This document shows, one piece after another, positions 1 through 64,000 of a stretch of 64,000 nucleotides of DNA (within the stretch, counting starts at the first letter, position 1; each line of letters begins with the position of its first letter). The stretch is from Chloroflexota bacterium (GTDB taxonomy: Bacteria > Chloroflexota > UBA11872). Made by a program: the position numbers and the translations under genes. The notes beneath the pieces were generated by a model. The model was not told where the DNA came from. It searched no databases and worked only from the letters and a program-made list of their open reading frames with translations. The stretch is taken from the NCBI GenBank assembly GCA_963667925.1, contig OY764080.1, forward strand, positions 2,379,226 through 2,443,225, read 5' to 3'.

Positions 1-417
1 ACGTCGTTTTCGTTAGCGATCGGCACGACTCCGGCGTCAAAGAGTCCCGTCAGCGCATTTCGGGCGTTCAGATAGCCGGTGCGATTGTGCAGATCGGCAC
101 GCGAAAGCAGTGCCTGCGCGACAGTCATACCCGCCTCCGCGAAGCAGTCCGAGTAGTGAGCCATCAGCGGCGCCTGCCCGATGGCCGCCAGCACCTGACG
201 CGCAACCAGGGCGTCGCCGGGCAGTGGGACGATTGAACGTCCGACAGCCACTGCTCCGGACGTCACCAGGGCAACCCGCGTCCCCGTCGAGCGGATGTCC
301 GCGATCTGCCGCGCCATGTTCGCGATAAACGCGTGATTGATCCCGGAATCGCCGGCAAGCAGGCGGGTACCGCACTTCACGACAATTCGACGGGAATCGG
401 GCGACATCGACCAGGGT
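1..417 (-). CDS. proB: Glutamate 5-kinase, N-terminal ~139 codons (gene runs off the window start)
   Basis: Minus-strand translation from ATG (revcomp of 415-417) gives MSPDSRRIVVKCGTRLLAGDSGINHAFIANMARQIADIRSTGTRVALVTSGAVAVGR..., a typical ProB N-terminus with the VSSGAVAAG-like motif. No stop before position 1. Confidence 0.8.
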
Positions 418-486
418 CTCCCAGCCTGCGGAGAAGCGGCGCACAGATTGTAGACAGGCGACGCCGTGTAGTCGCGGCCTCACGCC

Positions 487-492
487 TATAAT
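487..492 (+). promoter_or_regulatory. Candidate -10 hexamer TATAAT in the divergent proB / EF-G-like intergenic region
   Basis: Exact TATAAT lies 42 nt upstream of the ATG at 534. The -35 match is weak (CCGTGT/TGTAGT). Confidence 0.3.
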
Positions 493-533
493 GGCGACCC
501 GCGGCTCTGGCGCCGGTCGCCGCATGGCCGCAG

Positions 534-2606
534 ATGAGCGAGACGATGGACCGATACGACACGGATAGCATTCGAAACGTGGCCCTCGTCGCCCACAGCG
601 GCGCGGGCAAGACTTCGCTGGCCGAGGCGCTGTACTACGTCACCGGCAAGGCGTCGCGCCTGGGGCGTGTCGAGGAACACAACACGATCTCCGACTACGA
701 CCCGGACGAGCACGAGCGCGGCATGTCGATCAATCTGGCCGCCGTAGCCTGCGAATGGAACGGGTCAAAGATCAACGTGATCGACACCCCGGGGTACGCC
801 GACTTCGTTGGCGAGGTGATTTCCGGCCTCAACGCGACCGACGCCGCCGCGGTGCTCGTGGACGCCACGGCGGGGATTGAAGTCGGAACAGAAATCGTGT
901 GGCGCCTGGCCTCCGATCTGAACCGCCCGCGCCTATTGATCGTCAGTCGTGTCGACCGGGACAACGCCGACACCGAGTCGGTTGTCGACGACCTGCGCGA
1001 GCGCTTCGGCGCAAATGTCGCGCCGATCCAGGTACCGATTGGTGACGGTCCCGATTTCCGGGGCATCGTTGACCTCCTGGACGGCAAGGCGCGCGTCTTC
1101 GGCCCGAACGGATCGTCGGTGGAAGACACACCCGATGACCTTGCAGACACCGTTGAAGACGCTCGTGAGCAGCTGGTTGAAGCGGTGGCATCCACGGACG
1201 ACGAACTCCTCGAGCAATACCTGGAAGGCGAGGACTTGCAGCGCACGGACCTGGAACGCGCCTTGCGGACCGGGATAGCTGAGGGAAGCATCTTCCCAGT
1301 CCTGTTCACCGCGGCGACCGACCTCAAGGGGGTGCGGGAGACGATCGAAGCCCTCGCGACCCTGGCGCCTTCGCCGGCGGAGGGACTCAATACCCTTCTG
1401 GACGGCGACGCGCCGCCACTTGATGGACCGGTCGTTGCTCAGGTCTTCAAGACGCTGGCCGACCCGTTCGTTGGCAAGGTCTCAATGCTCCGCCTATTTG
1501 CCGGCCGGATCGACGGCGACGCGCAACTCGTGGATCAGCGCACCGGCGAGACCGAGCGACTGGCAAATATCCAGTTCGCGACAGGTAAGGAAGGGACGCC
1601 GGCCCGCCAGATGGCCGCTGGCGACATCGGGTTCGTCACCAAGCTTGACGGGGTGACAACCGGTGACACGCTGACGGCCGACGCACAGGCCGACAGCTTG
1701 CCGGCCTTTGCCATGCCGCAACCCTTGTTCGAGGCGTCAATCACTCCGGAGACCACCGCCGACCTGGACAAGATGGGAACGGCGTTAGCTCGCCTGGTGG
1801 AGGAGGACCCCTCGCTGCAGACGTATCGAAACGAAGAGACGTCCGAGACGATCCTTGCGGGTTTAGGCGAGTCGCACGTGCGCATCAGCCTGGAGCGGGC
1901 GCGCCGCAAGTTTGGGGTTGGATTGAATTCGGACGTGCCCCAGGTCGCGTATCGCGAGACCATTCGCAGAACCGTCAACGCGCATGGCCGCCACAAGCGG
2001 CAGTCGGGCGGCCACGGCCAGTTCGGCGATGTTCAAGTCGAGTTCTCGCCGCTGCCGCGCGGCTCAGGCTTCGAGTTTGAAGACCGCGTCGTGGGTGGGC
2101 GGGTACCGCGTCAGTACATCCCGGCCGTGGAAAAAGGCCTCACCGAGACGATCAACCGCGGGCTCCTCGCCGGCTACCCCGTGGTTGACCTCAAGGCCGC
2201 GCTATTTGACGGGCAGTACCACTCGGTCGACTCATCGGACGAGTCATTCCGCATCGCAGCGCGGCTGGCCTACGAGGACGGCGTCCCCAATGCCCACCCG
2301 GTGATCCTGGAGCCCATTCTCAAGCTCGACATCCTGATTCCCGACGGCAACACGGGCGACGTGATCGGAGATATCAGTTCGAAGCGTGGACACGTCCTCG
2401 GGATGGCGCCAGCCGAAGGTGAGCCCGGATGCTCGATCGTGGAGGTCGAGGCGCCAGAGGCGGAAGTGCAGCGATATGCGACGGACCTTCGCTCAATCAC
2501 GCAGGGCCGCGGACGCTTCACCCGCGAGTTCGTACGCTACGAGGAAGTTCCGCCAAACATCCAGGAGCAGATCGTCGCGATGGCGGCGCGAAAGCGAGAA
2601 CCGTAA
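534..2606 (+). CDS. Elongation factor G-like GTPase paralog (EF-G2 type, 690 aa)
   Basis: G1 motif AHSGAGKTS, then DTPGYADF, then the EF-G domain II-V pattern (ETSETILAGLGESHVRISLER; GGHGQFGDV). Confidence 0.9.
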   Translation: MSETMDRYDTDSIRNVALVAHSGAGKTSLAEALYYVTGKASRLGRVEEHNTISDYDPDEHERGMSINLAAVACEWNGSKINVIDTPGYADFVGEVISGLNATDAAAVLVDATAGIEVGTEIVWRLASDLNRPRLLIVSRVDRDNADTESVVDDLRERFGANVAPIQVPIGDGPDFRGIVDLLDGKARVFGPNGSSVEDTPDDLADTVEDAREQLVEAVASTDDELLEQYLEGEDLQRTDLERALRTGIAEGSIFPVLFTAATDLKGVRETIEALATLAPSPAEGLNTLLDGDAPPLDGPVVAQVFKTLADPFVGKVSMLRLFAGRIDGDAQLVDQRTGETERLANIQFATGKEGTPARQMAAGDIGFVTKLDGVTTGDTLTADAQADSLPAFAMPQPLFEASITPETTADLDKMGTALARLVEEDPSLQTYRNEETSETILAGLGESHVRISLERARRKFGVGLNSDVPQVAYRETIRRTVNAHGRHKRQSGGHGQFGDVQVEFSPLPRGSGFEFEDRVVGGRVPRQYIPAVEKGLTETINRGLLAGYPVVDLKAALFDGQYHSVDSSDESFRIAARLAYEDGVPNAHPVILEPILKLDILIPDGNTGDVIGDISSKRGHVLGMAPAEGEPGCSIVEVEAPEAEVQRYATDLRSITQGRGRFTREFVRYEEVPPNIQEQIVAMAARKREP

Positions 2607-2639
2607 GGTCGTCGCGCCGCGACCCGGGAGTCTGGTCAC

Positions 2640-3698
2640 ATGAACGCACCGGAACGCATTTTTCTAAACTCGCTCGTTGAGGCTCCCAGCCCTTCGGGCT
2701 ACGAGCAGCCGGTGCGCCGTGTGTACCACGAGTACACCCAGGCATTCGCCGACGCCGTCCGCTCGGATGTGCACGGCAACGTCATCGCCACGCGCAATCC
2801 GGAAGGTAGCCCGCGTGTGATGTTCGCGGGGCACTGCGACGAGCTTGGATTCCAGGTCAACTACATCACGAGCGAAGGCTTCATCTACTTCAACACGATC
2901 GGGGGCCACGACGCCGGTGTCATCCCGGGCCGCCGTGTAGTCATCCACACGCAAAACGGTCCTGTCGCAGGCGTAACAGGGCGACGGGCGATTCACCTCA
3001 CGCCAGTGAGCGATCGTGGCAAACCGGCCAAGGTCGAGGACATCTGGATCGATATCGCGGTAGCGGACAAGGACGAGGCGTTGAGCCTGGTGCAGATCGG
3101 CGACCCCATCACCTACGACGTCGGGATTCAGGACCTGCGGAACGGCGTCGTGGCCGGTCGCGCGCTGGATAACAAGGTAGGCGCCTGGGTGGTCGGAGAG
3201 GCATTGCGGCGAATCGACGGTGCGCAACTGCAGGCGTCCGTGCACGCCGTGGCCACCGTCCAGGAAGAGATTGGTCTGCGAGGAGCGGAGACGAGTGCGT
3301 TCGGCATCAACCCACTGGCGGCGGTCGCGGTGGACGTGACGCACGCCACCGATCACCCCAACATCAACAAGAAGACCGCCGGCGACGTAACGCTTGGCGG
3401 CGGCCCCACAATTTCGCGCGGGCCAAACTTCAATCCGGTTGTCGTCGAAAAGCTAATCGAAGCCGCGGAAGCCCTGGACATGCCTGTGCAAATGGAAGCG
3501 GCCGGTCGCGGAACGGGCACCGATGCAAACGCGATACAGCTGTCGCGGGGCGGCGTGGCGACAGGCCTGGTTAGCGTGCCGCTGCGCTACATGCACACGC
3601 CGTCGGAAATCGTGGCGCTAGCCGACGCCGACGCCGCGGCAACGCTGCTGGCAGAGTTCGCGAACCGGGTCTCAGCCGACGACGATTTCACGCCGTAG
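2640..3698 (+). CDS. M42 family metallopeptidase (FrvX/CelM-like glutamyl aminopeptidase)
   Basis: AGHCDELGF metal-binding motif and overall M42 architecture. Confidence 0.85.
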   Translation: MNAPERIFLNSLVEAPSPSGYEQPVRRVYHEYTQAFADAVRSDVHGNVIATRNPEGSPRVMFAGHCDELGFQVNYITSEGFIYFNTIGGHDAGVIPGRRVVIHTQNGPVAGVTGRRAIHLTPVSDRGKPAKVEDIWIDIAVADKDEALSLVQIGDPITYDVGIQDLRNGVVAGRALDNKVGAWVVGEALRRIDGAQLQASVHAVATVQEEIGLRGAETSAFGINPLAAVAVDVTHATDHPNINKKTAGDVTLGGGPTISRGPNFNPVVVEKLIEAAEALDMPVQMEAAGRGTGTDANAIQLSRGGVATGLVSVPLRYMHTPSEIVALADADAAATLLAEFANRVSADDDFTP

Positions 3699-3749
3699 GT
3701 ACGTCCGACTCGACCCTATCCGGCCGCTCGCCGATCTAGCCAGGATTCC

Positions 3750-6700
3750 TTAGGCCGCAGGCGTTCGCACGATGTGCGCCGGCACGTCCTGAACGGCGCG
3801 CTCGGCCCAGTGTGGGTCGGCGGTGAAGAGGAACACCTGCCGGTCGCCGGGCATGTTGGCCAATGCTGCAAGGCCGCTGGCGGTCCGTCCCGGATCCCAG
3901 TTGACGAACATCTCATCGAGGAACAGCGGCAGCGGCTCGTCACCTTCCACGAGATCGACCATGGCCAGCCGCAACGCGAAGTAAATCTGTTGAATCGTCC
4001 CGCGGCTCAGCGGCGTATCCACATCCTGAGGAAAGTCCTCGCCGGTCCGCCGAACCTGGAGATTGGCCCCCGAAGAACTGGCGTCGTCGACACTCAGCAG
4101 GTCATATCGTTCGTGCGTGAAGCCGCGTAGGTATCGGCCCGCCACAGAGAGCAATGGCGACTGATATCGGTCGCGATACGACGTGTCGGCTTCCTGCACC
4201 AGCTTCTGCAGAAGGGCTACCCGGTCGTGCTCCCGGCGCACGAAATCCAGGCGCTCCTCCGCAGCTCTGATGGCACCCATTATGTGAGCAGGCCCCGGCT
4301 CGTCCATCCACCGATTGCGCTCCGTAGTTATTCTGCCGCGCTCATCCGCCAGGTCTTGGGCTGTCCGTCGCAGCTCCTCTGCTTCACGTCGGCTCTCAAC
4401 CCGTTCAGCGTCGCTGAGACCTATCTGAACGCCACCGTCCAGAAGCTGCTCGGCCTCGACGAATCGCTGCCGCCAGTCGGGGACGTCGCGCTCAAGCTCA
4501 AGCAGTACGCGTCGTGCTTCGGCGCGCAGATCGAACGCATGCAGCACCCGCTCGAGTCCAACCTCGGGGTTGGCACCGTGCGGATCAACGACGGCGAGTG
4601 AGGCGTCGATTCGTTCGAGTTTGACGTGACCATCGTCAAGCTCCTCGCCACAAGCCTCAAGCTGCTGGCGGAGGCCTGGAATCTCGGCATCTGCGATGTT
4701 GGCAATACGTTTGGTTTCCAACGCGTCTTCCAGCGCCCGCCGCGCGGCTGGCGCCGCCTCGAAGGGGTCAACGGGCAGTTCAATTGCGAGTTCCTCCCGC
4801 AGGCGTGTCACCCCGTCGTACCAGGCCTTAAGACTTGCGGCCACTTGTCGCCTATTGCGGCGCAGACGTTGGGCGCTGCCTACAATCTGGCGCATGTCTT
4901 CCAGGTCTCGGACCATGGCTTCATTAGGCGTTTCACGCTGTACTGGCGCGATCGGCACGTCTGCAACTACTGACAGAAACTCCGCATGCGCCTCGCCGGA
5001 GGCCGTCGCGGCCCGCTCTACCTCGGCCTCCGCAGCCTCTAGCTCAGCCTGGCCTGCCTCGAGTTCCTGGCGCAGCCGCATCACGTCAGCCTTGGCTTGC
5101 TCTGCGGCGCGCTCAACCTCCAGCGCATCCTGAAGCGCCCGCCGCGCGGCCGGTGCCGAGTCGAAAGGATCTACCGGCAGGTCGCGCCCAAGCGTCGGCA
5201 TCAACCGCTCGACTTCGTCTCGCCAGGCGGCCAGCCGTGAAGCCACAGCTTCTCGATTTCGCCGCAGTCGCTCGGCACTGCTCAGCATCAGACGCATCTC
5301 TTCTAAGTCGCGGACCAAGCCCTCATCAGGAGTCTCATGCTGTACTGGCGCGATCGGCACATCCGCAACTACCGACAGAAACTCCGCATGCGCTTTGCTC
5401 GCTGCCGTAGCGGCCCGCTCAACCTCGGCCTCCGCCGCCTCTAGCTCCGCCTGGCCTGCCTCAAGTTCCTGGCGCAGCCGCATCACGTCAGCCTTGGCTT
5501 GCTCTGCGGCGCGCTCAACCTCCAGCGCATCCTGTAGTGCCCGCCGCGCGGCCGGTGTCGCCTCGAAAGGGTTTTCCGGCAGGTCGCGCCCAATCGTCGG
5601 CGTCAACCGCTCGACTTCGCCTCGCCAGGCGGCCAGCCGTGTTGCCACAGCTTCTCGATTTCGCCGCAGTCGCTCGGCGCTGCTCAGCATCAGACGCATC
5701 TCTTCTAGGTCGCGAAGCAGCCCCTCGTCCGGCGCCTCGAGGTGAATCCGAGCGACGGGGACATCCGCAACTACCGTTAGAAACTTCTCGTGCGCCCTCT
5801 CGGCCGTTCTTTCGTTGGCCATGACGCGCTCACGTGCTTCGACTTCGGATTCCTTCGCGTCTGCCATTTGCTCGAGCACGTCGTCGCGCCGCATGGCGGC
5901 GTCTCGACTTTTCTGAGTCCGCTTGACCTCGGCCTCAAGATCGGCGTCGAACTCGAGCCCTAGTCGATGGAGCCGCGATTCCAATCCGACGCTGGCCTTC
6001 TTCTGACGTCGGCGCGACCAACTTTTATTCGCAGCGACGGAAGCAACTACGGTCAGCACAGCCGCCACTGCAACAATGACAAGCACCCCAATCGGCGCGC
6101 TAAACGCGAAGGTAAATGAGAGGGCCAGCGCGCCGAGCAGGATCGGTATCGCTATCCAGGCAGCTGCATTCAGCGTCACCGGAGCCGAGATCAGAGCCTG
6201 GTAACGCGCAATGTGGTGGAGTTCTCGCAACCGGTCGTCGAGTTCAGCGCGGCTGTGCTCGGTCGCGACGGACTCAAGTCTCCGCTTCAAGCGGGCGCGA
6301 TTTGACTCAGCAGCTTGAAAGTCAACAACGGCGGCAGCCCGCTGCCGCACCGCAGCCTGCAGATTGGCAAAGCGTCCGCGCAATTCGCCCACAGAGAGCT
6401 TGAGCACCGCAATCCGCGTGTCTGCATCGACCTGATCCGTTCTCAGTATCCGTCCGGCAATCTCGCGCAGAGAGTCGTTGATGCCACGCGCCTCGGAATC
6501 AATGCTCGCAAGGCTCTCCTGGTTTTCCTGAGCACGGGAGAGTTCGCGGTCGAGACGCTCAATGTCAGTGCGAGCACCTAGCAGCGCAAGCATCCGATCC
6601 TCGATCTCGAGCGCCTGTTCACGCTCCTCAATCGCGAGTTGGGTTTCCCGTTGCTGAACCTGGAGTTGCACCAGACGATCACTAACCGACTGCACCTCTT

Positions 6701-8231
6701 GCCGGGACTCCCGCCACGCGGCGAAGCGCCCTCGTAACTCGGCCACCGAGATCGTGAGGAGTGCTCTGCGGGTAGCAGAGTCAATCTGATCGCACGTGAG
6801 CGTGCGCCCGGCGACTTCACGGAGTGCGCCGTCGCTGCGTTGCAGCTCTGCATTCATGCTCCGCACCCGGTCTTGGTTTTCCTGCGCGCGCGATGTCTCG
6901 CGGTCCAAGCGTTCGATATCCTCACGGACCTCCAGAAGCGCGCAGGTACCAACGTCAACCTCCAGCGCGGCTTCGCGGTCCGCGATCCTCTTACAGATGT
7001 CGTCTTGCCCAGACTGAAGCCGCTTCAGGCGACTATCCGCTGCGTCAAGCAGATTCCGGGAATCCCGCCAGCCGGCGAAGCGCCCACGCAATTCGACCAC
7101 TGAGAGTTCGTTAATCGCGCGGCAGACGCCTTCGTCAAGCTGTTCCACTGTGAGCACGCGCGCCGCCAGTTCTTGCAGCCCACCGTCGCTGCGCTGCAAC
7201 TCACTATCCATGCTCCTGATGCGATCACGATCCTCTTGCGCGCGAGACAGCTCGCGGTCCAGTCGCTCGACATCAGCGCGGGCAACCAAGAGACGGCGGA
7301 TTCCCGCCTCAACTTCACGCGCCTTCTCGCGCTTCGCGATCTTCACCCGAAGATCCTTCCGCTGTGCCGTGAGCTTCTCCGAGCGATCACGAAGTCTCGC
7401 TCGCTCTTCGGCGACACCGTCCCAGGTGTCGCCTCCGGGTGCCAGGTCCGCAGCCCGTGCTTCGAGTCCACGAAGACGGCCGACCCGTCGAACCAGAGGT
7501 GCCAGCGTGCGGTCCCGCTCTAGCGCTAGCTCAATGCGCTGTAGTTTTCGTTCATTTGCTGCCAGGTCTGAGGCAATCCCCCGCAGTCGCTCATCTGCCT
7601 GCTCGATCCGGCCACGGTGCTCACGAGCCTCGGCCAGGCTCCCGCGCAACCGCCGAATCTGATCGGTAAGCTCGCGGTGTGCCGGCTTCCCGCGACGATC
7701 GGACCGCCAGAGGCGCCGGCGGTCAGCCTCCAGGGCACGCACGATTTCGCGCGATGGCCGCAGATAGTCAAATGGACTTCCACCCAGCAGATTCTGCACG
7801 GCCTGCCAAGCCTGCTGATCAAGCCGGAGCGCCTCGTCTTGAGTCAAGGCATACACGTTCTTGAAGACGGCGCGGTCCATGAGGCCAGTCCAAGGAACCT
7901 GTCGATTGGCAAGATCGCCCTCGTCGCTGTTAATCCTGATTCGTCCAAACGGCCGCGCTCGGAGTCGACGTGCAACGCTAGCCAGATCGCCGTTGCGCAG
8001 CACAACATCCAGTCGACCGTGCGGATACTGTCCGCCCCAGGGTCGATAAGGATGGCCGTCGGCCGTGGCCGGAGAGAATCCGAACATTGCGCTGGTAAAA
8101 AACTCAAAGAGCGCGCTCTTCCCGGATTCGTTGGGACCGAGAACGACAACCACGTCATGGTCAGCAAGGCCCTTTGTCGACCAATCCGTGATTGGTCCAA
8201 AGTCAGCTATAGACCAACCCTCAACCCTCAC
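3750..8231 (-). CDS. Giant SMC/SbcC/Rad50-like AAA ATPase (YhaN/SbcF type, 1493 aa)
   Basis: N-terminal Walker A (VVVLGPNESGKSALFEFF); C-terminal signature LSRGTIQQIYFALRLAM and Walker B LPLFLDEMFVNWD. Between them, long coiled-coil arms with internal tandem repeats and a ~45-aa hydrophobic segment (AAWIAIPILLGALALSFTFAFSAPIGVLVIVAVAAVLTVVASVAA). 4-nt overlap with the upstream phosphoesterase gene. Confidence 0.8.
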   Translation of the reverse strand: MRVEGWSIADFGPITDWSTKGLADHDVVVVLGPNESGKSALFEFFTSAMFGFSPATADGHPYRPWGGQYPHGRLDVVLRNGDLASVARRLRARPFGRIRINSDEGDLANRQVPWTGLMDRAVFKNVYALTQDEALRLDQQAWQAVQNLLGGSPFDYLRPSREIVRALEADRRRLWRSDRRGKPAHRELTDQIRRLRGSLAEAREHRGRIEQADERLRGIASDLAANERKLQRIELALERDRTLAPLVRRVGRLRGLEARAADLAPGGDTWDGVAEERARLRDRSEKLTAQRKDLRVKIAKREKAREVEAGIRRLLVARADVERLDRELSRAQEDRDRIRSMDSELQRSDGGLQELAARVLTVEQLDEGVCRAINELSVVELRGRFAGWRDSRNLLDAADSRLKRLQSGQDDICKRIADREAALEVDVGTCALLEVREDIERLDRETSRAQENQDRVRSMNAELQRSDGALREVAGRTLTCDQIDSATRRALLTISVAELRGRFAAWRESRQEVQSVSDRLVQLQVQQRETQLAIEEREQALEIEDRMLALLGARTDIERLDRELSRAQENQESLASIDSEARGINDSLREIAGRILRTDQVDADTRIAVLKLSVGELRGRFANLQAAVRQRAAAVVDFQAAESNRARLKRRLESVATEHSRAELDDRLRELHHIARYQALISAPVTLNAAAWIAIPILLGALALSFTFAFSAPIGVLVIVAVAAVLTVVASVAANKSWSRRRQKKASVGLESRLHRLGLEFDADLEAEVKRTQKSRDAAMRRDDVLEQMADAKESEVEARERVMANERTAERAHEKFLTVVADVPVARIHLEAPDEGLLRDLEEMRLMLSSAERLRRNREAVATRLAAWRGEVERLTPTIGRDLPENPFEATPAARRALQDALEVERAAEQAKADVMRLRQELEAGQAELEAAEAEVERAATAASKAHAEFLSVVADVPIAPVQHETPDEGLVRDLEEMRLMLSSAERLRRNREAVASRLAAWRDEVERLMPTLGRDLPVDPFDSAPAARRALQDALEVERAAEQAKADVMRLRQELEAGQAELEAAEAEVERAATASGEAHAEFLSVVADVPIAPVQRETPNEAMVRDLEDMRQIVGSAQRLRRNRRQVAASLKAWYDGVTRLREELAIELPVDPFEAAPAARRALEDALETKRIANIADAEIPGLRQQLEACGEELDDGHVKLERIDASLAVVDPHGANPEVGLERVLHAFDLRAEARRVLLELERDVPDWRQRFVEAEQLLDGGVQIGLSDAERVESRREAEELRRTAQDLADERGRITTERNRWMDEPGPAHIMGAIRAAEERLDFVRREHDRVALLQKLVQEADTSYRDRYQSPLLSVAGRYLRGFTHERYDLLSVDDASSSGANLQVRRTGEDFPQDVDTPLSRGTIQQIYFALRLAMVDLVEGDEPLPLFLDEMFVNWDPGRTASGLAALANMPGDRQVFLFTADPHWAERAVQDVPAHIVRTPAA
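4540..5742. repeat. Intragenic tandem direct repeat, 3 x 402 bp (134 aa), in the C-terminal coiled-coil arm of the SMC-like ATPase
   Basis: Units starting at 4939 and 5341 begin with the identical ctgtactggcgcgatcggcac and are near-identical over long stretches. A third copy (~4540-4938) is more diverged. Confidence 0.85.
6440..7500. repeat. Intragenic tandem repeat, 3 x ~350 bp (~110-117 aa), in the N-terminal coiled-coil arm of the same gene
   Basis: Recurrent LERLDRELSRAQE(D/N)(R/Q)DR(I/V)RSM(D/N)(S/A)ELQRSDG(G/A)L(Q/R)E(L/V)A protein motif. DNA motif gcggtc(g/c)a(g/a)(a/t)cg(c/t)tc(a/g)a(t/c)at at ~6541, ~6891 and ~7245. Confidence 0.7.
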
Positions 8232-9559
8232 AGCCGATCCTCGCGCAGCATCCGCTCGGCAACTGCAAAGTCGAGTCCGTCCAGCAACTCGCGGAGATAA
8301 GCCAGCCGTTCGGGGCCATCAGGATGCTCATCGGCGAGAGCAAGTTCCTCCGGAGCCAGCCGGGCAAGGATCGAGTTGTCGACGCGCGCCAGATTCACGA
8401 GTTCGAGCGCTTCGCCCAGCACGTGCTGCTGGCCGACATATCGGGCGGGGTCGATCGGCGGATAGAGCCCGGCGTCGCGAACCTCGACTTCGAGCACCCC
8501 AAGCACTGCGCAAAGATCTTCGGCCAATTCGTTGCGCTCGTCGGCTCGGCGCAGTACATCGACCAGCGGGCAAGGGCCGGCAAGATTCACGCGCAGAATC
8601 CACTCTTGGTCGGGCAACACATTCGCGTCGGACTCGCGTAGACGTTCGAAATTCGCCCGTATTTGGTCCTGGAGAATGGTGATGCTGTGGGCACTTCTAA
8701 GGTCCGGACTTGGTAGTTCCTCCCAGCGCACGGGCGCCAGCGGGTGGAAGCGCACGCGAGGGGCAGCAGGCGGGTCCAAATCGACAACTAGTGCCCCCTT
8801 GGCGCCGGATTCTCCGAAGTCCCGGCCCTGCAGATTGCCGGAATACCAGGCGGGAGAGTCCTCGCGGATTCGTTGGCGTTTGTGGATATGACCGAGCGCC
8901 CAGTAGGCGTAGCCTGGATCTAGATCGGAAAGAGCAGCGGGTGCGTAGACGTGTCCAGCTTCGTCGTACGCCGCGCCCTGCGCGCCGCCGACATCTGCGT
9001 GCAAAAGCGCGACGGCAGGTTCCGGACCTGGCGCCTCCGGGAAGGATGCAGCAAGGTTGGTCGACTCGTGGGTCGTCTGGTGTCCCGCCCCCACAACCCA
9101 GCCCACGCGATTGCCTCCACGAAGGATGGGAATCTTCTGCGGCGTCCGGGACTTCAGTAGGCGAAGGCCGCCTGACGGCCAAGCAATGCGCGAAGCGCGG
9201 TAGTTGGCACGACCAGGATCGTGATTGCCGGTGGCGTAAACCACCGTCACATCGGCGTCAGCGAGCTGTTCCAGTTCACGTATCAGTTCTAACTCTGTTG
9301 CGATGGTTAGCCATTCGTTGTCGAACAGGTCGCCAGCGATCACCAGCGCGTCGGCATCTTTCAGAATGGTCAGAGCAACCAGTCTCTTGAGTGCCTCGCG
9401 GCCCGCGTCCTGAAGCCGTTGCCTTAGCGCGGGATCGTGACGTCGATAGGGAGTGTCGAGATGAATGTCAGCCGCGTGGACTATACGCACAGGCTCTTCC
9501 ACTTCCGCTATGATGGCGTCTGAAGCGTCCGGCGGCGGTGCACCGCCGCCGGACGCCAA
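8228..9559 (-). CDS. SbcD/Mre11-like calcineurin-type phosphoesterase (YhaO/SbcE type DNA-repair exonuclease)
   Basis: Motifs VHAADIHLD, GDLFD, GNHD and GHIH. ORF-track start is TTG at 9559; in-frame GTG at 9500-9502 or 9488-9490 (MRIVHAADIHLD) is the more plausible start. 4-nt overlap (8228-8231) with the ATPase gene implies translational coupling. Confidence 0.8.
   Translation of the reverse strand: MASGGGAPPPDASDAIIAEVEEPVRIVHAADIHLDTPYRRHDPALRQRLQDAGREALKRLVALTILKDADALVIAGDLFDNEWLTIATELELIRELEQLADADVTVVYATGNHDPGRANYRASRIAWPSGGLRLLKSRTPQKIPILRGGNRVGWVVGAGHQTTHESTNLAASFPEAPGPEPAVALLHADVGGAQGAAYDEAGHVYAPAALSDLDPGYAYWALGHIHKRQRIREDSPAWYSGNLQGRDFGESGAKGALVVDLDPPAAPRVRFHPLAPVRWEELPSPDLRSAHSITILQDQIRANFERLRESDANVLPDQEWILRVNLAGPCPLVDVLRRADERNELAEDLCAVLGVLEVEVRDAGLYPPIDPARYVGQQHVLGEALELVNLARVDNSILARLAPEELALADEHPDGPERLAYLRELLDGLDFAVAERMLREDRL
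9525..9556. promoter_or_regulatory. Perfect 32-bp GC-rich palindrome (GCGTCCGGCGGCGGTG|CACCGCCGCCGGACGC) at the 5' end of the phosphoesterase/ATPase operon
   Basis: Read directly from the sequence: 16+16 nt perfect inverted repeat. It lies between the ggt stop (9699) and the operon start (5' UTR, or first codons if the TTG start is real). Confidence 0.6.
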
Positions 9560-9610
9560 TGCCTGGCTCCAGCGGCTCTATACAAACACCGCCCAAGCCA
9601 CACGCGACCT

Positions 9611-9642
9611 TAGCATATTTAGCGAAATTTGCGGAAGTTCAA
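9611..9642 (-). promoter_or_regulatory. Candidate sigma70-like promoter (minus strand TTGAAC ... TAAATA/TATGCT) in the locally AT-rich ggt / yhaO intergenic region
   Basis: Hexamer inspection only. The region is markedly AT-richer than its flanks. Confidence 0.25.
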
Positions 9643-9698
9643 CCCTTTTATGGGAAGGGGCTGCAATCTCGCATTTTGGCGATTTTCCAGGAATACAC

Positions 9699-11300
9699 CT
9701 AGACGCCGATGGCGTAGCCGTCCCGACGTGGGTCGGCGCCTCCCTGGAGCGCGCCGGTCGCGGGGTTGCGGCTGGCGCCCTGCATGCCGCCGACGGCCAT
9801 GGTCCAGGGGTCGGTGGCTTCGGCGCCGTGGCCTCGGGCAGCCAGATCGTCAATCACGCTCTGGTCGATACGAGATTCGACAAGCACCAGGTCGCCATCC
9901 ATCAGCCGCATGCGCGGTGCTTCGATGGCGGCCTGCACGTCCAGCCCAAAGTCCACGTGCTGCACCAGGGCCTGCGGCTGGGTCTGGCAAATGCCGTAGC
10001 TGCCGGGCGTGCCCAGCGCCAAGACCGGCTCGCCATCGCGCAGGGTGATGGTGGGGGCAATTGGCAACGAGAGCGGGGCGCCCGGGTATAGGTGATTCGG
10101 GCTCAGCGGGTTCAGATCGCCCCACCGAAGCAAATCGTTGGTCAGCACGCCATGCCCCTGGACCACAATGCCCGAGCCGAACCCGGCGCCGAGGCTTTGG
10201 GTCAGACACACGGCGTTGCCTTCGGCGTCCATCACCGAGAACGAGGTGGTGTGCTCCAGCATGGGATCGGGCTTTGAGCCAGGCGCCGGCGCGGCTCCGA
10301 TCTGCTCCGTGGGACCGCTGATGGCCTCGGGCGAGTCCAGCAGACCGCGCAGCCGATCCAGATTCTCGTCCCCCAGGATTTCTTCGACGATCTCGATAGG
10401 CGCGTTGGCGTGGCGGAAGCGTACTTGGGATGACAGCCGAATGGCTCGGATGATCGCGTCCAGATGCTCCGCGCCATTTCGCTCGAGGGCCCCGATGTCC
10501 AGATGACTCACGAGGCCCAGCGTCATCAGCATCTGAAAGCCCTCGGACGGCGGCGGTGCGCCATTGACTTCCAGGTCGCGGTACGCGATTCGGATCGGGT
10601 CTTGCCAGCGCGCTTCCACGGCGGCCAGGTCTTCCATGGAGAGTGCCCCGCCGAGCGCCTGAATTTCATTGACCAAGGCCTGGCCCAGGGCACCGTGATA
10701 CAGGTAGTCGGGCCCCTCGCTGACCAGGGCCTCGTAGGTGTCGGCCAGGTCGTGCTGATGCAGCATCCAGCCGGCGCCCGGTTCTTCATCGTTGTCCAGG
10801 AAGATTTCCGACCAGCCGGGGAAGATCTCCGCGATGTCGTTCAGGCGGCCGCCGATCATGTGGGCGTTGCCTTCGCTGACGGGGAAGCCGCCGCGTGCAA
10901 GCTCAATGGCGTCGGCGAAGAGCTCGGCCGTCGTGCGCGTGCCGTACGTGTCCAGCAGCTTCATCCAGCCAGCGAGACTGGCCGGCGGGCCCACGCCGTG
11001 CGGACCGCGGGTCAGGTCGTCGTAGCGTCGCGCGATGGAATCGAACTTGAGCGGTACGGCCGGCGTGAAGTCCAAACAACGCACGCGGCGCTCGGCAGCC
11101 ACGTAGACCATGGCCGTGCCCATGCCGGCCAGCCCCGACATGTATGGCTCAACCACATCGAGCGCGGCTGCGGTGGCGACAGCGGCGTCAAATGCGTTGC
11201 CGCCGTTGGACAGGATGCGAGCGCCTGCCTGCGCCGCGAGAGGATGGGCCGCCGCGACTACGCCTCGGCGGGAGGTGACGCTTGGCCGCCGTCCAAACAT
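9699..11300 (-). CDS. ggt: Gamma-glutamyltranspeptidase
   Basis: GGT-family N-terminus (AAHPLAAQAGARIL..GGNAFDAAVA) and the catalytic Thr region TTSFSVMDAEGNAV; 533 aa. Confidence 0.9.
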   Translation of the reverse strand: MFGRRPSVTSRRGVVAAAHPLAAQAGARILSNGGNAFDAAVATAAALDVVEPYMSGLAGMGTAMVYVAAERRVRCLDFTPAVPLKFDSIARRYDDLTRGPHGVGPPASLAGWMKLLDTYGTRTTAELFADAIELARGGFPVSEGNAHMIGGRLNDIAEIFPGWSEIFLDNDEEPGAGWMLHQHDLADTYEALVSEGPDYLYHGALGQALVNEIQALGGALSMEDLAAVEARWQDPIRIAYRDLEVNGAPPPSEGFQMLMTLGLVSHLDIGALERNGAEHLDAIIRAIRLSSQVRFRHANAPIEIVEEILGDENLDRLRGLLDSPEAISGPTEQIGAAPAPGSKPDPMLEHTTSFSVMDAEGNAVCLTQSLGAGFGSGIVVQGHGVLTNDLLRWGDLNPLSPNHLYPGAPLSLPIAPTITLRDGEPVLALGTPGSYGICQTQPQALVQHVDFGLDVQAAIEAPRMRLMDGDLVLVESRIDQSVIDDLAARGHGAEATDPWTMAVGGMQGASRNPATGALQGGADPRRDGYAIGV

Positions 11301-11406
11301 GGGCGCTGAACTCCTTGCGATGGGTGTGAGGTCGCATGATGCGCGCTTCTCGGCATCGTGGCATATCCAACGAGACTTCGTTCAGTTTTCGCCACCCGGT
11401 GCGGTG

Positions 11407-12129
11407 TCAATACGATTCCGCCACGTCCTCCAGCGCCTGGCGATCGAGGACGTCAATGCGTTTACGGCCAATGGCGATCATCCCCGCGTTCTTGAGTTCG
11501 TTCAGGGCCTGCGTGGCTGTCTCGCGCGATGTGCCGACCCGTTCCGCCATGTCGCTGTGTGTTAGCCCCGTAACGCGGGCGTCGGCATCCGAGGAAAGAC
11601 GCAGTATCAACGTGGCAAGTCGAGCGGTCAGCGACTTGAGTGCCAGGTCTTCAAGTTGCGTCTCGGCTTCGCTGAGACGATCTGCCAGGGTCTGCATGAT
11701 GCGAACCCCGACTGTGGGAAAACGTCCGATCAGGAATTCCAGGTCTCGTCGACTGATGACACACAGCGTCGATTCCTCCAGCGCTTCGGCAAACGAGTCA
11801 CGGCGCGACTGTCCCAGCAATGCCATCTCGCCGAAGAACATGCCTGGCTCGATATTGGAAGTGACGAAACGTTTCCCATCGGGGGAAATGCGGTAGATCT
11901 GAACATGTCCTGTCTTCAAAAGGAATAGCGTCTCCGACTTCTCGTCCGGCTGGTAGAGGATTCGCCCGGGACCAACCGTGGACATGCGCGTGTTGCGCTC
12001 GACCTCATATATTTGCGCTTCGGATAGATCCTGGAAGACCTCAACCTGCTGCAGATAGCGTCGCTTCAGTGCGCCGGGATCAGGGTTCTGGCCAGGGCTT
12101 CGTCCAAGTCTCCACCTAGCTTCACGCAT
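11407..12129 (-). CDS. Crp/Fnr family transcriptional regulator
   Basis: cNMP-binding fold (GEMALL..) and a C-terminal HTH (SDMAERVGTSRETATQALNELK). Confidence 0.8.
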   Translation of the reverse strand: MREARWRLGRSPGQNPDPGALKRRYLQQVEVFQDLSEAQIYEVERNTRMSTVGPGRILYQPDEKSETLFLLKTGHVQIYRISPDGKRFVTSNIEPGMFFGEMALLGQSRRDSFAEALEESTLCVISRRDLEFLIGRFPTVGVRIMQTLADRLSEAETQLEDLALKSLTARLATLILRLSSDADARVTGLTHSDMAERVGTSRETATQALNELKNAGMIAIGRKRIDVLDRQALEDVAESY

Positions 12130-12282
12130 TGTTCTCCGCCCGAGATCTCTGCGTCGTCAGGGCCTAAGACGCCAGAAATGCTCCCGCACAGCCTCTATTG
12201 ACGACCTGGTTGCTCAATCCACATGTTGGCACAGGAGCACGGCCGATTGGAGCTGGTGATCCCCTGGATCACGCCCCGGCAA

Positions 12283-13275
12283 TCAGTTCGGCACTTGAAG
12301 AAAGGGCTTCGCCTCGCTTATCCCGCCGAGATCCATGGTCTCGGCAGCCGCGCGATCGCGCCGCATGGCGCTTACCAGGTCCTCGACCGAGTCAAACGCT
12401 TCCTGACCACGCAGCCAGGCACGGATGAAGGTTCGCAGGCCACGACAATAGATGTCGCGATTGAATCCCAGGAGATGGACTTCGAAGAGTCGCGCTTGGT
12501 GGTCAAACGTGGGACGGGTGCCCACGCTGATCAGTGCCGGATGAGGCTCCGGATCGCCGTCGACGAGCGCCGATCCGGCATAGACACCATCTGCCGGGAG
12601 GACCAGCCACTGGGGAAGGTCAACGTTGGCCGTTGGAAACCCTAATTCGCGGCCTCGACCGTCGCCACGACCCACGGTGCCGTACAGACTATGGCTTCGG
12701 CCAAGAATCTCACGAAGCCTGTCCACTTCGCCCGAAGCCAGGGCGCTGCGAGCCCGCGTGCTTGAAATGGCGCCAGGTGCACCCTCATAGCGCACGGGCA
12801 AGTGAGTGAATCCCAGTCGCGGCGCCAGGCACGCGATGACATCCGGCGTACCCTCGCGATCTCGTCCAATGGCAGCGGTAGGACCGGTGACGAGCGTCCG
12901 CATGTCCAGCCGCTGTACCAGGTCACCAAGGAAATCCTCCGCCGAGCGGCGAGAGAATTGCTGGTCGAAACGCAAAACAACGATGTCATCCACACCGGAT
13001 GCCGCCAGCAGGGTGATTCGGTCGTTGAGTGTGGTCAACATCCGTCGGGGTTCCGAGGGCCGCAGAACCCATTCCGGCGGGGGCCAGAGGGTCACCGCGA
13101 TCGCGCGATCTTCACCGGGACCGGCAGCTGCCCGGCAGGCGGCTTGCAGCAAGGCACGGTGACCCCGGTGAACCCCGTCGAAACGTCCAATCGTTACCGA
13201 GGCGCTGCCCAGGGGAACGAACGTGTCGTCCTCGCGAAATACGCGCACGCGGCGCACATTCGTGGCCTGTGCCAC
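12283..13275 (-). CDS. ribF: Bifunctional riboflavin kinase / FMN adenylyltransferase
   Basis: GRFDGVHRGHRALL nucleotidyltransferase motif plus a riboflavin kinase C-terminal domain. The ORF-track N-terminal extension (to 13653) overlaps truB and is rejected. Likely start is GTG at 13273-13275, overlapping the truB stop by 1 nt (alternative GTG at 13288-13290). Confidence 0.85.
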   Translation of the reverse strand: MAQATNVRRVRVFREDDTFVPLGSASVTIGRFDGVHRGHRALLQAACRAAAGPGEDRAIAVTLWPPPEWVLRPSEPRRMLTTLNDRITLLAASGVDDIVVLRFDQQFSRRSAEDFLGDLVQRLDMRTLVTGPTAAIGRDREGTPDVIACLAPRLGFTHLPVRYEGAPGAISSTRARSALASGEVDRLREILGRSHSLYGTVGRGDGRGRELGFPTANVDLPQWLVLPADGVYAGSALVDGDPEPHPALISVGTRPTFDHQARLFEVHLLGFNRDIYCRGLRTFIRAWLRGQEAFDSVEDLVSAMRRDRAAAETMDLGGISEAKPFLQVPN

Positions 13276-14231
13276 TACGCTGGACTCCACACGATGCGGG
13301 GCGACCACGAACCGGCCTGGCCATTGGCGAGACCAAGAAAGCCCCCATCGCTGTCGTATAGACGGTGCATACCGGCGGGCGCCCGGCTCAGTGAGCGGCC
13401 GTGGCTGAACTCGATGCGATCTCTGTCGCCAAGAATCGCCGATGGTAGATCTTCCACCACGGTGTCCGGGGCATAAAGCAGGGTGCTGAGAAAGCCGTCT
13501 TGGGCCGCGACGGCAAGCTGCCACATCTCGGTCGCGGCGCCCAGAGAGAAGGGACCAACGCGAGTGCGGATGAGTCCGAAAAGGGTGGCGCCACAGCCGA
13601 TCGCCGCCCCCAGGTCTCGCGCGAGCGCCCGAATGTAAGTGCCGGACGAGCACTCGACATGAAGCCCCGCCAGCAGGGCGTCCTGCCAGCCCGAGCCGCT
13701 GCCAAAGTGCAGACGACCGTCAGCCACGCGCACGCCGACTCGGCCGGCGGCAACGAGACGCAGTGTGCGAATGTGAACTTGACGCGCAGGTAGATCCACG
13801 CGCCGGCCAGCGCGAGCCGAGCGATAGGCCCGCACGCCGCCAACTCGGAGAGCCGAGTACTCCGGCGGACGCTGTTCAATTTCGCCGACAAACGCCGGGA
13901 GCAGCTGTTCGACAGCCTGAGGCTCCGGCGACGGGCAAGGCTCAGCGGTCGGATGCGTCTCCAAATCGTGGGAAGGCGTGTCGATTCCGAACAGCACGGC
14001 GGCCGCATACGACTTGGGCATCTCCAGGACGAAGCTGCTCAACCGGGTGGCGCGTCCCACCGCTATCGGCAGCACGCCCCAGGCCAGTGGATCCAGGGTG
14101 CCGCAATGCCCTACGCGTCGCACGCCAAGGCTGCGGCGAACCCGGCCGACGACTTGCGTGGAACTGGCGCCGATCGGCTTGAAGATATTGAGGAATCCGC
14201 CGTTTGGCGGCGCCTCTCCTTCACGGGCCAT
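13275..14231 (-). CDS. truB: tRNA pseudouridine(55) synthase
   Basis: GFLNIFKPIGASSTQVVGRVRR...GHCGTLDPLAWGVLPIAVGRATRL. Start assigned to MAREGE; the ORF track extends to 14288. Confidence 0.9.
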   Translation of the reverse strand: MAREGEAPPNGGFLNIFKPIGASSTQVVGRVRRSLGVRRVGHCGTLDPLAWGVLPIAVGRATRLSSFVLEMPKSYAAAVLFGIDTPSHDLETHPTAEPCPSPEPQAVEQLLPAFVGEIEQRPPEYSALRVGGVRAYRSARAGRRVDLPARQVHIRTLRLVAAGRVGVRVADGRLHFGSGSGWQDALLAGLHVECSSGTYIRALARDLGAAIGCGATLFGLIRTRVGPFSLGAATEMWQLAVAAQDGFLSTLLYAPDTVVEDLPSAILGDRDRIEFSHGRSLSRAPAGMHRLYDSDGGFLGLANGQAGSWSPRIVWSPA

Positions 14232-14508
14232 CGTCAGGTTGCGCTGCCAGGGTTTGCATCCCTTGATCGGTCGCATCGCCGTCGGCACTGCGCTGGGTCG
14301 TCGGCGCGGCCGTCAGCATCTCCGGATCGAGTTGAAATCGAATCTGCGGGATGCGGTACACACGAATGCGAGTCGCAAGCTGCCGCCGAACATACATCGA
14401 CGCGCGCTGCAAGGCGGCCACAGACTGTTCGATGTCGTGGTTGTCCCCTAGCGGCGAGACAAACACTATGGCGTGGCCCAAATCGGGCGAGATCGATACG
14501 TGCCGCAC
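14221..14508 (-). CDS. rbfA: Ribosome-binding factor A
   Basis: VRHVSISPDLGHAIVFVS..RIPQIRFQLD. RbfA-like sequence continues in-frame upstream (..RRAQRIEAQIAREVSDLLERHLEDPAIGFVT) with no ATG/GTG/TTG, so the true start is unresolved. Confidence 0.75.
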   Translation of the reverse strand: MRHVSISPDLGHAIVFVSPLGDNHDIEQSVAALQRASMYVRRQLATRIRVYRIPQIRFQLDPEMLTAAPTTQRSADGDATDQGMQTLAAQPDDGP

Positions 14509-14626
14509 AGTGACGAACCCAATCGCCGGGTCTTCGAGGTGGCGCTCCAGGAGGTCGCTTACCTCACGCGCGATCTGAGCTTCAATCCGTTGGGCACGGC
14601 GGGTCTTGATAGTGCGACCTCCGGTG

Positions 14627-16510
14627 CTACGGGAGCCGTTCTTCGGTGTGGCTGGCCTCGATGATGTCCGCGAGTTGGATCTTGGTTGTGGTCTCTATTG
14701 AAAGCCCGCAGTCGAAGCCCTGTCGTACTTCGTCTACCTCATCCGAGAAGCGTCGAACGGTGAGAATGTGGCCGGTGCCAATTTCCTCGCTGTTGCGCAA
14801 AATCCGAACGCGGGCGCCAGTGTAGACACGACCAGAAAGCACCATGCCGCCGACAATCTGGCGCGTGCGCTCGGTTCGGAACTCGCCGCGGATCTCCAGT
14901 CGTCCGTCGACGACTTCGACCTCTTCCGGCTTGATTGATCCCTTGAGCGCCGCATCGACATCGTCGATCAACTCATAAATCGTGCGATACGTACGTACGT
15001 CAACACCCTGCCGTTCAGCTTCCGCCGCAGCCGTGGCATCGACACGCGAGTTGAAGGCAAGCACAAGTCCCTTCGCGGCAGCCGCGAGATTCACATCCGA
15101 CTCCGAGACTGACCCGACACCCTCGAAGACGACCATCGCACGTGCTCGGTCATCCCCAAGCTGTTCAATCGACTTCACAACCGCATCAATGGAGCCGGCG
15201 GTGTCAGCCTTTACGATCAGGTTTATCTGTTGCAGTCGGCCAGCCGTCATCTGTGCGGCCAGCGATTCCAGGCTCAACCGCATGGCCTGGTCGCCGCTAC
15301 TGCGGGCAGGTGCGCGACTCCGCTGGCGACGACGCTTCCGCTGCCTGGCGACGACGTTCAGGGGGTCTCCGACGTCGGGCATCGCGTCAAGCCCTATGAC
15401 TTGGACTGGAGTGGAAGGCTCGGCCGTCCGGAGTCGTCCCCCGCTCTCGTCAAACAGCGCCCGTACGCGGCCGTTAATCTCACCAGTCGTCACGCTGTCG
15501 CCAACCTTCAGGACGCCGCGTTGGACGAGAACGGTGGCAATTGGCCCCTGGCTATGGTCGAGGCGGGTCTCGATGATCGTGCCCTCTGCCGGACCGTCAA
15601 CAGGCGCCCGCAACTCCTCCAATTCGGCCGTCAGATTGATGTATTCGAGCAGCTCGTCGATTCCCTCGCCCTTAAGGGCCGAGAGAGGAACGGCAACCAC
15701 GTCGCCTCCAAAGTCTTCGACAACGATTTCATGCTCGGTGAGCTGCTGAAGCACGCGGTTTGGATTGGCGGATTCCAGGTCAATCTTGTTGACCGCAACG
15801 ATGATCGGAACACTGGCCGCCTTGGCGTGCCCAATGGCCTCCACCGTCTGCGGCATGATGCCGTCGTCGGCGGCAACCACGATCACGACAATGTCGGTAA
15901 CCCCGGCGCCACGCGCGCGCATGGCGGTAAAGGCCTCGTGCCCTGGGGTGTCAATGAAGGTGATTGCGCCGCCATTCACCGACACCTGGTAGGCGCCGAT
16001 GTGCTGGGTAATCCCCCCGAATTCGCTGTCAACCACATTTGTGTTGCGAATAGCGTCCAGGAGCGTCGTCTTGCCGTGATCGACGTGTCCCATCACGGTC
16101 ACGATGGGCGGTCGGGGCTCGCCTTCCGGAGGCTCTGCGGAGTCGCGCTGCGCCGGCTTTCGGGAGGCCGTTGGAGTTGTGGCGTCGACTTGAGGTTCAT
16201 CGACGATGGCCACCCCAAGGTTCTGCATGACCGCGCGTGCCGTATCGCGATCGATGGCCGCGTTGATGGTCGTCAACACGCCGCGGTTGAGCAACTCCAT
16301 GATGATGTCAGTCGGCGGCACTTCGGCGCGCTCCGCTATGTCGGCGATTGAGGCTGAGTCCGGCATTCCCACTTCGCGAAGTTCAATGGCCGGCGCCTCC
16401 GGCACCTCGGCCGGTCGCTCCTCGGCCGGAGTACCGGCGCGCTGCTGCGGACGACGGCGGGCGCGTGGCCGCGGCGGCGGGCGACGGCGTGTGCGTCGGC
16501 GGCGCGCCAT
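14627..16510 (-). CDS. infB: Translation initiation factor IF-2
   Basis: G-domain [28 protein letters not shown] and the IF-2 C-terminal domains. ATG start at 16508-16510 (MARRRR..) sits 1 nt from the ylxR-like stop. The ORF track offers an alternative TTG start at 16564. Confidence 0.9.
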
Positions 16511-16511
16511 G

Positions 16512-16730
16512 CTAGCGAACGCTCCCGGTAAGTCGGATAACGCGTTCGCGCTCAACTTGCTCAATCAACATCTCAGCCTGATCACGATCTATGGGAACTC
16601 CCAAGTGCTTGCTTAGAATGCCGCGCGCAAGCGCCGCCTGCACAGAGCCGCTGTCGACGGAGATATAGGCGCCACGCCCATTGACGCGGCCAGACGGATC
16701 GCAACAAACGTCGCCGTCGGGCCTACGCAC
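16512..16730 (-). CDS. ylxR: YlxR/DUF448-family protein of the nusA-infB operon (probably 5'-truncated as listed)
   Basis: ..RTCVVTREKRPKRQLIRIVRRPDGDVCCDPSGRVNGRGAYIS.. matches the YlxR RxCxxCR / GRGAY pattern. Homology extends in-frame up to the nusA stop (16808) without a canonical start codon. Confidence 0.6.
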   Translation of the reverse strand: MRRPDGDVCCDPSGRVNGRGAYISVDSGSVQAALARGILSKHLGVPIDRDQAEMLIEQVERERVIRLTGSVR

Positions 16731-16807
16731 GATACGAATGAGTTGACGTTTCGGACGCTTTTCGCGCGTGACAACGCAGGTGCGAGTCGGCTCAGCTCGG
16801 GCGATGA

Positions 16808-17998
16808 TTAACTCCCGGATCCGACGGCGTCGCGCCCAACTTGTTCCGTCATTCTCGCCGATTCGGATTCCAGCGACACTTCGGGTTCTTCGAGTGGAGC
16901 GTCCAAACTGTCTAGACTCGCCTCTTCGTCGGGCACTGTCTCGGGCTCCGCAACGCCCACAGCTTCGGCGGGCTCCGCCGCATCTCGAATCGTGATCTTG
17001 AACCCTGTCAGCCTGGCTGCCAAACGCGCATTTTGACCTTCGCGCCCTATGGCAAGCGACACCATATCGGTCGGCACGAACACGTCGGCTACGCGCTGGC
17101 TCAAGTCAACATGGACGTTGCGCACTCGAGCAGGACTGAGCGCATTGGCCACGTAAACACGCGGCTCATCGTCGTGCAGGATGATCTCGACCTTTTCCTG
17201 TCCCAGTTCGCGGAGAACGTTTTGGATGCGCGTCCCGCGCATCCCCACGGCCGAACCAACGGGGTCAAGCCCATCTTGCCGCGAGCGCACCGCCAGCTTG
17301 GTGCGTACGCCAGCGTCGCGCGCAATTGCCGCAATGTCGACCAAACCGTTCTGAATCTCCGGAACCTCGCGTTCAAAGAGGCGGCGGACAAAATCTGCGT
17401 GGGAGCGCGAAACGCGCAACTGTGCGCCGCGCCCGCCTTCCGCCACTTCGAGTAGTAGCACACGCATGCGCTGCCCGGAGCGGTAAAACTCTCCGGGAAC
17501 CTGGTCGCCCGGAAGCATGATCGCCTCACCGCGCCCCAGATCCACAAAGACGCCGCGATTCTCGACGCGGGTCACTCGCCCGACGAGCAAGAGCCCCTGG
17601 TGCTCGATGAAGTGCGTGTAAATCTCCAGACGCTCAGCATCGCGAAGAGCTTGCTGCATCGCCTGCCGGGCCTTCTGTGTCGCGATACGACCGAAGTTTG
17701 GCGGGGTGATGTCGATCTGAAAGATCTCACCGACTTCCATCGTCTTGTCGTAGGTTCTGGCCTCGGCCAGCGAGATCTCGTGAACCTCGTCGGACACGAC
17801 TTCGACAACGGTCTTGTTCGCGTAGACGGTCGAGTCACCCGTTTCCGGGTCGATTTCAATGTCGATGTCGTCGTAGTCACTGTTGTAGTCCTCGAAGGCC
17901 GACATGATGGCTGTGCGCAGAGCGTTAACGACCGCCTCAATCTGGATGCCCTTCTCGTCGGCAAGCTGTTGTAGCGCCAACATGAAGTCACTGCGCAC
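16808..17998 (-). CDS. nusA: Transcription termination/antitermination factor NusA
   Basis: NusA N-terminal domain, S1 and KH domains (396 aa). Confidence 0.95.
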   Translation of the reverse strand: MRSDFMLALQQLADEKGIQIEAVVNALRTAIMSAFEDYNSDYDDIDIEIDPETGDSTVYANKTVVEVVSDEVHEISLAEARTYDKTMEVGEIFQIDITPPNFGRIATQKARQAMQQALRDAERLEIYTHFIEHQGLLLVGRVTRVENRGVFVDLGRGEAIMLPGDQVPGEFYRSGQRMRVLLLEVAEGGRGAQLRVSRSHADFVRRLFEREVPEIQNGLVDIAAIARDAGVRTKLAVRSRQDGLDPVGSAVGMRGTRIQNVLRELGQEKVEIILHDDEPRVYVANALSPARVRNVHVDLSQRVADVFVPTDMVSLAIGREGQNARLAARLTGFKITIRDAAEPAEAVGVAEPETVPDEEASLDSLDAPLEEPEVSLESESARMTEQVGRDAVGSGS

Positions 17999-18100
17999 GG
18001 GAATGCCTCCTCAGGACGTTTGGACCGCTTCCCTCCCCCGGGAAAAAGACGGGCACTTCGCCCGCCCACGACAGACAATGCGGCTACGCACAGTCTAGCA

Positions 18101-18125
18101 CTGCTCGCTGGCACTCAGCGAGCAG
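18101..18125 (-). terminator. Hairpin CTGCTCGCT-ggcactc-AGCGAGCAG downstream of the ABC ATPase gene and upstream of nusA (no U-tract)
   Basis: 9-bp perfect stem with 7-nt loop, read from the sequence. Position fits a terminator of the sugar operon or a nusA leader structure. Confidence 0.3.
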
Positions 18126-18218
18126 GCCAACAAGTAGCGTGCCGTTTGAAGCTACAAAGCCTGACCTATCGGCCGACTTGATCCAACAAAGAGCTGACTG
18201 ACCGCAACAGGCCTAGCG

Positions 18219-19403
18219 CTAAATCAGCCGGTCTTCGTCAGCGTTGAAGACATACGCGTCGTCCACCGGGACCTTCGCGTAGACGGTGGTATTGCGGTCC
18301 CACTCCTCTTCAAGCGGCCGCTTGGCGATCACCCGCGACCCCGCGAGATCAAAGGTGACTTCCTTTCGCTGCTCGGAGAAGTGGGTCTCGACCCAATACA
18401 CCTCCACCGGCACCGAGCCCTCGACCTGATGATGGCTCAACTCAATCGACTCGGGTCGGATGCCGAGGTTCACCGGGTCGCCTTCACGCCGCCCCAGGGC
18501 ATCGTTCCGCAGGTCCACGAAATGACCGTCCACGCGCACTCCGCCGCGCTCGGCCTGCGCCGGCATCAGGTTCATCGGCGGAAGTCCCACGAACCCAGCC
18601 ACGAACATGTTCGCCGGGTTGTCGTAGATTTCCCGATAGGTGCCGAGTTGCTGGATCTTTCCGGCCTGCATGACCGCAATTCGGTCGCCCATCGCCTGGG
18701 CCTCGGTCTGGTCGTGCGTAACGTACACAGTGGTGATGTTGAAGCGACGCAGCAACCGCTTGATTTCTACGCGGGTTCGGCTACGCAGCTTGGCATCGAG
18801 ATTCGACAGCGGCTCGTCGAAGAGGAAGACCGTCGGGTCGCGCACGATACAGCGGGCGATCGCCACGCGCTGCTGCTGACCGCCCGACAATGCCTTGGGT
18901 CGACGATCCAGGAGCTGATCAAAGCCGACGCCCATGATCTGCGAGACGATCTCGACGCGCTCGTCGACCTCTTCCTCACGCTTGTGCATCTTGAAGAAGA
19001 ATCCAAGATTCTTCTTGCTGTGCATGTGCGGATAAAGAGCGTAGTTCTGGAACACGATGCCAACGCGCCGCTCCTTGGCGCCAAGCACCGTCCAGTCCTC
19101 TTCGCCGTAGCGGATTGTCCCGCTGTTCGGGAAGTCCAGCCTGATCAGCCCCGCGACGACCCGCAGCATGGTGGACTTGCCGCAGCCCGACGGCCCCAGA
19201 ATGGCAATGGACTCGCCGTCGTGGATGTCGAGATCCACGCCGTCGATGGCGTGAATACTGCCGTCGTGGTAGTTGGCCTGTCCCACGAGGTCGGATTTTT
19301 CGTCGTCGGGAGTCCCGCCGGTCTGGCCGAAGATCACGGCCGCCGGGTCCGAGTCTTCCTTGAAGATCACGCGGGCATTTCGAATCTGAACGTCAGCCAT
19401 CAA
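18219..19403 (-). CDS. Sugar ABC transporter ATP-binding protein (MalK/MsiK/UgpC type)
   Basis: Walker A GPSGCGKST, signature LSGGQQQRVAIAR, and a C-terminal TOBE/MalK regulatory domain. Confidence 0.9.
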   Translation of the reverse strand: MMADVQIRNARVIFKEDSDPAAVIFGQTGGTPDDEKSDLVGQANYHDGSIHAIDGVDLDIHDGESIAILGPSGCGKSTMLRVVAGLIRLDFPNSGTIRYGEEDWTVLGAKERRVGIVFQNYALYPHMHSKKNLGFFFKMHKREEEVDERVEIVSQIMGVGFDQLLDRRPKALSGGQQQRVAIARCIVRDPTVFLFDEPLSNLDAKLRSRTRVEIKRLLRRFNITTVYVTHDQTEAQAMGDRIAVMQAGKIQQLGTYREIYDNPANMFVAGFVGLPPMNLMPAQAERGGVRVDGHFVDLRNDALGRREGDPVNLGIRPESIELSHHQVEGSVPVEVYWVETHFSEQRKEVTFDLAGSRVIAKRPLEEEWDRNTTVYAKVPVDDAYVFNADEDRLI

Positions 19404-19439
19404 ACTCCTCCAAGCCTGCCGTCAATTGAAGAGGGCGCG

Positions 19440-20186
19440 TCACAGGCCTCGCCCCTCCGGCTCAACGCCAAACGCGTGGAGCCTGTCTTGTGTCATTCGT
19501 ATCGCCACGAGGGCCAGGGTGCTCGCCATGAGGAACACCGCCGGGAATATGAGCAGCATACTGAGCGCAATGCTGCCAAGCACGACGATGAAGTAGGCAA
19601 CTGACGATCCCGGCGCGCTGAGCGCCATGACCGTCGCGTTGCGGAACAAGTGATAAATGGACATGTCGTATCGGATGAACATCGGGAAGAGGTAGGCCTG
19701 GGCCGCTGTCCACAGGACCACGAAGTAGAGCGAGAGGAATCCAAAGGCCTGAATCAGCAACTGGCCGGTCCCGGTGTAGAAAATGAAGCCCACGATCAAT
19801 CCGTAGAGCAGAAACAGGTCAACCACGAACAGCAGCCAGGCACGTACGAAATTGGATCGAAAGCCGTGCCAGAAGTCGCGCAGCTCAATGTTCTCGTACT
19901 CGATGTGGCGATGCGCTACATGGAAGAGCGCGGCGGTCCCCGGCCCGGCCAGCGCACCGCCCACAACGGTCCCACCCACGATGAACACAAAGAACTGCAC
20001 GCCCGTGCCTGCCGCGTCCGCCTGCAGCACCGCTTGCTGCAATGCCGAGGCGCCTGGGATCCCGACAATCGGAACCAGCGGCACGATCGTGAGAAACCAG
20101 AGCAGGTTTCCGACCAACGCGAGCGAGCGAAGGTCGTAGTAGACCTGGGCGAACCCCCACCAGGTGTGTCGAAAAACGTCAGCCAC
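19440..20186 (-). CDS. YesL-family (DUF624) integral membrane protein
   Basis: Multi-TM protein whose N-terminal pattern (FRHTWWGF...LWFLTIVPLVPIVG) resembles YesL proteins that accompany sugar ABC systems. Confidence 0.6.
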   Translation of the reverse strand: MADVFRHTWWGFAQVYYDLRSLALVGNLLWFLTIVPLVPIVGIPGASALQQAVLQADAAGTGVQFFVFIVGGTVVGGALAGPGTAALFHVAHRHIEYENIELRDFWHGFRSNFVRAWLLFVVDLFLLYGLIVGFIFYTGTGQLLIQAFGFLSLYFVVLWTAAQAYLFPMFIRYDMSIYHLFRNATVMALSAPGSSVAYFIVVLGSIALSMLLIFPAVFLMASTLALVAIRMTQDRLHAFGVEPEGRGL

Positions 20187-20300
20187 GGCGCCTCGCTGCC
20201 GAAACGTACACAGCCATATCCCCTACGTCGCATGGTAGCGGAGACTGGGGCCCGGGCTGCGTTCCAGTTTCTCCCGTGCCTCGCGGTCCTGGCGTGCCGG

Positions 20301-21209
20301 TCAGGCCGGAACTCGCGCTGGTAGTCGATCAAGCATATCGCGCAGTAGGTGCGTGGTATGACTCGTGCTTCCGCAGCACGACCCGACAACTGACACGCCG
20401 GCATCAATCCACCGTCGAGCGAACTCAACCATTCGCTCCGGCGGATACAGGTAGCAGACCCGACCATCAATCAGCTCGGGGACGCCGGCATTGGACTGGG
20501 CCATGAGAGGGCGCCGGGGACCCGCGGCCAGCATCTGGTCGAGGACTTGCGTCATTTCTTCGGGACCGTTGCCGCAGTTGCAGCCAACGACCGCCGCACC
20601 CGCGTCTTCGCACGCGCGCATTCCGTCGGCCGGGGCCACGCCCATCATGGTGTGCAGGTTGATGTCATAGGTCATGGTGGCGAAAACGGGCAACCCTGTC
20701 GAAGCCGCCGCCTGAATCGCGATTTGGACTTCGCGAATGTCACTGAACGTCTCGCAGAGCAGGAGATCCACGCCTCCGGCAGCCAGCTGCTCCGCCTGAA
20801 TTTGAAAAGCCTCGGTCATCTGGGCTTCGGTTACGTCGCCGAGCGGCTCGAGAAAGTCACCGCTTTGCCCGATGTCGCCGGCAACCCAGGCGTCGTCGCC
20901 GGCGACGGCCCGAGCCTGCTCGGCCGCACCGCGGTTGATGGCCTCGGACTGTTCCACCAGGCCGGCTCGCTGCAGTCGGATCAGGTTGCCGCCGAAAGTG
21001 TTAGTCGATAGCACGTCGGCGCCGGCGTCCACGTAGGCCTGGTAAACCTGAGCCATGCGGTCGGGGAAGCGCAGGGTGGCCTCCTCAGGCGCTTCCCAGT
21101 CACGTTCGGGGAAGTCATTGAGGAGGGAGCCCATGGCGCCATCGAAAAGCAGTGGGCGACAGTCGAGAGCGTGCAGGAGAGCGTCAGAGGTAGATCGGTC
21201 AACAGCCAT
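20301..21209 (-). CDS. Homocysteine S-methyltransferase-domain protein (PF02574-like)
   Basis: LLFDGAMGSLL N-terminus and C-terminal Cys cluster (GCNCG, GSCCG) typical of the Hcy-binding domain. Confidence 0.75.
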   Translation of the reverse strand: MAVDRSTSDALLHALDCRPLLFDGAMGSLLNDFPERDWEAPEEATLRFPDRMAQVYQAYVDAGADVLSTNTFGGNLIRLQRAGLVEQSEAINRGAAEQARAVAGDDAWVAGDIGQSGDFLEPLGDVTEAQMTEAFQIQAEQLAAGGVDLLLCETFSDIREVQIAIQAAASTGLPVFATMTYDINLHTMMGVAPADGMRACEDAGAAVVGCNCGNGPEEMTQVLDQMLAAGPRRPLMAQSNAGVPELIDGRVCYLYPPERMVEFARRWIDAGVSVVGSCCGSTSHTTHLLRDMLDRLPARVPA

Positions 21210-21282
21210 GGGGTTTGTTCAGTCCCGGCCAGCTGGGCTCGGGCTATGGACCGAATATAGCAACGATCAACCGTCCGCTTGG

Positions 21283-22800
21283 TTACGTTTCGGCGCGTGC
21301 GGCAGCCTGCGCCGCCGCGGCGGCTCGATTCACCTGGGCCAGCGCCGGATAGAGGTCGCGATACCGGGCATAGGCCGCCTCAAGCGCAACGGCCTCCGTC
21401 GCCTTCGGATCTACCGTTGCGTGCGAAATAGCCGTCGCCTTCACGGCCTCGTCGACGGAAGCGAATTCGCCAGCCGCAACGGCGCCCAGGAGTGCCGCGC
21501 CGAAGGCCGGTCCCCGGCCGTCTGGTTCGATCCGCATCGGTGCGTTGAACACGTCCGCCACAATCTGCCGCCAGATGAGACTTCGAGCGCCTCCACCAGC
21601 CAGCTTGAAGCGATTGACCGATGCGCCAACACCCTGAATGGACTGAGCGGCGTCACGCAGGCTGAACGCCACACCCTCCAGTACCGCCCTCACGATGTCG
21701 GAGCTGCGGTGCGCCGTTGTAAGGCCAGTGAGCGCACCGCGAGCGTCGACATCAAGGTGCGGGGTGCGTTCGCCCTGTAGATAGGGCAGCCATAGCAGGC
21801 CGCGCGCTCCCGGCGGCGAGCTCTCCGCCTCGGCCACCAACTGCCTGTACGGAGTCCCTGGAAAGAACGTATCGCGAAGCCAGCGCAGGGATAGGCCGGC
21901 CGCCTGGGTCACGCCCATCAGGTACCACCGTTCCGGCGCGGCATGCGCGCCGACTTGAACGCGCCCGTCCGGCGCCGCGGCATAAGTCGAGGCGGCGGCA
22001 AACACGACGCCCGATGTTCCGATGGTCACGACGGCATCGCCTTCTGCGACGATTCCGGCCGCCACGGCGCCCGCTGGCTGGTCGCCCGCGCCGGCCGCGA
22101 TGGGGATTCCGGGACGCAAGCCAAGTCGGGCGGCCGCGTTGGACGTTAGACGACCCGCCGTCCGGGGCGACTCCTGGATACCAGGCAGCCAGGCGTGGTC
22201 AATCTCCAGGGTCTCCAGCATTTGACTGGACCAACGGCGCGCGGCCGAATCGAAATATCCAGTGCCGCTGGCGTCAGATACGTCCGTCCAACAGTCGTCC
22301 GACAAGCGCAGCCGGATGAAGTCTTTGGGCAGCAAAACGTGCGCGGTGCGTTCGAACAGACGCGGCTCGTGCTTGCGGACCCAGACGATCTTGGGAGCCT
22401 GGAATCCCTCCAGGGGCAAGTTGCCGGTGTACTTGATGAGGGCAGGGATTCCCAGGGAGCCTTCAAGCTCACGTCGCTGCGGTCCGGTTCGAAGATCGCA
22501 CCAGAGAATCGCGTCACGCAGAGGACGCTGCCGCTCATCGAGCAGAGTCAGGCCATGCATCTGTCCGGTGAGTCCGATTGCGCAAACCTCATCCGGTCGT
22601 TCGGCTTGCGAGGCCACCGCAGCCATCGCGTCAAAGGCTGCCGCTTCCCAGGCCTCTGGTGACTGTTCGGCCCAGCCCGGCTGGGGCGTTTGCAATTCGT
22701 AGGAGGTCTCGTGGACTGCGCGGGTGCGGCCCGACGTGTCGGCCAGCACGGCACGCGCGCCAGTAGTTCCCAGATCCAGCCCAATAACCAGGCCTGCGCT
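21283..22800 (-). CDS. FGGY-family carbohydrate kinase (xylulokinase/rhamnulokinase-like)
   Basis: GLDLGTTGARAVLAD N-terminus and FGGY C-terminal domain. Start assigned near GTG ~22800 (VSAGLVIGLDLG); the ORF-track extension to 22884 overlaps the upstream gene. Confidence 0.8.
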   Translation of the reverse strand, partial: SAGLVIGLDLGTTGARAVLADTSGRTRAVHETSYELQTPQPGWAEQSPEAWEAAAFDAMAAVASQAERPDEVCAIGLTGQMHGLTLLDERQRPLRDAILWCDLRTGPQRRELEGSLGIPALIKYTGNLPLEGFQAPKIVWVRKHEPRLFERTAHVLLPKDFIRLRLSDDCWTDVSDASGTGYFDSAARRWSSQMLETLEIDHAWLPGIQESPRTAGRLTSNAAARLGLRPGIPIAAGAGDQPAGAVAAGIVAEGDAVVTIGTSGVVFAAASTYAAAPDGRVQVGAHAAPERWYLMGVTQAAGLSLRWLRDTFFPGTPYRQLVAEAESSPPGARGLLWLPYLQGERTPHLDVDARGALTGLTTAHRSSDIVRAVLEGVAFSLRDAAQSIQGVGASVNRFKLAGGGARSLIWRQIVADVFNAPMRIEPDGRGPAFGAALLGAVAAGEFASVDEAVKATAISHATVDPKATEAVALEAAYARYRDLYPALAQVNRAAAAAQAAARAET

Positions 22801-23912
22801 CACGTGGCTACGTCCGAGGAGTCGCGGAATGGATCTGTCACCAGGTCGATCGGCTCCACTCGCACCCCCGGCGCCGCCCGCCAAAGCGGGAATGCGGATG
22901 CGGCGCCACGGTCAACGATTGCCTTGGCCATCCACGTTGGGTCGTCATGCAGCACGATAATCGTTCCGCCCAGACCCGCCCCGGCCAGCTTGGCCCCGCG
23001 CGCGCCGAGCTGGGTCGCCTGCGCAATCAGGGCGTCGACGACTGGGCCGGAACCGCCAACGGTGGCGACGTGGCGATGCGCTGCGTTCATGGCCGCCCCC
23101 ACCGCCGCCCAGTCTTGCGCAAGGACATGGCGCTTGGCCTGACGAGCGATCGTGCCCAGCGCGTGCATCGCGGCGCGCACCGCGCGGTCGCCTTCAACCC
23201 AGCGGGCGCGCAGGGGTCGATGGGTTTCGCCTGAATCGCGCTGACGCCCGGTATGTGCCAGCACGAACGGAAGCGCGGTCTCGGGATCCAGCAGGGGCTC
23301 GACGGTCGCCAGCGGGTCGACACGCGGTCCTCGCCAGTGCTCCTTGTCCCGAAAGTCCATGCATGTGAGACCACCAAACGTCGTTGCGTAGAAGTCCTGG
23401 AAGCCGCAGGTGACACCCATCCGGCTGAACTCGATCTCGCGTGCCGTTTCCGCAAACTCATGCCGAGGGGTCTGGCGCCCAAGCCATATGTTCGTGGCGT
23501 GCAGGGCCGCAACCAACAGGGCGCTGCTGCTCGAAAGACCGGCGCTTGGCGGAACATTGCTCCAGCAGCGAATCTCGGCCCGGTCGTCCTGCATGCCCTG
23601 CGCCGTGACCACCGCCTTGAGAACGTTCAGATAGGTTGAATGCCGGGCGGCCGACAGTTCAGACGGGTTCATTCGGGCCGCGCTGGCGGCGGCTGGCGGC
23701 GGGACCAATCGAAGGTCATCGGGGGACTGCACGGTGAGATCGAGGCCGGCGTCCAGTGCCGACAGCCGTAGACGTGGCGCCGCGCGGATGGCGACGAAAG
23801 CACGCTTCGGAACGGCGGCGGCAATGACGGTGCCACCGTACATGTCGCTGGGATTGCCGAGCAGCCCGGCCCGCCCGGGCGCCGACACAACGACCGGTGA
23901 CCCAGCGGTCAC
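22800..23912 (-). CDS. GHMP-family sugar kinase
   Basis: GHMP motif PPSAGLSSSSAL and a C-terminal GHMP domain. Confidence 0.75.
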   Translation of the reverse strand: MTAGSPVVVSAPGRAGLLGNPSDMYGGTVIAAAVPKRAFVAIRAAPRLRLSALDAGLDLTVQSPDDLRLVPPPAAASAARMNPSELSAARHSTYLNVLKAVVTAQGMQDDRAEIRCWSNVPPSAGLSSSSALLVAALHATNIWLGRQTPRHEFAETAREIEFSRMGVTCGFQDFYATTFGGLTCMDFRDKEHWRGPRVDPLATVEPLLDPETALPFVLAHTGRQRDSGETHRPLRARWVEGDRAVRAAMHALGTIARQAKRHVLAQDWAAVGAAMNAAHRHVATVGGSGPVVDALIAQATQLGARGAKLAGAGLGGTIIVLHDDPTWMAKAIVDRGAASAFPLWRAAPGVRVEPIDLVTDPFRDSSDVAT

Positions 23913-24802
23913 AGTCGCTGGCCAAGCTCGCTCACGTACTGCCGAACGCTTGCCCCGTACTGCGGGTCGGTAAGTGCGAAGTCAATGAACGCGCGGTAGT
24001 ACGACTCGAAATTGCCGATGTCGTAGCGGCGCTCACTGGCATCCAGCGGAACGACCCGAACCGGTGGCCGTTCACGCGCCAGGATTGCGATGGAGTCCGT
24101 CAGCCAGCGTTCCCCACCCAACCCAGGTCTGGTGGCCTCGATCGCATCGAATATCTCGGGACCGAAGACGTAGCGCGGGACGATAGCGAGGTCGCTCGGA
24201 GCAGTCCCCGCCGCAGGCTTTTCGACGAGGTCAGCGGCGATGAGGCCTCCATCGACCTCACGCACGTCAACGATGCCGTAGCGGAACGCGTCTTCTTGCG
24301 CGATCTGTTCAACCGCCACAGCGCCGCTGGCCTCGCCCTCGCCGTGAGCTGCGATGAGCCGCGCCACCAGATTGGCGCCGCGAATAATGGTGTCGCCGAA
24401 TGCGACGACTATCGGCTCGCCTCCGGCAAAGTCACGTGCCAGTCCTACCGCGTCCGCAACCCCACTGGGAGTGCCCTGGCGCGTATAGAACACGCCGCGA
24501 ATGCCGTCGGCAATCGGCAGATCGGCGGAATCAACGTTCCCCGCCTGCTGCAGAAGCCGGCTGAGTTCGAGATCGGCATCGAAATGGTCTTCGATAGCCG
24601 CCTTCTTGCGGCCAGTTATCAACAGGATCTGCTCGATACCGGCTGCACGAAGCTCTTCAACCACGTACTGAACGACGGGCTTCCGGCCTACCGGGAGCAT
24701 TTCCTTGGGCTGAGACTTGGTTGCCGGAAACAGGCGTGTCCCAATCCCCGCAACCGGAACCACGGCTTTGCGCACGGGACTGGGAGAGGCGACGGTGTGC
24801 AC
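23909..24802 (-). CDS. UTP--glucose-1-phosphate uridylyltransferase-like NDP-sugar pyrophosphorylase
   Basis: KAVVPVAGIGTRLFPATKSQPKEMLPV...GRKKAAIEDHFD GalU-type N-terminus. 4-nt overlap with the GHMP kinase gene. Confidence 0.85.
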   Translation of the reverse strand: MHTVASPSPVRKAVVPVAGIGTRLFPATKSQPKEMLPVGRKPVVQYVVEELRAAGIEQILLITGRKKAAIEDHFDADLELSRLLQQAGNVDSADLPIADGIRGVFYTRQGTPSGVADAVGLARDFAGGEPIVVAFGDTIIRGANLVARLIAAHGEGEASGAVAVEQIAQEDAFRYGIVDVREVDGGLIAADLVEKPAAGTAPSDLAIVPRYVFGPEIFDAIEATRPGLGGERWLTDSIAILARERPPVRVVPLDASERRYDIGNFESYYRAFIDFALTDPQYGASVRQYVSELGQRL

Positions 24803-24966
24803 TGGCTACCGACCGAACGGACCGCAAGCGACCGGACGCTAGCATACGCAGATCTACGACTCGGCTGGCCGTGCATCACGCGCGGCCTCGTTTGACGATC
24901 TGACTTGTACAGCCGTTACATGGTGTCTGTCGCGCCAGGCACGGCGGCGAAGTGAGGTAAGTCTGC

Positions 24967-25560
24967 GTGCGTCGTGCATTGGTGCTCGGTCTGTGGTTGC
25001 TCCTGGCCCTCGCCGGCGTGCTTGTAGTGCTCGGAGTGTTCGCCACACGCGGCACAGTCGACGTCTCGGATCTGGCGCGTCTGGAGCCAGACGCCCTCGT
25101 GAGCGCGCGGGCGGAGGCCAAGCTCGGCGCCTTTGGCCAGACATCGGAGCAGGCACGCCTCGCGGGTCGCTCGATCCCGGCGCAGGTTGCCTTTACCCAC
25201 GACGAACTGACCGCCCTTGTGCGGGATTGGGGCATGCAAGAGCATGGATTCGGTTCGATCACCGAGATGCAGCTCACCTTCCGTCCCGGAACAATCACGC
25301 TGACAGGCATCCTGCATTCGGCGGGCTTGAGTTTTCCGTTTCGCCTGGACATCGCCGTCACGACCGAGAACAGTCAGCGCACGGCCGAGATCACCCGATT
25401 TCAGGTAGGCGAGATGTATGCGCCCGGCTTCATACGGTCACTTGCCCTTGCGCTTGCCGAACGCACGCTGGACGCCGGGCTGCCACGACTGCCCATCGCC
25501 ATTGAGACGATTGTGGTTACCGACGGCGAACTGCTCGTCTCCGGGGCCGCCGTTCCCTAG
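24967..25560 (+). CDS. Hypothetical membrane-anchored protein (N-terminal TM/signal anchor; DUF2993/LmeA-like?)
   Basis: N-terminal hydrophobic segment LVLGLWLLLALAGVLVVLGVF; no recognisable catalytic motifs. Confidence 0.5.
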   Translation: MRRALVLGLWLLLALAGVLVVLGVFATRGTVDVSDLARLEPDALVSARAEAKLGAFGQTSEQARLAGRSIPAQVAFTHDELTALVRDWGMQEHGFGSITEMQLTFRPGTITLTGILHSAGLSFPFRLDIAVTTENSQRTAEITRFQVGEMYAPGFIRSLALALAERTLDAGLPRLPIAIETIVVTDGELLVSGAAVP

Positions 25561-25581
25561 GCCCTGCGAGCTGCCCGCGCG

Positions 25582-27591
25582 TCAGCGCGGAAACGCCCCA
25601 CGGACGCCGCCATCAACCGGCAAGACGGCGCCGGTGGTCTTGGCCGAACGATCGCTCGCAAGAAAAAGCACGGCCTCGGCTACGTCGTCCGCGCCAATCG
25701 GGGCTTGCAGAAGATTCCTGCGTCGATAGAAGTCTTCCAGCTGGTCAAGCGCCACACCGTGAGCTGCGGCTCGACCCGCCCGGAGTTCGTGGCTCCACAG
25801 CCGGGAATCAGTGAACACCGCGTCAGGATTGACCATGTTGACCCGGATTCCGTGCTCGCCGTTCTCTATGGCGAGCACGCGGCCCAGTTGCAACTGGGCC
25901 GCCTTGGCAGCGCTGTAGGCCCCAAAGCCCCGGCCGGGATCGAAGGCATTCTTGGTGCAAACCAGGACTACGCTGCCGCCGATACCCTGGGCGCACATTG
26001 CGCGAACGGCTGCACGGGTCACAAGAAAGTGCCCTGTGGCATTGACGTCAAGACTGCGCTCCCACGCGTCAAGCTCCAGGCTGGAAATTGACGCAGCGTC
26101 GGCAATGCCGGCGTTCGAGACGACGATGTCGATTCCACCTACCGCGCAAACCACCTGCCGCATGGCCGAATCAACGGCCAGCTGGTCCGTCACGTCCAGG
26201 CACAGCGCGTCGGCCGCATCACCGGAGTGACGTATCCGACTGGCAACCTCCTCGGCGCCAGGCTCGTCAATGTCGGACACAAAGACGTGGGCGCCCGCTG
26301 CAGCCAGCGACAGGGCGGAGGCACGGCCGATTCCACTCGCCGCTCCGGTCACGAGTGCTACCCGTCCGGCGAGATCACGATCCGGCGGTGCCAGCCTGAG
26401 TTTGTACAACTCCAACGGCCAGTACTCGATGTCGAACAGGTCGCGCTCTGGAAGCGCGGCGTAACCGCCCATTGATTCGGCGCCGTCGATCACGTCCATG
26501 GTGTGGCGGTAGATGCGAGCCACGGCGTCGGCCTCGGCGGCCGTACGGCCGCTGGCAAACATGCCGACACCCGGCGCGAGCACAACCCGAGGACCTGGGT
26601 CATGTCTGAAGTCGCTGTCGGAATCGGCGTGTTCATTGACGTAGGCGTCGTACGCAGCCTCATAGCCGGCCACCGCCCGCGGCGCGTCCTCAGGATCTGC
26701 TGACTCCAACACCAGCGGCAGACGCTTCGTCCGAAGCACGTGGTCAGGGGTGGCAGGGCCTTGCTGAGAGAGCCGGGCGACATCCGGCTGGTCGACAAAT
26801 GCGCAAACCCTGGGGCTCGTGTCCGACCGGACGACCATGTGTCGGCGACGGCTCAACAGGCTGCGGAGGGTCAGCGCGAGACTCGCGACGTCTGCCTCCG
26901 ATTTGGCCGTTGCCTGTCGCGGCCCAGACCAGGACCTCGCGATTCGGCTTTCAGCCAGTGAAACAAGCTCGACGTGACGTTCGTAGGACTCTTGCGCGGT
27001 CTCCCCGAACGTCACCAGCCCGTGTTTATCGAGTACGAGGCCGCTGACCGATGGATCGGCGTCATAAACGTCGGCGGCCGCCTTTGAGAGATCGAAGCCG
27101 GGCTTGATGTAAGGAACCAAACCGACAGCTCCGCGCAGGGCGTCGTGAACACGCGCGGCCCCGTCGGGCTGGTTGGTCAGGGTGAGGATCGCGTCGGCAT
27201 GGCTGTGGTCAATCCAGTCCAGCGGGATGAAGGCATGCAGCAAGGTCTCGATAGACGGTCGAGGCGCGCCCGTATCGAGGAGCGCCAGCGTGACCAGTTC
27301 GACCATGGCGTCGTCGTCCAGGGTCTCGCGTTCGCGTAGCTGAAGCAGGTCGTCGAGGGCGAGGGGGGCAAATCCCTCCGGGCCGATCGAGGCCAGATCG
27401 GTCCCACTACCCTTGATGGTGAGCGTCTGTCGCATACCCCCGCGCGGGTCTGAACGCAGGTGCTTGACCGACGTGTTCCCGCCACCAAAGAGGACCAGCG
27501 AGGGTTCAGCGCCGAGCAGGCGCGAGGTGTACACACGCAACGCGAGTGGATCCAGTCCGGCAGCGGCCTGCGACGACCAGCGTGAGCGCAC
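25582..27591 (-). CDS. Bifunctional class II aldolase / short-chain dehydrogenase (rhamnulose-1-phosphate aldolase/alcohol dehydrogenase-like)
   Basis: N-terminal class II aldolase/adducin domain and C-terminal SDR (ALVTGAASGIGRASAL; NAG; YxxxK). GTG start at 27589-27591 avoids overlap with the CinA-like gene; the ORF track extends to 27672. Confidence 0.85.
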   Translation of the reverse strand: MRSRWSSQAAAGLDPLALRVYTSRLLGAEPSLVLFGGGNTSVKHLRSDPRGGMRQTLTIKGSGTDLASIGPEGFAPLALDDLLQLRERETLDDDAMVELVTLALLDTGAPRPSIETLLHAFIPLDWIDHSHADAILTLTNQPDGAARVHDALRGAVGLVPYIKPGFDLSKAAADVYDADPSVSGLVLDKHGLVTFGETAQESYERHVELVSLAESRIARSWSGPRQATAKSEADVASLALTLRSLLSRRRHMVVRSDTSPRVCAFVDQPDVARLSQQGPATPDHVLRTKRLPLVLESADPEDAPRAVAGYEAAYDAYVNEHADSDSDFRHDPGPRVVLAPGVGMFASGRTAAEADAVARIYRHTMDVIDGAESMGGYAALPERDLFDIEYWPLELYKLRLAPPDRDLAGRVALVTGAASGIGRASALSLAAAGAHVFVSDIDEPGAEEVASRIRHSGDAADALCLDVTDQLAVDSAMRQVVCAVGGIDIVVSNAGIADAASISSLELDAWERSLDVNATGHFLVTRAAVRAMCAQGIGGSVVLVCTKNAFDPGRGFGAYSAAKAAQLQLGRVLAIENGEHGIRVNMVNPDAVFTDSRLWSHELRAGRAAAHGVALDQLEDFYRRRNLLQAPIGADDVAEAVLFLASDRSAKTTGAVLPVDGGVRGAFPR

Positions 27592-27605
27592 CGGCTTGAA
27601 TCCAG

Positions 27606-28412
27606 TTAGTCGCGCAGCGGGGCTGTGGGCTTCAGCGTGACAGTCTTCCCGGCCTCGGCGGCTATTCCGCAAAAGAGGTCGTACGCGGCGTCGAGCTGGA
27701 CCTTCGGATCTCCGCCGTCAGTGCTGCGAACCACGATGTCAACCGGCAGCCCATTCACACGCGACTGCCCCACGTATGCCTTCAGATAGGCTGCGGGAAC
27801 CTCCCGCATCACCCGCTGCATAAACGGCGAGGTCTCCGATTCGAATGAGTCGATGTAGACACGCATTCGGGCGGTTTGGGAGGAGAACATTCCGAGCAGC
27901 GCCGGCCGGATGTGCTTCTCAAAACAACCCTCAACTTCGCGCGGTGGGCCGGGCATCGACCAGATCGTCGCCTCACCAACCACGGTCGAAAAGCACGGCG
28001 CCCACCCAACCGGGTTGATGTGCACGGTGGATGCCCGCGGTATCGAGCCCATTTTGAGCCGAGGCGGTACCGACACCTCTTCGATCGTCATGTTTCGACG
28101 CTCGGCATAGTCTTCAATGACCTCGTACGGCGTATGCGTATCACTGCCTGCCACTGAGGCAATCGCATCAACCGTCATGTCATCGGGCGTTGGTCCAAGA
28201 CCGCCGGTGGTCAGAATCGCGCGCGGCTCGCGTGCCACGGCGGCGCGCAATTCCGCGATCAGCGCATCCAGGTCGTCGGCCAGCGCCGTAATGCGGCGAA
28301 CGTCGCCGCCGGCAACCGACACTTCGCCGGCCAACCAGTGAGAGTTCGTGTCCAGCACCAGCCCGGACACGAGTTCCGTTCCGATCGAGAAGATCTCAAC
28401 GTCGTCGTTCAT
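27606..28412 (-). CDS. CinA-like molybdopterin-binding (MoCF_biosynth) domain protein
   Basis: EIFSIGTELVSGLVLDTNSHWLAGEV...TTGGLGPTPDDMT matches the CinA N-terminal domain. Confidence 0.7.
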   Translation of the reverse strand: MNDDVEIFSIGTELVSGLVLDTNSHWLAGEVSVAGGDVRRITALADDLDALIAELRAAVAREPRAILTTGGLGPTPDDMTVDAIASVAGSDTHTPYEVIEDYAERRNMTIEEVSVPPRLKMGSIPRASTVHINPVGWAPCFSTVVGEATIWSMPGPPREVEGCFEKHIRPALLGMFSSQTARMRVYIDSFESETSPFMQRVMREVPAAYLKAYVGQSRVNGLPVDIVVRSTDGGDPKVQLDAAYDLFCGIAAEAGKTVTLKPTAPLRD

Positions 28413-28470
28413 TGCGCCCGCCGCTGCGAATTGGTACCGGAAGGCATTCTAGGTTGAACCGCCCTGTGCG

Positions 28471-29313
28471 GTGCTAGCCTTCCGCCCGGCACGTCGACAG
28501 GTTGGCAGTGAAATGGGGTCCGACTGGTACGCGCAGCGCGGATTCTCGAAGGAGACCCTGCGGCGCGCGCGCGCCTGGTACCTGCAGTTCATCCCGGAAC
28601 CCGGCGATCTCCTGGACGTGGGATGCGGTCGCGGTGAGTTCCTCGCGGTAGCCGCCGAGGCGGGTCACCGGGTAGTTGGCATCGATCACGAACCTGAGAT
28701 GCTGGCACACGTTGGCAATCTGCCCGTGCACCAGGGCGACGCGCTCGACTTTCTTCAGAGCACGCCGGACCAGTACGACGCGATCACGGCATTCCACGTA
28801 ATCGAGCATTTGGCGGTTCGCGAGGCCGACGCCCTCGTTCAACTTGCCGCCGACCGGCTGCGGTCCGGGGGCAGGCTCATCATCGCGACTCCGAATCCAG
28901 GCAGCCTTCCGACCATTTCGCATGAATTCTGGCGCGACCCGACGCATGTTCGGCCTTATGACCGGGAACTGATCGAGTATTTGACCAACGCTGCCGGATT
29001 GGAGTCCGTCGCCGCGGGCGTCAACCCCGAGTCAGAGCGCGGTCTGCCGGTGGATCTGGCCGACCTTGGACTCACGCCGCCCGCGCAGTCTCAGGGCGAG
29101 TCGGGTCCACCAGACACCCGCGCATCACGTTGGGTCGCGGGGCAGTTGGCCGGCTCAAACTATGGGCGCGACCTTGAGCGGGCCATCCATGAGATTTCCG
29201 ACGGCTTGCTTCACACCCGCCAGGAATTGGCTCGCGTCGCTGGCGTGCTGCGACGGTTCCTGGAGGTGGCCTATGAGCCGTCGGAACTCTACGTAGTCGC
29301 GCGGCGTTCCTAG
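28471..29313 (+). CDS. Class I SAM-dependent methyltransferase
   Basis: Motif I LDVGCGRGEF. Start may be MGSDWY at 28513. Confidence 0.7.
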   Translation: MLAFRPARRQVGSEMGSDWYAQRGFSKETLRRARAWYLQFIPEPGDLLDVGCGRGEFLAVAAEAGHRVVGIDHEPEMLAHVGNLPVHQGDALDFLQSTPDQYDAITAFHVIEHLAVREADALVQLAADRLRSGGRLIIATPNPGSLPTISHEFWRDPTHVRPYDRELIEYLTNAAGLESVAAGVNPESERGLPVDLADLGLTPPAQSQGESGPPDTRASRWVAGQLAGSNYGRDLERAIHEISDGLLHTRQELARVAGVLRRFLEVAYEPSELYVVARRS

Positions 29314-30467
29314 GAAGCCGGCTGCTGCCGGTTGGCGAGTTCGACCTGGGGTGCCGCGTCAGGCGGCGGGAGCGATTCACTGTGCCGCATCAGATCTGCC
29401 GTATAGGCGTGAATGAGCGGTACGTTGGGCTGGAGCACAAACGCACCGTTATCGGCAATGACGGCGCGCACCAGGTCGCCCTCCGGCCGAATCGCGCCCG
29501 ACACCGTCCGAGCAGACCCAATCTGCATCCCGAGCTTGGCCATCGACGGGACCAGGTCAGGCGGCAGGTTGGATTCGAACGCGTTGCTGAGCTCGCGCAG
29601 AAAAGCCGGCGATTCGACGAGCGTCTGCGGAGATATCACCTGCTCAACCAATGCCAGCAGCATCTGCTGCTGACGCACTTCACGAGCAAACGCACCATCC
29701 TGATGCCGTGTGCGCACGTAGCGCAGGGCCATGTCGCCGTTGAAGTGGTTAGGCCCGGCCTCCACGTGAAACGGCTCAAAGCCGGTGTCGGTGGCGTTCG
29801 GGTAGTTGGGGTCGTAAATGGTCGACTCAACATCAACGGACACTCCGCCGAAGAAGTCAACCAGGCGCTTAAACCCATTGAAGTCCAATGTGACCCAGTA
29901 ATCCACCTGCACGCCGAGGAGGTTAGAGACGCGACGAGTGAGGGCGTCCGGACCCTCTTCCTGCAAGACGGAGTTGATTCGAAATGGGTCCGTTCGACAG
30001 TTCGCCACACAAATGTCACGCGGGATCGACACGAGGGTCGCGGCTCTGGCGCCCGGTTCAATGTGGGCGAGAATTATCGCGTCGGTTCGACCGCCGCCCT
30101 CGCCCGGACGCCGGTCGAGGCCGAGAAACAGCACGCTGAACGGCTGGTCTTCGGGCCAATCGGCGATGAAATCCAGTGGGTTCGGCGGCTCCGGTGTCGC
30201 CGTGGCTTCAACCACGGGCGACGGAGTCGGTGGATGCGTCGTTCGGCCCGTCACTATTGGCGTGGCTGACTGAACTGGAGGAACCACGGCGGTTGGCGTC
30301 GTCGGTGCGGCCGAGATGGACGTGTCGGAAGATCGAATCCATACCAGGGCGCCCAGCACGGCCACGACAACAAACACAACGCCGGCAGAAGCGACGCTGA
30401 TTACCTCTGCGCGGCGGAGTCGGTGCGCGCGCCCCGACGCTCGCCGGCGGCTAGGGTCCGATGACAT
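29310..30467 (-). CDS. LCP (LytR-CpsA-Psr) family cell-envelope glycopolymer transferase
   Basis: N-terminal TM anchor, Thr/Pro-rich linker and LCP domain (SVLFLGLDRRPGEGGGRTDAIILAHIEP...VSIPRD). Confidence 0.85.
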   Translation of the reverse strand: MSSDPSRRRASGRAHRLRRAEVISVASAGVVFVVVAVLGALVWIRSSDTSISAAPTTPTAVVPPVQSATPIVTGRTTHPPTPSPVVEATATPEPPNPLDFIADWPEDQPFSVLFLGLDRRPGEGGGRTDAIILAHIEPGARAATLVSIPRDICVANCRTDPFRINSVLQEEGPDALTRRVSNLLGVQVDYWVTLDFNGFKRLVDFFGGVSVDVESTIYDPNYPNATDTGFEPFHVEAGPNHFNGDMALRYVRTRHQDGAFAREVRQQQMLLALVEQVISPQTLVESPAFLRELSNAFESNLPPDLVPSMAKLGMQIGSARTVSGAIRPEGDLVRAVIADNGAFVLQPNVPLIHAYTADLMRHSESLPPPDAAPQVELANRQQPAS

Positions 30468-30677
30468 TGCGAAGTTGCGACGTTATGTCGAGCAGAAACC
30501 CCACTATACGACAGCCATTCATTCGGTAGACCAGTCGGTCCGCTGGTTTTCGGTCGTTGGTTCGGACTACAGAGCGGAGTGCCGGCGGCGAACGTTACGC
30601 CCCGGACGTTCGCCCCATGCTCACTCAGGCGTTCCGAGTACGCTGAGCCTGACGGCGGCGAATCCCACGACTCCTGA

Positions 30678-31721
30678 ATGCAGTTTGCCATTGTCGGATA
30701 CGGCAAGTCGGGTCGCGCGTTCGGAAGGCTGATCCAGTCGTTGCCGGGCGCATCGGTCAGTTGCGTGGTCGACTCTGATCGACGTCGCGCCGAAGTGGGC
30801 GCCAGCGACTTGAACGCCGGGACGTGGAGCAACAACGCCCAGGTTGCCTTGCGTTCCGCGAGTGTGGACGCTGTCGTCATATCGACACCGCATGACTGCC
30901 ATGCGCAACTAGCCCGCGACGCGCTGGACCGCGGGCTGCATGTCCTCCTTGAACCGCCTCTGGCCCTACGTCATCCGGACGCGCAGCACGTCTTGGGCTA
31001 TGCACGAGCAGCCCGCACGGCCTTGGCCATTAACTTCTGGATGCGCGCGATTCCCGGCGTGCGTCGTATTCGAGGCCGCATTCCGCGTCCCACATTCGTT
31101 CAAGTCGAATGCGTCGTTCATCCGCTGTCCGAGTCCTGGATGGGGAAAGCTGAGCACGGCGGCGTCATGGGCTTGCTCGGGAGCCACGCATTGGACCTGA
31201 CCAGCCATCTCATGCAGTCGAAGCCACTCCACGCCCAGGCCATGGGGGGGCGTCACACGCGACGGGCGGCTCTTGCCGACACCGTGGCCATTGGCGTCCG
31301 ATTCGCGAACGGAGGACTTGCTCGTGTGCTTGTGGGCGAATTTGGCCGCGCCCGAGCCAGCACCCCGTGGCGCGCACTTGCAACCGACGGCGTAATCACG
31401 GCGACCGCCCGGGGCAGCTTGCCGCTTGGCGAATCTGGATCGAGTCACGATCGAGAAGCCGAATCTGCCTATTCAAATGAGGCGTGGGCGGCGCAGTGCG
31501 AGAGCCTTACGGCGTTCGCAAACGCCGCAGCCGGACGAGGCGAGCCCCTGGCCGGGGTCGACGACGGCGTACGAGCTGTCCACCTCGCCGATGCGGCCTA
31601 TGAAGCCATGGGTTCACGCCGGCGCGTATCAATCACCGCGACATCGCTACCTGATGCCGTCGGACCCGTCTACGGAGATGATTCCGTCGCGCACCGCCGT
31701 GACCACGGCTTCCGTGCGTGA
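30678..31721 (+). CDS. Gfo/Idh/MocA family oxidoreductase
   Basis: Rossmann N-terminus FAIVGYGKSG. 3' end overlaps the convergent response-regulator gene by 75 nt. Confidence 0.75.
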   Translation: MQFAIVGYGKSGRAFGRLIQSLPGASVSCVVDSDRRRAEVGASDLNAGTWSNNAQVALRSASVDAVVISTPHDCHAQLARDALDRGLHVLLEPPLALRHPDAQHVLGYARAARTALAINFWMRAIPGVRRIRGRIPRPTFVQVECVVHPLSESWMGKAEHGGVMGLLGSHALDLTSHLMQSKPLHAQAMGGRHTRRAALADTVAIGVRFANGGLARVLVGEFGRARASTPWRALATDGVITATARGSLPLGESGSSHDREAESAYSNEAWAAQCESLTAFANAAAGRGEPLAGVDDGVRAVHLADAAYEAMGSRRRVSITATSLPDAVGPVYGDDSVAHRRDHGFRA

Positions 31722-32303
31722 GCGAACCCGCAACTTGCCGTAGACACTGCTGAGGTGCGCCTCCACGGTCTTGGCCGAAACACCCAGGGATTCTGCGGCC
31801 TCGCGATTGGACGCGCCCTCGGCGACGAGTCGCAGTACGTCCAGTTCGCGCATCGTGAGCGGCTCGGCGACTGAGCGCCCCCCTCCTGAATCGGGCGCAG
31901 CCTCCGGCACTTCATGAAAGAAGGTCTGCCCGGCATGAACGCGCCGAACCGCGTCCGCCAGGCCCGCGGTGTCCAGATCCTTCAGCACATATCCCGCGAC
32001 TCCCGCGTCGCGCATGGATTGCACATAGTCGGACTGGCCGTAAGCCGAAACCACCAGGACTCGGGTCGCCGGCGCGATGTGTGCCAGGCGCCGAGCCAAC
32101 GCGGGCCCGCCGCCGGGAATACGAAAGTCAAGAAGGCAGACATCGGGTGAAGAACTCCGGCAGGCACGCTCCGCGGCGGCCGCGTCGCCGGCCGTTCCCA
32201 CAACTTCAACATCCGGGACATTGGCCAGCACCGCCGCGGTTCCTTCGCGAACCATGGCGTGGTCGTCCACAAGCAGCACGCGGATCGGGCGACTGCCGCT
32301 CAC
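31647..32303 (-). CDS. Two-component response regulator, NarL/LuxR family
   Basis: REC domain (IRVLLVDDHAMVREG) plus LuxR HTH (REAAESLGVSAKTVEAH). 4-nt overlap with the kinase gene. Confidence 0.9.
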   Translation of the reverse strand: MSGSRPIRVLLVDDHAMVREGTAAVLANVPDVEVVGTAGDAAAAERACRSSSPDVCLLDFRIPGGGPALARRLAHIAPATRVLVVSAYGQSDYVQSMRDAGVAGYVLKDLDTAGLADAVRRVHAGQTFFHEVPEAAPDSGGGRSVAEPLTMRELDVLRLVAEGASNREAAESLGVSAKTVEAHLSSVYGKLRVRSRTEAVVTAVRDGIISVDGSDGIR

Positions 32304-34837
32304 GAACGAGTGACTTCCGCTGGATGTAATGGAGCCTCAACCGTCAGGACGGTCGGCCCTCCGGGCTGAGAATCCACGTGCATGCGACCACCCAGGCGGC
32401 TGAACCGCTCCTGGAGGCCGGCAAGGCCCAGGTGCCCCACGGCCGCGTAGGCGGTCAGATCCGACGAAGCCGGGAAGCCACATCCGTCGTCCTGAATCGA
32501 TAACCGAATCGCGTCAGCCGCGCACGTAAGTCGAATTCGCACGCGGGACGCCTGCGAATGCCGCAGGGCATTGTTCAACGCCTCCTGGGCCGCGCGGTAA
32601 ATGTTCGTCTCTACGTCCGTGTCCGGTCGCTGAACGTCGGGCGTGCCGTCAATCTGGAGGTCAATTGTGAAGGGTGCGGCTCGCCCCGCCTCCTCCACAA
32701 GCCAGCGCAACGCCGCTTCCAATCCCAGGTCGTCCAATACCGGCGGGCGAAGTCGTTCGCAGATCTCCCGCAAATCCCCGGCGGCCGTATCCACCAGGTG
32801 CAGAAGCGCGTCACGGCTGCGGTAGGGCCCTGGCGCCGCCGAGCGCAAGGCGCGTTGCAGCAGCACCAGCTTCTGCAGCGGCTCGTCATGCAGATCGCGC
32901 GAAATACGTTGCCGCTCCGCCTCCAACATGCCGTTGACCTGGTCATACAGGTCACTCAGCGTCTGTTGGCTGTCTTGGAGACGCTGCGCCGTCTCGTCGA
33001 GTTCCCGGAGACGATCCTGCAACTGCCCCCACAGATCCACCCGCACCATGAAGCTGGCAAGTTGATTGGCCAACGCATCCAGCAAGTTGGCATCCGCCTG
33101 GCTGAACCCAAACGACTCTTCGCGAATCGAAGCCACCACATAGGCCACCACCGACTCATCGATCTTGCACGGAACGACGACCGCTGCAATTTCCGAAAGT
33201 CCGCCGCCGCCGGCAGCCACCACCGCCGAACGGACCTGGGCGTCATCCGGTGTGGGGGCCAGGTTGTTGAAATCGATGGCCACGAGCTTGTGCGGCGGAG
33301 TTGCACGCGTTACAGCGATCCAGTCAAGGCCACTCACGCGTCGGACCGGGCCCAGGACCGACCCGGCAAGCTGATCGATGGAGGCCGTCGACGCCAACGC
33401 GGCGCTGGCCGTTCGCATCACCCGTTGCGTGTCGTAGCTGTCCTGGTACACCCAACCGGACAACGCTCGAAGAACCAGCCAGCGCGCAAAGGGCATCGTC
33501 ACACCGATGCCAACCAGGGCCGCCGCCAGCATCCACACCACCGGCAACGCCCCGGCGCGGTCGGTCAGGTAGCGACCGATCACACCGACCAGCAGCGCGT
33601 AAAACGTAAACAGCAAGATCCAGGCCGCGCCGTGAAGGAACAGGGTTCGCAGTACCCGCTGGAACCGGATCCGCCACGTCGGAACCGCCACGTGGGCAAC
33701 CCCCAGCGCGGTGGCTCCGATAGCCAGCAGGGACACCGAATAAGGAAGGATCTCGGTACCGCTGACAACCGCCGGCACAAGCGAGAGCGCGGTTGGCGGC
33801 AGCGCTGCCGTCAGAAACGTGGCCAGTAGGACCCGAGCCACCCGCCGGTCACGGGGAAACGTGATATCCACAAGCGTGACCAGGCACTTGGCAAGGAGCG
33901 CGGTAAGCCCGAGGGCCGGAAGAAGCGCGACCGTCACCCAGGCCGCGTTATACAACTCCGGCCGGCCCTGGTAGGACGCCACGAGCACCGCCACTGGTCC
34001 TGCCAGAGCGGTAACCGCCAGGGCCGGGACGAACGGCACCATGAAGGCTGGTCCACGAATAGGACAGACGGCCGCGAACCACAGCAAGGCAACGCCCGTC
34101 GCGCCAGTCGCTGCAAAGACCAGCAGCGTCAGCGCGCCTTCGGCGTCCGGTGCCACGGAACCCAGCGAAAGAGCGATGGCCACGCCAAACAGGGCGGCCG
34201 TGGCCGCTCGCAGCAGTCGGCGCCGCCCGTAGAGAGCCACAACCGCACCGCCGGCCGCGAAGACCGTCGCCAGCACTAGCGTGGTGGCGCGCATGGCCGG
34301 ATCGAGACCCGGGAACGGGATCGCTAGACCGGTCTGTGGATCGGCGAGCGACCCTGGGTCAATCGCCGCGTTTAGCTCGACGGGCCGTCCAGTCGCTTCT
34401 CCCGCGGGCCCATTCCACGCAACCGCCTCGCCGGCGCTCAGCCCGGCGCGCCAGGCGGGCCCGCCCGGCGACACGCGCTCGATCAGCCACTGCCCCTGCT
34501 CGGCCGCTACGACCGTCGCCCCGTGCTCGAACGGCTGCATCGCAACCGTTGTGGCCAGGACCAGTGCCGAGACCCACAGCGTCAGACCGAACGCAACGGG
34601 AACAACCCGGCGCGGCCAAATTCGGGCCAGGCCGCCGCGCCGACGATTCTCCGCGGCGAGCCACTCACCGAGGCTCTGACGACGTGTGCGATTAGCGGGT
34701 CGAGCCAGCAGATTGCCCCCCCAGCAGCGGGCACTCCCAGCATACGCTCGCAACCCCGTCCCGACGCAGGCAACTTGCGGCCGCTGGTCTTCACCCTTTC
34801 CCAGGAAAGAGGCAGATGCCCCCGTCTTCGGCGACAA
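32300..34837 (-). CDS. Multi-TM sensor histidine kinase (HisKA_3 + HATPase_c; NarX/LiaS-like)
   Basis: Many N-terminal TM helices, a GAF-like middle region, H-box DLHDEPLQKL and an ATPase domain. The ORF-track start includes one of the upstream repeat copies, so the true start is probably <=34750. Confidence 0.8.
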   Translation of the reverse strand: MSPKTGASASFLGKGEDQRPQVACVGTGLRAYAGSARCWGGNLLARPANRTRRQSLGEWLAAENRRRGGLARIWPRRVVPVAFGLTLWVSALVLATTVAMQPFEHGATVVAAEQGQWLIERVSPGGPAWRAGLSAGEAVAWNGPAGEATGRPVELNAAIDPGSLADPQTGLAIPFPGLDPAMRATTLVLATVFAAGGAVVALYGRRRLLRAATAALFGVAIALSLGSVAPDAEGALTLLVFAATGATGVALLWFAAVCPIRGPAFMVPFVPALAVTALAGPVAVLVASYQGRPELYNAAWVTVALLPALGLTALLAKCLVTLVDITFPRDRRVARVLLATFLTAALPPTALSLVPAVVSGTEILPYSVSLLAIGATALGVAHVAVPTWRIRFQRVLRTLFLHGAAWILLFTFYALLVGVIGRYLTDRAGALPVVWMLAAALVGIGVTMPFARWLVLRALSGWVYQDSYDTQRVMRTASAALASTASIDQLAGSVLGPVRRVSGLDWIAVTRATPPHKLVAIDFNNLAPTPDDAQVRSAVVAAGGGGLSEIAAVVVPCKIDESVVAYVVASIREESFGFSQADANLLDALANQLASFMVRVDLWGQLQDRLRELDETAQRLQDSQQTLSDLYDQVNGMLEAERQRISRDLHDEPLQKLVLLQRALRSAAPGPYRSRDALLHLVDTAAGDLREICERLRPPVLDDLGLEAALRWLVEEAGRAAPFTIDLQIDGTPDVQRPDTDVETNIYRAAQEALNNALRHSQASRVRIRLTCAADAIRLSIQDDGCGFPASSDLTAYAAVGHLGLAGLQERFSRLGGRMHVDSQPGGPTVLTVEAPLHPAEVTRS

Positions 34838-35044
34838 TCGGTGAGCAACTGTGTTGAGGCGCCCGGCTCTTCACCCTCTCCAAGGGGAGAGGCAGGACCT
34901 TTCCTGAGCCAGCCGAAGGATTCGGCCGTCTTCGGCCGAAACCGGAGAGGGGTCTTCCGCTCATGCGCCCCACCCCAGCACCACGCAAGGACGCAACCCA
35001 CGACAGGCCGCGCCCCTCTTCACGCTCTCCGAGGGGAGAGGCAG
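34786..35044. repeat. Three copies of a ~30-bp palindromic repeat (CTCTTCACCCTCTCCAAGGGGAGAGGCAG) in the intergenic region upstream of the two-component operon
   Basis: Copies at 34786-34815, 34866-34896 and 35014-35044. Each holds the inverted repeat CCTCTCC-N4-GGAGAGG, and two are followed by a second small palindrome (GGCCGTCTTCGGCC). Confidence 0.8.
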
Positions 35045-35059
35045 GTTCGGCCGTCCTCG

Positions 35060-35896
35060 CTAGACGGCCACCGCCTCCACCGCGGCCGGAGCCGCGTCGC
35101 CGCCGGCAAAACCGCAGAATTCCTCGTAGTCGATCAGTTCCGTGATCGTCGGAGCGTCGCCGCAAACGGGGCACTCCGGGTCACGCCGCAGCTTCAACTC
35201 ACGGAATTCCATCTCCATGGCGTCAAGCAGCAGCAAGCGTCCCGACAGCGAGTTGCCAATGCCCGCAATGAGCTTCAGCACCTCGGTAGCCTGGATCAGC
35301 CCGATCAGGCCTGGCAAAACCCCAAGCACGCCGGCCTCCGCGCAACTCGGCGCCATCTCCGGTGGGGGCGGCGTCGGGTAAAGGCAGCGGTAGCAGCCGG
35401 CGCCGGGCTCAAACACCGTCGCCATGCCCTCAAAGCGCATGACACTCCCATCCACCAGTGGCTTTCCGAGGAAGTAGGCGGCGTCGTTCGCGAGATACCG
35501 GGTGGGAAAGTTGTCGCAGCCGTTGACCACAATGTCGTACGGCTCCAGGATTTCAAACGCGTTGTCGGAGGTCAGCGGCTCGTCGTGGCGCACCACGGTC
35601 ACGTCCGGATTCAGGCCGGTTAACGTCGCTTCCGCCGAGGCGGTCTTCGGCATCCCAACCCGATCGTCGCGGTGCAGAATCTGTCGTTGCAGGTTTGAAC
35701 GGTCGACGGTATCGAAGTCCACCACGCCCAGCGTGCCCACCCCTGCGGCGGCCAGGTAATAGAGCACGGGCGAGCCAAGCCCGCCGGCGCCAATGGCCAG
35801 CACTTTGGCATTGAGAATCTTGGCCTGGCCGGCCGCCCCAACCTCGGGCAGCAACATGTGGCGGCTGTAACGTTGAACTTGCTCAACGGTGAACAC
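35060..35896 (-). CDS. ThiF/MoeB-family E1-like adenylyltransferase (MoeZ/MoeB-type, with two CxxC zinc motifs)
   Basis: LAIGAGGLGSPVLYYLAAAGVG..DFDTVDRSNLQRQ; CYRC and CPVC motifs. Confidence 0.85.
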   Translation of the reverse strand: MFTVEQVQRYSRHMLLPEVGAAGQAKILNAKVLAIGAGGLGSPVLYYLAAAGVGTLGVVDFDTVDRSNLQRQILHRDDRVGMPKTASAEATLTGLNPDVTVVRHDEPLTSDNAFEILEPYDIVVNGCDNFPTRYLANDAAYFLGKPLVDGSVMRFEGMATVFEPGAGCYRCLYPTPPPPEMAPSCAEAGVLGVLPGLIGLIQATEVLKLIAGIGNSLSGRLLLLDAMEMEFRELKLRRDPECPVCGDAPTITELIDYEEFCGFAGGDAAPAAVEAVAV

Positions 35897-35926
35897 GGTC
35901 GAATACCTTCCAGCTAATGCCGGCGC

Positions 35927-36304
35927 TTAGTGCCCGGCGGGCGGTTCCTCGGTTTCGTAGCCGGCCTCGGCCCACTCGGTCATGCCGCCGGCCATGTTGT
36001 ACGCCTCGGTCACATTCAACGCCCGGGCCATCTGCGTCGCAACCGCGCTGGTCTGCCCGACGTTGCAAATGAACAGCAGGGGCTTCCCGGACGGGATGAC
36101 TTCGACCGGACGCGCCAGGATGTCGTCCAACGGCACATAATCGGCGCCTGGCATGGCCGGCGCGTGAAACTGCGTGCGGACGTCCACCACGTCCACCTCA
36201 CCGTTCTCGATCATCTCCTTCGCCTTGTGAATATCGACGTCGAAGTCAGGCGATCCAGGCAGACCCATTGTTTTGCACCATTCGGAAGTTCCGTCTACGC
36301 TCAA
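35927..36304 (-). CDS. Single-domain rhodanese sulfurtransferase
   Basis: Catalytic-Cys loop FICNVGQTS. Sits immediately upstream of the ThiF gene in the same orientation (split MoeZ arrangement). Confidence 0.8.
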   Translation of the reverse strand: MSVDGTSEWCKTMGLPGSPDFDVDIHKAKEMIENGEVDVVDVRTQFHAPAMPGADYVPLDDILARPVEVIPSGKPLLFICNVGQTSAVATQMARALNVTEAYNMAGGMTEWAEAGYETEEPPAGH

Positions 36305-36423
36305 GCATCGCGCCGTGAGGCCAACAGGTCAACGCAGAATTGTGGCGTCTCCGCGAGGTTTCCTACTGACGGCGCCCACCTTGACAAGGCTATGATCAGG
36401 CACGCACCTGTCACGACACCCTT

Positions 36424-38025
36424 GTGAACACCACCGAACTCGCATCCCGCCTCGCGGCGCCTGAAGTCCCTGACGACGTGGCCGCCAGGCTGCGCCGGCG
36501 GCTCGACGGATTGGACGGCAGCCTGGAAGGCCAGGAACGTCTGGTGCGTGCACTGGATTTACCGTGGGCGGCCAGCAGCGCCGCTCGGCCGCAAATCAGC
36601 GAACTTCACGCGCACCTGGTCGACGACCTCTTTCTCACGGACGAGGTGGCCGACCTGCTCTGCGACCACCTGGTGGTGCGTGAGCACCAGCTCACGTCAG
36701 CGCCCGATGCCACCGGACCGCGAGCGCTGCTTTCTCTTGTCGGCCCGCCGGGTGTCGGCAAATCGCATATTGCCCGTGAGGTCGCGGCGCAACTGGACCT
36801 GCCGCTGGCAACGATTCGCCTGGACCGCTTGGCTTCCCCCGACGAATTATTTGGGAATGAGCAGGCCCCCGGCGAAATCATGCGAGCAATTGAGCGGCTT
36901 GGGCAGAGTGAAGTCGTCCTCCTACTCGAGGAGATTGACGCGATTGGCGGCGGCTGGCCGACGACGTCGAACCAGAATCAGAGAATCAGCGACCGCTGGG
37001 CGGCGGCCCGCGCCACGCTCTTGGCCGCGCTCACGGACGCTGCGGCCCGCCGGCAGTTCCAGGACCGATTCTTCGACGTCCCGTTTGACTTGTCCCGAGC
37101 TCTCGTAATTACGACGGCACGTTGGTTGCCCGACCTTCCACCGTTGGAGCGCGGTCGGCTGGACATCGTGGAACTCGCCGGCTACGTGGACGATGACAAG
37201 GTGGCTATTGCGCGTGACTCATTGGCGCCAGCCATGCTGCGCGAATACAACGTGCCCTCGGACGACCTCGAAATCGAGGACGACGCGCTGTCCGCGCTGG
37301 TGCGCAGCTACACGGTCGAGCCGGGTATCGACGCACTCGACGGTCTGATTCGTCAGGTAGTCCGCCGTGCTCTGACGCGGCGCGCGCTCCAGGGTGAGTC
37401 TGGTCCCGTGTCCATAGCCATCGAAGACCTGGGAGCCACGGTCGGTCGGCCTACGCAGCTTGGCTTGCATCGCCGGCGGCGCGAGACTCCGGGAATGACC
37501 ACCGGAGCGGTGGTGCGGCGCAGCGGCGGGGTGCTTGGACAGATCGAGGCCGTGCAGATGCCCGGCGCCGGACGGATTCGGATTCTGGATACCTCCGGCG
37601 CGGACCTGTCCAGCCGCTACGCGATCGTGCCTTCGTACGTCCGGTCGCGGCTCTCGGACTTGGCCGTCTCGGCCCGGTCGCTCGAAGAGTTCGATACCGA
37701 CTTGCTCGTTCCTGCCAGTGACCTGCCGGGCGACGAAGGCTCCCTCGCCATCGCGGCGGCCATCGCCATGGTTTCCCTGATGCGCGACCGGGCGGCGGAT
37801 CCCGAGTTTCTGGCGATCGGTGGAATGACGGCGCATGGACACGTCCGTCGCGCGCAAGGCGTGCAGGCCAAGATTCTGGCGGCGCACCGCGGCGGCATTC
37901 GCCGGATCGTACTTCCGCGTCAGAACGAGCACGACCTGGACAGCATCCCCGCGCAGCTGCACGACGCCATCACCTTCATCCCCATCGACGAGGCCGGCCA
38001 GGGCATCAACGTCGCCCTCCGCTAG
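36424..38025 (+). CDS. Lon-like ATP-dependent protease paralog lacking the LON N-terminal domain (AAA+ module + S16 proteolytic domain)
   Basis: Lon pre-AAA helical region (DLPWAAS); Walker A GPPGVGKSH; Walker B-like LLLEEID (Asp to Glu at the first acidic position); proteolytic-domain Ser (GDEGSLAIAAAIA) and Lys (VQAKILAAHRGGIRRIVLP) both present. Confidence 0.75.
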   Translation: MNTTELASRLAAPEVPDDVAARLRRRLDGLDGSLEGQERLVRALDLPWAASSAARPQISELHAHLVDDLFLTDEVADLLCDHLVVREHQLTSAPDATGPRALLSLVGPPGVGKSHIAREVAAQLDLPLATIRLDRLASPDELFGNEQAPGEIMRAIERLGQSEVVLLLEEIDAIGGGWPTTSNQNQRISDRWAAARATLLAALTDAAARRQFQDRFFDVPFDLSRALVITTARWLPDLPPLERGRLDIVELAGYVDDDKVAIARDSLAPAMLREYNVPSDDLEIEDDALSALVRSYTVEPGIDALDGLIRQVVRRALTRRALQGESGPVSIAIEDLGATVGRPTQLGLHRRRRETPGMTTGAVVRRSGGVLGQIEAVQMPGAGRIRILDTSGADLSSRYAIVPSYVRSRLSDLAVSARSLEEFDTDLLVPASDLPGDEGSLAIAAAIAMVSLMRDRAADPEFLAIGGMTAHGHVRRAQGVQAKILAAHRGGIRRIVLPRQNEHDLDSIPAQLHDAITFIPIDEAGQGINVALR

Positions 38026-38252
38026 CCGTCCTGCCCACCCGCGGCGAGCGTGGGTGCCAACAGGTTCGAGCCGGCCAGGCGCCCCTGGCCGCATCCAAAT
38101 GGCCACCCGTCCAAATCGGAACTCCCTGGCTGCCCGCCCACGCCCCAACCAGGCGCCTGACGAGGAGACGAACGGGACGCAACTGGCTGGCGGTGGGATC
38201 GGGCTCGGTGCGCTCAGGGAAATGACACGGTAGCGGGACCCAGCGTCGTCTG

Positions 38253-41200
38253 ATGCGCCGCGGGCGGACATGCCGGTTTCGACGCGGAGCGAACGTTACT
38301 GTGAGTGTGTCTACACACTCAGGCCATCCAGGCAGAGGTCTTGTGCGGGGCGCTGGTGGGCGCGACGTGGCCTGGCGACTAGCCCTGTGGGTACGGGCGG
38401 CACGACGCGTGCGGCGGACGGCGCATCGCTTCCGGTCAGTGGCCGCTGCGGGTTTCTGGCTGGCGCTGTCGACCGCCGCCTGCGGGCCGAGCGAGCCGGA
38501 ACACCTGGGGGCGTCCTCGCACGTTCATCGGCTGTCGAACCCCACCTGGCGGGTCGCGCCGTCCATCGAAGAGCAGATCTTCCGGTCCACGACGATCGTG
38601 CGCGCGACGCTGCAGTCGGCGACGGCGGCGGTCGAGACGCTGCCCAGCGATCCGGGGGTGGCGCCCACCTACCAGGCGGTGCAGGAACTGCGCTTCACGG
38701 TGCACGAGTACCTGAAGGGGAGCGGCTCAACCGAACTGCTGGTGGTGGTGCGCGGCGGCCACGCCTACCAGACGGAGGCCGAGGCCCGCGACTTCTTGGA
38801 CTACCAGGTGCAGGCGCGGGTCACGACCTGGGACGAGCGGCAGGCGGTGCTCTTCCTGGAGGCGCCGTCGTCGCCGTACACCCAGGCCGCCGGCGGCGGC
38901 GAAGCGGCGGGCAGCTCCGCGACCACCTCGCCGGTCGTTTTGCAGTTCACCCGCTCGAACTATGGCCAGCCGCCGTGGGCCTACAGCGTGGACACGCTAC
39001 GACCGGCCTGGCTGCCCGCGGAGAACACGCCGGCTGAGGGGGAGGCGCCGACGGCCTTCATCACGGACGGCGCGCAATCGCCCTCGCCGACGATCACGCT
39101 GGCCGACCTGCGGGGCCGGATCGCGGCGCTGGCGGCGGAGCTGCAGGCGGGGGCAGGCGTCGACGGATTCCGGGAGTGCATTCTCACCAGAATCGGATAT
39201 GAACGGAGTCGCCGCGCCGACCCGTGGACGCCGCCTCTGGAAGCCGCGACCGTGGGCTCCGGGTCGGCGGCCGGGACTGACGTGAGTCGTGCGGCATATA
39301 GATATGACGATCCGCAATACAGTCGCTACTGGCTCAGCGGCTCAGACTCGGGGCGCTTCCATGCCGTAGTCATCGATGCCGATGGCGTGCCGAGCACTGG
39401 ATATGACCATTCGCTGGCTACCACCCGGCCCCTGCCGAACGGCACGTATCACGTGCGTTACAACTGGCAACACCCTTCGGAAATCCCCTGTGGCTTTGCG
39501 CCCGATGATTCCTACGATGATTTCACCGTCACGGTCACGGCGCCTACCGGGACGGTGCACGAGGCGTTCTTCGATCCGGCGGCGCTGGGCAGCGGGGTCG
39601 TCGGGCGGGACGCCGCCCACGGGGTGCTGGCGCCGGCGGCGGTCGGCACGGCCGGCGGCGCCGCGGGCGCCGCAGCCAGCAGCGGGGCCAGCACGACGGC
39701 CGCGACCCTGCGGCGGCTGACCTGGGACGCGGGGCAGTTGCGGCTGGACGTGAGCGGTACGACCCTGGCCGGGCAGCAACTGGAGCTGATCCGCCTGGAC
39801 GGGACCGTGGGGCTGACGCTGCGCGGCGACGCCGCCGTCGCCACGGCCACCGCCGACGGCCACGAACTGCGCTGGCCGGTCTGCGAGCAACCCTGGCAAC
39901 CGGGCGAGCGCCTGATGCTGCGAATCAGTCCCGTCCCGGCGGGCGACTCGCCGGCAGCCCCGGCCTGCCCCGGCGCCCCCGCCCTGCCCACCGTGACGGT
40001 CGACACGACGGCCCCGGCGGCCGGGGCGCCCGCAACCCTGACGGCGGCGGTCCCGAGCGACGCCGGCGCCGCGACCTACCAGTGGCAGCGCGACGTGGGC
40101 GGCGTCTGGACGCCGGTGGACGCGGCCGGCGCGGCCTACGAAGCGCGCGCGCTGACCGCCATGACCGGCAGCTGGCGCGTGCAGGCGCGCTACGCCTCCG
40201 GGGCCGTGGCCCACTCGGCGCCGGTGACGCTGACCTGGCCGGCCGCGGCCACGCCCCCGTGCCGCAACGGGATAACGGTCCCCACGCCCACAACCAATAC
40301 CGGCCTGGTGCAGGACTGCACGGCCTTGCTTGAGGCGCGGGACGCGCTGGCCGGGCCCGGCCGCCTGAACTGGGACGGGTCGCGGGCGCTCAGCGCCTGG
40401 ACCGGGGTGAGCGTGGGCGGCACGCCGCAACGGGTGACGGCGCTGCGGCTGGGCGCGCAGGGCCTGACCGGCCCCGTGCCGGCGGCGCTGGGCGCGCTGA
40501 CCCAGTTGACGGCGCTGGACCTGCGCGGCAACGCCCTGACCGGCGCGCTGCCCACCGCCCTCGGCGCGCTGACGCGGCTGACCGACCTCCACCTGGCCGG
40601 CACCCGGCTGACCGGCTGCCTGCCGGCCACCCTAGCCGGGGTGGCGACCACGGACGCGGCGGCGCAGGGGCTGGCCGCCTGCCAGGCGGGCCCGGCATTC
40701 GGGGCGCCCCGCTACGCGTGGATCGTGCCGGCCGGTCTGCCGCCGGGCGCAGCCATTGGCCAGGTGCAGGCGACCGATCCGAACGGCGGGACCGTGACCT
40801 ACGCGCTCACGGCGGGCAATGACGCCAGCGTGTTCCAACTCGACGCGGCCACCGGCATCCTGTCGGTGGCGGGGACGCTGCCGGCGGGCGGCGCCGGATT
40901 GACGGTGACCGCCACGGACGCCCAGGGGGGCGCCACCCGCGTGCCGCTGGTCGTGGCGGTGGCCGACGACGCCCAGCGATCACCGCCGGTGTTCCCGGCC
41001 GCCGGCTGGACCTTCCACGTGGCCGAGAACGCGGGCGTGGAGACGGTCGTTGGAACAGCTGCGGCCCGCGACCTCGACGGCGGCCCGCTGACTTACGCCC
41101 TCACAGCCGGCAACACGGCGGGGACTCTTGCGCTCGACCCCAGCTCCGGGCTGCTCACCGTCGCCGGGCCGTTGCACCACGCCACCACCCCCCACTACAC

Positions 41201-41279
41201 CCTGACGCTTACGGCCACCGACGCCCATGGCTTAACTGCGACCGCCACCGTGACGATCACCGTGACGGTCGTCGTCTAG
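38253..41279 (+). CDS. Large secreted/surface protein with Ig-like, plant-type LRR (LxxLxLxxNxLTGxLP) and cadherin-like repeat domains
   Basis: Signal-like N-terminus (AAGFWLALSTAACG); LRR block GLTGPVPAALGALTQLTALDLRGNALTGALPTALGALTRLTDLHLAGTRLTGCLP; two cadherin-like repeats (ATDPNGGTVTYALTAGNDASVFQLD.., ARDLDGGPLTYALTAGNTAGTL). Ends TITVTVVV. Confidence 0.7.
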   Translation: MRRGRTCRFRRGANVTVSVSTHSGHPGRGLVRGAGGRDVAWRLALWVRAARRVRRTAHRFRSVAAAGFWLALSTAACGPSEPEHLGASSHVHRLSNPTWRVAPSIEEQIFRSTTIVRATLQSATAAVETLPSDPGVAPTYQAVQELRFTVHEYLKGSGSTELLVVVRGGHAYQTEAEARDFLDYQVQARVTTWDERQAVLFLEAPSSPYTQAAGGGEAAGSSATTSPVVLQFTRSNYGQPPWAYSVDTLRPAWLPAENTPAEGEAPTAFITDGAQSPSPTITLADLRGRIAALAAELQAGAGVDGFRECILTRIGYERSRRADPWTPPLEAATVGSGSAAGTDVSRAAYRYDDPQYSRYWLSGSDSGRFHAVVIDADGVPSTGYDHSLATTRPLPNGTYHVRYNWQHPSEIPCGFAPDDSYDDFTVTVTAPTGTVHEAFFDPAALGSGVVGRDAAHGVLAPAAVGTAGGAAGAAASSGASTTAATLRRLTWDAGQLRLDVSGTTLAGQQLELIRLDGTVGLTLRGDAAVATATADGHELRWPVCEQPWQPGERLMLRISPVPAGDSPAAPACPGAPALPTVTVDTTAPAAGAPATLTAAVPSDAGAATYQWQRDVGGVWTPVDAAGAAYEARALTAMTGSWRVQARYASGAVAHSAPVTLTWPAAATPPCRNGITVPTPTTNTGLVQDCTALLEARDALAGPGRLNWDGSRALSAWTGVSVGGTPQRVTALRLGAQGLTGPVPAALGALTQLTALDLRGNALTGALPTALGALTRLTDLHLAGTRLTGCLPATLAGVATTDAAAQGLAACQAGPAFGAPRYAWIVPAGLPPGAAIGQVQATDPNGGTVTYALTAGNDASVFQLDAATGILSVAGTLPAGGAGLTVTATDAQGGATRVPLVVAVADDAQRSPPVFPAAGWTFHVAENAGVETVVGTAAARDLDGGPLTYALTAGNTAGTLALDPSSGLLTVAGPLHHATTPHYTLTLTATDAHGLTATATVTITVTVVV

Positions 41280-41306
41280 GCGCCTGCGTTCGCGGCGGCG
41301 CCGTGA

Positions 41307-41420
41307 TCGTTCACGTTCGCCGAAGTTGCGGCCGTGCGGACGGCGGTAGGCCTGGTAGTCGCGACGGATCCCGGGCGCGGGGCAATGACGCACACGCTGA
41401 CGGCAGGGAATGACGAGGGC
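41307..41420 (+). pseudogene. Decayed in-frame remnant of an additional cadherin-like repeat downstream of the surface-protein stop
   Basis: Same frame as 38253-41279. After two stops (TAG 41277, TGA 41304) the frame encodes ..VVATDPGRGAMTHTLTAGNDEGPLL.., homologous to the ATDPNGGTVTYALTAGND repeats. Confidence 0.4.
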
Positions 41421-41499
41421 CCGCTTCTACGATCACAATCGCCTGAGCTAGCGAAGCTGGCGCGCAGCCCTTGTTGCGGACGCGGCAGACCGCGGGCGC

Positions 41500-44535
<3,036 letters not shown>

Positions 44536-44539
<4 letters not shown>

Positions 44540-45732
44540 CCACCGCCTACTTCGATTGCCTGGCCGGCGCCAGCGGCAACATGATCCTCGGCGCCCTGCT
44601 CGACGCCGGCCTCGACAAAACCCGCCTCCTCGCCGAACTCCGCAAGCTCGACCTCCCCCCCTGGAAACTCCGCGACGAACGAGTCCAACGCGGCCTCATC
44701 CAGGCCCGCCTGGTCGACTTCGATATCCAAGACCGCGGCCACCACCACCCCTACACCGACATCGACGCCCGCATCGCCGCCGCCGACCTCAAACCCCAAA
44801 TCCGGGATGAAGCCCGCCAAATCTTCCGCAACCTCGCCGAAGCCGAAGCCCACGTCCACGGCACCCCCGTAAACCAGGTCGAGTTCCACGAAGTCGGCGC
44901 CGCCGACTCCGTGCTCGATGTCGTCGGCGCCGCCGTTGCCTTCCACCTGCTGGGCATCAATCACGTCGTCGTATCCCCCATCAACACCGGCAGCGGCTGG
45001 GTTGAAACCGCCCACGGCCGCCTCCCCGTCCCCGCCCCCGCCACCACCCAACTCCTCGCCGGCAGCGGAGCCGTCGCCTACGGATCCGATGTCAAGTTCG
45101 AACTCCTCACCCCCACCGGCGCCGCCGTCCTCACCCATGCGGCCCACGCCTTCGGCCCCCTGCCCCCCATGCGCGTGCTCCAAACCGGCTACGGCGCCGG
45201 AACCGCTCGCCTCGCCATCCCCAACGTCCTCCGCGTCACCCTCGGCCAGCCCGTCCAGTCCAACCAGGCCGACACCGCCACCGTCATCGAAACCAACATC
45301 GACGACATGAACCCCGAGGCCTACGAATACGTCGCCGCCCGCCTCTTCGCCGCCGGCGCCCTCGACGTCTGGACCGCCCCCATCGTCATGAAAGGCGGCC
45401 GCCCCGCCACCCAACTCTGCGCACTCGGCTCAAACGACACCGCCGCCGCCCTCATCGACCTGATCCTGACCGAAACCACCACCCTCGGCGTCCGTACCTA
45501 TCAGGTCCAGCGAACCAAGCTCCAACGCGCCAGCTACAGCGTCACCACCCCCTACGGCGACATCCGCGTCAAAGCCTCCTACCTCCACGGAACCCTGCGC
45601 GACGCCGCCCCCGAGGCCGCCGACTGCCGCCGCATCGCCGCCGACCAGGGAGTCCCCTGGCGCGACGTGTACGATGCCGCTCGATCCGCCGGACGCGCCG
45701 CCGCGCCCCCCAGTCCCAACCCCGCGGATTAA
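44536..45732 (+). CDS. larC: Nickel-insertion protein LarC (DUF111, pyridinium-3,5-bisthiocarboxylate mononucleotide nickel chelatase)
   Basis: MTTAYFDCLAGASGNMILGALLDAG.. LarC N-terminus; ATGA overlap with larB. Confidence 0.85.
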
Positions 45733-45744
45733 AAGGCCCAGGCA

Positions 45745-46218
45745 ATGTCCGAATCAGATTCCCCGGTCGTCCCCAGCGCCCAGGGCGACGTCGTTCAAGT
45801 CACCGAAGCCGCCGTCGGATCCGTCCGCGCCGACCGCGTCGTCTCCCAGCGCACCACCATGCGCCACACCCACGCCCAGCATGTCCAGGCCGACCGCTCC
45901 CTCATGCTCATGAACCGCACCGACCAGCTCAACGTCACCCGCGGCGCCCTCGGCGGCGCCACCTCCGGTCGAACCCAGGTCCGCAACGCCGCCATGGGCG
46001 TCAACGTCAGCGGCAACGCTCGGCTCGAGAACGTCGCCGCCAGCTGGGTCGTCGCCGGCAACGTCCAGGCCGACCGCGTCCTCAGCCTCGCCGTCATCGG
46101 CGGCAACGTCTCCGGCAACGTCCGCGCCCTCTTCGGAACCCGCGCCGCCATCGCCTTCGGCATCACCCTCGGCCTCTCCACCCTCCTCGCCCGCCTCCTA
46201 ACCCGCCTCCTCCGCTAA
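45745..46218 (+). CDS. Hypothetical protein with bactofilin-like beta-helical repeats and a C-terminal transmembrane helix
   Basis: Repetitive G/N/V-rich pattern (GVNVSGNARLENVAASWVVAGNVQADRVLSLAVIGGNVSGNV) and C-terminal hydrophobic AIAFGITLGLSTLLARLL. Assignment tentative. Confidence 0.4.
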   Translation: MSESDSPVVPSAQGDVVQVTEAAVGSVRADRVVSQRTTMRHTHAQHVQADRSLMLMNRTDQLNVTRGALGGATSGRTQVRNAAMGVNVSGNARLENVAASWVVAGNVQADRVLSLAVIGGNVSGNVRALFGTRAAIAFGITLGLSTLLARLLTRLLR

Positions 46219-46413
46219 CCAGCCGAAGGGCCTGCCCTGAGCCTGTCGAAGGGGATACCCGCCTTCATCCCCGTCCTCTCTCACTCCTCTGCCCTCTCCA
46301 CTCTCCCCGTCGCCGCGTCTCAGACCCGCCCGTCTTCCGCGCAACCCGCATCGCGACAGCAACCCAGCCAGCGCGAAGAGACCCATGCCCCACAGCCTCT
46401 CCAGCGAAACACC

Positions 46414-47478
46414 CTAAGCCTCAAACTCCTCCAACCGCACCGTCCGCTGCTCATCGCTGCTCCGCACCCCCGCCGCCGCAATCCGAATCGTATTCAGGTT
46501 GTCCCGGCTCGACGTCAACGGCTCACGCCCTTCGTTCAGCGCGGCCATTAGTTCGCCCATGCTCCCGCCGAACGCCTCTGGGAACCACGACCCCTCGATC
46601 GGAAATCGCACCCGACGCTCCGGTTCGTCTCGCTGCGTCACGTCCACCCACTGCGGGCTGCCGGTAATCGAACCCTCCGCGCCGTCGATGTGCCAGAACT
46701 CCGAGTGCCCCGCCTTGCTTTGCACGATGTTGTTGAAGTGATCGATAGCCGTCAGGTCGCCGCTGTCGAAGTGCAGCGCCAGCGTGTGACTCAACGGCGA
46801 AACCGCGTTCTGGCCCTGCATCATCGCCGTCGTCGCGCTCACCGCGTCCGGCGTTCGCCCGCTGAAGTGACGGATCAGGTCCAGGAAATGCACCCCGTGG
46901 TCCACGATGTTGAAGTTCACCACGTCGCGCCACCACTTGTCCGGCTGGTCCTGGTACCCCCGCCGCACGTGCGCAACGCTGAACAACGGGCCACAGATCC
47001 TCGACTCGATCAGCAGCTTGATCGCCGCGTGCGCCGGCGCCCACCGCGCTTGCTGGTTGATCATCAGCGTCACCCCGGCGTCCCGCGCCGAGTTCGACAA
47101 CCACGCCGCGTCCTCCCATGTCATGGCGAAGGGCTTCTGCGACAGGATCGGCTTCTCCGCCGCCAGTAGCGCCGGCCACAGCTCCAGCCGCGCATGCGGA
47201 TGCACCGCCAGGTCGATCACCTCAACCTGATCGTTCTCCAGCACCACCCGCGGATCGGTCCCAGCCGCCTCAATCCCCCATCGCGCCTGCGTCGATTCCA
47301 CCGCCGCCGAATCAATATCGCTGCACGCCACCACCTCGTACCCAAAGTCCCGGTACGCCGGCAAGTGAGCCCCGTTCGCAATCCCACCACACCCGATCAA
47401 CCCAATCCGGTAGTGCCGCCCGCGCGGCGGCTTCGGCCGGTAGTTCCCTGGAGTCAGTCGCAATTCGTCCAGCTTCAT
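46414..47478 (-). CDS. Gfo/Idh/MocA family oxidoreductase
   Basis: YRIGLIGCGGIANGAHLPAY Rossmann N-terminus. ATG start MKLDEL at 47476-47478; the ORF-track extension to 47622 is rejected. Confidence 0.8.
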   Translation of the reverse strand: MKLDELRLTPGNYRPKPPRGRHYRIGLIGCGGIANGAHLPAYRDFGYEVVACSDIDSAAVESTQARWGIEAAGTDPRVVLENDQVEVIDLAVHPHARLELWPALLAAEKPILSQKPFAMTWEDAAWLSNSARDAGVTLMINQQARWAPAHAAIKLLIESRICGPLFSVAHVRRGYQDQPDKWWRDVVNFNIVDHGVHFLDLIRHFSGRTPDAVSATTAMMQGQNAVSPLSHTLALHFDSGDLTAIDHFNNIVQSKAGHSEFWHIDGAEGSITGSPQWVDVTQRDEPERRVRFPIEGSWFPEAFGGSMGELMAALNEGREPLTSSRDNLNTIRIAAAGVRSSDEQRTVRLEEFEA

Positions 47479-49492
47479 GCCCACTACCTCAGCGGCAATC
47501 CACGAGAGAATGCCATGCCTCCACACTTCATCATCGACTCCCACCAACCTTTCTGATTCAAACCCGGCATCATTGACCCCAACGACCGCCCAACTCGCAA
47601 CCCGAGGTGACGGCTTGATCACGAACCCACTGGATCGACGCGCACCCGACGCCGGATATCAGGGTTCGCACCGCGCGTACGATTCCGTCGTGTTGCCCGA
47701 CGTCCTCATTCCGGCGCGCGACGGCGTGCAACTGGCTGCCGATATCTACCTGCCGACCCTCAACGGCCGCCAGGTCGACGGGCAGTTTCCGGCGCTCATC
47801 GAGCGCACCCCGTACCTCAAGGACTCCGGCCGCTACGCACGCAAGGCGCACTGGTACGCACGTCGCGGCTACGCCGTCGTCATCAACGACGTCCGTGGCC
47901 GCGGTCGCTCCGGCGGTGAGTGGTATCCCTTTGCCAGAGAAGCCCCCGACGGCTACGACGCCGTGGAGTGGATCGCGGTCCAGCCCTGGTGCAACGGCCG
48001 CGTCGGCACCATGGGCAACTCCTACGCCGGGTCCGACCAGAGCGCCCTGGCCACCCTCAACCCGCCGCACCTGCGCGCCCAGGTCGTCGGCCAGGGCGCC
48101 AGCAACTACCTGATCTCGTCCATGCGCCAGGGCGGCGCCCTGGAACAGCGCTTCATCAGCTATGCCTACCGCATGGCCGTCACCAGCCAGGAAGCCGGCG
48201 CCGACCCCGACCTTGAGCGCGTCCTGCGCGCCGAGTTCGAACGCGTGCCCGAGATCCTGGGCCCACCCCTGCGCTTCCGCCCAGGCCGCACCGCACTCCG
48301 CTTGCTTCCGCTCTACGAACAATGGGCCTGGGACATCCTCACCCAAGGCGGCAGTGGGCCCTACTGGTCCCAGCGCGGCTACACCATCGATGAGTATTGG
48401 CACGAGCACGCCGACGTCCCGGTCCTCTTCCAAAGCGGCTGGTACGACACCTACCCCCGCAGCGCCATCGCCAACTTCCACGCCCTCCGCCGCCTCAGGT
48501 CCAGTCCCATGTCGTTGCTCCTGGGCCACTGGCGCCACGGCGAGCCCACGACCGAGGAGACCTCCGCCGGCGACGTGGACTTAGGCCTCGAATCCGCCCT
48601 CCCCCTCTACGACGATCTGCGCTTGCGCTTCTTCGATCACCACCTCAAGGACCTGGAAACCGGTCTCGACCGCGAGCCGCCTGTCCGCTACTTTGTCATG
48701 GGCGGACAACTCGGCCGACCGCCCGCCGACCTCGAAGGGCGCCTCTGGCACGGCGGCCGCTGGGAATCGGCCGACAAATGGCCGCCGCCCGCCGCTGCCG
48801 AAACCGCCCTCTTCCTGCAGACCGACGGCTCGCTCACCAGCGAAACACCCAACAAGCCGACCGGCCCAACCCGCTTCACCTACGACCCGCGCAATCCGGT
48901 TCCCACCACCGGCGGTTCCATCAGCGCCGCCGAGGAAGCCCTGCCATCCGGCGGCTTCGATCAGCGCGGCCAGCCCGGCCGCTTCCACGGCCACCACGAC
49001 ACCCTCTCCCTGGCCAGCCGCCCCGACGTCCTCAGCTTCGAGACTGCTCCGTTCGACGCGTCGTTCGAGATCGCCGGCCCCGTCGAGGTCGTGCTTTTCG
49101 CCTCCAGCAGCGCCATCGACACCGACTTCACCGCCAAGCTGCTCGACGTATATCCGCATAGCCACGCCACGCCCGGCGGGTACGAGCTCAACCTGGCCGA
49201 CAGCATCCTCCGCGCCCGCTACCGCAACGGCTACGACGGCGAAGAGTTCCTGCAGCCCGAGGAGATCTACGAGTTCCGCATCGTCCTCTACCCCACCGCC
49301 AACCGCTTCGCCCCCGGCCACCGGCTTCGCGTGGACATCTCCTCGTCCAACTATCCCCGCTTCGACGCCAACCCCAACACCGGGGAGCCGCTTGGCCAAT
49401 CCCGGCGCGTCGAGATGGCCCACCAGGCCGTCTACCACGACCCCGACAACCCCAGCCGCCTGCTCGTCCACGTCCGGCCTGTCGCGGAATGA
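47477..49492 (+). CDS. CocE/NonD family alpha/beta hydrolase (S15 X-Pro dipeptidyl-peptidase-like)
   Basis: VLIPARDGVQLAADIYLP..ALIERTPY..GNSYAG and a C-terminal beta-sandwich. Start uncertain (ATG 47477 or 47510). Confidence 0.8.
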   Translation: MPTTSAAIHERMPCLHTSSSTPTNLSDSNPASLTPTTAQLATRGDGLITNPLDRRAPDAGYQGSHRAYDSVVLPDVLIPARDGVQLAADIYLPTLNGRQVDGQFPALIERTPYLKDSGRYARKAHWYARRGYAVVINDVRGRGRSGGEWYPFAREAPDGYDAVEWIAVQPWCNGRVGTMGNSYAGSDQSALATLNPPHLRAQVVGQGASNYLISSMRQGGALEQRFISYAYRMAVTSQEAGADPDLERVLRAEFERVPEILGPPLRFRPGRTALRLLPLYEQWAWDILTQGGSGPYWSQRGYTIDEYWHEHADVPVLFQSGWYDTYPRSAIANFHALRRLRSSPMSLLLGHWRHGEPTTEETSAGDVDLGLESALPLYDDLRLRFFDHHLKDLETGLDREPPVRYFVMGGQLGRPPADLEGRLWHGGRWESADKWPPPAAAETALFLQTDGSLTSETPNKPTGPTRFTYDPRNPVPTTGGSISAAEEALPSGGFDQRGQPGRFHGHHDTLSLASRPDVLSFETAPFDASFEIAGPVEVVLFASSSAIDTDFTAKLLDVYPHSHATPGGYELNLADSILRARYRNGYDGEEFLQPEEIYEFRIVLYPTANRFAPGHRLRVDISSSNYPRFDANPNTGEPLGQSRRVEMAHQAVYHDPDNPSRLLVHVRPVAE

Positions 49493-49517
49493 ACTCCGGC
49501 TGCCTGGAGGAAGGAAC

Positions 49518-50054
49518 ATGACCGAGCTAAAGATCGGAAACACCCGCTTGACGCTCGTCCAGGGGGACATCACCGTTCAGCAGGTGGACGCCATCGTGAA
49601 CGCCGCCAACGCGGCCCTCAGGGGCGGCGGAGGCGTGGATGGCGCCATCCACCGCGCCGGCGGACCCGACATCATGGCCGAATGCCGCCGGATCGGCGGC
49701 TGTCCTACCGGCGAAGCGGTCCGCACCACCGCCGGCCGCCTCCCCGCCAACCACGTCATCCACGCCGTCGGTCCCATCTGGACCAGCGGCAACGTCGGCG
49801 AACCTGATCTGCTCGCCTCCGCCTACCGCTGCTCGCTCCAGATCGCCGCCGCCCACGGCGCGCGCACCGTCGCCTTCCCCTCCATCAGCACCGGCGTCTA
49901 CGGCTTTCCCAAGGACCTGGCCGCCGAAACGGCCCTCAGCGCCGTCACCGAAGTCCTCCCGAATCTAGACCTCGTCGAAGTCCGCTTCGTAGTCTTCGGC
50001 GACAAAGACCTCGCGGCCTACCGGCAGGCGATGCAGGCCAGGGCTTCCGAGTGA
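49518..50054 (+). CDS. Macro-domain protein (O-acetyl-ADP-ribose deacetylase / ADP-ribose-binding, YmdB-like)
   Basis: LVQGDITVQQVDAIVNAANAALRGGGGVDGAIHRAGG macro motif; SD GGAGGAAGG 5 nt upstream of the ATG. Confidence 0.85.
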   Translation: MTELKIGNTRLTLVQGDITVQQVDAIVNAANAALRGGGGVDGAIHRAGGPDIMAECRRIGGCPTGEAVRTTAGRLPANHVIHAVGPIWTSGNVGEPDLLASAYRCSLQIAAAHGARTVAFPSISTGVYGFPKDLAAETALSAVTEVLPNLDLVEVRFVVFGDKDLAAYRQAMQARASE

Positions 50055-50692
50055 CTGACGACGCCGAACAACGCGCCGGCCGCCGCACCCGCGAGCATTG
50101 GGAGGCCAGGTACCGGGAACGCGAAACGCCCTGGGACGACGGTCAACCCTGGGGCCCGCTTCCCGACCTGCTGAACCGCTTCGCCCCACCCGGTGGCCGT
50201 CTGCTCGACATCGGCTGCGGCCTCGGCGGCAAAGCCGCCCAGATGGCCTCACTCGGCTACCGCGTCCTTGGCGTCGACATTTCGCAGGCGGCAATCGACG
50301 AGGCCCGACGCCTGACCGCCGGCCTGAACGGCGAACTTGAACTCCGCCGCGCGAACTTTCTCGAGGAATCCCCCGACACTCCATTCGACCTCGCCTTCGA
50401 CCGCAGCGTCTGGGCCACATTCGACGAGTCTGGCCGCGCCGCCTTCGCTCGCCAGGTGACCACCTGGCTCGCGCCTGGAGGCCACTGGATCAGCCTCACC
50501 GGCTGCGCCGACAACCGCGATCCCGAAACCGGTGAACCTGACCCGCGCGGCTACCCCCGCCACTCCCTCCAGGCCATCGTCACTTGCTGCGAGAGCCACT
50601 TCGAAGTCCTCGAAGTGAGCCGCCAACCCTTCGGCGCAACTTCCGACACCGACTTCACCGCCTGGGTGACGGTTATGCGGATTCGGGACTGA
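50051..50692 (+). CDS. TPMT/TehB-like class I SAM-dependent methyltransferase
   Basis: HWEARYRERETPWD..LLDIGCGLGGKAAQMASLGYRVLGVDIS; ATGA coupling to the macro gene. Confidence 0.75.
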   Translation: MTDDAEQRAGRRTREHWEARYRERETPWDDGQPWGPLPDLLNRFAPPGGRLLDIGCGLGGKAAQMASLGYRVLGVDISQAAIDEARRLTAGLNGELELRRANFLEESPDTPFDLAFDRSVWATFDESGRAAFARQVTTWLAPGGHWISLTGCADNRDPETGEPDPRGYPRHSLQAIVTCCESHFEVLEVSRQPFGATSDTDFTAWVTVMRIRD

Positions 50693-50949
50693 GCTGGAGA
50701 GTCGACGGGCTTCGGTCTTGGGGCGGCTTTGCGGGGTACTCGGGATGGCTTCGTAGACTGACCAGTTCTTCGCGGTGTGCATTGCGCGACCTGATTCGAA
50801 TGGGGACTTCGGCGTCGGCGGTTTGGGGGATCCCTGAGGCGATCCTGGGACGATAGAGGCAGACGATCCCCCCGGGTCAGCCGTGAGCGGGGTTGCTGAG
50901 GGGTTGGCGCGGTTGATCATGGTGCAGGGGCCCGGCAGCAGACGCCGGG

Positions 50950-52644
50950 GTGATGGACAGGATTGGAAGGGGAGATTCCCTTCAACAGGCTGAGGGCAGG
51001 CTCTCGGAGGGCCTTGGGATGACGGACGGGACGGTTGGGGAGTTACGGGAGGCAGCAGCGGCGCTGTGCGTTGAGAACCAGCCGGTGGAGTTTGGGTTGG
51101 CGAACTATGACCTGGCGGGGGCGCTGCTGGGCGGGGATGCTCCAACTGACGAGCTAGAGGAAGCGGCGCAAGCGGCGGCGCGAGCGTTGCTGGTGTTTAC
51201 ACCGCAGGAACTTCCGGACCTCTTTGCCGGGGCTAGCGAGCGCCTGGGGCAGGCGCAGTGGCGGGCAGGGCGACGCGAGGACGCGCAGCGGACGTACGCG
51301 CAGACGGCGGGGGCGCTGGGCGCGGTTGGACAACATGGGCTGCAAGCGCGGTTGCTGGCGGGCTACGCGCGGGCCGTGGGTCAGGCGGCGAAACCGGAAG
51401 ATCCGTTCAGTGTCCAGCGGGCGGTCGGAGTATTTGACGAGGCGATCGAGGCCGCGCGGATAGCTGAGGCAAAGGGCTTGCTGGTGTCGCTGCTGAATAG
51501 TTCGGGCCGGCTGCTGGCGGGCAACCCGGCGTCGGCGGATAAGGCGTTGTCGCGGTTCGACGAGGCGGCCGAGGCGGTGGTCGACACGGACGTTGGGGTG
51601 GCGATGGCGGTTCACGCGAACCGTGCGGCGGCGTACGGGTTGCGGGAACGGGGCGATCGGGACACGAACCTGCAGGAGGCGATCGCGAGCTACAACCGGG
51701 CGGTCCACCTCCCGGGCATTTCGGATCATCCGCTTGAGGCAGCGCACTTGTACCGGGCGCTGGGAACGGCGTGGGGTCAGCGTCCCGGCGGCGACCGGGC
51801 GCAGAATCTACGGCAGGCGGACAGCGCGCTGGCAGCGGCGCTGGAGCTGCTGACGGACGACGCGCAGCAGAGCGAGCGGGCGTCGATGTGGAGCGAGCGT
51901 GGACTGGCGCAGGCGGAACTTTCGCAACGAGGGATTCCGGGGGCCACGAGCGCCGCGGTCGAGGCGTTCCGGGAAGGCCTGAATGCGGCCAGCGGGGGTG
52001 AGGCGCCGGCGCTGGCGGCTCAGCTGGCGAACAACCTGGGGTCGGCGATCATGACCGCGGCCGGCCAGGGTCTGGAGGCTTCGCTGGCGGAGGCGGCGGA
52101 GGCGCTTGACCGGGCGGCGGAGATTTGGACGTCGCTGAATCAGCCGGAGGACGCAGGGGCGAGCCAGCTGAACGCGGGGCTGGTGTACATGACGCTGCAC
52201 TCGACGGAACGGGACGCGGCGCACCTGGACAAGGCGATCGAGCGTTTGCAGGGCTCAACGGCGGCGCGTCCGCTGGCCACGCACCCGGGGCCGCACGCCG
52301 TCGCGCAGTTCAACCTGGGAATGGCGCTGGCGTTTCGGGCCCAAGGCCGAAACGAAACGGACCTGGCGGCGAGCGTGGAGGCCTTTCGAACGGCCTTGCA
52401 GGTGTGGAAAGGTCCGGACGCGCCACCGCAGGCGGCGGTGGCGCACGCGAACCTGGGAAGCATGCTGTTCGGAATGGCGAAGCAGAACGAGCCCGAGCTG
52501 TTGCGGGACGCGGCGCATCACTACGAGCAGGCGCTGGCGGTATACACCCCGGCGACAAACCCGCAGCAGCACCAGGTGATTTCGAACAATCTGGCGCTCG
52601 TGAGGCGGAGACAGGGGTTGGGTGCGGGAAATGGGGCGGTTTGA
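50950..52644 (+). CDS. Tetratricopeptide-repeat (TPR-like) protein
   Basis: Long all-alpha sequence with recurring A-rich ~34-aa repeats (..AHLYRALGTAWGQ.., ..QFNLGMALAFRAQGR.., ..HANLGSMLFGMAK..). Confidence 0.55.
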   Translation: MMDRIGRGDSLQQAEGRLSEGLGMTDGTVGELREAAAALCVENQPVEFGLANYDLAGALLGGDAPTDELEEAAQAAARALLVFTPQELPDLFAGASERLGQAQWRAGRREDAQRTYAQTAGALGAVGQHGLQARLLAGYARAVGQAAKPEDPFSVQRAVGVFDEAIEAARIAEAKGLLVSLLNSSGRLLAGNPASADKALSRFDEAAEAVVDTDVGVAMAVHANRAAAYGLRERGDRDTNLQEAIASYNRAVHLPGISDHPLEAAHLYRALGTAWGQRPGGDRAQNLRQADSALAAALELLTDDAQQSERASMWSERGLAQAELSQRGIPGATSAAVEAFREGLNAASGGEAPALAAQLANNLGSAIMTAAGQGLEASLAEAAEALDRAAEIWTSLNQPEDAGASQLNAGLVYMTLHSTERDAAHLDKAIERLQGSTAARPLATHPGPHAVAQFNLGMALAFRAQGRNETDLAASVEAFRTALQVWKGPDAPPQAAVAHANLGSMLFGMAKQNEPELLRDAAHHYEQALAVYTPATNPQQHQVISNNLALVRRRQGLGAGNGAV

Positions 52645-52860
52645 CCGAATCAGCGTGGAAGCGATTTAGCGGCGCAACGGTCGCAGGATCCCGCAGTCCG
52701 GGTTCGAATGTGCGGGGCAGCCTCCGCCTTTCTCCTCTGGAAGCAATGAGGTGCGCCGTGATTACAGGGGTGGGAGCGAAGGCCGTAACTCCTCGGTTGG
52801 CCTGATAACGGCAAGGGCCGGGGATAATGCCGGATCGAACAAAGCTGGAAGCTTGGGGAA

Positions 52861-54564
52861 ATGCAGGCTGTCGAGACTGACATTGCGGTAATTGGTGGGG
52901 GACCGGCGGGGTCTTCGCTGGCCACGTTGCTGCGGCAGAGCGGATACAAGGTGACGTTGCTGGAGCGGGAGCGGTTTCCGCGGCCGCACGTGGGCGAGTC
53001 GATGTTGCCGGGGGTGCTGTTTGCGCTAGGGAAGACCGGGGCGCTGGAGCGGGTGGAGAAGGCCGGATTCACGAGGAAGTACGGGGCGACGTATATCTGG
53101 GGGCGGGGTCGAGACCCGTGGACAATTCGATTCTCGGAGGTTCCGCAGGACCGAACGTTTACATTCCAGTGCGACCGAGAGGTGTTCGACAAGCTGCTGC
53201 TGGACCACGCGCGGGACGAGGGGGTTGACGTGCGGGAAGGCCACCAGGTGACGCGCGCGCACATGACTAACGGAAGGGTTTCAGGGCTGTCGTTTACGAA
53301 TGACGAGGGGGAGTCGGGAGAGGTTCGGGCGCGGATGTGCGTGGATGCTTCGGGTCAGTGGTCGGTGCTGGGACGGCAGTTCCGGCTGCGCGAGCACAAC
53401 CATGACCTGCGGCACGTGGCGCTGTTCGGTCATTACCACGGCGGGCCGACGACGCTGCCCGACGTGCTGGACGAGATGGAGCCGACGGACGCTGGAAATG
53501 TGTACGTGGTGGCGGTGGACGACGGGTGGCTGTGGCATATCCCGCTGGCCGGAGGGCTGCGAAGCATCGGGCTGGTGACGGATCCGGAACGGATCCGCGG
53601 GATGTCGCGGACGGAGCGGCGGAAGTACTGGCAGCGGCAGGTGGACTCGTGCGAAGAGTTTGAGCAGCTCCTGGACGGAGGTCGCTGGGCGGGGGATTTC
53701 GACACCGTGTCGGACTGGTCGTTCATCTGTAGGCAGTTTCACGGGCCGGGCTACCTGCTTGTGGGCGATGCGGCGTGCTTCGTGGATCCAATCCTGGCGT
53801 CAGGCATCGCGCTGGCCCTGCAAGGCGTGCTGCGGGCGACGAAGGCGATTCGAACCTCGCTGGAAGCGCCGGACCTGAATCGGCTGGCGATGGATTGGTA
53901 CCAGGAGGGCTACCTACAGCAGGCGAACGATTTCGTGGACATGGCGAATCACTGGTATCACGGGCAGCGCTTGCAGGAGTCGTGGTTCTGGACGGCGCAC
54001 CGGCTGGTAGACCCGAGCCAGAACTTGTCGCTGCGGCAGGCGTTTGTGTTCATTTCGTCCGGGCTGACGCGGGAGACGCCGGAGGAGTCGATCCGCTATA
54101 TGGGCGGATTTACGCCAGGGCAGCTGGCGGTGACGTACGAGAACCTGGGCGTCGAAGGTGGCGCCACAGGCACACCGCTACAGGCCGAGCAGTCATCAGC
54201 GCCGCCATTGGCGCCTCGGGGAGTTGCCGTGACGACGGAGGAAGCGCTGGCCGGGGTCCCGACGTTTATGGCGGGCGCGGAGGTTCGGGCGGGGATGCAG
54301 GAGACGGAGACGGGGTTGCGGCCGGTTACACAGGTCGAACTGCCGGGGGCGGCGAACGGGGATAAGCGGGAGGTTTTGCTCTCGCTGCCGACGCTGTCGG
54401 TGCTGAATCTGCTGGACGGTCGTCGTAGCGGGGCGGAGGTGGCGCAGACGCTGGCGGCGCGGTTTGCGGGGAGTGTGCGGACGGACGAGTCGGCGCTGCG
54501 GCCGATTGTTGGGTCGGTGATTGCGGATCTGGCGGCTGAGGGGGCGGTGGAGTTCAAGAAGTAG
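52861..54564 (+). CDS. Flavin-dependent halogenase (tryptophan-halogenase family) with ~120-aa C-terminal extension
   Basis: FAD motif GGGPAGS, halogenase signature GWLWHIPL (WxWxIP) and FVDPILASG (FxxPxxSxG). Confidence 0.8.
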   Translation: MQAVETDIAVIGGGPAGSSLATLLRQSGYKVTLLERERFPRPHVGESMLPGVLFALGKTGALERVEKAGFTRKYGATYIWGRGRDPWTIRFSEVPQDRTFTFQCDREVFDKLLLDHARDEGVDVREGHQVTRAHMTNGRVSGLSFTNDEGESGEVRARMCVDASGQWSVLGRQFRLREHNHDLRHVALFGHYHGGPTTLPDVLDEMEPTDAGNVYVVAVDDGWLWHIPLAGGLRSIGLVTDPERIRGMSRTERRKYWQRQVDSCEEFEQLLDGGRWAGDFDTVSDWSFICRQFHGPGYLLVGDAACFVDPILASGIALALQGVLRATKAIRTSLEAPDLNRLAMDWYQEGYLQQANDFVDMANHWYHGQRLQESWFWTAHRLVDPSQNLSLRQAFVFISSGLTRETPEESIRYMGGFTPGQLAVTYENLGVEGGATGTPLQAEQSSAPPLAPRGVAVTTEEALAGVPTFMAGAEVRAGMQETETGLRPVTQVELPGAANGDKREVLLSLPTLSVLNLLDGRRSGAEVAQTLAARFAGSVRTDESALRPIVGSVIADLAAEGAVEFKK

Positions 54565-54820
54565 TGAGGGAAGCGGAGTGGGAAGTTAGAGAAGGGGGAT
54601 AGGGAAGTAGGAGTAAGCGAGCGTAGGTGCGGGGGTGTGGTTCGACGCGGGCCTCCGTAAGACTCCGGCCCGGCTCACCACGAACGGTTGGGTGAGCCGG
54701 CAATGGTCGGGGATGGGCGAGAAGTGCAGGGTGAGTTGGGGATGTTGGTTGCTGCTGGGTCCCAGCTGAAGACGCCGGGATGACGGGGACTCGGGACCGA
54801 CGGTTGGGGTGATTAATGCC

Positions 54821-54853
54821 AAACGGCCCGCCGCTTCCCGCGGCGGGCCGTTT
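54821..54853. terminator. Bidirectional rho-independent terminator between the convergent halogenase and solute-binding genes
   Basis: 13-bp GC-rich stem (AAACGGCCCGCCG / CGGCGGGCCGTTT) with a 7-nt loop, flanked by A-run and T-run so each strand has a U-tract. Confidence 0.6.
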
Positions 54854-54868
54854 GAGGATCCGCGAAGA

Positions 54869-56371
54869 CTAGGCCGGAATCGGTGTCCAGTCGTCGTAGG
54901 AGTTGAAGATGGCGTTGGTGTCCGAGGCCATCTTGCGAGCAGCTTGCTCGGGGCCAACCTCGTCGACCCAAAGCTTGGACGCCTCCGTCCGGTACGCACC
55001 GATGAACTCGTCCCAGTACGGGAAGTAGCCAGGAGTGCGTGGTTCGGGCGTGGTGGCGTAAGTCTTGAGCCAGTGCATGCCCTCGGGCGGGGCAGCCAGC
55101 GCATCCGCTTGATCGGCGACTTCCTTGAAGACCGGGAAGTGGCCGCGATCGATCCCGACGCGAGCCTGGTATTCCGGACCCGCGAGGTAGGTGACCAACT
55201 GGACGGTCTGCTCGAGGTTGCCCAGCCGCTCGGCGGCGATGGTGACGATGTGCGGCTGGTCGTTCCAGCCATGCCGCACGTCGCCGGTGCTGGGCGCCGC
55301 GTACATCGGAGCGACGGACCAGGTGAAGCGGTCCTTGATGCGCGGGATGCCGAAGCCGGTGCTGTAGACACGGCCACCGGGCCAGAGGCCGACCTGGCCG
55401 GCGGAGAATGGGTCACCGAACTCGCCGGAGACGCGCTGGCGAATCTCAGGCGGGAAGGCGACGTTCTCGGTGTACATGGTGCCGTGGACCCAGCTCAGCG
55501 CTTCGATCGCACCCGACGAATCGAATTGGGACACGCCGTTCTGGTCGTACCAGAATTCAACGCCGTTGGACCACAGCATGGGTCCCCAGCCGAACTGGTC
55601 GCTGGTGGGCGCCCAGATGCCGAACTGGTCGTTGTCGGCGTCAGTGAGCGCGCGCGAGGCCTCCATGGCGTCGTCCCAGGTCCAGCCCTCGGCGGGCTGA
55701 TCCACGCCGTTGGACTCGAACAGGTCGACGTTGTAGACGAGGCCGTTCATGCCGCCCTGGAACGGGAGGCCGTGCAGGCGACCGTTGGCCTGGTAGAGGG
55801 CGCCTTCCCACGGCAGCCAGCCGGTGGGGAGCACCCAGTAGTCGTCCAGCGAAAAGCCCAGCTTGCCCACCTGGTCGGTGATGTCCGGGAAGAAGCCGGC
55901 CGAGTAGTGGGCCTGGTAGAGGTTGCCCTCGAACAGGATGGCCTCAGCCATGCTGCCAGCGGCGAACTGCAGGTTGAGGGCGTCGAAGTAATCGCCACCG
56001 ATGACGTCGATCTTGACGGGAATGTTGGGGAATTGGCGCGAGAACTGCTCCATTCCCCACTTCATGGCGTTGCCGCGCGGGCCGGACGTGTGGTCGGTGG
56101 CGAAACGAACGCTGACGGGTCCCGCAGCAGGCTCGGCAGCATCGACCGTGACAATCTCTTCGCGGGTGACTGGAACTTCCTTCTCGACGATCCTCTCGAC
56201 TTGCTTGACCTGGGTGACGACCTTTTCGACTACGATGGTTTCACCTTCGCCGCAGGCCGCCAGGACCGCAACACCGGCCGCGCCAAGAGCGCCCGCGCTC
56301 CCGGCTCGTAGCATTTCTCGACGTGTCAGATTCCGCATATCCCCTCCTGCGTCCCGAAGGACCCGCGGCAC
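54869..56371 (-). CDS. ABC transporter substrate-binding lipoprotein (family 1, sugar type)
   Basis: Signal/lipobox AVLAACGEGE and the SBP_bac_1 fold. Confidence 0.85.
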   Translation of the reverse strand: MPRVLRDAGGDMRNLTRREMLRAGSAGALGAAGVAVLAACGEGETIVVEKVVTQVKQVERIVEKEVPVTREEIVTVDAAEPAAGPVSVRFATDHTSGPRGNAMKWGMEQFSRQFPNIPVKIDVIGGDYFDALNLQFAAGSMAEAILFEGNLYQAHYSAGFFPDITDQVGKLGFSLDDYWVLPTGWLPWEGALYQANGRLHGLPFQGGMNGLVYNVDLFESNGVDQPAEGWTWDDAMEASRALTDADNDQFGIWAPTSDQFGWGPMLWSNGVEFWYDQNGVSQFDSSGAIEALSWVHGTMYTENVAFPPEIRQRVSGEFGDPFSAGQVGLWPGGRVYSTGFGIPRIKDRFTWSVAPMYAAPSTGDVRHGWNDQPHIVTIAAERLGNLEQTVQLVTYLAGPEYQARVGIDRGHFPVFKEVADQADALAAPPEGMHWLKTYATTPEPRTPGYFPYWDEFIGAYRTEASKLWVDEVGPEQAARKMASDTNAIFNSYDDWTPIPA

Positions 56372-56635
56372 TTGGCTAGAACCAGCCCGATGTTAGCGCG
56401 TACGCGCACATACGGAAAACCTAAGAGCGAGCATAGCCCAAACCGAACGGGTCGCCGACCGAAATCCAGAGTTCTCCGGGATATCGGCCGGGGAATGGTC
56501 GACCGGCAGCAGGCCATTAGCGCGACAGTGACGCCGGTGCGTCGCGGCGCTGGCAATCACGACGCCTCCTGCGGGAGCCGTAGCGGCGTCAGCGTTCGGC
56601 CAGGCGCCCGGTCGGCGCTTCCGGCTCGACGTTGA

Positions 56636-56842
56636 TTACCAGCTTGCCCCGCTGCGGAGCTTGAATTTTCCGCTCTCGACTTCCTCGTCACCGCAGGCCG
56701 GCAGCAGGCTGAACGCTGCCATCGCTATCACACCGGCCGCCAGCACGCGACGGCGGGTGAGGCGAGGTGAGCGGGCGCGGTCCTTGGCTTGATCGCGACG
56801 CATGCTTGACTCCTCACGAACCTTTCGCCTGACCACAAGCAT
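56636..56842 (-). pseudogene. Orphan 5' fragment encoding only a Tat/lipoprotein signal peptide (likely remnant of a duplicated solute-binding protein N-terminus)
   Basis: TRRRVLAAGVIAMAAFSLLPACGDEEVE resembles the signal region of the adjacent SBP (AVLAACGEGET) and stops after ~14 mature residues. Confidence 0.3.
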
Positions 56843-56868
56843 AAATGTCTGCTCGCCGTTCGACTCGA

Positions 56869-57720
56869 TCAGGCGCCGGCGGGCCGAAAAACGGCGTTGG
56901 GATCAACGACGCAGAGGATTCCGCTCGGGAGCGTGAGGGTGACGCCTCGACTGAGCGAGCTGACGCCGGAGCCCTGCTGGAGGAGGTAGTCGGGATCACG
57001 CTTGACTCGCGGGCCAGCGAATTCGCGCATGGGCTGGGCAGGTATGAGGCGGGCGATAGCGTTGCCGACGGGAGCCACGGAGGTAATGCCGGCATCTTCC
57101 ATGGCCTGGCCGACACGGTTGAAATCGTAGCCGGGGTAGCCGACGTCACGTAGGTAGACGGTGTTTTCAAAGGGTACGAGGCGTCCATTGGGCCGTCGGA
57201 GACGGCGGCGAAGGGTGTCGACTTTGCGGTGGTGGAGCCGGAAGGCCACTTCGAGGACGTGGCAGGCAGTAAAGGTCTGATAGGTGACACCGAGCAGAAG
57301 GAATCGTCCGTTGAGCTTGAAGATTGTCCCCAGCGGGTCGTCGGCAGCCCAGGCCGTGGGGCCGCCGGCATTGACGATTGACTCGGCGTGGGACCCGATG
57401 GCGCTGAGGCTGTGGGTGAGGTGACGGCTGCGACGGTTACCGGCGCGACGGCGGATTTCATCGGCTATGGCTCCCATGTCGGACGGGGTGTTGAGCGGAT
57501 CGAAGACGAAGCTGGGATCCAGGGCGGTCTCGTAGTTGAAGGAAGGGCCGACGAGGGTGCCCGACGGACCGAGGACATCGAGGAGGGCGTCGACGACGGT
57601 CGGAGCGCCGCCCACGACGTGGCCGAGGCTGCGGAGTGAACTGTGGATCATGAGAACATCGCCCGCCTGCAAGCCAAGGCTGCGCAGGTCGGCGGCGAGG
57701 CGGTCGCGGGTGAGGACCAT
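56869..57720 (-). CDS. Aminoglycoside N(3)-acetyltransferase family protein (AAC(3)/Antibiotic_NAT fold)
   Basis: MVLTRDRLAADLRSLGLQAGDVLMIHSSLRSLGHVVGGAPTVVDALLDVLGPSGTLVGPSFNY is a typical AAC(3) N-terminus. ATG at 57718-57720; the ORF track's 430-aa extension overlaps the divergent gene and is rejected. Confidence 0.75.
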   Translation of the reverse strand: MVLTRDRLAADLRSLGLQAGDVLMIHSSLRSLGHVVGGAPTVVDALLDVLGPSGTLVGPSFNYETALDPSFVFDPLNTPSDMGAIADEIRRRAGNRRSRHLTHSLSAIGSHAESIVNAGGPTAWAADDPLGTIFKLNGRFLLLGVTYQTFTACHVLEVAFRLHHRKVDTLRRRLRRPNGRLVPFENTVYLRDVGYPGYDFNRVGQAMEDAGITSVAPVGNAIARLIPAQPMREFAGPRVKRDPDYLLQQGSGVSSLSRGVTLTLPSGILCVVDPNAVFRPAGA

Positions 57721-57781
57721 GTCTGCTAAGTAGATACTGAGGGCCGTGCGAGGATACGCCGCAAGCGTCGCGGAGGGTGAA

Positions 57782-58798
57782 ATGACCAATCCGAGCCCCG
57801 TTCGATGCGCCGTGATCGGGACAAACAACATTGCCGCCCAGCACATTCCGGTGTTGCAGGCGCTGCCGGAGGCGCAGGTGGCGGCGCTGTGCGATATCGA
57901 CCCGGAGGCCCTTGAGGAGACGTCGCGGCAGTTTGGCGTTGAGCGGACGTTTACGAGCGTGGACGACCTGCAGGCGTGGGGTGACTTCGACGCGGTGTAT
58001 GTGCTGGTGAGCGTGCTGGCGGTAGCGGATGTGGCGGAACGGTTTGTCCGGGCGGGGATTCCGACGTTTCTGGAGAAGCCGCCGGGGTTGTATTCGTCTG
58101 ATACGGAGCGTCTGGCGTTGGCGGTACGGGAGACTGGGACGACGGCAATGGTGGGGCTCAATCGTCGCTTCTATACGTGCCTGCAGGCAGGTCGGGAGGC
58201 GCTGCTGAATACGGGCGACATTGTCTCGGTGACGGTGCATGCCGACGAAGTCGCCGCGACTCACTGGGAAGGTTCGAAGTTTCCGCCGGAAGTGGCGGCG
58301 CGTTGGACCTACGCGAACAGCATTCATGCCCTGGACCTGCTGCGGTACCTGGGCGGGGATGTTGCAAAGGTGACCTCAGCAGTGAGACAACGACGACTGC
58401 CGAAGCCGGATAGCTTCAGCGCGCTGCTGGAGTACGAGTCGGGCGCGGTGGGAAGGGCCATTGCGGATCACTTTGGGCCGAAGGGGACGGGGCACTGGTA
58501 TGAGGCTCGGACGGCGAGCGCGGTGTTGACCTCGGGCGTTGGGGCGACGGCCAGTGATCGCTTGAGCTCGTGCACGCTGGAACGGCAGGGTCACAAGCCG
58601 GTTCGGTTTGGCCTGACCGGGCTCGACCGGCGGCTGAAGCCGGGGTTTCCGGGCGAGTCGCGGGCCTTCTTGCAGGCGGTTCAGGCTGGCAAGCCTGTGT
58701 CGTTTCCGGCACCAACCCTGGATGACGCCGTGCGTACGATGAAGATGATCGACGAGATCACGGGGGCCGAGGAGTGGGCGCCCAAGCCGGCGAGTTGA
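57782..58798 (+). CDS. Gfo/Idh/MocA family oxidoreductase
   Basis: VRCAVIGTNNIAAQHIPVL Rossmann N-terminus. Start MTNPSP at 57782; the ORF track starts at 57746. Confidence 0.8.
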   Translation: MTNPSPVRCAVIGTNNIAAQHIPVLQALPEAQVAALCDIDPEALEETSRQFGVERTFTSVDDLQAWGDFDAVYVLVSVLAVADVAERFVRAGIPTFLEKPPGLYSSDTERLALAVRETGTTAMVGLNRRFYTCLQAGREALLNTGDIVSVTVHADEVAATHWEGSKFPPEVAARWTYANSIHALDLLRYLGGDVAKVTSAVRQRRLPKPDSFSALLEYESGAVGRAIADHFGPKGTGHWYEARTASAVLTSGVGATASDRLSSCTLERQGHKPVRFGLTGLDRRLKPGFPGESRAFLQAVQAGKPVSFPAPTLDDAVRTMKMIDEITGAEEWAPKPAS

Positions 58799-58820
58799 GA
58801 CGGGGCGCGGCACGAGGCGG

Positions 58821-59915
58821 ATGGGTCGGATGAGCGAAGTTTTCGACGTGCTCGTGGTCGGCGCGGGGCCGGGGGGCACGCAAGCGGCGGTGAGCGCGGC
58901 GCACCAGATGCGGCACGTGCTGCTGCTGGACGCCAGCAAGGTGAGCCGCCGGCGAGGGCGGGCGTACTGGTCGAAGACGGTGAAGATCGAGGACGCGCCG
59001 GTGTTCGCGGGGATAACCGGCATTGAGTTTGCGAAGGCGTTGCGGGAATGGACCGAGGGGCAGCCGGAACGGGCGATCAAGCGCGGCGGCGAGGAACGAA
59101 TGGCTGGGATTCGGCGGGCCGACGGGTTTGCCATGGACCTGGAGCGGTTGGACGACGACACGTTTCGGCTGACGTACGCGACGGAGCCGCTCTCGCGCGA
59201 CGGCACCGTGGGTGCGACGACGACGGCGCTGGGCCGGACGGTGGTGGTGGCCAGCGGTTTCGAGGACGGCTGGCCGGACATCGAGATCAATGACGCGGCG
59301 GACCGGATGTACCGGAAGTATCAGCTGGTGTATCGCTATGCCGGTAACAGCCGAGGCTGGCACCTGTGTATCCGCTGCGACGGTCACCTGCACGTGGACG
59401 AGCGCGTGGCGATTGTGGGGACGGGCGATTACATCTTTGAGGTGGTGCAGGGGGCGCAGGATTTCACGGATCGAATCACGGTGCTGACGAATGGGCGGCC
59501 GCATGGCATGTCGCCGCCGGTGCTGGCGGCGCTGCGCGAGCGGGGGGCGGAGCTGGACGAAGGTCGAATTGAGGCCCACATCGGGCAGGGTCTGAACCTG
59601 CTGGGGTTCCGGATGGCGGACGGTCGGGAGCTGTTCTTCGACGGATTCTTCGTGGACGAGGGGCTCAAGGCGAACGACGAGTTTCTGCACCGGTTCGACG
59701 TGGCGCACGCTGAGAACGGTTTGCTGCGGTGCAGCGACGACCATGAGGTGCTGGATTCGTCGGGCGAACCGATTCCCGGAATGTGGGCGGCGGGGGACAT
59801 CGTGGCCGGGGAACGGAACCTGATCGCGAGCGCGTTCGCCAGCGGGCAAGACGCGGGGCTGGAGGCTTCGGACAGTCTGAGGCGGTGGGCAGCGCCGGCG
59901 GCGCAGGGGGACTGA
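58821..59915 (+). CDS. FAD-dependent pyridine-nucleotide oxidoreductase (thioredoxin-reductase-like fold, no CxxC)
   Basis: VLVVGAGPGG, second Rossmann VAIVGTGDY, C-terminal GMWAAGDIV. Confidence 0.65.
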   Translation: MGRMSEVFDVLVVGAGPGGTQAAVSAAHQMRHVLLLDASKVSRRRGRAYWSKTVKIEDAPVFAGITGIEFAKALREWTEGQPERAIKRGGEERMAGIRRADGFAMDLERLDDDTFRLTYATEPLSRDGTVGATTTALGRTVVVASGFEDGWPDIEINDAADRMYRKYQLVYRYAGNSRGWHLCIRCDGHLHVDERVAIVGTGDYIFEVVQGAQDFTDRITVLTNGRPHGMSPPVLAALRERGAELDEGRIEAHIGQGLNLLGFRMADGRELFFDGFFVDEGLKANDEFLHRFDVAHAENGLLRCSDDHEVLDSSGEPIPGMWAAGDIVAGERNLIASAFASGQDAGLEASDSLRRWAAPAAQGD

Positions 59916-60014
59916 GTGACTTGCACACCGGCCCGGCACAATGCAAACTACTTTGCTATACAAACTTTCAGGCTAGGCATTTGGTGTTGACGTGGCTGTG
60001 ACCCTGTCTGGACG

Positions 60015-60983
60015 GTGCTCGTGAGTACCACGGACAACGGAATGTTGTTGCGTGCCGGTGGGGTGATGCACCGGTATGGGGACCTGACGGCAGTGAACGA
60101 CGTCTCGCTGGCGGTACGGCGGGGCGAGGTGTTCGGGTTGCTGGGTCCGAACGGGGCGGGCAAGTCGACGCTGATCGGGATTCTCTGCGGCATGTTTGCG
60201 CCCACGGCCGGAAATGTGCACCTGGGCGACGTGCCGATTACGCCGGGAGCGCGGAGCGCCAAGCGACGGATTGGCGTGGTGCCGCAGGACATTGCGCTGT
60301 ACGAGAAGCTGAGCGGCCGGCAGAACCTGCGGTTTTTTGGGCGGGTCTACGGCCTGGGCGGCCGCCGCCTGCGCGAGCGGGTGGAGGCGGTGCTGGACGT
60401 CGTGGGGCTGAGCGATCGGGGGAACGATCAGGCCGGGACGTATTCGGGAGGCATGCAGCGGCGGCTGAACCTGGCGGCGGGGCTGCTGCACGAGCCGGAA
60501 CTCTTGGTCCTTGACGAGCCGACGGTGGGGGTGGACCCGCAGAGCCGGAATCACATCTTCGACAACGTGGAGCGGCTGAATCGCGATCAGGGCGTGACGA
60601 TCGTCTATACGACGCACTACATGGAAGAGGCGGAACGGCTGTGCGACCGGGTGGCGATCATCGACCACGGCAAGATCGTGGCGCTGGATACGCCACGGGC
60701 GCTGATCGAGTCGCTGGGCGGCGGGGTAATCCAGCTCGGAATCGATCCGGAGCAGCGAGCGCAGGTGACGAACTCCCTGGCGTCGCTGGCGTCGGTGCAG
60801 GCCGTGGGGCCGGGGCCGGACGAGCGGTCGCTGAACATCGAAGCAGCCAGCGCGCGGCACGCGCTGGTGGACGTGATGCTGGCGATGAACACGGCGGCGC
60901 TGGAAGTGGAGACCGTGCGAATCCTGGAGCCGAACCTGGAGAGCGTATTCCTGCGCTTTACGGGTCGCCGGCTGAGGGACTGA
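60015..60983 (+). CDS. ABC-2 type exporter ATP-binding protein (DrrA-like)
   Basis: Walker [10 protein letters not shown], signature YSGGMQRRL, Walker B LLVLDEPT. Confidence 0.9.
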
Positions 60984-60986
60984 GCG

Positions 60987-62249
60987 ATGCGGGTAACGCT
61001 GGCCTTCACGATCAAGGAGTTCCTGCTGCTGCTGCGGGATCCGGGCGGCCTGTTTGTGCTGTTCCTGATGCCGGTGATGTTCATGGTGGTCTTCAGCCTG
61101 GCGCTGGGCGGGCTGTTTGAGGAAGGCGCGGCTGAAGGTTCGGCCAGGGCGCTGGAGGTACCGGTGGCGACGGGCGGCGCGGGCGAGGTGGCCGAACGGG
61201 TGGTGGAGCAACTGGACGCAACGCAAGGACTGGCCATTGTTCGCGAGCAGGACGGTGAGGCGCTAACGGCGGATCAGGTGGCTCAGTTGGTGGCGGACGG
61301 CGAGTACCCGGTGGGGGTCGTTTTCCCCGAAGGACTAACGACACTCCTGGAAGATCCGCGCATCCTCCGGGGCGAGCAGGTACAGCCGCTGGAGGTAGAC
61401 GTCATTGTGGATCCGGCAACCACAGGGCAGGTGACGGGTCCGCTGGAGGGCGCGTTGAGCGCGGTTCTACAACAGGTCGTGGGCCAGCGGCTGGGCGAGG
61501 CGGGGGCGGCGGCCTGGTTCGAGCAGGTAGCCGCTGGTCTGCCGGCCGAGGTTCGCGAACAGCTGGCGGCGTCGATGCAGCAGGGCGGTGAGGGAGAGGG
61601 CGCCCTGCCCGTGACGACGCGGCGGCGAGTTCCGCCGGGGGTCGAGCGCGAGCAGTTCCCGGACCAATTCCAGCAGAACGCGGCCGGTTACACGGTTATG
61701 GGGGTGTTTTTCATCGCCACGGTGATGATCGAGTCGATCTTCCGGGAGCGGCGGAGCGGGGCGATGCGACGCCTGCGGGCCGCGCCGGTGGGTCGGGCGC
61801 CGATCGTGATCAGCAAGCTGGCGCCGTTCTACGTGGTGAACCTGATCCAGATCGTGATCATGTTTGCGATCGCGCGGCTGGCGTTTGGGCTGGACCTGGG
61901 GTTTGTGCCGGCGCTGGTGGTGGTATCGGCGGCGCTGGCGCTGGTGGCCACGGGGCTGGGAATAGCGTTGGCCGGAGTCTCGCGCTCGGAGACGCAGGGG
62001 ACGGGCCTGGCGGTGATCGTGGTGCTGACGACGTCGGCGCTGGGCGGGGTGATGGTGCCGCGCTTCATCATGCCCGAGGCGATGCAGCAGATCGGCAACA
62101 TCACACCGCAAGCCTGGGCGATCCAGGGCTATCAGGACGTGCTGGTGCGCGGCCAGGGCGTCGGCGGCGTGTGGCTGGAAGCGGGCGTGCTGCTGATCTT
62201 TGCGGCAGTGTTCACAGCGATCGGAATCTGGCGGTTTCGGTTCGACTGA
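60987..62249 (+). CDS. ABC-2 type exporter permease (DrrB/YhgE-like, large extracytoplasmic loop)
   Basis: N-terminal TM, long periplasmic loop, then an ABC-2 membrane domain with ~5 TM segments. Confidence 0.85.
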   Translation: MRVTLAFTIKEFLLLLRDPGGLFVLFLMPVMFMVVFSLALGGLFEEGAAEGSARALEVPVATGGAGEVAERVVEQLDATQGLAIVREQDGEALTADQVAQLVADGEYPVGVVFPEGLTTLLEDPRILRGEQVQPLEVDVIVDPATTGQVTGPLEGALSAVLQQVVGQRLGEAGAAAWFEQVAAGLPAEVREQLAASMQQGGEGEGALPVTTRRRVPPGVEREQFPDQFQQNAAGYTVMGVFFIATVMIESIFRERRSGAMRRLRAAPVGRAPIVISKLAPFYVVNLIQIVIMFAIARLAFGLDLGFVPALVVVSAALALVATGLGIALAGVSRSETQGTGLAVIVVLTTSALGGVMVPRFIMPEAMQQIGNITPQAWAIQGYQDVLVRGQGVGGVWLEAGVLLIFAAVFTAIGIWRFRFD

Positions 62250-62505
62250 GGACAAGGCGCTAGGCTCGACTACGCTGTTGGCTCAGGTTTCTCCAGAAGT
62301 CGGGATTCAGACGGGCGACGGCGCTGACCGCATGATTCCAGGCGCACCGCGATCAGAGCGTTGACGACGAGCTGACCGACTGCCTGGTTTGCTGGCATCA
62401 CTCAAATGACCATGCGCTTTCGCTCATAAAACGCACATAACACGTCGATGCTTGACAATGGCTGGCCTTCAAGGCAATGTATCGGCAATTCGAAAAGGAG
62501 CAACA

Positions 62506-62598
62506 ATGACCCATCAAAGAGCATGCTTATTAGTAATGTATCATGATACTTACACTCAATCATACACGACCACAATAGAAGATCTTAGGCACTGCTAA
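62506..62598 (+). CDS. Candidate 30-codon leader/small ORF (MTHQRACLLVMYHDTYTQSYTTTIEDLRHC) with strong SD, rare TTA-TTA codons, and TAATG coupling to the downstream gene
   Basis: SD AAAAGGAG 5 nt upstream of the ATG at 62506. Stop TAA (62596-62598) overlaps the ATG at 62598. Codon usage is extremely AT-rich for this genome. Confidence 0.4.
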   Translation: MTHQRACLLVMYHDTYTQSYTTTIEDLRHC

Positions 62599-63899
62599 TG
62601 CTACGCAAAAGGATAGGCAATCAGGCGCATCGGAATGGTGGTGTGCAGTTGGGGGAGGCTCGGGCTATGACGGAGACGTTGAGAATGCGCGAACAGCGAC
62701 GGTCAACAGTTTGGGAACGAGTCCGGCTTGGGCTGGCGGCCGTTGCCGCGGCCAGCCTGACGATTGCGGGGCCAGTGACCGCGTTGCGGGCGCTGGACTG
62801 TGTGGGCATACCCATCAGCGACGGCTGCCTGTTTGCCAACACCGGCGGCGACACGCCTGATCCGAACGACGGGTATGCCGTGACCAACGCCGATAGCGTC
62901 CCGATGTGGGACTTCGTACGCGAGGCTGAGGCTGAGGCCATTGGATACCCGATCAGTCAGCGCTGGCTGGACGGACCGTTCACGCTGCAGGCATTCCAGA
63001 AGGTGATTCTGCAGTGGGACCCGGCCAACGCACGGATGAACTACTACAACACGCTGGACGTGTTGGCCAACCGCTACCCGCACATCGAGCTGCCCAACGT
63101 GCCGGCGCACCAGGTGCTGGCGGCGGACGTAGGCGCGGACTTCGAGACGGTCAAGCAGAACCACCTCGCGATCCTGGATGAGAACCCCGGAATCAAGGCG
63201 CGGTTCCTTGGCGAACCGGACTGGCTCAACCTGTACGGGCTGCCGATTCGGTACGAGGAACGGGAAGTCGATGGCAATCCGCAGGGACTGCAACTGCTGC
63301 GCGCGCAGCGGGCCGTGTTCGCGGTCTGGAACGTGCCAGCGCCCGGGACGACCCCTGGCGAGGTAGTGCTTCAGAACCTTCCGGACAAGGTAAAGCAACT
63401 GAGCAACGTGATTGTTCCCGACGCGACCGAGGCGCCCCTGACGCCCGGGCAGCTGAACGCATTTGAGCCGCAGCAGATACACCGACGCTCCGATGAGGAC
63501 GAGGGCAGCGGCGACGACGAGCGTGCGGTCGACGACCCGCCCGGGACGGACAACGACGGCTTTGACACGACCGCCAATACCGACCACGACGGCTTCGATA
63601 CCACCGCCAATACCGATCACGATGGTTTGGACACGACGGCCAACACCGACAATGACGGAGTCGACACCACCGCGAACACCGATCACGATGGTTTCGACAC
63701 CACCGCCAATACCGACCACGACGGCTTTGATACCACGGCCAACACTGACTACGACGGATTCGACACGACGGCCAACACCGACCACGACGGTTTCGACACC
63801 ACCGCGAATACCGACCATGACGGCTTCGACACCACAGGCAATGAGAACGAGGACACCGACGACACTGCTGAGGACGACAGCGAAGACGACAGCGATTAG
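62598..63899 (+). CDS. Secreted protein with C-terminal acidic tandem repeats (9 x DHDGFDTTANT) and Asp/Glu-rich tail
   Basis: Signal-peptide-like LGLAAVAAASLTIAGPVTALRA; N-terminal domain of unknown function; 11-aa repeats with an EF-hand/DxDxDG-like N-x-D-x-D-G core. An alternative start is the ATG at 62667. Confidence 0.6.
   Translation: MLRKRIGNQAHRNGGVQLGEARAMTETLRMREQRRSTVWERVRLGLAAVAAASLTIAGPVTALRALDCVGIPISDGCLFANTGGDTPDPNDGYAVTNADSVPMWDFVREAEAEAIGYPISQRWLDGPFTLQAFQKVILQWDPANARMNYYNTLDVLANRYPHIELPNVPAHQVLAADVGADFETVKQNHLAILDENPGIKARFLGEPDWLNLYGLPIRYEEREVDGNPQGLQLLRAQRAVFAVWNVPAPGTTPGEVVLQNLPDKVKQLSNVIVPDATEAPLTPGQLNAFEPQQIHRRSDEDEGSGDDERAVDDPPGTDNDGFDTTANTDHDGFDTTANTDHDGLDTTANTDNDGVDTTANTDHDGFDTTANTDHDGFDTTANTDYDGFDTTANTDHDGFDTTANTDHDGFDTTGNENEDTDDTAEDDSEDDSD
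63547..63843. repeat. Tandem 33-bp coding repeat x9 (ACCGACCACGACGGCTTCGACACCACCGCCAAT consensus)
   Basis: Read directly from the sequence; copies differ at a few synonymous or conservative positions. Confidence 0.9.
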
Positions 63900-64000
63900 G
63901 CGGTGACCGTCTCCAAGGTGACCTCCGTGGCGCTTGCACCCCGGATCGATTTCCCCGCCGATCGCGGAGTTCGGGCACTGCAGCGACTGTTCGACGGCGC

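What the first reader, a model, noticed from the sequence alone, without database searches (positions are those of the whole stretch)
38253..41420. 1008-aa plant-type-LRR plus cadherin surface protein with a decayed in-frame tail
The combination of an LRR block matching the plant receptor-like consensus (LxxLxLxxNxLTGxLP) with cadherin-like repeats is an adhesin-like architecture rare in bacteria. Immediately after its stop, in the same frame and separated by two stop codons (41277 TAG, 41304 TGA), the DNA still encodes a recognisable cadherin-repeat core (VATDPGRGAMTHTLTAGNDEGP). The gene appears recently truncated and may have lost a C-terminal anchor or sorting domain.
Basis: seen in the sequence. 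Interest (0 to 1): 0.55.

Follow-up and report, generated by a model that had tools for sequence, protein, structure and literature searches.

The report
Surface lipoprotein with dead cadherin stub
This is an intact gene for a lipid-anchored bacterial surface protein built from animal- and plant-like adhesion modules, and the stretch after its stop codon is the dead stub of one lost cadherin repeat, not of a lost anchor; the stub is ordinary, but the fast-evolving gene family may interest people who study sponge symbionts.

Summary
ORF 38253-41279 (+) encodes 1008 aa at most; the deposited product is 978 aa. It has two Pfam cadherin repeats and three 24-residue plant-type LRRs with a plant-like N-cap. 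After TAG 41277 and TGA 41304, the same frame encodes the first 47 residues of a third cadherin repeat (55-64% identical to intact third repeats of paralogs; z = 21 against shuffles).

Four independent assemblies of the syntenic locus carry both stops, so this is neither a sequencing error nor a strain-level event. Paralogs with an intact third repeat end right after it. Long paralogs end after their last cadherin with no sorting signal. The predicted anchor is an N-terminal lipobox cysteine, so at least one cadherin repeat was lost, and nothing points to a lost anchor.

The truncated gene looks functional (intact in four genomes, dN/dS about 0.38). It is a mosaic recombination hot spot: dS 0.24-0.30 against 0.04-0.07 in flanking genes.

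It belongs to a multi-copy Chloroflexota family, some members from sponge MAGs. The family's N-terminal domain is predicted to have a TIMP/NTR-like fold. In 25 of 42 family loci, but not here, a matrixin-type protease gene lies directly upstream.

The parts
38253..41279 (+). Maximal ORF (1008 codons plus TAG). The deposited product starts at GTG 38343 (978 aa). GTG 38409 is the start that best fits the signal peptide.
38409..38483 (+). Predicted signal peptide with a lipobox-like end (RRTAHRFRS-VAAAGFWLALSTAA-C77). Cys77 would be the lipid-anchored first residue of the mature protein.
   Evidence: Direct reading. 64 of 120 homologs have a hydrophobic run followed by [A/T/V]AAC and then G(P), with a median Cys position of 30. 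No SignalP or LipoP run was possible, so this is inferred.
38538..38867 (+). N-terminal OB-fold domain (about aa 96-205) predicted to resemble the TIMP/NTR module. It contains no cysteine.
39099..39218 (+). Two long helices (about aa 283-322) that pack on the OB domain.
   Evidence: AF2 models
39237..40235 (+). Three predicted beta-sandwich / Ig-like domains (about aa 329-440, 484-560 and 580-661), separated by an Ala/Gly-rich low-confidence linker.
40260..40433 (+). LRR N-terminal cap of plant LRRNT_2 type (C670...C689, ...SAWTGVSVGG...).
   Evidence: It aligns to the N-cap of the plant receptor kinase GSO1, i-E 1.6e-10. Coordinates.
40434..40649 (+). Three 24-residue plant-specific-type leucine-rich repeats. 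A Cys-containing C-cap follows, up to about 40688.
   Evidence: Weak NCBIfam hits to the Xanthomonas LRR effectors XopAC, XopAE and XopL.
40689..40982 (+). Cadherin repeat 1 (aa 813-910).
   Evidence: Pfam Cadherin; internal alignment
40983..41276 (+). Cadherin repeat 2 (aa 911-1008). Its end, VTVVV, replaces the VTD(V/I)AY linker found in paralogs.
41277..41279 (+). Stop codon TAG. It aligns with a TAT (Tyr) codon in the repeat 2 / repeat 3 linker VTDVAYAPSF of paralogs, so it is a single-base nonsense change.
   Evidence: L017, L023 against the window; shared by L001, L002 and L050
41280..41420 (+). Relic of the first half (47 codons) of a third cadherin repeat, with a second in-frame stop TGA at 41304-41306. 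It is non-coding.
41335..41482 (.). Two copies of the 8-bp direct repeat TGCGGACG (41335-41342 and 41475-41482). One ortholog (L001 / OZ242271.1) has lost exactly the 140 bp between them.

Best explanation
What the gene encodes. It encodes a predicted surface lipoprotein of a Chloroflexota bacterium. From the N-terminus, the predicted layout is:
- a signal peptide ending in a lipobox-like cysteine, which would anchor the protein to the membrane;
- an OB-fold domain with a TIMP/NTR-like fold;
- a helical hairpin;
- three Ig-like beta-sandwiches;
- a plant-type LRR block with caps;
- two cadherin repeats at the distal tip.

The most likely function is binding of an extracellular protein or matrix ligand, possibly a sponge host's or a neighbouring cell's. 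The Ig/cadherin rod would act as spacer and the LRR plus cadherins as binding surfaces. This step is inferred, not shown.

What the tail is. The DNA at 41280-41420 is the dead remnant of a third cadherin repeat. The ancestor of this locus had at least three repeats. A Tyr codon in the repeat 2 / repeat 3 linker became TAG, a second stop (TGA) arose nine codons later, and the second half of the repeat was deleted. All of this happened before the four sampled strains diverged. Since then the relic has drifted at roughly the neutral rate, and one strain has lost a further 140 bp by slippage between 8-bp direct repeats.

What was lost. At least one distal cadherin module was lost, and nothing points to a lost anchor. 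The shortened gene is still in use, and it keeps exchanging sequence blocks with paralogs elsewhere in the genome.
For: Shown:
- ORF, domains and stop codons.
- The relic is homologous to third repeats of paralogs: E about 1e-14, z 21.5. DNA-level similarity reaches only as far as 41420.
- The syntenic loci L001, L002 and L050 (Lon-like gene, this gene, SGL on the minus strand, enolase, larB-like, larC-like) carry both stops.
- L001 has a 140-bp deletion between TGCGGACG repeats.
- TAG aligns with TAT of paralogs.
- Three-repeat paralogs end just after repeat 3. Long paralogs have no sorting signal. The lipobox-like N-terminus is conserved.
- The ORF is intact in four genomes with dN/dS 0.37-0.39, and 0.15-0.41 over the cadherin part.
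- dS is 0.24-0.30 in the gene against 0.04-0.07 in enolase and the Lon-like gene.
- The best-matching locus changes block by block between syntenic orthologs and paralogs.
- The tail differs by 5 and 8 positions in about 221 nt from L002 and L050, close to the flanking synonymous rate.

Inferred: lipidation, surface exposure and the adhesive role. These rest on the domain types and on the reported enrichment of cadherin, Fn3 and LRR proteins in sponge-associated MAGs (PMC8163846, PMC9531527, PMC6306507).
Against: - No expression or localisation data exist.
- The lipobox has T, A or V rather than L at position -3, and no dedicated predictor was run.
- The start codon is uncertain.
- The low dN/dS could partly be imported from functional paralogs by gene conversion rather than reflect selection at this locus.
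- No syntenic ortholog with an intact third repeat was found, so the ancestral length at this locus (three repeats, or more, or repeats plus other domains) is unknown. The paralogs closest to the relic (P0026, P0043) continue after repeat 3 into further sequence (read by eye as GLUG-like in P0043; not tested here), ending in P0026 in a metalloprotease-like tail.
- The Ca2+-binding motifs of the two retained repeats are degenerate, so classical Ca2+-dependent cadherin behaviour is doubtful.
Confidence: 0.8

Rival explanations
1. The in-frame stops are assembly or sequencing errors, or very recent strain-specific mutations, and the real protein continues into an intact third repeat or a sorting domain.
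For: The tail is in frame, and there are no indels over its 47 codons.
Against: TAG and TGA are identical in four independent assemblies from different samples. The second half of the repeat is missing in every frame. Read-through would run 163 codons into the antisense of the convergent SGL gene. One ortholog has already deleted most of the tail.
Confidence: 0.02
2. The whole gene is a decaying pseudogene, and the tail is just the most visible part of that decay.
For: It has lost a repeat. It lacks the matrixin partner gene that accompanies 25 of 42 family loci. Its repeat 2 has lost linker and Ca2+-site residues (LHHATT and VTVVV instead of LDYETT and VTDV).
Against: A reading frame of about 980 codons is intact in four genomes despite about 10% amino-acid divergence. 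dN/dS is 0.37-0.39 overall and 0.15-0.41 in the cadherin part. The body diverges several-fold faster than the tail at synonymous sites, in mosaic blocks. This fits active exchange with paralogs rather than passive decay.
Confidence: 0.08
3. The tail is kept as a silent donor or acceptor fragment for recombinational variation of this hypervariable gene family, as silent cassettes are in antigenic-variation systems.
For: The gene is a mosaic of blocks shared with paralogs. Isolated cadherin fragments sit next to other family members, for example a 124-aa cadherin ORF upstream of P0015 in L004.
Against: It is a single fragment, contiguous and in frame with the gene's own end. Its divergence is close to the neutral rate of the flanks. 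It is partly deleted in one strain. The exchanged blocks stop before it: the last block, 40700-41276, matches syntenic orthologs best.
Confidence: 0.05
4. The protein's main role is not adhesion. Through its TIMP/NTR-like N-terminal domain it binds or regulates a metzincin protease, as in the Listeria Mtz-Tim pair. The LRR and cadherin part would target or present that activity.
For: NTR/TIMP folds top two independent fold searches. A Pfam Matrixin gene (31-37 bits against a cut-off of 24) lies immediately upstream on the same strand in 25 of 42 family loci, including members only 27-41% identical. A metzincin plus TIMP-like lipoprotein gene pair in the same order is documented in Listeria and other Gram-positives (PMC8235301).
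Against: - This window's copy has no matrixin gene upstream or anywhere in the 64 kb.
- The TIMP hallmarks are absent: there is no free N-terminal Cys-x-Cys and there are no disulfides. No Cys occurs between aa 78 and 308.
- No sequence-profile link was found.
Confidence: 0.3

Closest known systems
Eukaryotic-like proteins (LRR, cadherin, Fn3) of sponge-associated bacteria, including Chloroflexota
   Same: The domain types are the same. Family members occur in Chloroflexota MAGs, some named in the scheme of a Caribbean Ircinia sponge study (jk18x..bins, PMC9531527). The family is multi-copy, with at least four copies in one 3.4-Mb genome. The literature proposes host attachment and interaction (PMC8163846, PMC6306507).
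   Different: Those studies count Pfam domains. This particular architecture (lipobox, TIMP/NTR-like OB domain, three Ig-like domains, plant-type LRR, variable cadherin/Fn3 array) and its roughly 570-aa Pfam-less N-terminal module are not described in the papers I could search. The sponge origin of the window's own genome was not verified.
Plant-specific (PS) class LRRs of plant receptor kinases, and their bacterial look-alikes in the Xanthomonas effectors XopAC/AvrAC, XopAE and XopL
   Same: A 24-residue period, an LxxLxLxxNxLTGxLPxxLGxLxx pattern and an LRRNT_2-like cap. The top PDB sequence hits are plant LRR-RLK ectodomains. There are weak NCBIfam hits to Xop LRRs.
   Different: There are only three repeats. 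The conserved Asn is kept in one repeat only. There is no kinase and no type III effector context. Here the block sits in a lipoprotein between Ig-like and cadherin domains.
Listeria monocytogenes Mtz-Tim (metzincin plus TIMP-like lipoprotein pair; PMC8235301)
   Same: At family level: a metzincin gene immediately followed by a gene for a lipobox protein whose N-terminal domain is TIMP-like by structure prediction only; the host is not a classical Gram-negative.
   Different: Tim is a small single-domain protein, whereas this family adds 700-1700 aa of Ig, LRR, cadherin and Fn3 modules. No sequence similarity was detectable (one search found nothing in phage genomes). The window's copy is unpaired.
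Internalins of Listeria (LRR followed by an Ig-like inter-repeat region; surface adhesins and invasins)
   Same: An LRR block is fused to Ig-fold domains on a surface-anchored protein thought to bind host proteins.
   Different: The LRR class differs (22-residue internalin type against 24-residue plant type). The anchor differs (C-terminal LPXTG or GW modules against an N-terminal lipobox). There is no homology beyond the generic folds, and Pfam InlK_D3 gives only E 0.055.
Repeat-number variation and 3' decay in bacterial adhesin genes with tandem Ig or cadherin-like repeats
   Same: Paralogs carry 2 to 10 or more C-terminal cadherin repeats. This copy lost its distal repeat. Fragments and split ORFs occur at other family loci.
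   Different: Here the loss came from a nonsense mutation plus a partial deletion, which left a recognisable stub. It was not a clean unequal crossover between repeats.

Membership tests
Cadherin-domain proteins (Pfam PF00028) | Profile match above the gathering threshold | tested here: met
   72.1 bits against 28.8, E 5.3e-20, two repeats
Cadherin-domain proteins (Pfam PF00028) | Inter-repeat Ca2+-binding motifs (xEx, DxD, LDRE, DxNDNxP) | tested here: inconclusive
   By reading. Repeat 1 has ATDPNGG, lacks the E and LDRE equivalents, and its linker is VADDAQRSPP. Repeat 2 has AEN and RDLDGG, but LHHATT and VTVVV replace LDYETT and VTDV. Ca2+ binding cannot be decided from sequence.
Plant-specific (PS) class LRR | Tandem 24-residue repeats fitting LxxLxLxxNxLSGxIPxxLGxLxx | tested here: met
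   Three exact 24-residue units at aa 728-799. The Asn position is kept only in unit 2. The top PDB hits are plant LRR-RLKs.
Plant-specific (PS) class LRR | LRRNT_2-type N-terminal cap (Cys pair, W.GV motif) | tested here: met
   C670/C689 and SAWTGVSV. It aligns to GSO1 residues 36-129 with i-E 1.6e-10. Pfam LRRNT_2 itself was not reported at E <= 10.
Bacterial lipoproteins (Sec/SPII) | Signal peptide ending in lipobox [LVI][ASTVI][GAS]C | tested here: inconclusive
   The sequence here is RRTAHRFRS-VAAAGFWLALS-TAAC. The family consensus is (A/T/V)AAC followed by GP in 64 of 120 homologs. Position -3 is not L, V or I in most members. No SignalP or LipoP was available.
TIMP / NTR module | OB-fold of the NTR type | tested here: met
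TIMP / NTR module | Conserved cysteines and disulfides, including the N-terminal Cys-x-Cys whose free amino group chelates the protease zinc (TIMPs) | tested here: not met
   There is no Cys between aa 78 and 308. The only nearby Cys is the lipobox Cys77, 18 or more residues before the domain.
TIMP / NTR module | Sequence-profile match (Pfam TIMP/NTR, or PDB TIMP sequences) | tested here: not met
   No Pfam hit at E <= 10 other than DUF7513 at 0.02. A 22-sequence profile found nothing in the PDB at E <= 10.
Metzincin plus TIMP-like lipoprotein gene pair (Listeria Mtz-Tim type) | Metzincin gene immediately upstream on the same strand | tested here: not met
   At the window locus the upstream gene is Lon-like, and there is no M10-like sequence in the 64 kb. 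At family level the feature is met in 25 of 42 loci.
Metzincin plus TIMP-like lipoprotein gene pair (Listeria Mtz-Tim type) | The protease cleaves or binds the lipoprotein | not testable with these tools
   This needs biochemistry.
Internalin family | 22-residue internalin LRRs with cap and inter-repeat Ig domain, plus a C-terminal LPXTG or GW anchor | tested here: not met
   The LRR period is 24 and plant type. There is no LPXTG or GW in this protein or its long paralogs. InlK_D3 gives only E 0.055.
Gene-fragment relic (unitary pseudogenised repeat) | Significant homology to a functional domain, disabling mutations, no selective constraint | tested here: met
   Homology z is 21.5. There are two stops and half the domain is missing. 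Divergence of 2-4% is close to the flanking synonymous rate, and one strain has a 140-bp deletion.

The most novel reading that the evidence does not exclude
The family to which this gene belongs may be a bacterial counterpart of the animal MMP/TIMP pairing. In that reading, a matrixin-type protease and a lipid-anchored protein with a TIMP/NTR-like head are co-encoded in most family loci. The partner protein then carries a hypervariable stalk and an LRR/cadherin tip that is reshuffled among paralogs by gene conversion. This would give sponge-associated Chloroflexota a diversifying set of tools for binding or remodelling extracellular matrix. The window's copy would be an unpaired, tip-shortened derivative of that system.
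Probability: 0.25. Interest if true: 0.65.

Novelty: new variant of a known kind. Interest (0 to 1): 0.38.

Why it matters
The flagged tail is an ordinary relic. It shows that the distal cadherin array in this family is expendable and variable, and that the protein needs no C-terminal anchor.

The surrounding family is of more interest:
- It is uncharacterised. In a search of 1.84 billion cluster representatives, 713 match the N-terminal domain.
- It is multi-copy and evolves by mosaic exchange between paralogs.
- It combines four module types better known from plants and animals: TIMP/NTR-like, Ig-like, plant-type LRR and cadherin.
- In most family loci it is paired with a matrixin-like protease gene.

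If the sponge association and the protease link hold, the family offers concrete candidates for how abundant sponge Chloroflexota attach to or modify host matrix. So far that question has been addressed mainly by counting domains.

Tried and rejected
- Exact-sequence look-ups of the window's own products (P0001, P0008, P0051) found nothing on record. The other family copies in the same genome could therefore not be inspected.
- I looked for an ortholog with an intact third repeat at the syntenic locus. P0015, P0019, P0020 and P0024 have the same unusual leader, but they sit at a different locus, between VanZ-like and miaA-like genes. The ancestral state at this locus stays unknown.
- I looked for the missing second half of repeat 3 in the other frames. 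A short match, 'RGPASTITIA*', in frame +2 resembles repeat ends, but no search supports it. I rejected it as chance in low-complexity, GC-rich DNA.
- No terminator or promoter consensus was found in 37900-41700.
- The afdb50 fold library was unavailable.
- Sequence-level tests of the TIMP/NTR idea were all negative: Pfam at E <= 10, a PDB profile search, and tblastn against phage genomes that might hold Listeria mtz-tim.
- No relic of a matrixin gene was found upstream of this gene.
- Literature look-ups of the MAG names and accessions found nothing. Only the jk18x..bins naming scheme could be tied to a sponge study.


Full report
**1. The observation**

The + strand ORF 38253..41279 is real (1008 codons). 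1008 aa is the maximal reading. The public product with 100% identity (P0001) starts at GTG 38343 and has 978 aa. A start at GTG 38409 would give a normal-length signal peptide.

Pfam finds two cadherin repeats: E 5.3e-20, 72.1 bits against a cut-off of 28.8, over aa 813-1008.

The LRR block is three exact 24-residue units at aa 728-799, with the pattern L-T-x-L-x-L-x-G-x-x-L-T-G-x-L-P-x-A-L-G-A-L-T-x. A Cys-flanked cap containing SAWTGVSV precedes it. A phmmer search of all PDB sequences with aa 657-812 returns plant LRR receptor kinases as the top hits (GSO1 3.9e-92, FLS2, PEPR1, ERL1, BRI1 and others), and the cap aligns with the N-cap of GSO1. 'Plant-type LRR' is therefore correct. The Pfam LRR models hover around their cut-offs because there are only three repeats.

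After TAG (41277-41279) the frame reads APAFAAAP, then TGA (41304-41306), then SFTFAEVAAVRTAVGLVVATDPGRGAMTHTLTAGNDEG.

**2. The tail is a relic of a third cadherin repeat**

- tblastn with the C-termini of paralogs hits the tail at 55-60% identity over 47 residues, E 1e-13 to 1e-14.
- Against all 120 homologs, the best hits are mostly the repeat that directly follows repeat 2. The top hit is P0040, at 63% and E 1.8e-14.
- The alignment score is 21 standard deviations above 2000 shuffles.
- The DNA itself matches cadherin repeats at paralog loci at 70-77%.
- Similarity stops at about 41420. The second half of the repeat is not present in any frame. The 80 bp up to the stop of the convergent SGL gene (41500) match only syntenic orthologs.
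- TAG aligns with a TAT tyrosine codon in the linker VTDVAYAPSF of paralogs.

**3. Age of the truncation, and what was lost**

Three other assemblies hold the same locus in the same gene order: Lon-like AAA+ protease, this gene, SGL on the minus strand, enolase, larB-like, larC-like. All carry both stop codons at the same positions.

Two of them keep the whole tail, with 5 and 8 differences in about 221 nt. The third has lost exactly the 140 bp between two copies of TGCGGACG (41335-41342 and 41475-41482), a typical slippage deletion.

The stops are therefore not sequencing errors. They predate the divergence of these strains, whose flanking genes differ by dS 0.04-0.07.

The relic is at most 64% identical to any intact third repeat. 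The equivalent half of repeat 2 is 80-89% identical to the same paralogs. This is consistent with drift, or with an unsampled donor.

Paralogs with three repeats (P0021, P0022, P0027, P0030, P0031; 1055-1084 aa) end a few residues after repeat 3. Paralogs of 1650-1970 aa go on with more cadherin repeats and an Fn3 domain, and also end right after the last cadherin. None has LPXTG, PEP-CTERM or a hydrophobic tail.

By contrast, 64 of 120 homologs begin with a basic stretch, a hydrophobic run and (A/T/V)AAC followed by GP, that is, a lipobox-like cysteine. Here this is ...VAAAGFWLALSTAAC77-GPSEP.

So the anchor is most likely N-terminal. What was lost is at least one distal cadherin module, and nothing points to a lost sorting domain.

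One caveat applies. The paralogs closest to the relic (P0026, P0043) continue after repeat 3 into further sequence (by my reading GLUG-like in P0043, untested), and P0026 ends in a metalloprotease-like tail. The ancestral C-terminus at this locus is therefore not known precisely.

**4. The truncated gene is alive and unusually dynamic**

The frame is intact in all four genomes. dN/dS is 0.37-0.39 overall and 0.15-0.41 over the cadherin part.

Synonymous divergence inside the gene (dS 0.24-0.30) is four to seven times that of enolase and the Lon-like gene (0.04-0.07). Identity along the gene is mosaic. For example, 39150-39600 is 58-74% identical to L001 and L050 but 90-100% to L002.

The best-matching locus changes block by block between syntenic orthologs and paralogs at other loci:
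- 38850-39150 is best matched by the paralog of L003/L009, at 92.3%.
- 39600-40700 is best matched by the paralog L022, at 94%.
- Only the last block, 40700-41276, is best matched by syntenic orthologs.

This is the signature of gene conversion or recombination among family members. The tail lies outside the exchanging region and diverges at about the background rate.

**5. The rest of the protein, and the family**

The first roughly 570 residues after the signal peptide match no Pfam or NCBIfam model. They are nevertheless the conserved core of the family.

The family's distribution is as follows:
- There are 172 hits in the word-indexed search.
- In a search of 1.84 billion cluster representatives, 713 match the N-terminal domain at E <= 1e-3.
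- All 42 loci found in GTDB species representatives are Chloroflexota or Dehalococcoidia MAGs, with at least four copies in one 3.4-Mb genome.
- Several of these MAGs use the jk18x..bins naming of a Caribbean Ircinia sponge study (PMC9531527).
- Cadherin, Fn3 and LRR genes are reported as enriched in sponge-associated MAGs (PMC8163846, PMC6306507).
- The habitat of the window's own genome was not verified.

AlphaFold models built on a 100-sequence alignment are confident (pLDDT 83.8 for aa 76-690 and 87.6 for aa 94-335). They show an OB-fold domain, two long helices and three beta-sandwiches.

This is fold resemblance only:
- No sequence profile links the domain to TIMP or NTR.
- The domain has no cysteine, so the TIMP hallmark of an N-terminal Cys-x-Cys and disulfides is not met.

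**6. A family-level association noticed on the way**

In 25 of the 42 family loci, a gene ending 10-250 nt upstream on the same strand encodes a large secreted protein whose C-terminal domain matches Pfam Matrixin (Peptidase_M10; 31-37 bits against a cut-off of 24; motif HEFGHTLGLGH). This includes family members only 27-41% identical to the query.

A metzincin gene followed by a gene for a TIMP-like lipoprotein has been described experimentally in Listeria. There the protease cleaves and releases the lipoprotein (PMC8235301).

The window's copy is not paired. Its upstream gene is Lon-like, and no matrixin-like sequence exists in the 64 kb. I therefore treat the protease link as a hypothesis about the family (about 0.25-0.3), not as a property shown for this gene.

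**7. Verdict**

It is an ordinary, fixed loss of one distal repeat in a still-functional surface lipoprotein gene, not a recent loss of an anchor.

The gene belongs to an uncharacterised, recombining, multi-copy family with an unusual mix of plant- and animal-like extracellular modules. I rate the flagged feature itself as low interest and the family context as moderate.

Noticed in passing
Family loci L003, L007, L009-L016, L018-L027, L031, L033, L036, L039, L041, L044 (about 10-250 nt upstream of the family gene); absent from window 1-64000: A matrixin-type (Pfam Peptidase_M10, HEFGHTLGLGH) protease gene, often with Fn3 and He_PIG domains, lies directly upstream on the same strand in 25 of 42 family loci. 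Together with the TIMP/NTR-like fold predicted for the family's N-terminal domain, this suggests a protease-partner pair like Listeria Mtz-Tim.
   Followed up: partly
window 38343-41276 compared with L001, L002 and L050: The gene's synonymous divergence (dS 0.24-0.30) is 4-7 times that of the flanking enolase and Lon-like genes. Its best-matching locus switches block by block between orthologs and paralogs, which points to mosaic gene conversion.
   Followed up: partly
window 34859-38882 compared with L002 2557-6597: In one otherwise 94-97% identical strain, the rhodanese / ThiF / Lon-like segment upstream is only about 83.5% identical (Lon-like dS 1.26, against enolase 0.07). This suggests a separate imported recombination tract.
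   Followed up: no
L004 4118-4492; L006 8067-8447: Other family loci also carry fragments next to the main gene: a 124-aa cadherin ORF upstream of P0015, and a 126-aa ORF just after the two-repeat P0024. This hints that repeat loss and fragmentation recur in the family.
   Followed up: no
window 42465-45732: Downstream of the convergent SGL gene lies enolase, followed by larB-like (AIRC) and larC-like (Ni_insertion, E 3.6e-134) genes. These are the cofactor genes of the nickel-pincer lactate racemase system, and they are syntenic in all four strains.
   Followed up: no
window 52861-54564: This ORF matches Trp_halogenase and FAD-binding families (E 7e-37). It is a flavin-dependent halogenase-like gene.
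   Followed up: no
window 42000-62000: GC skew is strongly negative (-0.21 to -0.31) from 42 to 50 kb. It then switches to +0.10 to +0.23 from 50 to 62 kb, so cumulative skew reaches its minimum near 50 kb. Whether this reflects gene orientation or a replication landmark was not examined.
   Followed up: no
window 38001-42000: G+C is 71-73% over the gene, against 61-67% upstream of it (1-38 kb) and 61-71% downstream. The Ala/Gly/Thr/Pro-rich protein composition probably explains this, but foreign origin was not tested.
   Followed up: no

Follow-up and report, generated by a model that had tools for sequence, protein, structure and literature searches.

The locus studied here raises the question of whether an acetyltransferase with the AAC(3) fold, together with the oxidoreductases and the ABC-2 transporter encoded beside it, belongs to an antibiotic resistance or biosynthesis island or to the ordinary metabolism of its host. 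The window, by which we mean the whole stretch of 64,000 nt that was analyzed, comes from a Chloroflexota bacterium (GTDB UBA11872; assembly GCA_963667925.1, contig OY764080.1, positions 2,379,226-2,443,225 of the forward strand) of an uncultured lineage that is probably sponge-associated. A preliminary description of this DNA listed five genes, and our Pfam searches confirmed all five domain calls at the coordinates of Table 1; its gene content is right, its general picture of small-molecule-modifying enzymes accompanied by an exporter may hold, and its specific reading as resistance is not supported. Our study leads us to consider it reasonably probable that the stretch is a vertically inherited, modular piece of core chromosome, most likely devoted to sugar or amine metabolism, and that it contains no antibiotic resistance or biosynthesis island. 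We prefer ordinary metabolism to such an island because the acetyltransferase, judged by its sequence, appears to be a non-resistance relative of the aminoglycoside acetyltransferases that lies outside the resistance clades.

Table 1. Coordinates of the genes and the spacer discussed in the text (numbered from the first letter of the window).
Feature	Coordinates	Strand	Family or sequence evidence
Ala-rich protein, 564 aa, upstream of the halogenase, optional neighbor	50950..52644	+	no Pfam family
Flavin-dependent halogenase, CndH/CmlS type, 567 aa	52861..54564	+	Pfam Trp_halogenase, E=7e-37
Orphan family-1 (CUT1-like) solute-binding lipoprotein, 489 aa, Tat/lipobox signal	54869..56338	-	Pfam SBP_bac_1, SBP_bac_8
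sm55, conserved 55-aa ORF	56636..56803	-	Tat-type RRR motif and lipobox (L-P-A-C)
AAC(3)-fold (Antibiotic_NAT) N-acetyltransferase, 283 aa	56869..57720	-	Pfam PF02522
Putative divergent control region, 61 bp, between the acetyltransferase and Gfo genes (function inferred only)	57721..57781	.	
Gfo/Idh/MocA NAD(P)-dependent dehydrogenase, 338 aa	57782..58798	+	Pfam PF01408, PF02894, PF22725
Thioredoxin-reductase-like flavoprotein, 364 aa	58821..59915	+	Pfam Pyr_redox_2
ABC transporter ATPase, DrrA/NodI-like subfamily, 322 aa	60015..60983	+	Pfam ABC_tran
ABC-2 permease, PF12698 type, 420 aa	60987..62249	+	Pfam ABC2_membrane_3, 125 bits

The word island, used in the preliminary description, does not suit this region, which is without island features because its GC content is uniform, searches for tRNA genes and for integrase or other mobility genes within it found none, and its context is that of the core chromosome. 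The GC content is 0.645-0.675 over 56-62 kb, enclosed by the whole-window range of 0.61-0.73, and no anomaly relative to the window was found; the flanking genes encode EF-G, IF-2, NusA, TruB, enolase, and Lon. The Pfam scan, which covered most predicted genes of the 64 kb (it left out a few short ORFs, and several scanned products have no family match), revealed no core biosynthetic genes, as had already been noted, and no 2-deoxy-scyllo-inosose synthase, aminotransferase, glycosyltransferase, PKS, or NRPS among the genes scanned. Three Gfo/Idh/MocA genes are present within the window.

The acetyltransferase matches its Pfam family with an E-value of 1e-44 (153 bits). Its orthologs share the length given in Table 1, and the 430-aa ORF in the mechanical list of reading frames extends too far upstream and runs into the Gfo gene. 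Fourteen orthologs carry the motif T151-x-x-H154-x-x-E157 without variation, its three named residues align with those of AAC(3)-IVa, -IId, and -VIa, and it corresponds to the catalytic T/H/E motif of the AAC(3) fold as defined in PMC8956665; from these residues, the enzyme is probably catalytically competent. A role in tailoring aminoglycosides or sugar-derived antibiotics, or in self-resistance, had been proposed for this set of genes, and it fails most of the tests that we ran. The score against the NCBIfam AAC_3 model is 122.5 bits, where the cut-off is 270, and the protein falls far under the cut-offs of the AAC(3) IV, II, VIII, and VIa models too (five of five models), which places it outside all curated AAC(3) families. 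Its identity to AAC(3)-IVa, -IId, -IIe, -IIg, and -VIa is 28-32%, and no plasmid homolog with at least 60% identity was found among 72,556 plasmids. In a neighbor-joining tree, the placement that had been suggested as a check, it groups with non-resistance paralogs in a clade of Chloroflexota proteins, separate from AAC(3)-II, -IV, and -VI. Its top PDB match is FrbF (3SMA; 109.6 bits with the single sequence and 130.8 bits with a profile), followed by entries that we take to be BA2930. FrbF is listed without aminoglycoside activity, and environmental Antibiotic_NAT enzymes can act on aminoglycosides (PMC8956665), so that sequence by itself is not enough to deny the present enzyme such activity. 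By overall pI, which is only a rough guide to the charge in the active-site cleft, the acetyltransferase is basic (computed pI 9.55; median of 9.06 in its ortholog group), whereas the resistance AAC(3)s are acidic (5.4-6.1). Finally, it belongs to a Chloroflexota-specific family of paralogs with several copies per genome, some of them in tandem, whose neighbors include Gfo/Idh/MocA, AP_endonuc_2, sulfatase, GH32/43, and BNR genes.

The divergent arrangement of the acetyltransferase and Gfo genes, already reported in the preliminary description, is borne out, with a 61-bp spacer between them. It recurs in all 21 loci having visible upstream sequence, so that Gfo is the common anchor of the neighborhood. 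An alignment of the spacer from 16 relatives contains two conserved boxes, CGTATCCTCGCA and CAGTATCTA (written as read on the acetyltransferase strand), and no Shine-Dalgarno sequence was found upstream of the acetyltransferase ATG. The assigned start of the Gfo gene is supported by its conservation and by the GAGGG ribosome-binding site in front of it. The best PDB matches of its product are inositol and sugar dehydrogenases, headed by inositol 2-dehydrogenases (4HKT, 58 bits), and its NCBIfam IolG score is 67 bits for a cut-off of 355; at 58-67 bits, the likeness to characterized dehydrogenases is weak.

For the substrate class, the direction of the pathway, and the coupling between modules, all of which we infer, the most likely picture is that the dehydrogenase and the acetyltransferase would act in the cytoplasm on a metabolite that carries an amine and resembles a sugar or cyclitol, the former oxidizing a hydroxyl with NAD(P) and the latter using acetyl-CoA for N-acetylation by way of its His/Glu dyad. 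The acetyl acceptor would probably be neutral or anionic rather than a polycationic aminoglycoside, and the pair may form part of a large carbohydrate-scavenging repertoire of these bacteria. A carbohydrate substrate agrees with the sugar ligands of solved relatives of the binding protein, with the inositol and sugar dehydrogenases at the head of the Gfo matches, and with a glycosidase- or beta-propeller-like ORF inserted in six relatives. This divergent pair is the first of three tightly linked units. The second comprises sm55 followed by the binding lipoprotein, which may bind a related sugar extracellularly (a putative uptake role), and the third the translationally coupled ABC ATPase and permease genes; the TrxR-like flavoprotein, the halogenase with its PqqD-like domain, and the Ala-rich protein, variably present between genomes, are loosely linked neighbors.

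Comparison of gene order across relatives, a check suggested in the preliminary description, shows both synteny and its breakdown: the order is conserved among close relatives and splits into independent modules in more distant genomes. The full order is retained in about 19 loci of related MAGs, most of them close relatives with 76-95% protein identity. Two loci (L022 and L024) retain the Gfo and acetyltransferase genes alone, and at identities as low as 55% the two genes still lie side by side in divergent orientation, in genomes whose GC content (0.55) and flanks are different. In another locus (L031), a Gfo ortholog with 62% identity adjoins the TrxR-like gene without the acetyltransferase, ABC-2, sm55, binding protein, or halogenase genes. 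The ABC pair is missing from L018, several relatives have a gene on the opposite strand inserted between the oxidoreductases and the ABC pair, and six carry an optional inserted ORF whose sequence, on visual inspection, resembles a glycosidase or beta-propeller. In L003/L023, all genes from the Ala-rich protein to the ABC-2 permease stay together at only 54-79% protein identity between outer flanks that differ, an arrangement that is also compatible with a functionally coherent cluster. In the closest relative for the flank beyond the permease, the cluster is followed by a gene for a protein with an APH domain (PF01636).

The flavoprotein, described earlier as an FAD oxidoreductase, is indeed a flavoprotein and more exactly a thioredoxin-reductase-like one, with a C-I-R-C redox motif (CxxC) and a degenerate NADPH site. 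Its best PDB matches are Gll2934 (5N0J) and Slr0600 (5JRI), with DepH (4NTE) lower in the list. The family is widespread at 55-68% identity, Poribacteria included, one homolog is fused to glutaredoxin, and distant homologs in other phyla lie in unrelated gene contexts. This breadth, the close relationship of most full-order loci, and the separability of the modules are what would be expected if the genes had no functional relationship at all, each acting independently and lying together through the shared ancestry of close genomes. We regard this explanation as unlikely, since it does not account for the persistence of the Gfo and acetyltransferase pairing at low identity, for the conserved boxes in their spacer, or for the adjacency of sm55 and the binding-protein gene in 19 of 19 loci.

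The gene that we call sm55, which the preliminary description did not mention, sits between the acetyltransferase gene and that of the orphan sugar-type binding lipoprotein. It is preceded by a GAGGAG ribosome-binding site and was found in all 19 distinct loci where acetyltransferase identity is at least 62%; its predicted mature product is a lipopeptide of 19 residues, C-GDEEVES-GKFKLRSGASW. In the last 12 codons, compared across 17 distinct DNA versions, 10 sites vary, all of them third-position and synonymous. These results show that sm55 is a genuine gene, with strong purifying selection acting on its C-terminal GKF[KH]LRS-x-x-[SN]-W. It is the sole conserved small ORF in the block, whose intergenic regions are unalignable between relatives, and it matches only three small-protein representative clusters in a library of 1.84 billion proteins. 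The binding-lipoprotein gene starts at the ATG at 56338 with an AGGAGG ribosome-binding site, and its relatives have 488-489 aa; its structurally solved relatives, such as 5F7V and 6RJY, all have sugars or oligosaccharides as ligands, and no cognate permease genes were found nearby.

The halogenase had been placed just upstream of the acetyltransferase. Its gene is actually 2.3 kb away, convergent with the solute-binding-protein gene, which intervenes together with sm55, and it is adjacent in 13 of 19 loci, as an optional neighbor. It contains the motifs GGGPAG, GWLWHIP, and FVDPILASG, and its best PDB matches are 8ZOP (280 bits), CndH (3E1T), and CmlS (3I3L). An extra C-terminal domain (residues ~460-567) resembles PqqD with a Pfam E-value of 0.029, its score lying below the Pfam cut-off. 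In its AF2 model, three helices come after a beta-sheet at a pLDDT of ~75-90, with one of five models confident and an alignment of eight sequences; the top Foldseek match is PqqD (5SXY, E=3e-3, probability 1.0), and the predicted assignment to PqqD is weak. The Ala-rich protein, found beside the halogenase only in L003/L023, L004, L014, L020, and L021, has no Pfam or NCBIfam matches, and a helical-repeat fold is our guess from its sequence.

Plain sugar metabolism does not explain why a conserved secreted peptide and a halogenase with a peptide-binding-like domain are encoded here. A rival reading is a modified-lipopeptide cluster in which sm55 would be a ribosomal precursor that the halogenase, docking by means of its PqqD-like domain, halogenates at the conserved C-terminal Trp. 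Further modifications of sm55 would come from the acetyltransferase, the dehydrogenase, and the TrxR-like enzyme, and the product would either be lipidated and leave by the Tat route or be exported by the ABC-2 pump, which might also provide immunity. There is a precedent in SrpI, a leader-guided halogenase from a marine source that brominates a C-terminal Trp (PMC10286304), and the selection on the sm55 C-terminus, its status as the only conserved small ORF, the match to PqqD, and the block retained in L003/L023 all agree with this proposal. We nevertheless consider it quite improbable. The halogenase is not beside sm55 in six of the 19 loci, including the complete chromosome region L017, L031 pairs the TrxR-like and Gfo genes in the absence of sm55, and the PqqD evidence is weak. 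In addition, sm55 begins with a common Tat/lipobox signal, of the kind also seen in the neighboring binding protein, rather than with a known RiPP leader; the halogenase resembles CndH and CmlS, with no entry named SrpI among its 21 PDB matches; and no flavin reductase, protease, or other RiPP enzymes were found nearby.

Sugar or amine metabolism remains our preferred reading, in which the ABC-2 pair is a generic exporter with at most a putative connection to the enzymes. An aminoglycoside-like or sugar-derived antibiotic unit, in which the AAC(3)-like protein inactivates or tailors the compound, the oxidoreductases modify it, and a DrrAB-like pump exports it, would draw on the Antibiotic_NAT fold with its intact dyad, the order conserved in relatives, the true flavin-dependent halogenase within 2.3 kb, the APH-domain protein, and an ATPase near the DrrA subfamily, and it is very unlikely, being opposed by the distance of the acetyltransferase from the resistance enzymes, its closeness to FrbF, its basic and multi-copy family, the lack of biosynthetic genes among those scanned, the separability of the ABC pair from the enzymes, and the permease itself. 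The permease start codon lies 3 nt past the ATPase stop, and the two genes are translationally coupled. Hydropathy segments at 18-45 and 233-419 give the permease an N-terminal membrane helix, an extracytoplasmic loop of ~185 residues, and a hydrophobic C-terminal membrane block. The comparison with DrrAB, proposed in the preliminary description, holds for one of the two subunits: the ATPase is DrrA-like, scoring 300.4 bits against TIGR01188 (drrA; cut-off 312.45), whereas the permease is unlike DrrB, scoring 54 bits against TIGR01247 (drrB; cut-off 223).

Pfam and NCBIfam scans, combined with a frame analysis of third-codon-position GC, confirmed all five genes that the preliminary description had placed at 56869-62249: an AAC(3)-fold acetyltransferase, a Gfo/Idh/MocA dehydrogenase, a FAD oxidoreductase that resembles thioredoxin reductases (TrxR-like), and the ATPase and permease of an ABC-2 transporter. 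Our analysis moderately favors reading these genes as a modular, vertically inherited neighborhood of sugar or amine metabolism, whose core is an old dehydrogenase/acetyltransferase pair, whose acceptor is probably not an aminoglycoside, and whose ABC-2 pump is generic. In its weakest form, small-molecule enzymes next to an exporter, the earlier proposal finds partial support; its specific aminoglycoside and DrrAB form is not supported. As had already been remarked, core biosynthetic genes are not visible: none was found among the scanned genes of the 64-kb window.

Features of the acetyltransferase neighborhood and its surroundings (window coordinates, unless a homologous locus, L, is named)
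Feature	Position	Strand	Remarks
Gfo/Idh/MocA dehydrogenase	30678-31721	+	
Cadherin/Ig/LRR protein	38253-41279	+	1008 aa
Gfo/Idh/MocA dehydrogenase	46414-47622	-	
Flavin-dependent halogenase	52861-54564	+	Trp_halogenase E=7e-37; CndH/CmlS type
Solute-binding lipoprotein	54869-56338	-	family 1
sm55	56636-56803	-	55-aa ORF between the acetyltransferase and binding-lipoprotein genes; missed in the preliminary description
AAC(3)-fold acetyltransferase	56869-57720	-	283 aa; Antibiotic_NAT PF02522
Divergent spacer	57721-57781		
Gfo/Idh/MocA dehydrogenase	57782-58798	+	ATG 57782 behind a GAGGG ribosome-binding site
TrxR-like flavoprotein	58821-59915	+	
ABC-2 ATPase	60015-60983	+	
ABC-2 permease	60987-62249	+	
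Repeat protein	62598-63899	+	433 aa; no family match
534-aa optional ORF	L001 6171-7775	+	same position in L008, L011, L015, L016, L020; no Pfam match
APH-domain kinase-like protein	L002/L017 2694-3917		407 aa; PF01636
AAC(3)-fold fragment and HNH endonuclease gene	L003 8961-9924		fragment of 90 aa

The PF02522 match of the acetyltransferase (153 bits, E=1e-44 in the Pfam scan) covers profile positions 1-227 of 232, and the length of the protein is the same as in its orthologs. A mechanically listed ORF of 430 aa for this gene was rejected as an over-extension, since it overlaps the dehydrogenase gene and the orthologs have 283 aa. An exact-sequence lookup of the acetyltransferase returned no match, and its context was drawn instead from homologs, nearly all of them from uncultured Chloroflexota. 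The catalytic motif of Antibiotic_NAT enzymes is T-x-Phi-H-Phi-A-E, with a His/Glu dyad plus Thr, and the structural paper on the N-acetyltransferase FrbF is among the sources cited for it (PMC8956665). The motif reads T151-A-C-H154-V-L-E157 in the window protein, with Leu in place of Ala before Glu; T151, H154 and E157 are invariant in 14 orthologs and align with AAC(3)-IVa, -IId and -VIa. With the catalytic Thr, His and Glu kept, this protein is probably an active acyltransferase.

The start of the dehydrogenase at 57782 and the end of the acetyltransferase gene at 57720 make the two a divergent pair across 61 bp, and this spacer holds two boxes kept across relatives, CGTATCCTCGCA and CAGTATCTA. 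The acetyltransferase transcript may be leaderless, because its start has no preceding Shine-Dalgarno sequence. A promoter and terminator scan was uninformative, with no promoters and fewer terminator-like sites than the shuffle expectation. In the PDB search, the dehydrogenase weakly resembles inositol and sugar dehydrogenases; it is accompanied by two other Gfo/Idh/MocA genes in the 64-kb window, and in relatives, paralogous AAC(3)-fold genes have several further ones nearby. In this lineage, both families seem to have grown strongly in number. The acetyltransferase family is itself multi-copy, with four members on one 3.6-Mb contig and some copies in tandem, and the paralogs have Gfo/Idh/MocA, AP_endonuc_2, sulfatase, GH32/43 and BNR genes as neighbors.

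The TrxR-like protein carries a Pyr_redox_2 domain and a C-I-R-C-D-G motif, and among solved structures it matches Gll2934 (5N0J) and Slr0600 (5JRI) best, with the dithiol oxidase DepH lower in the list (scores of 32-55 bits). We take Gll2934 (DDOR) and Slr0600 (DTR) to be NADPH-independent thioredoxin-reductase-like flavoproteins of cyanobacteria; the NADPH-site motifs of the window protein look degenerate, as in these two. The family is widespread at 55-68% identity, Poribacteria included, one member is fused to a glutaredoxin, and its homologs in other phyla occur in unrelated contexts. We also considered, and do not claim, a pathway for a mycothiol-like low-molecular-weight thiol, in which an inositol dehydrogenase would work together with an N-acetyltransferase and a disulfide reductase.

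Gene order was compared by tblastn mapping in 22 relevant loci from a GTDB scan and in three from exact-protein lookups, the latter duplicating L009, L017 and L023. The order ABC permease, ATPase, TrxR-like gene and dehydrogenase, followed divergently by the acetyltransferase, the small gene sm55 and the solute-binding lipoprotein, is kept as far as the sequence extends in 18 loci with 72-86% acetyltransferase identity. The same full order, from permease to binding protein, is also found in L023 (acetyltransferase 63% identical); L018, which has no ABC pair, is the exception. A halogenase gene adjoins in 13 of 19 loci and a gene for an Ala-rich protein in five. In six loci, a 534-aa ORF on the opposite strand, which looks like a glycosidase or a beta-propeller, parts the ABC pair from the TrxR-like gene; the window has none. 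Downstream of the ABC-2 permease lies a 433-aa protein with a hydrophobic stretch in its N-terminal region, followed by about ten tandem copies of DTTANTDHDGF and an acidic tail; it is 76-95% conserved in relatives.

The conserved order holds in close relatives and breaks into modules farther out. Two loci of GC 0.55 with acetyltransferases of 55-58% identity (L022 and L024) have only the divergent dehydrogenase/acetyltransferase pair left, which in L024 adjoins EamA and OCD_Mu_crystall genes. The Chloroflexota contig L031 keeps orthologs of the dehydrogenase (62%) and of the TrxR-like protein (67%) and is without the acetyltransferase, the ABC-2 pair, sm55, the binding protein and the halogenase; its backbone of Pup-ligase, OCD, EamA and PhyH genes is the same as around L003, the same locus as L023. 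Since modules come and go among the loci, the neighborhood can be described as a variable spot in a conserved backbone. The tight pairs are dehydrogenase and acetyltransferase, sm55 and binding lipoprotein, and ATPase and permease. In L003, a fragment of an AAC(3)-fold gene and a gene for an HNH endonuclease separate the dehydrogenase from the intact acetyltransferase gene, which points to local duplication or insertion. Five complete Chloroflexota chromosomes were encountered in the analysis (OZ242271.1, OZ244802.1, OZ240251.1, OZ253587.1 and OY282448.1). The window itself is mosaic relative to the complete chromosome OZ242271.1 (L017), to which it is 94-99% identical at about 58.1-63.6 kb and 74-82% identical at 56.6-57.6 kb, and its left part is closer to L004 and L020. 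The breakpoint (about 57600-58130) coincides with the 5' end of the dehydrogenase gene and the adjoining divergent spacer, and this sharp step in identity may reflect either recombination or a chimeric assembly.

The small gene sm55 encodes MRRDQAKDRARSPRLTRRRVLAAGVIAMAAFSLLPACGDEEVESGKFKLRSGASW and has a ribosome-binding site, a Tat-type RRR motif, a hydrophobic core and a lipobox; its mature product is predicted to be a 19-residue lipopeptide. It was found in all 19 distinct loci with an acetyltransferase identity of at least 62%, always between the acetyltransferase and the binding lipoprotein, whose signal is of the same Tat/lipobox kind. Seventeen distinct DNA versions encode the identical C-terminal GKFKLRSGASW, and in their last 12 codons all ten variable sites are third-position and synonymous (10/10 each), which shows that the peptide is clearly under purifying selection. 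The pattern GKF[KH]LRS-x-x-[SN]-W is kept in two variants, GKFHLRSGRSWGS in L003 and GKFKLRSHINW in L004. Only three small-protein clusters matched sm55 in a library of 1.84 billion representative proteins. A metagenome scan with its codon pattern returned a single contig and gave no new contexts, because the ORF layout of this contig is the same as in the window. Small ORFs beside a paralogous acetyltransferase (locus L027) proved unrelated. It seems unlikely that sm55 acts on the binding-protein gene as a leader peptide, whether regulatory or by arrest, because the 300-nt spacer is unconserved and a nascent chain of 55 aa would be too short for the signal peptide to exit the ribosome before termination. 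The solved relatives of the binding lipoprotein all bind sugars or oligosaccharides, and no permease genes accompany it at the locus. Strongly conserved and easily overlooked for its size, sm55 may merit follow-up.

The halogenase was previously described as lying just upstream; the gene is real, but those for the binding lipoprotein and sm55 separate it from the acetyltransferase. Its N-terminal 400 residues match 8ZOP (280 bits), CndH (224 bits) and CmlS (198 bits) in the PDB, and the translation contains GGGPAG, GWLWHIP and FVDPILASG, which fit the GxGxxG, WxWxIP and FxDPxxSxG motifs. K73 (FTRKYGATY) lines up with the RKYGG segment in 8ZOP and may be the equivalent of the catalytic Lys of CndH near the halide/HOX site. 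An extra C-terminal domain (residues ~460-567) is not present in the 412-residue 8ZOP chain. Its sole Pfam match is PqqD (PF05402), at 15.1 bits and E=0.029, below the 23.4-bit cut-off. A search with this C-terminus alone retrieved eight fragmentary proteins, a shallow alignment for structure prediction. The AF2 model built on these eight sequences was compared with the three-stranded sheet and three-helix winged fold expected of a RiPP recognition element; strands are predicted at 66-107 (four) and 163-166 (one, short, at the end), with three helices between them (110-159), and with pLDDT of about 75-90 in the strand and helix part and one of the five models confident; its top Foldseek match in the PDB is PqqD 5SXY (E=3e-3, probability 1.0, TM-score 0.65 on the target). 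The fusion of a CndH/CmlS-type halogenase to a PqqD-like domain may be a second lead. No flavin reductase was found near the halogenase, nor any other conserved small ORF around it that could be an alternative precursor; the stretches 52647-52860, 54569-54814 and ~56420-56635 are unalignable between relatives.

These observations allow an alternative in which sm55 would be the precursor of a new ribosomal product, with its C-terminal Trp halogenated in the cytoplasm by the neighboring enzyme, although we consider it quite improbable. According to this proposal, the fused PqqD-like domain would recognize sm55, possibly through the Tat signal, and the modified product would be exported by Tat as a lipid-anchored peptide of 19 residues; the acetyltransferase, the dehydrogenase, the TrxR-like protein and the ABC-2 pump might then provide tailoring, export or immunity in Chloroflexota that would be sponge symbionts. 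Many isolate names among the homologs (COS2_bin, RHO3_bin, SB0662_bin, Langseth_MAG) look to us like sponge-metagenome bins, and the habitat of these bacteria is known for halogenated natural products. The arrangement, in which a halogenase with a peptide-recognition-like domain has a conserved secreted peptide with C-terminal Trp as its neighbor, is reminiscent of SrpI, which carries out leader-guided bromination of a C-terminal Trp (PMC10286304). Against this proposal, six of the 19 loci have no halogenase beside sm55, sm55 starts with an ordinary signal peptide, and no other RiPP enzymes are present at the locus.

The preliminary description had likened the gene set to tailoring of, or resistance to, aminoglycosides or sugar-derived metabolites. 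Genome annotations label relatives of the acetyltransferase "aminoglycoside 3-N-acetyltransferase" or "AAC(3) family N-acetyltransferase". The sequence results do not place it among the resistance enzymes. The protein scores below the cut-offs of all five NCBIfam models: AAC_3 (122.5 against 270 bits), AAC_3_II (80.5 against 480), AAC_3_IV (115.3 against 420), AAC_3_VIa (60.6 against 675) and AAC_3_VIII (74.6 against 560). Among 72,556 plasmids, no homolog reached 60% identity; in this search, AAC(3)-IVa, -IId, -IIe, -IIg and -VIa were 30-32% identical to it, and multiple alignment gave 28-29% identity to resistance AAC(3)s. In a neighbor-joining tree with three references, AAC(3)-IVa, -IId and -VIa (FrbF, YokD and BA2930 were left out), it groups with Chloroflexota orthologs and paralogs, apart from the reference enzymes. 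FrbF (3SMA) heads the PDB ranking with the single sequence as query (109.6 bits) and also with the ortholog profile (130.8 bits), followed by entries that we take to be Bacillus anthracis BA2930. FrbF, YokD and BA2930 are without aminoglycoside activity (PMC8956665). The pI of the window protein is 9.55 (ortholog median 9.06, n=47), compared with 5.4-6.1 for AAC(3)-IVa, -IId and -VIa; although a whole-protein value is a crude proxy for the charge of the cleft, which is negative where aminoglycosides bind, this basic pI speaks against a polycationic acceptor. Curated models, tree, PDB ranking and plasmids were all negative, and judged from its sequence the acetyltransferase falls outside the resistance clades. 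It should not be counted as a resistance gene without an assay, because it is basic, multi-copy and lineage-specific, on a branch closest to FrbF and among genes of sugar metabolism. Read literally, such labels would make resistance genes seem more numerous in sponge and marine metagenomes than they are. In the closest relative (L002/L017), the repeat protein is followed by an APH-domain kinase-like protein at a position that falls just outside the window on its right; since this family is broad, it is no evidence for aminoglycoside metabolism.

Horizontal acquisition as a genomic island was rejected, given the composition and the core-chromosome context, although there is the sharp step in identity to L017: the region has a GC of 0.645-0.675, uniform within the range of the window (0.61-0.73, ~65% overall), ARAGORN (tRNA) and Rfam at gathering thresholds returned nothing in the whole window, its scanned genes hold no integrase or transposase domains, and its other genes include EF-G, IF-2, NusA, TruB, gamma-glutamyltranspeptidase, enolase and a Lon-like protease. 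Elsewhere in the window, where regional GC is 0.71-0.73, a 1008-aa protein with cadherin, bacterial Ig and LRR domains (third-position GC 0.88) belongs to the eukaryote-like repeat proteins, a kind that sponge symbionts are reported to have.

Compared with known systems, the ABC pair shares with DrrAB, the self-resistance exporter for daunorubicin, the two-gene ABC-2 layout, a DrrA/NodI-like ATPase and a tightly coupled permease gene. The ATPase reaches 300.4 bits against TIGR01188 (DrrA), just under the cut-off of 312.45, and NodI models score next. The permease scores 54 bits against TIGR01247 (DrrB; cut-off 223) and has ABC2_membrane_3 (PF12698) as its best Pfam match; it is of this type, with a large external loop (~185 residues, 46-232), and not of the six-helix type of DrrB. 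The term "DrrAB-like" in the preliminary description is therefore apt only in a loose sense for the pair, which is a generic pump in the reading we favor and, unlike DrrAB, has no drug biosynthesis cluster among the scanned genes around it. The TrxR-like protein has the Gll2934/Slr0600/DepH group among its best solved matches, whose C-x-x-C-D-G motif aligns with its own (HVCLICDGY versus HLCIRCDGH). The acetyltransferase shares the fold and the aligned Thr, His and Glu with the resistance groups AAC(3)-II, -IV and -VI (PMC8956665); unlike them, it is chromosomal and basic, forms a separate clade and has no close plasmid homolog. FrbF, which serves as N-acetyltransferase in the FR-900098 phosphonate pathway of Streptomyces rubellomurinus, shares the Antibiotic_NAT fold with it, although the two are distant and align in two separate segments. 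No phosphonate pathway genes occur among the scanned window genes, and FrbF is a biosynthetic enzyme, whereas the window protein is a member of a multi-copy, lineage-specific family of Chloroflexota. The enzyme family is a known one, and its arrangement here is lineage-specific.

Follow-up and report, generated by a model that had tools for sequence, protein, structure and literature searches.

An AT-rich island at positions 62390 to 62650 of the 64-kb stretch of DNA analysed here (the window) contains a short open reading frame whose stop codon overlaps the ATG of an ORF for a secreted repeat protein. The question raised by this locus is whether the leader ORF, termed uORF1, takes part in expression of the downstream gene, and whether its codons, its peptide, the leader as DNA or RNA, or its translation as such is what counts. 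The leader was compared among 15 orthologous leader-bearing lineages from Chloroflexota MAGs.

The GC content was 41.5% at positions 62400 to 62599 versus 65.5% for the whole window. Within the island, 120-nt windows had about 38-47% GC, and a scan of the 64 kb found 120-nt windows below 48% GC in the island only, besides one starting at 9581. The GC drop at about 62400 to 62630 given in the preliminary description was thus confirmed, but not its background of about 68% GC. At the matching site the orthologues showed a GC dip (0.37-0.50), and the AT-richness of the leader was kept in GC-rich genomes. The TTGACA hexamer reported previously is present on the plus strand at 62452 to 62457, and as TTGAC(A/G) this -35 element is kept in leader-bearing lineages. 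A weak -10-like region follows at 62473 to 62480 on the same strand (GGCAAT at a spacing of 15 nt, or CAATGT at a spacing of 17 nt). The CAAT core of this region was conserved in the lineage alignment; the -10 of the window itself is poor and did not pass a consensus promoter scan. The homologous sites TTGACA-N16-TACGAT (L030) and TTGACA-N16-GACAAT (L035) each matched at 10 of 12 positions. The island is probably the promoter and translated leader of the secreted-protein gene, and transcription would start near 62485.

On the plus strand, uORF1 occupies positions 62506 to 62598 (30 codons plus TAA; translation MTHQRACLLVMYHDTYTQSYTTTIEDLRHC). Its Shine-Dalgarno (SD) site AAAAGGAG lies at 62493 to 62500, 5 nt before the ATG at 62506; SD, ATG and 30-codon ORF were each found where the preliminary description had placed them. 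All 15 lineages had a common architecture, consisting of a TTGACA promoter, an SD with start codon, an ORF about 30 codons long, a stop overlapping or abutting a second ATG, a stretch of 23 codons, a strong SD and the usual start of the gene. An (A)GGAGC-like SD 5-9 nt ahead of the uORF1 start was conserved in 10 lineages together with the start codon. In 8 of the 15 lineages uORF1 had exactly the same length of 30 codons and lay exactly between -161 and -68 relative to the main ATG, and in four more it was present in modified form; the exact form is found in the window and in L001, L038, L020, L029, L034, L035, L036 and L040. The ORF of L002/4 spans the same interval with a GTG start, that of L037 has 29 codons, those of L030 and L033 are frameshifted, and in L039 a read-through of 48 codons ends 17 nt before the main ATG. 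Three motif-bearing lineages (L032, L003 and L005) had no clear uORF1 start. In L036 the orthologous 30-codon ORF was annotated by the gene caller.

The leader accompanies the gene whichever neighbour lies upstream, a permease or a ferritin gene. Paralogues had no leader according to a profile search and inspection, and a metagenome scan found a single locus, with a leader identical to that of the window. Absence of the leader ORF and of the overlapping junction from syntenic relatives had been named beforehand as an observation that would speak against coupling. Both are kept in relatives; this objection therefore fails, and it is reasonable to read uORF1 as a coupled leader ORF.

At the junction TAATG (62596 to 62600, plus strand), the TAA of uORF1 (62596 to 62598) shares one nucleotide with the ATG at 62598, as had been described. 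TAATG was present in 9 of the 15 lineages. In its place, L002/4, L003, L005/6 and L035 have an ATG 6-9 nt upstream; in L002/4, L003 and L035 this ATG and the end of the leader ORF form an ATGnnTAA overlap. The 23 codons from 62598 to 62666 (plus strand; translation beginning MLRKRIGNQAHR) are in the frame of the main ORF, and represent either an N-terminal extension giving a long isoform or a relay uORF. This stretch was open through to the main ATG in nine lineages and ended 0-21 nt before it in four. Synonymous and non-synonymous changes occurred in it at a ratio close to the one seen over codons 1-15 of the main ORF.

The main ORF extends on the plus strand from the conserved ATG at 62667 to 63899 and encodes a signal peptide, an N-terminal domain of about 260 aa and then acidic 11-aa repeats. 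Searches of families and structures gave no Pfam, NCBIfam or PDB match for the protein, and an AlphaFold model (mean pLDDT 32) was unusable. The strong SD of this start, GGGGGAGG, lies at 62651 to 62658 on the plus strand; GGGAGGC was conserved in nearly all lineages and is absent in L037. The ATG at 62598, which the preliminary description had taken as the start of the downstream ORF, does exist, but gene calls in relatives mostly use the ATG at 62667. For 4 of 14 homologues the gene call began at the upstream ATG. The gene model is corrected here to two candidate starts, 62598 and 62667. Since L037 lacks the internal SD and ATG, its protein can start only at the ATG of TAATG. With a strong and conserved SD of its own at the main start, the gene may not need coupling for its expression.

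Two sets of counts separate the frame of uORF1 from its peptide. In the nine indel-free lineages, the leader frame contained 0 stop codons, whereas the two alternative frames contained 18 and 25; for a single shuffled sequence, the chance of an open leader frame was 0.14-0.26. No frame of the minus strand was conserved as open. These counts argue that the reading frame of uORF1 is maintained by selection. The amino-acid sequence behaves differently. In-frame identity was 27% versus 29% and 37% in the other two frames, and substitutions per codon position (0.447, 0.501 and 0.414) showed no excess at the third position. Changes in the closest pairs were almost all non-synonymous (synonymous to non-synonymous 0:3, 2:15 and 2:13; overall 0-4 versus 3-18). 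Codon-position rates, BLOSUM scores, identity by frame and synonymous/non-synonymous counts gave no coding signature for uORF1, nor was a period-3 signal found. As judged by this comparison, the peptide is not under purifying selection, and a peptide-dependent control device is not supported.

The reading preferred here, with a probability of roughly 0.55, is that uORF1 acts independently of its peptide, as a leader ORF that termination and reinitiation couple to the secreted repeat-protein gene, and thus serves as a ribosome relay. It is based on the conserved ORF architecture, the unconserved peptide and TTA codons, the lack of a conserved RNA structure, the promoter-like consensus in orthologues and the sole, coupled start of L037. 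Transcription from TTGACA (62452) and the weak -10 would yield a leader of about 180 nt. Ribosomes would load at AAAAGGAG and the ATG at 62506 and translate the 30 codons, of which start, open frame, length and stop position would matter and the peptide would not. They would terminate at the UAA of UAAUG (62596 to 62600) and reinitiate at the AUG at 62598. From there, either an N-terminally extended protein would be made, or, in lineages with a stop, a second short ORF ending at or before the main SD and the ATG at 62667. Expression of the main gene would thereby be tied to ongoing translation, and the AT-rich, weakly folding leader would be kept covered by ribosomes, a cover that could plausibly guard it against premature termination or against decay. 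We infer translation of uORF1, reinitiation, the direction of regulation and the transcription start from the comparison of lineages.

Similar arrangements are known. In Mycobacterium tuberculosis, termination-reinitiation (TeRe) was proposed for uORFs that share 1 nt (URRUG) or 4 nt (NUGA) with the following ORF, and such uORFs were proposed to suppress Rho-dependent termination (D'Halluin et al., 10.1101/2022.06.01.494293). The leader of the window shares with them a short uORF in the 5' leader with its own RBS, a maintained frame, a 1-nt stop/start overlap (UAAUG, which conforms to URRUG), a GC-rich host, a downstream start with little or no canonical SD, and a proposed protection of the transcript by coupling. 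It differs in that the overlap leads into an optional N-terminal extension or a relay ORF placed before a second, strongly SD-equipped start, that the leader is AT-rich and of fixed length, that the host is an uncultured Chloroflexota bacterium, and that Rho would have at most a putative role. Reporter assays have also validated translationally coupled uORFs of Sinorhizobium meliloti (Dietz et al. 2026, PMC13285730). There too, an upstream SD and start define a uORF whose translation drives the main ORF via overlap or coupling; the S. meliloti cases were demonstrated by eGFP fusions and mutations, whereas the evidence here is comparative.

One property of the leader exceeds what the relay predicts. 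Over about 190 nt, indels were nearly absent at about 55% identity, and the length of uORF1 is fixed at 30 codons. A pure relay uORF should tolerate indels of 3n nucleotides, which points to an additional constraint outside the relay model. The most conserved leader element is a 14-bp palindrome, TTAGGCACTGCTAA (TTAG-N6-CTAA), at 62585 to 62598, which extends over uORF1 from codon 27 through codon 30 and the stop and was the sole match in the 64-kb window against 0.13 expected. TTAG and CTA were invariant in all lineages, even in those with a differing leader frame (L030, L005 and L039). The bases 3' of CTAA (TGCTA, CTCTT, TGTTG and others) were unconserved. Allowing at most one mismatch, the motif had a density of 5.75 per kb in these leaders and of 5.0 per kb in those of the adjacent ferritin gene in relatives, versus 0.02 per kb over the remaining 375 kb. 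Its sites in ferritin leaders clustered at -112, -91 and -43. Nine of about 17 non-training hits of a PWM scan fell in ferritin leaders, in either orientation, and the leader profile matched the ferritin leader of L039 (E = 2e-5), which includes an exact TTAGGCGTTGCTAA. In ferritin leaders TTAG-N6-CTAA stands in no uORF context; conservation at the stop/start is therefore not accounted for by coupling alone. No remnant of a ferritin gene was found in the window.

It is possible, though unlikely, that control acts at the level of DNA, the AT-rich leader being mainly a platform for a putative regulator of TTAG-N6-CTAA and the ORF being secondary or tolerated; both modes could coexist. The invariance of TTAG and CTA across leader frames, the motif density and the PWM and profile hits in ferritin leaders all favour such control, as do the strict freedom from indels and a weak periodicity of about 11.5 nt in leader conservation. 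This periodicity was significant by naive permutation; a run-preserving null left it no more than marginal (P = 0.017 for the band, 0.06 globally), and no claim is built on it. Control by DNA binding also leaves the stop-free frame and the conserved SD, ATG and TAATG unexplained, and it has to accommodate a palindrome some 100 nt past the predicted start of transcription and a single motif copy in the window.

Two known operators resemble the element, CIRCE, with the consensus TTAGCACTC-N9-GAGTGCTAA, and the DtxR/IdeR iron box, with the consensus TTAGGTTAGGCTAACCTAA. Their outer TTAG(C/G) and (G)CTAA match the 14-mer. The site likewise lies in the leader downstream of the promoter, and the association with ferritin would fit an iron regulator. 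The element differs in comprising just 14 bp, without the 9-bp arms and 9-nt spacer of CIRCE, and in its unconserved right arm when compared to the iron box. A search for the arms TTAGCACTC and GAGTGCTAA with 9-nt spacing gave 0 matches in the window at up to three mismatches. In a comparison to the 19-bp iron box, the outer right arm was unconserved and about 11 of 19 bases matched the consensus. The further idea that the palindrome on the stop/start is a putative regulator site, acting in DNA or RNA and gating either the hand-over of ribosomes or the passage of RNA polymerase into the acidic repeat protein gene, is speculative and seems rather improbable. If true, a small metal or iron-storage regulon would exist in sponge-associated Chloroflexota, with a new combination of operator and termination-reinitiation.

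In the rare-codon model, which takes up the preliminary description, rare leader codons (TTA-TTA, AGG, ATA) would slow ribosomes and tie expression to a scarce tRNA, in the manner of bldA. Control through bldA and TTA codons is known from Streptomyces, and a rare TTA in a GC-rich genome and in a regulatory position is common to that system and to the leader. TTA-TTA is present as codons 8 and 9 of uORF1 (62527 to 62532, plus strand), and TTA is rare as had been supposed: it made up 13 of 15,479 codons in the 43 long ORFs of the window, the only sample used, which corresponds to 0.84 per 1000 and 1% of the Leu codons. The leader had a GC3 of 0.37 versus 0.69-0.92 in genes. Every lineage had 6-15 of about 30 leader codons below 5 per 1000 (with the genes of the window as reference), AGG stood in frame at codon 28 in all standard-frame lineages but L035, and the AT-richness of the leader was conserved in GC-rich genomes. 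The closest relative, L001 (97% protein identity), however, has TTC TTC at the position of TTA TTA; L020 and L034 have no TTA in the leader, and elsewhere the TTA codon varies in position (4, 6, 7, 8, 9 or 11). Across lineages, 13 leader TTA triplets were in frame, and each of the two alternative frames had 10. In shuffles at the base composition of the leader, at least two in-frame TTA occurred in 14% and an adjacent pair in 1.3% (a post-hoc test). Nine ordinary long ORFs of the window also contain TTA, and AGG is part of a nucleotide motif that is still conserved in another frame in L030 and L005. A tRNA scan of the 64 kb detected no tRNA genes.

On this codon evidence, the leader TTA is a by-product of AT-richness. 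Contrary to the Streptomyces system, TTA is unconserved here even in the nearest relative, its frequency is that predicted by base composition, and the host belongs to another phylum, being a Chloroflexota bacterium and not an actinomycete. Dependence on rare codons is therefore very unlikely, and with neither TTA nor peptide conserved the locus looks like an ordinary ribosome-relay leader and not like a rare-codon switch.

A structured cis-regulatory 5' UTR RNA (riboswitch, thermometer or attenuator) is largely refuted and has hardly any probability left. The leader is long, conserved and of fixed length, it contains the inverted repeats AAG...CTT near 62517 to 62528, GTATC..GATAC at 62538 to 62549 and TTAG..CTAA, L035 has a terminator-like hairpin within the ORF, and the leader of L032 is strongly folded (z = -3.1). 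Yet Rfam gave no leader match at E ≤10, and only chance hits at E ≤1 for three orthologous loci. RNAalifold of 12 leaders found just the invariant 4-bp TTAG/CTAA stem without covariation, and of eight ferritin leaders nothing past a stem of 3-4 bp. A manual two-helix test of the leader was not better than shuffles, and a palindrome-centre scan of the leaders found TTAG/CTAA alone to be consistent. The mean MFE z-score over 13 lineages was about 0 (+0.5 to +1.1 for the window). Neither a terminator nor alternative hairpins were found in the window leader, and a classic attenuator is not supported. An attenuator of the trpL/hisL type was sought in terms of a conserved codon run, a terminator and a conserved structure, none of which was present. 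The composition of a Rho loading site was not evident either, as a C>G skew was not conserved across leaders, which also counts against the relay. Attenuator leader peptides in E. coli, such as those of the tnaC type, are encoded by short leader ORFs. The leader resembles these in being a short ORF with the stop region as its most conserved part, but it has no conserved peptide, regulatory codon run, terminator/antiterminator or conserved C-rich Rho site.

That the 30 codons encode a functional small protein or an arrest peptide of the SecM/TnaC type is highly improbable: in spite of the conserved length, the recurrence of Tyr12, Tyr20 and Arg28 in several lineages and the gene call in L036, in-frame identity does not exceed that of the other frames, nearly all changes are non-synonymous, uORF1 has no Pfam match, and the lineage comparison gave no conserved amino-acid arrest motif (SecM/TnaC/MifM type).

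The documented cases of translated leader ORFs with coupling through a stop/start overlap come mainly from proteobacteria and mycobacteria in culture. The ribosome relay would extend them, on comparative evidence, to uncultured sponge-associated Chloroflexota, and a tempting rare-codon account of the leader is removed as wrong. The signature of such leaders, a drifting peptide within a conserved frame, length and junction, may be used to find them in metagenomes. The common TTAG-N6-CTAA ties the gene of the secreted protein to ferritin and offers a lead toward a putative regulator.

The AT-rich island and its leader ORF were recovered. GC content was 41.5% across 62400-62599 versus 65.5% for the whole window (not 68%, as put in the preliminary description), and within the 64 kb a 120-nt window fell below 48% GC only here and at 9581-9700 (47.5%). 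On the forward strand, TTGACA (62452-62457) is followed by the SD sequence AAAAGGAG (62493-62500) and, from the ATG at 62506, by a 30-codon ORF encoding MTHQRACLLVMYHDTYTQSYTTTIEDLRHC, with TTA TTA as codons 8 and 9. Its stop TAA (62596-62598) shares the final A with ATG 62598. All these features lay where they had been reported, and TTA was rare in the 43 long, high-GC3 ORFs of the window (13 of 15,479 codons, 1% of Leu codons); the observation was therefore confirmed, with corrections only to the window GC and to start usage at ATG 62598. The overlap with the stop is present, but this ATG is not where most homologues begin: gene calls reached the equivalent Met in 4 of 14 homologues, and most have their start at the equivalent of ATG 62667, preceded by the SD GGGGGAGG.

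The downstream protein (62667-63899) had no relative in Pfam, NCBIfam or PDB. Its more than 200 homologues all derived from uncultured Chloroflexi/Chloroflexota MAGs, and a genome scan retrieved a 97%-identical copy on OZ242271.1 ('Chloroflexota bacterium' chromosome) and orthologues of about 80% identity in further MAGs, which excludes an actinomycete host. More than 200 Chloroflexota MAG proteins share its N-terminal domain (about 260 aa), which in them is joined to C-terminal LRR, RCC1-like or beta-propeller parts; here the C-terminus consists of 11-aa acidic repeats (NTDHDGFDTTA) in variable copy number. AlphaFold with 15 close sequences gave a pLDDT of 32. From 63903 onward follows a gene for a 407-aa APH-family phosphotransferase (PF01636). 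Because the gap of 3-6 nt recurs in almost all orthologous loci extending that far (45 nt in locus L031), an operon of both genes is suggested. Upstream, a gene for a ferritin of 162 aa (PF00210) separates the ABC-2 permease from the secreted-protein gene in many relatives (loci L030, L032, L033, L035, L036, L039 and L002-L006). This ferritin gene is missing in the window, L001, L020, L029, L034 and L040, and is a pseudogene in L037 (in-frame stop after 30 codons); tblastn detected no remnant at 62250-62450. The leader stays with the secreted-protein gene under either neighbour, permease (as in the window) or ferritin.

Upstream DNA of the orthologues was aligned for 15 non-redundant lineages. 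Conserved on the forward strand, relative to the main ATG, were TTGAC(A/G) near -215, a -10-like hexamer with CAAT 15-18 nt after it, a GGAG-like SD with a start codon at -161 and, ahead of the main ATG, GGGAGGC (-15 to -9). A GCGAACA box near -47 was likewise conserved, and TTAGGCnnnnCTAA (-82 to -69) was nearly invariant. In a promoter consensus scan the sites of L030 and L035 scored 10/12; the -10-like copy of the window has lost one spacer base and failed the scan. A search with the leader profile matched these orthologues only, with no match in paralogues (L007-L027) or the more distant orthologues L028 and L031. Over about 190 nt the leader is nearly indel-free at about 55% identity, with fixed ORF length.

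An ORF of exactly 30 codons at -161 to -68 was found in the window and in L001, L038, L020, L029, L034, L035, L036 and L040, and with a GTG start in L002/L004. It has 29 codons in L037, 25 in L033 and, following a 1-nt deletion, 34 in L030. In L039 (1340-1484) GCTAT replaces GCTAA and the TAA is gone; both upstream ORFs are fused into 48 codons, stopping 17 nt ahead of the main ATG. Across nine indel-free lineages, stops numbered 0 in the leader frame versus 18 and 25 in the other two; the open-frame probability for a shuffled sequence was 0.14-0.26. An independent gene caller had annotated the 30-aa ORF in L036. The leader peptide is not conserved by any of three measures: pairwise differences at the codon positions were 0.447, 0.501 and 0.414, without excess at the third; amino-acid identity was 27% in frame versus 29% and 37% in the wrong frames; and synonymous to non-synonymous changed codons were 0:3 (window and L001), 2:15 (window and L029) and 2:13 (L020 and L034). 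Position and frame being kept but not the peptide, selection acts on start, openness, length and stop position of the ORF, not on its product.

TAATG was found in nine lineages. In L002/4, L003, L005/6 and L035 it is replaced by an ATG 6-9 nt upstream, which overlaps the leader-ORF end in L002/4, L003 and L035. In nine lineages the ORF from this second ATG continues, without change of frame, into the main ORF; in L002, L003, L005 and L033 it ends 0-21 nt ahead of the main ATG. Neither the internal SD nor the internal ATG is present in L037, so that its protein can begin only at the ATG of TAATG. Synonymous and non-synonymous changes in the 23-codon stretch were about equal (3:2, 5:7, 3:4), resembling codons 1-15 of the main ORF, unlike the leader ORF. 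Both points make it plausible that a long isoform genuinely starts at ATG 62598, and the arrangement looks like a series of coupled initiations ending at or past ATG 62667. Best supported is a peptide-independent leader ORF passing ribosomes on by termination-reinitiation at UAAUG: from a transcription start site of predicted position, the leader ORF would be translated, and ribosomes would terminate and then reinitiate at UAAUG; the ORF may also protect the transcript. The overlap is of the same class as in M. tuberculosis uORFs, where overlaps of 1 nt (URRUG) and 4 nt (NUGA) with the downstream ORF were proposed to link translation of the two ORFs and to suppress termination by Rho (10.1101/2022.06.01.494293); several S. 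meliloti uORFs of the coupled class were validated with reporters (PMC13285730). Because C/G skew in the leader was not conserved among orthologues, Rho involvement lacks specific support here.

A structured riboregulator was rejected. The leader matched no Rfam family, the only helix from RNAalifold was the invariant TTAG/CTAA stem of 4 bp, covariation being absent, a hand-drawn two-hairpin model was no better than shuffles, and no terminator was found in the window leader. Its shuffles fold slightly better than that leader itself (z = +1.1 and +0.5), and over 13 lineages z averaged about 0; weak folding is attributed to AT-richness. One lineage has a terminator-like hairpin, CGTACCGTTGTACG, with a T-rich tail within the leader ORF (L035:2854-2877). 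In L032 (2819-2941) promoter, palindrome and main SD are kept and the leader ORF has no start codon; the unusual stability of this leader (MFE z = -3.1) may be an alternative, structure-based solution.

The preliminary description was thus partly right: its conserved, coupled leader ORF stands, and its proposed control through TTA (bldA-like) or rare codons does not. L001 has TTC TTC at the site of TTA TTA, L020 and L034 leaders lack TTA, and elsewhere its position shifts among codons 4, 6, 7, 8, 9 and 11. Eleven leaders contained 13 TTA in frame and 10 in each of the two remaining frames, and two or more in-frame TTA are expected 14% of the time from the base composition of the window leader. 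Rare codons make up about a third of every leader because of AT-richness, and nine ordinary window ORFs also contain TTA. The 64 kb has no tRNA gene, tRNA-Leu(UAA) included.

The most conserved element of the leader is the palindrome TTAG-N6-CTAA (62585-62598) on the leader-ORF stop, the sole match in the window (0.13 expected), kept where the frame differs or the TAA is lost (L030, L005, L039). The ferritin upstream regions, found in relatives and not in the window (L030:2083-2285; L039:485-687), have a canonical promoter (TTGACA-N17/18-TAnnnT); their conserved leader, about 135 nt long, contains TTAGCAGG and TTAG-N6-CTA(A) once or twice. No conserved uORF, Rfam match or consensus structure was found in them. 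Two exact copies of the palindrome, spaced by 23 nt, lie in the L039 ferritin leader, which was matched by the secreted-protein leader profile (E = 2e-5). Allowing at most one mismatch, motif density was 5.75 per kb in secreted-protein leaders, 5.0 in relatives' ferritin leaders and 0.02 across the remaining 375 kb examined. A degenerate second palindrome, TAAG-N6-CTTA (62517-62530, AAAGAGCATGCTTA), lies 68 nt upstream of the main one; it is exact as TAAGC-N4-GCTTA in L033 and L037 and compensatory in L032 (TAAAC/GTTTA), and its covariation among leaders was not significant. Leader conservation seemed to recur about every 11.5 nt, a periodicity that was only marginal under a stricter null. The main palindrome is neither a CIRCE element nor a full 19-bp DtxR/IdeR box.

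A simple relay of ribosomes requires neither the near-absence of indels nor a fixed ORF length, and it leaves the shared palindrome unexplained. Since the motif is concentrated in ferritin leaders without a conserved uORF, it is an independent element and may be an operator or protein-binding RNA site common to both genes. The shared palindrome could raise the interest of an otherwise modest case.

Follow-up and report, generated by a model that had tools for sequence, protein, structure and literature searches.

The gene studied here lies near the end of the analysed stretch of DNA (64,000 nucleotides, hereafter the window), which comes from a sponge-associated Chloroflexota bacterium of the class UBA2235, family UBA11872. 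It encodes a signal peptide, a duplicated domain of LGFP-like fold and an extremely acidic C-terminal part with nine 11-residue repeats; the repeats are selected as a peptide and vary in number between strains. The domain belongs to an expanded family in which it is joined to cell wall enzymes, among others. We are inclined to regard the product as a protein that is exported via Sec and probably anchored to the wall, and whose variable polyanionic tail would bind cations.

Results

Gene and export signal

62667..63899, + strand: most likely coding sequence, 410 aa and stop; the exact 410-aa product is present in NCBI and ENA assemblies, and orthologues begin at the equivalent Met
62651..62658, + strand: Shine-Dalgarno-like GGGGGAGG (by inspection of the letters), 8 nt ahead of ATG 62667
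62667..62789, + strand: signal peptide region with basic n-region RMREQRRS, hydrophobic core LGLAAVAAASLTIA and an SPase-I-like site between ALRA and LDC (inspection and hydropathy scan)

The longest reading in the list of open reading frames (62598..63899, + strand) has 433 aa. The likely start is the ATG at 62667 (Met24), which gives the form called in public assemblies and is the Met at which most orthologues begin; the stop codon is at 63897-63899. On the opposite strand there are two long frames (62703..63818 and 63226..63978), which we dismissed as side products of the GC-rich repeats; the variation tracks third codon positions of the + frame.

A signal peptide and secretion were proposed in an earlier reading of the sequence alone (the sequence-only reading), and both find support: a signal-peptide-like N-terminus is present here and in 110 of the 121 family members, counted in the relatives as a 12-residue segment ahead of the domain with a Kyte-Doolittle mean of at least 1.6 (hydropathy scan). 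On inspection, the layout is that of an SPase I substrate. Basic residues are followed by LGLAAVAAASLTIAGPVTALRA and then LDC, the whole reading RMREQRRS, the hydrophobic core and GPVTALRA before LDC. An AxA-like site goes with this N-terminus here and in the 110 relatives, and a Cys pair just past the predicted cleavage point is conserved; within the sponge clade, the conserved cysteines are Cys68 and Cys77. Judging from this N-terminal signal, export of the repeat protein via Sec is highly probable. Tat export was rejected, the RR pair not being conserved among orthologues. A lipoprotein was rejected as well; there is no lipobox because Asp, and not Gly, Ala or Ser, precedes the Cys.

Acidic linker, repeats and tail

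63426..63545, + strand: linker of 40 aa, Pro/Gln-rich and then acidic (…RRSDEDEGSGDDERAVDDPPG), conserved in orthologues only
63546..63842, + strand: nine tandem 33-bp (11-aa) units, T-D-[HNY]-D-G-[FLV]-D-T-T-[AG]-N (Tandem Repeats Finder, unit table, codon counts)
63843..63896, + strand: poly-acidic C-terminal tail ENEDTDDTAEDDSEDDSD, from the translation, found in all full-length orthologues

The nine in-frame repeats of 11 residues reported earlier stand, with the consensus TDxDGFDTTAN; their coordinates are 63546-63842 rather than 63547-63843. Tandem Repeats Finder describes them as period 33 in 8.7 copies (score 343) and also as period 99 in 2.9 copies. The description of the DNA units as near-perfect does not hold, as the units are 70-91% identical (23-30 of 33 bases shared; 79% matches in Tandem Repeats Finder). 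It is the repeat peptide that is near-perfect, and not the repeat DNA. The sequence-only reading had left room for the repeats being out of frame; the frame is correct, and the differences between units number 28, 8 and 192 at codon positions 1, 2 and 3, respectively. Since third positions dominate (192 of 228), the repeat peptide is under selection; counted by codon pairs, 172 differences are synonymous vs 43 non-synonymous.

The poly-acidic tail was noticed correctly: the last 138 aa contain 41 Asp and 7 Glu, with a net charge of -45, beside 29 Thr. In the 344 proteins compared, the acidic repeat is confined to the orthologue group. We gathered 195 orthologue units with the pattern.D.DG.D...., in which D2, D4, G5 and D7 are uninformative on invariance because the pattern itself fixes them; at the free positions T1 (183 units), T8 (176), T9 (158) and N11 (147) are strongly preferred.

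The suggestion that the repeat number might vary is confirmed by its own proposed check. Eleven sequences clustering at an identity of at least 90% contain 6, 7, 9, 10, 11 or 12 copies, a range of 6-12 within one cluster, and the orthologues contain 3-15. A strain that is 96.1% identical in DNA over 3951 aligned bp differs by an indel of 99 bp, or 3 units. As to homologs without acidic repeats, which would speak against the sequence-only reading, all orthologues retain them.

An alternative reading of the array is that of a disordered Thr/Asp-rich polyanionic spacer or “bristle” free of specific metal sites and possibly O-glycosylated at Thr, which would extend from the wall and in which length and charge alone would matter; it would change how the surface is charged and hydrated, or how sponge cells and phages recognise it. 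The composition is extreme (of 138 aa, 41 are D and 29 are T), the copy number varies freely in single-unit steps, known metal-binding families give no matches, and the AF2 confidence in the repeat region is low (pLDDT 30-45, with no helices predicted for aa 300-433; this model is ion-free and rests on a poor alignment). However, composition alone would not fix G5, F6, T8/T9 and N11, nor would it make nearly all nucleotide differences synonymous. An exact register of 11 residues points to each unit being constrained by its structure or by the binding of a ligand, and we consider the pure spacer rather unlikely.

N-terminal domain and its family

62790..63425, + strand: conserved N-terminal domain of 211 aa (aa 65-276), tandem LGFP-like fold, putative cell-envelope-binding anchor
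62943..63077, + strand: core of the first LGFP-like unit (aa 116-160), invariant G-Y-P and then FTLQAFQKVILQW; invariant G116 and P118 (hhalign)
63237..63404, + strand: core of the second LGFP-like unit (aa 214-269), invariant G-L-P and then LQLLRAQRAVFAVW; invariant G214, L215 and P216 (hhalign)

The region between the signal peptide and the repeats had been taken for an uncharacterised domain of about 280 aa. Its length is in fact 211 aa (aa 65-276), after which the 40-aa acidic linker begins. The word “uncharacterised” is right in that Pfam, NCBIfam and PDB do not contain the domain, but it can be described as the LGFP-like putative wall anchor of a large family. For the whole protein, Pfam and NCBIfam returned nothing beyond a match to CsgB, which we attribute to chance (E 0.01; 15.6 bits vs a cutoff of 165), and sequence searches of PDB with the protein, the domain profile and the repeats alone returned only noise. 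The Pfam LGFP model (PF08310, gathering score 22 bits) has no match in the window protein at E<=10; it weakly matches 5 of the 58 domain relatives, with a best E of 0.0037.

The likeness to LGFP is seen in the architecture and the fold. The domain is an internal duplication (first vs second half, E 2.4e-5, hhalign), and invariant G and P occur in I-G-Y-P (aa 115-118) and in Y-G-L-P (aa 213-216), at what would be the place of the LGFP motif. The AlphaFold check proposed earlier was run with AF2 and yielded an LGFP-like model of the domain (pLDDT 94.5, pTM 0.88) from a diverse domain-only alignment; the full-length protein with a close-paralogue alignment gave a low-confidence model (pLDDT 47.6). 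LGFP repeats are tandem units of ~54 residues, each consisting of an alpha-helix and a 3-4-stranded antiparallel sheet (PMC11299179), and the modelled domain likewise has tandem units with a helix and an antiparallel sheet.

The nearest anchor system is the LGFP repeat domain (PF08310) of Corynebacterium glutamicum mycoloyltransferase A / PS1 (PDB 6SWZ, 6SX4). The LGFP domains of MytA bind peptidoglycan-arabinogalactan (summarised in PMC11299179). Corynebacterium-type arabinogalactan is not expected in UBA11872, which counts against MytA-like anchoring. We nonetheless presume that the domain is probably an LGFP-like module that binds the envelope. It is the more informative half of the protein.

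Counted at E<=1e-3, the family of the domain has 805 representative clusters; GTDB species genomes contain 462 copies of the domain. It is common among Chloroflexota that show no evident tie to a host (e.g., in Ardenticatenaceae MAGs), is present in a few Actinobacteria, and is located at either end of exoproteins. Its partners include Peptidase_M23 (4), Amidase_2, Amidase_3, Sortase, HtrA-like Trypsin_2+PDZ (7), GH5 and GH113; this set is the pattern of a wall-targeting module. In close paralogues LRR, RCC1 or PD40 replace the acidic repeats on the same anchor, and the distant relatives P0290 and P0305 carry true Ca-binding Excalibur domains after the same N-terminal domain. Sponge-specific lineages show a great expansion of the family with eukaryote-like passengers, and in sponge symbionts the domain stands at the front of dozens of “eukaryote-like” proteins of the LRR, RCC1 and propeller types. 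No further paralogue of it was found in the 64-kb window by tblastn. The layout of one anchor with many passengers after a signal peptide (hydrolases, proteases, binding repeats) is the same as in the SLH-, LysM- or CWB-anchored exoproteins of monoderm bacteria; however, the fold and the sequence family differ, and the window protein has no SLH, LysM or CW_binding match.

The domain could instead be a lectin or adhesin for glycans of the sponge matrix or diet, and not an anchor to the bacterium's own wall, so that the protein is released or bridges to the host. The expansion in sponge-specific lineages with eukaryote-like passengers agrees with this, as do the GH5 and GH113 partners, next to which such modules can be carbohydrate-binding modules. 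However, Chloroflexota without an evident tie to a host commonly have the domain, which extends to a few Actinobacteria, the M23, Amidase_2, Amidase_3 and sortase fusions have the cell's own wall as substrate, and the sole structural relative binds the wall of its producer. The lectin is accordingly improbable in our opinion.

Comparison with calcium-binding motifs

In Dx[DN]xDG calcium loops, which occur in EF-hand, Excalibur and other contexts, the first ligand position has to be occupied by Asp (Rigden et al. 2011, PMC3123361). The N-x-D-x-D-G core pointed out earlier is indeed found in 8 units, but Asn takes the place of the Asp that this motif needs: all 8 sites are N-T-D-x-D-G, and the strict Dx[DN]xDG has 0 matches in the repeats. 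Across the orthologues the first ligand position is N in 125 cases, G in 31 and D in 21. In units 2-9, loop positions 3 and 5 are occupied by D and position 6 by G, and an Asp lies two residues past this Gly. The likeness to the Dx[DN]xDG loops thus consists of the six-residue x-x-D-x-D-G core with its Gly, acidic residues downstream and, as in Excalibur, an extracellular bacterial context. The differences are Asn at position 1, Asp instead of a hydrophobic residue at position 8, Asn instead of Glu/Asp at position 12, and a lack of flanking helices and of Cys-Glu; moreover, the loops are packed head-to-tail every 11 residues, because of which neighbouring loops would share residues. Position 3 of the unit is His, Asn or Arg, and therefore a role of His in metal binding is not conserved.

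The likeness to EF-hand and thrombospondin type 3, taken as membership, fails: Pfam gives no match at E<=10 for the repeat region alone, the repeat regions of three orthologues show no EF-hand, TSP_3, dockerin or Excalibur, and the PROSITE EF-hand loop pattern PS00018 has 0 matches. A helix-loop-helix is not seen either, as the 11-residue units are contiguous and this low-confidence part of the model has no helices. The thrombospondin type 3 repeats (PF02412, including the bacterial OmpA-associated ones) are similar in being contiguous tandem Asp-rich DxDG units of extracellular proteins; the repeats here differ in having no HMM match, no Cys, an 11-aa period and another spacing, and the TSP3-like pattern DxDxDGxxDxxDxC has 0 matches, with no Cys in aa 277-433. 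The Excalibur (PF05901) pattern DxDxDGxxCE has no match in the window protein, which has no Cys-Glu. The supposed S-layer association is not borne out, since Pfam finds no SLH or other S-layer domain in the window protein.

That the repeats are EF-hand or thrombospondin type 3 calcium loops of a calcium-binding, S-layer-associated protein is thus very improbable: N-x-D-x-D-G in 8 of the 9 units, the Asp-rich region and the export suggest it, but Pfam shows no EF-hand, TSP_3, dockerin or SLH at E<=10 in the whole protein or the repeats alone, PS00018, strict Dx[DN]xDG and DxDxDGxxDxxDxC are all at zero, and the repeats have no Cys, no flanking helices in the model and no sequence relative in PDB, so that family membership is refuted by the Pfam, PROSITE and motif results.

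Two further comparisons are of use. The RTX repeats (GGxGxDxUx, Ca-dependent beta-rolls) are also short Gly/Asp units in tandem, each with one hydrophobic position, in a secreted protein that is probably disordered without Ca2+. However, the period here is 11 and not 9, there is no GG, and a Sec signal is found instead of a type I secretion signal; no T1SS genes adjoin the gene, the nearby ABC being of the ABC-2 type and upstream of a separate promoter region. Calsequestrin-type tails and the “condensed-charge motif” (PMC8391695) share the poly-Asp/Glu tail and the very high density of negative charge, for which an affinity in the micromolar-millimolar range with many ions per chain is expected. 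There is no relation to them in sequence or fold, and in our case the acidic part repeats with a strict period and is joined to a putative wall anchor. In disordered proteins, Ca2+ is bound at ~100 uM by Asp-rich motifs of the “Excalibur-like” and “condensed-charge” kinds (PMC8391695). From charge and motif, it is plausible, at about even chances, that the repeats bind Ca2+ or other divalent cations.

Genomic surroundings

60015..62249, + strand: ABC-2 type transporter pair, ATPase 60015-60983 and permease 60987-62249 (Pfam ABC_tran, ABC2_membrane)
62400..62600, no strand assigned: AT-rich intergenic stretch, presumed promoter/leader; 41.5% GC vs 65.5% in the window, 98% identity to strain L002
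63903..64000, + strand: next gene with a GTG start, 3 nt past the stop, cut by the window end (translation)

The ABC-2 transporter genes also neighbour the orthologous locus L001, with blastn matches in L002, L003 and L005. The transporter is treated here as no more than a syntenic neighbour of the repeat-protein gene. A common operon was judged unlikely because of the 350-bp AT-rich gap between them, which in L001 contains an inserted ferritin gene. The upstream region matches no sigma-70 promoter or terminator consensus and no Rfam family. The downstream neighbour in L001 is an APH-family kinase (L001 gene table). These neighbours (ABC-2 transporter, APH-like kinase) lend no functional support to the reading as anchor and cation binder.

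Discussion

Our preferred reading, a wall-anchored protein with a cation-binding tail, can be described as follows. Two diverged LGFP-like units would hold the protein on the cell's own envelope, non-covalently and via a wall polymer, as in MytA. The C-terminal passenger (the 40-aa linker, nine units and the poly-Asp/Glu tail) is extremely acidic; it would be flexible and would bind divalent cations, the obvious candidates being the Ca2+ or Mg2+ of seawater and the sponge mesohyl. Binding at many sites of low-to-moderate affinity may then coat the cell surface with a polyanionic layer loaded with cations. This layer would differ in length between strains because units are gained or lost through recombination or slippage.

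The attachment of proteins to the Chloroflexota envelope appears to be largely unexplored. The domain is widespread yet absent from Pfam, NCBIfam and PDB sequence space, and it may play in Chloroflexota the part that the LGFP wall anchor has in Actinobacteria. Sponge cell adhesion is Ca2+-dependent, and the acidic-repeat protein is a candidate for Ca-dependent surface chemistry in the sponge host. The secretion systems to which the delivery of eukaryote-like proteins is usually ascribed are missing from most sponge MAGs (Robbins et al., PMC8163846). The Sec signal with a putative wall anchor suggests a concrete alternative route for these proteins, i.e., surface display.

It is tempting to go further, although we regard the following as an unlikely, speculative extension. 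In the sponge-restricted UBA11872, a massively expanded family that swaps its passengers may share the LGFP-like module as its surface anchor, by which eukaryote-like LRR, RCC1 and beta-propeller proteins would be shown on the cell's own wall and not injected. The acidic-repeat member would then be a Ca2+-dependent coat or adhesin whose array forms an undescribed 11-residue Ca-bound solenoid, with the length of 6-12 units tuning host recognition or the evasion of phages or phagocytes.

On the practical side, the acidic-repeat array is a natural VNTR under peptide-level selection, and this makes it a convenient strain marker.

Results

The gene and its probable export

The features that the argument needs are as follows.

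Upstream neighbour: ABC-2 transporter gene
62598-63899, + strand: open reading frame under study, 433 aa
63546-63842, + strand: nine contiguous 11-aa units (from the translation)
63903-64000 in the window: next gene, with a GTG start 3 nt past the stop

The start codon is likely ATG 62667, which would give a product of 410 aa: GGGGGAGG lies 8 nt upstream of it, the orthologues start at the equivalent Met, and public assemblies record the exact 410-aa product. The reading frame is proven by the repeats themselves, since 192 of the n=228 pairwise base differences between the window units fall on third codon positions and codon-pair differences are mostly synonymous (172 against 43 non-synonymous, the latter exclusively at unit positions 3, 6 and 10); thus the peptide, not the DNA, is conserved. 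The same pattern dismisses the long antisense reading frames across the gene. The sequence-only reading had made a real observation here, although it needed correcting on the size of the domain, on the start codon and on the identity of the DNA units: the 33-bp units it called “near-perfect” share just 23-30 of 33 bases pairwise (29-30 for units 2, 5 and 8, the most similar), and within its uncharacterised domain of ~280 aa the conserved block is 211 aa (aa 65-276).

It had also taken the protein to be exported, and we consider this very probable. Basic residues at the N-terminus are followed by a hydrophobic core and an ALRA|LDC site, and 110 of 121 family members share this layout, typically with …WPSAA|ALDC. 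A Tat signal is not called because the twin Arg is not conserved, and the Asp preceding the Cys means that there is no lipobox.

The N-terminal domain as a putative wall anchor

The “uncharacterised” domain yielded the most informative result: it appears to be an LGFP-like putative wall anchor. The 211-aa block has 53 invariant columns (among them C68, C77, G116, P118 and G214-L215-P216) and no sequence match in Pfam, NCBIfam or PDB. Scanning 1.84 billion cluster representatives exhaustively with HMMER gave 805 clusters at E<=1e-3, 495 of them at E<=1e-10; in the distant ones identity falls to 30-45%, and the block may stand at the N- or the C-terminus. AlphaFold2 gave pLDDT 47.6 for the whole protein with a close-paralogue alignment, and pLDDT 94.5 (pTM 0.88) for the domain alone with a 58-sequence alignment (30-78% identity). 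Model quality for this domain is set by alignment diversity, not depth: its pLDDT rose from about 30-70 with 120 close paralogues to 94.5 with 57 diverse domain-only sequences.

Pfam LGFP matches 5 of 58 family members weakly. The two halves of the domain align with each other in a profile-profile comparison (GYP…QAFQKxxLQW with GLP…RAQRAVFxxW, E 2.4e-5), which indicates an internal duplication, and the invariant Gly-x-Pro stands at the place of the motif that gives LGFP its name; all three agree with the domain model. An LGFP unit is a helix with a 3-4-stranded antiparallel sheet, and the LGFP units of MytA bound peptidoglycan-arabinogalactan in pull-downs (PMC11299179). From this likeness and the wall binding of MytA we read the domain, with reasonable though far from full confidence, as a distant, uncatalogued LGFP relative and an anchor that would bind the cell envelope.

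Passengers and partners

The protein search (search space 5.8 billion) returned 291 relatives. From rank 26 down they have only query aa 65-276 in common (65-78% identity), and the C-termini beyond aa 276 differ widely. The LGFP-like putative anchor defines a large passenger-swapping family in which the acidic repeat tail is one passenger.

Passenger types among 95 listed paralogues
Leucine-rich repeats: 28
RCC1 repeats: 5
PD40 beta-propellers: 6
RWYYGP-terminated domain, about 500 aa, HExxH frequent
No recognisable passenger: also occurs

Pfam partners among 88 N-domain proteins from the HMMER cluster set
Trypsin_2 with PDZ: 7
Peptidase_M23: 4
GH5: 3
Amidase_2, Amidase_3, Sortase, GH113, Peptidase_M1: also present, with one or two of each where counts exist
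SdrD_B, fn3, cupredoxin, Excalibur: likewise

That the 88 proteins include a sortase and six peptidoglycan hydrolases is consistent with a module targeting the producer's own wall. P0182 combines a Tat-like signal and Amidase_2 with the LGFP-like domain at the C-terminus.

The LRR passengers have a plant-like N-cap (SDREALVxLYHATxGPNWxNNxNWLS). The RWYYGP-ending passenger (~470-520 aa, unannotated in Pfam, beginning near …LPWVADGI…; e.g. P0038, P0066, P0078, P0088 and P0097) occurs in 17 of 121 aligned proteins, with HExxH in 10 of the 17; as the family member P0120 and the distant P0189 match Peptidase_M1, it may be a divergent gluzincin.

Repeat array and copy number

A single strong array emerges from Tandem Repeats Finder at 63549-63835, with period 33 (8.7 copies, 79% matches, score 343), also readable as period 99 (2.9 copies, 84% matches). 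The unit peptides are TDNDGFDTTAN, TDHDGFDTTAN (five times), TDHDGLDTTAN, TDNDGVDTTAN and TDYDGFDTTAN; the last unit ends in GN and is followed by the tail ENEDTDDTAEDDSEDDSD.

The best 25 relatives are full-length orthologues (69-87% identity), and all 25 share this N-terminal domain, followed by an acidic linker, 3-14 11-aa units of the same type and a poly-acidic end. A set of 195 units from the orthologues, pulled with the pattern.D.DG.D.... so that D2, D4, G5 and D7 are fixed by construction, has the consensus T-D-[H/N/R]-D-G-F-D-T-T-[A/G]-N; at the free positions T1, T8, T9 and N11 are strongly preferred.

That repeat number might vary was borne out, and its hypervariability between close relatives is established. 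Among eleven sequences that group with the window protein at >=90% identity, the copy number is 6, 7, 9 (four sequences), 10, 11 or 12 (three sequences), in steps of one unit as well as three; alleles at loci of GTDB species genomes have 6 to 15 units. The closest locus, that of a near-identical strain (L002, OZ242271.1), is 96.1% identical over 3951 colinear bases, and its array (3757-4109) differs from that of the window by exactly 99 bp (6 against 9 units), the size of the higher-order period. The orthologues P0012 (aa ~375-422) and P0018 (aa ~305-329) run out of frame within the array, reading …TTASTPPTTRSRRGRH… and …QRRLRHHGQHRSRW…, respectively; either assembly indels within the array or genuine frameshift alleles would account for this.

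Discussion

What the repeats may bind

The suggested EF-hand or thrombospondin type 3 identity does not hold: the repeats have zero matches to the PROSITE EF-hand, strict Dx[DN]xDG, TSP3 and dockerin-like patterns, Pfam found nothing when the repeat regions of three orthologues were scanned on their own, and PDB has no sequence relative of the repeats. Only the relaxed [DN]x[DN]xDG matches, at 8 sites (N-T-D-x-D-G). Rigden et al. state that Asp is required at the first motif position (PMC3123361), whereas the window repeats have Asn there. The S-layer assignment was likewise wrong, as Pfam detects neither SLH nor another S-layer domain.

The 138-aa repeat and tail region is 35% Asp/Glu with net charge -45, in a strict 11-residue register whose Gly is fixed and which also keeps a Thr-Thr pair and a single hydrophobic residue. 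The region is similar to the “Excalibur-like” and “condensed-charge” motifs of disordered proteins, which bind Ca2+ experimentally at about 100 uM (PMC8391695). On charge and motif, calcium binding is plausible. True Excalibur domains occur on the same anchor in distant relatives: in P0290 and P0305 a signal peptide precedes the LGFP-like domain, and a Pro-rich linker leads on to one to three Excalibur domains (…DADNNGIACE, DRDDDGYACE). Our preferred reading, held with evenly divided confidence, is that the repeats would bind cations multivalently. The main rival, which we think rather unlikely, is a purely physical polyanionic spacer, possibly glycosylated. A Ca-dependent solenoid of period 11, analogous to the RTX beta-roll, is possible. 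We place the protein close to two known kinds, the wall-anchored exoproteins and the Asp-rich cation-binding repeats.

Organism and neighbourhood

The window has 65.5% GC. Carriers of orthologues or paralogues include COS2_bin_4, COS3_bin_17, RHO2_bin_72 and RHO3_bin_23; all four are sponge MAGs, from Coscinoderma matthewsi and Rhopaloeides odorabile, and are assigned to Chloroflexota; c__UBA2235; o__UBA11872; f__UBA11872 (Robbins et al. supplement, PMC8163846). UBA11872 genomes (65.1% GC) were detected in corals and sponges only (PMC10608941). In these sponge Chloroflexota the N-domain family has expanded strongly (loci L009-L079, proteins P0026-P0120): among the best 80 of 462 matches, OZ244789.1 has at least 9 copies, isolate 1ab9ed6c at least 8, CBDEVI01 at least 6 and COS3_bin_17 at least 5; the window has one. 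The Sec signal and the anchor together suggest surface display of eukaryote-like LRR, RCC1 and PD40 proteins; if true of sponge symbionts, the finding gains interest.

The genomic context gives no functional clue. The GTG just 3 nt past the stop suggests that the downstream gene may be co-transcribed; at L001, the locus of the orthologue P0002, its counterpart encodes a kinase of the APH family (PF01636). L001 also has a ferritin gene (7283-7771) between the ABC-2 permease and acidic-repeat genes, absent from the window and L002. The 350-bp upstream gap holds a stretch of 41.5% GC (62400-62600), 98% identical to L002 against 96% in flanking coding DNA, which matches neither an Rfam family nor the sigma-70 consensus. 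Elsewhere in the window, the reading frame 52861-54564 matches Trp_halogenase / FAD_binding_3 strongly (E 6.9e-37), which points to a flavin-dependent halogenase-like gene in the genome of a sponge symbiont.
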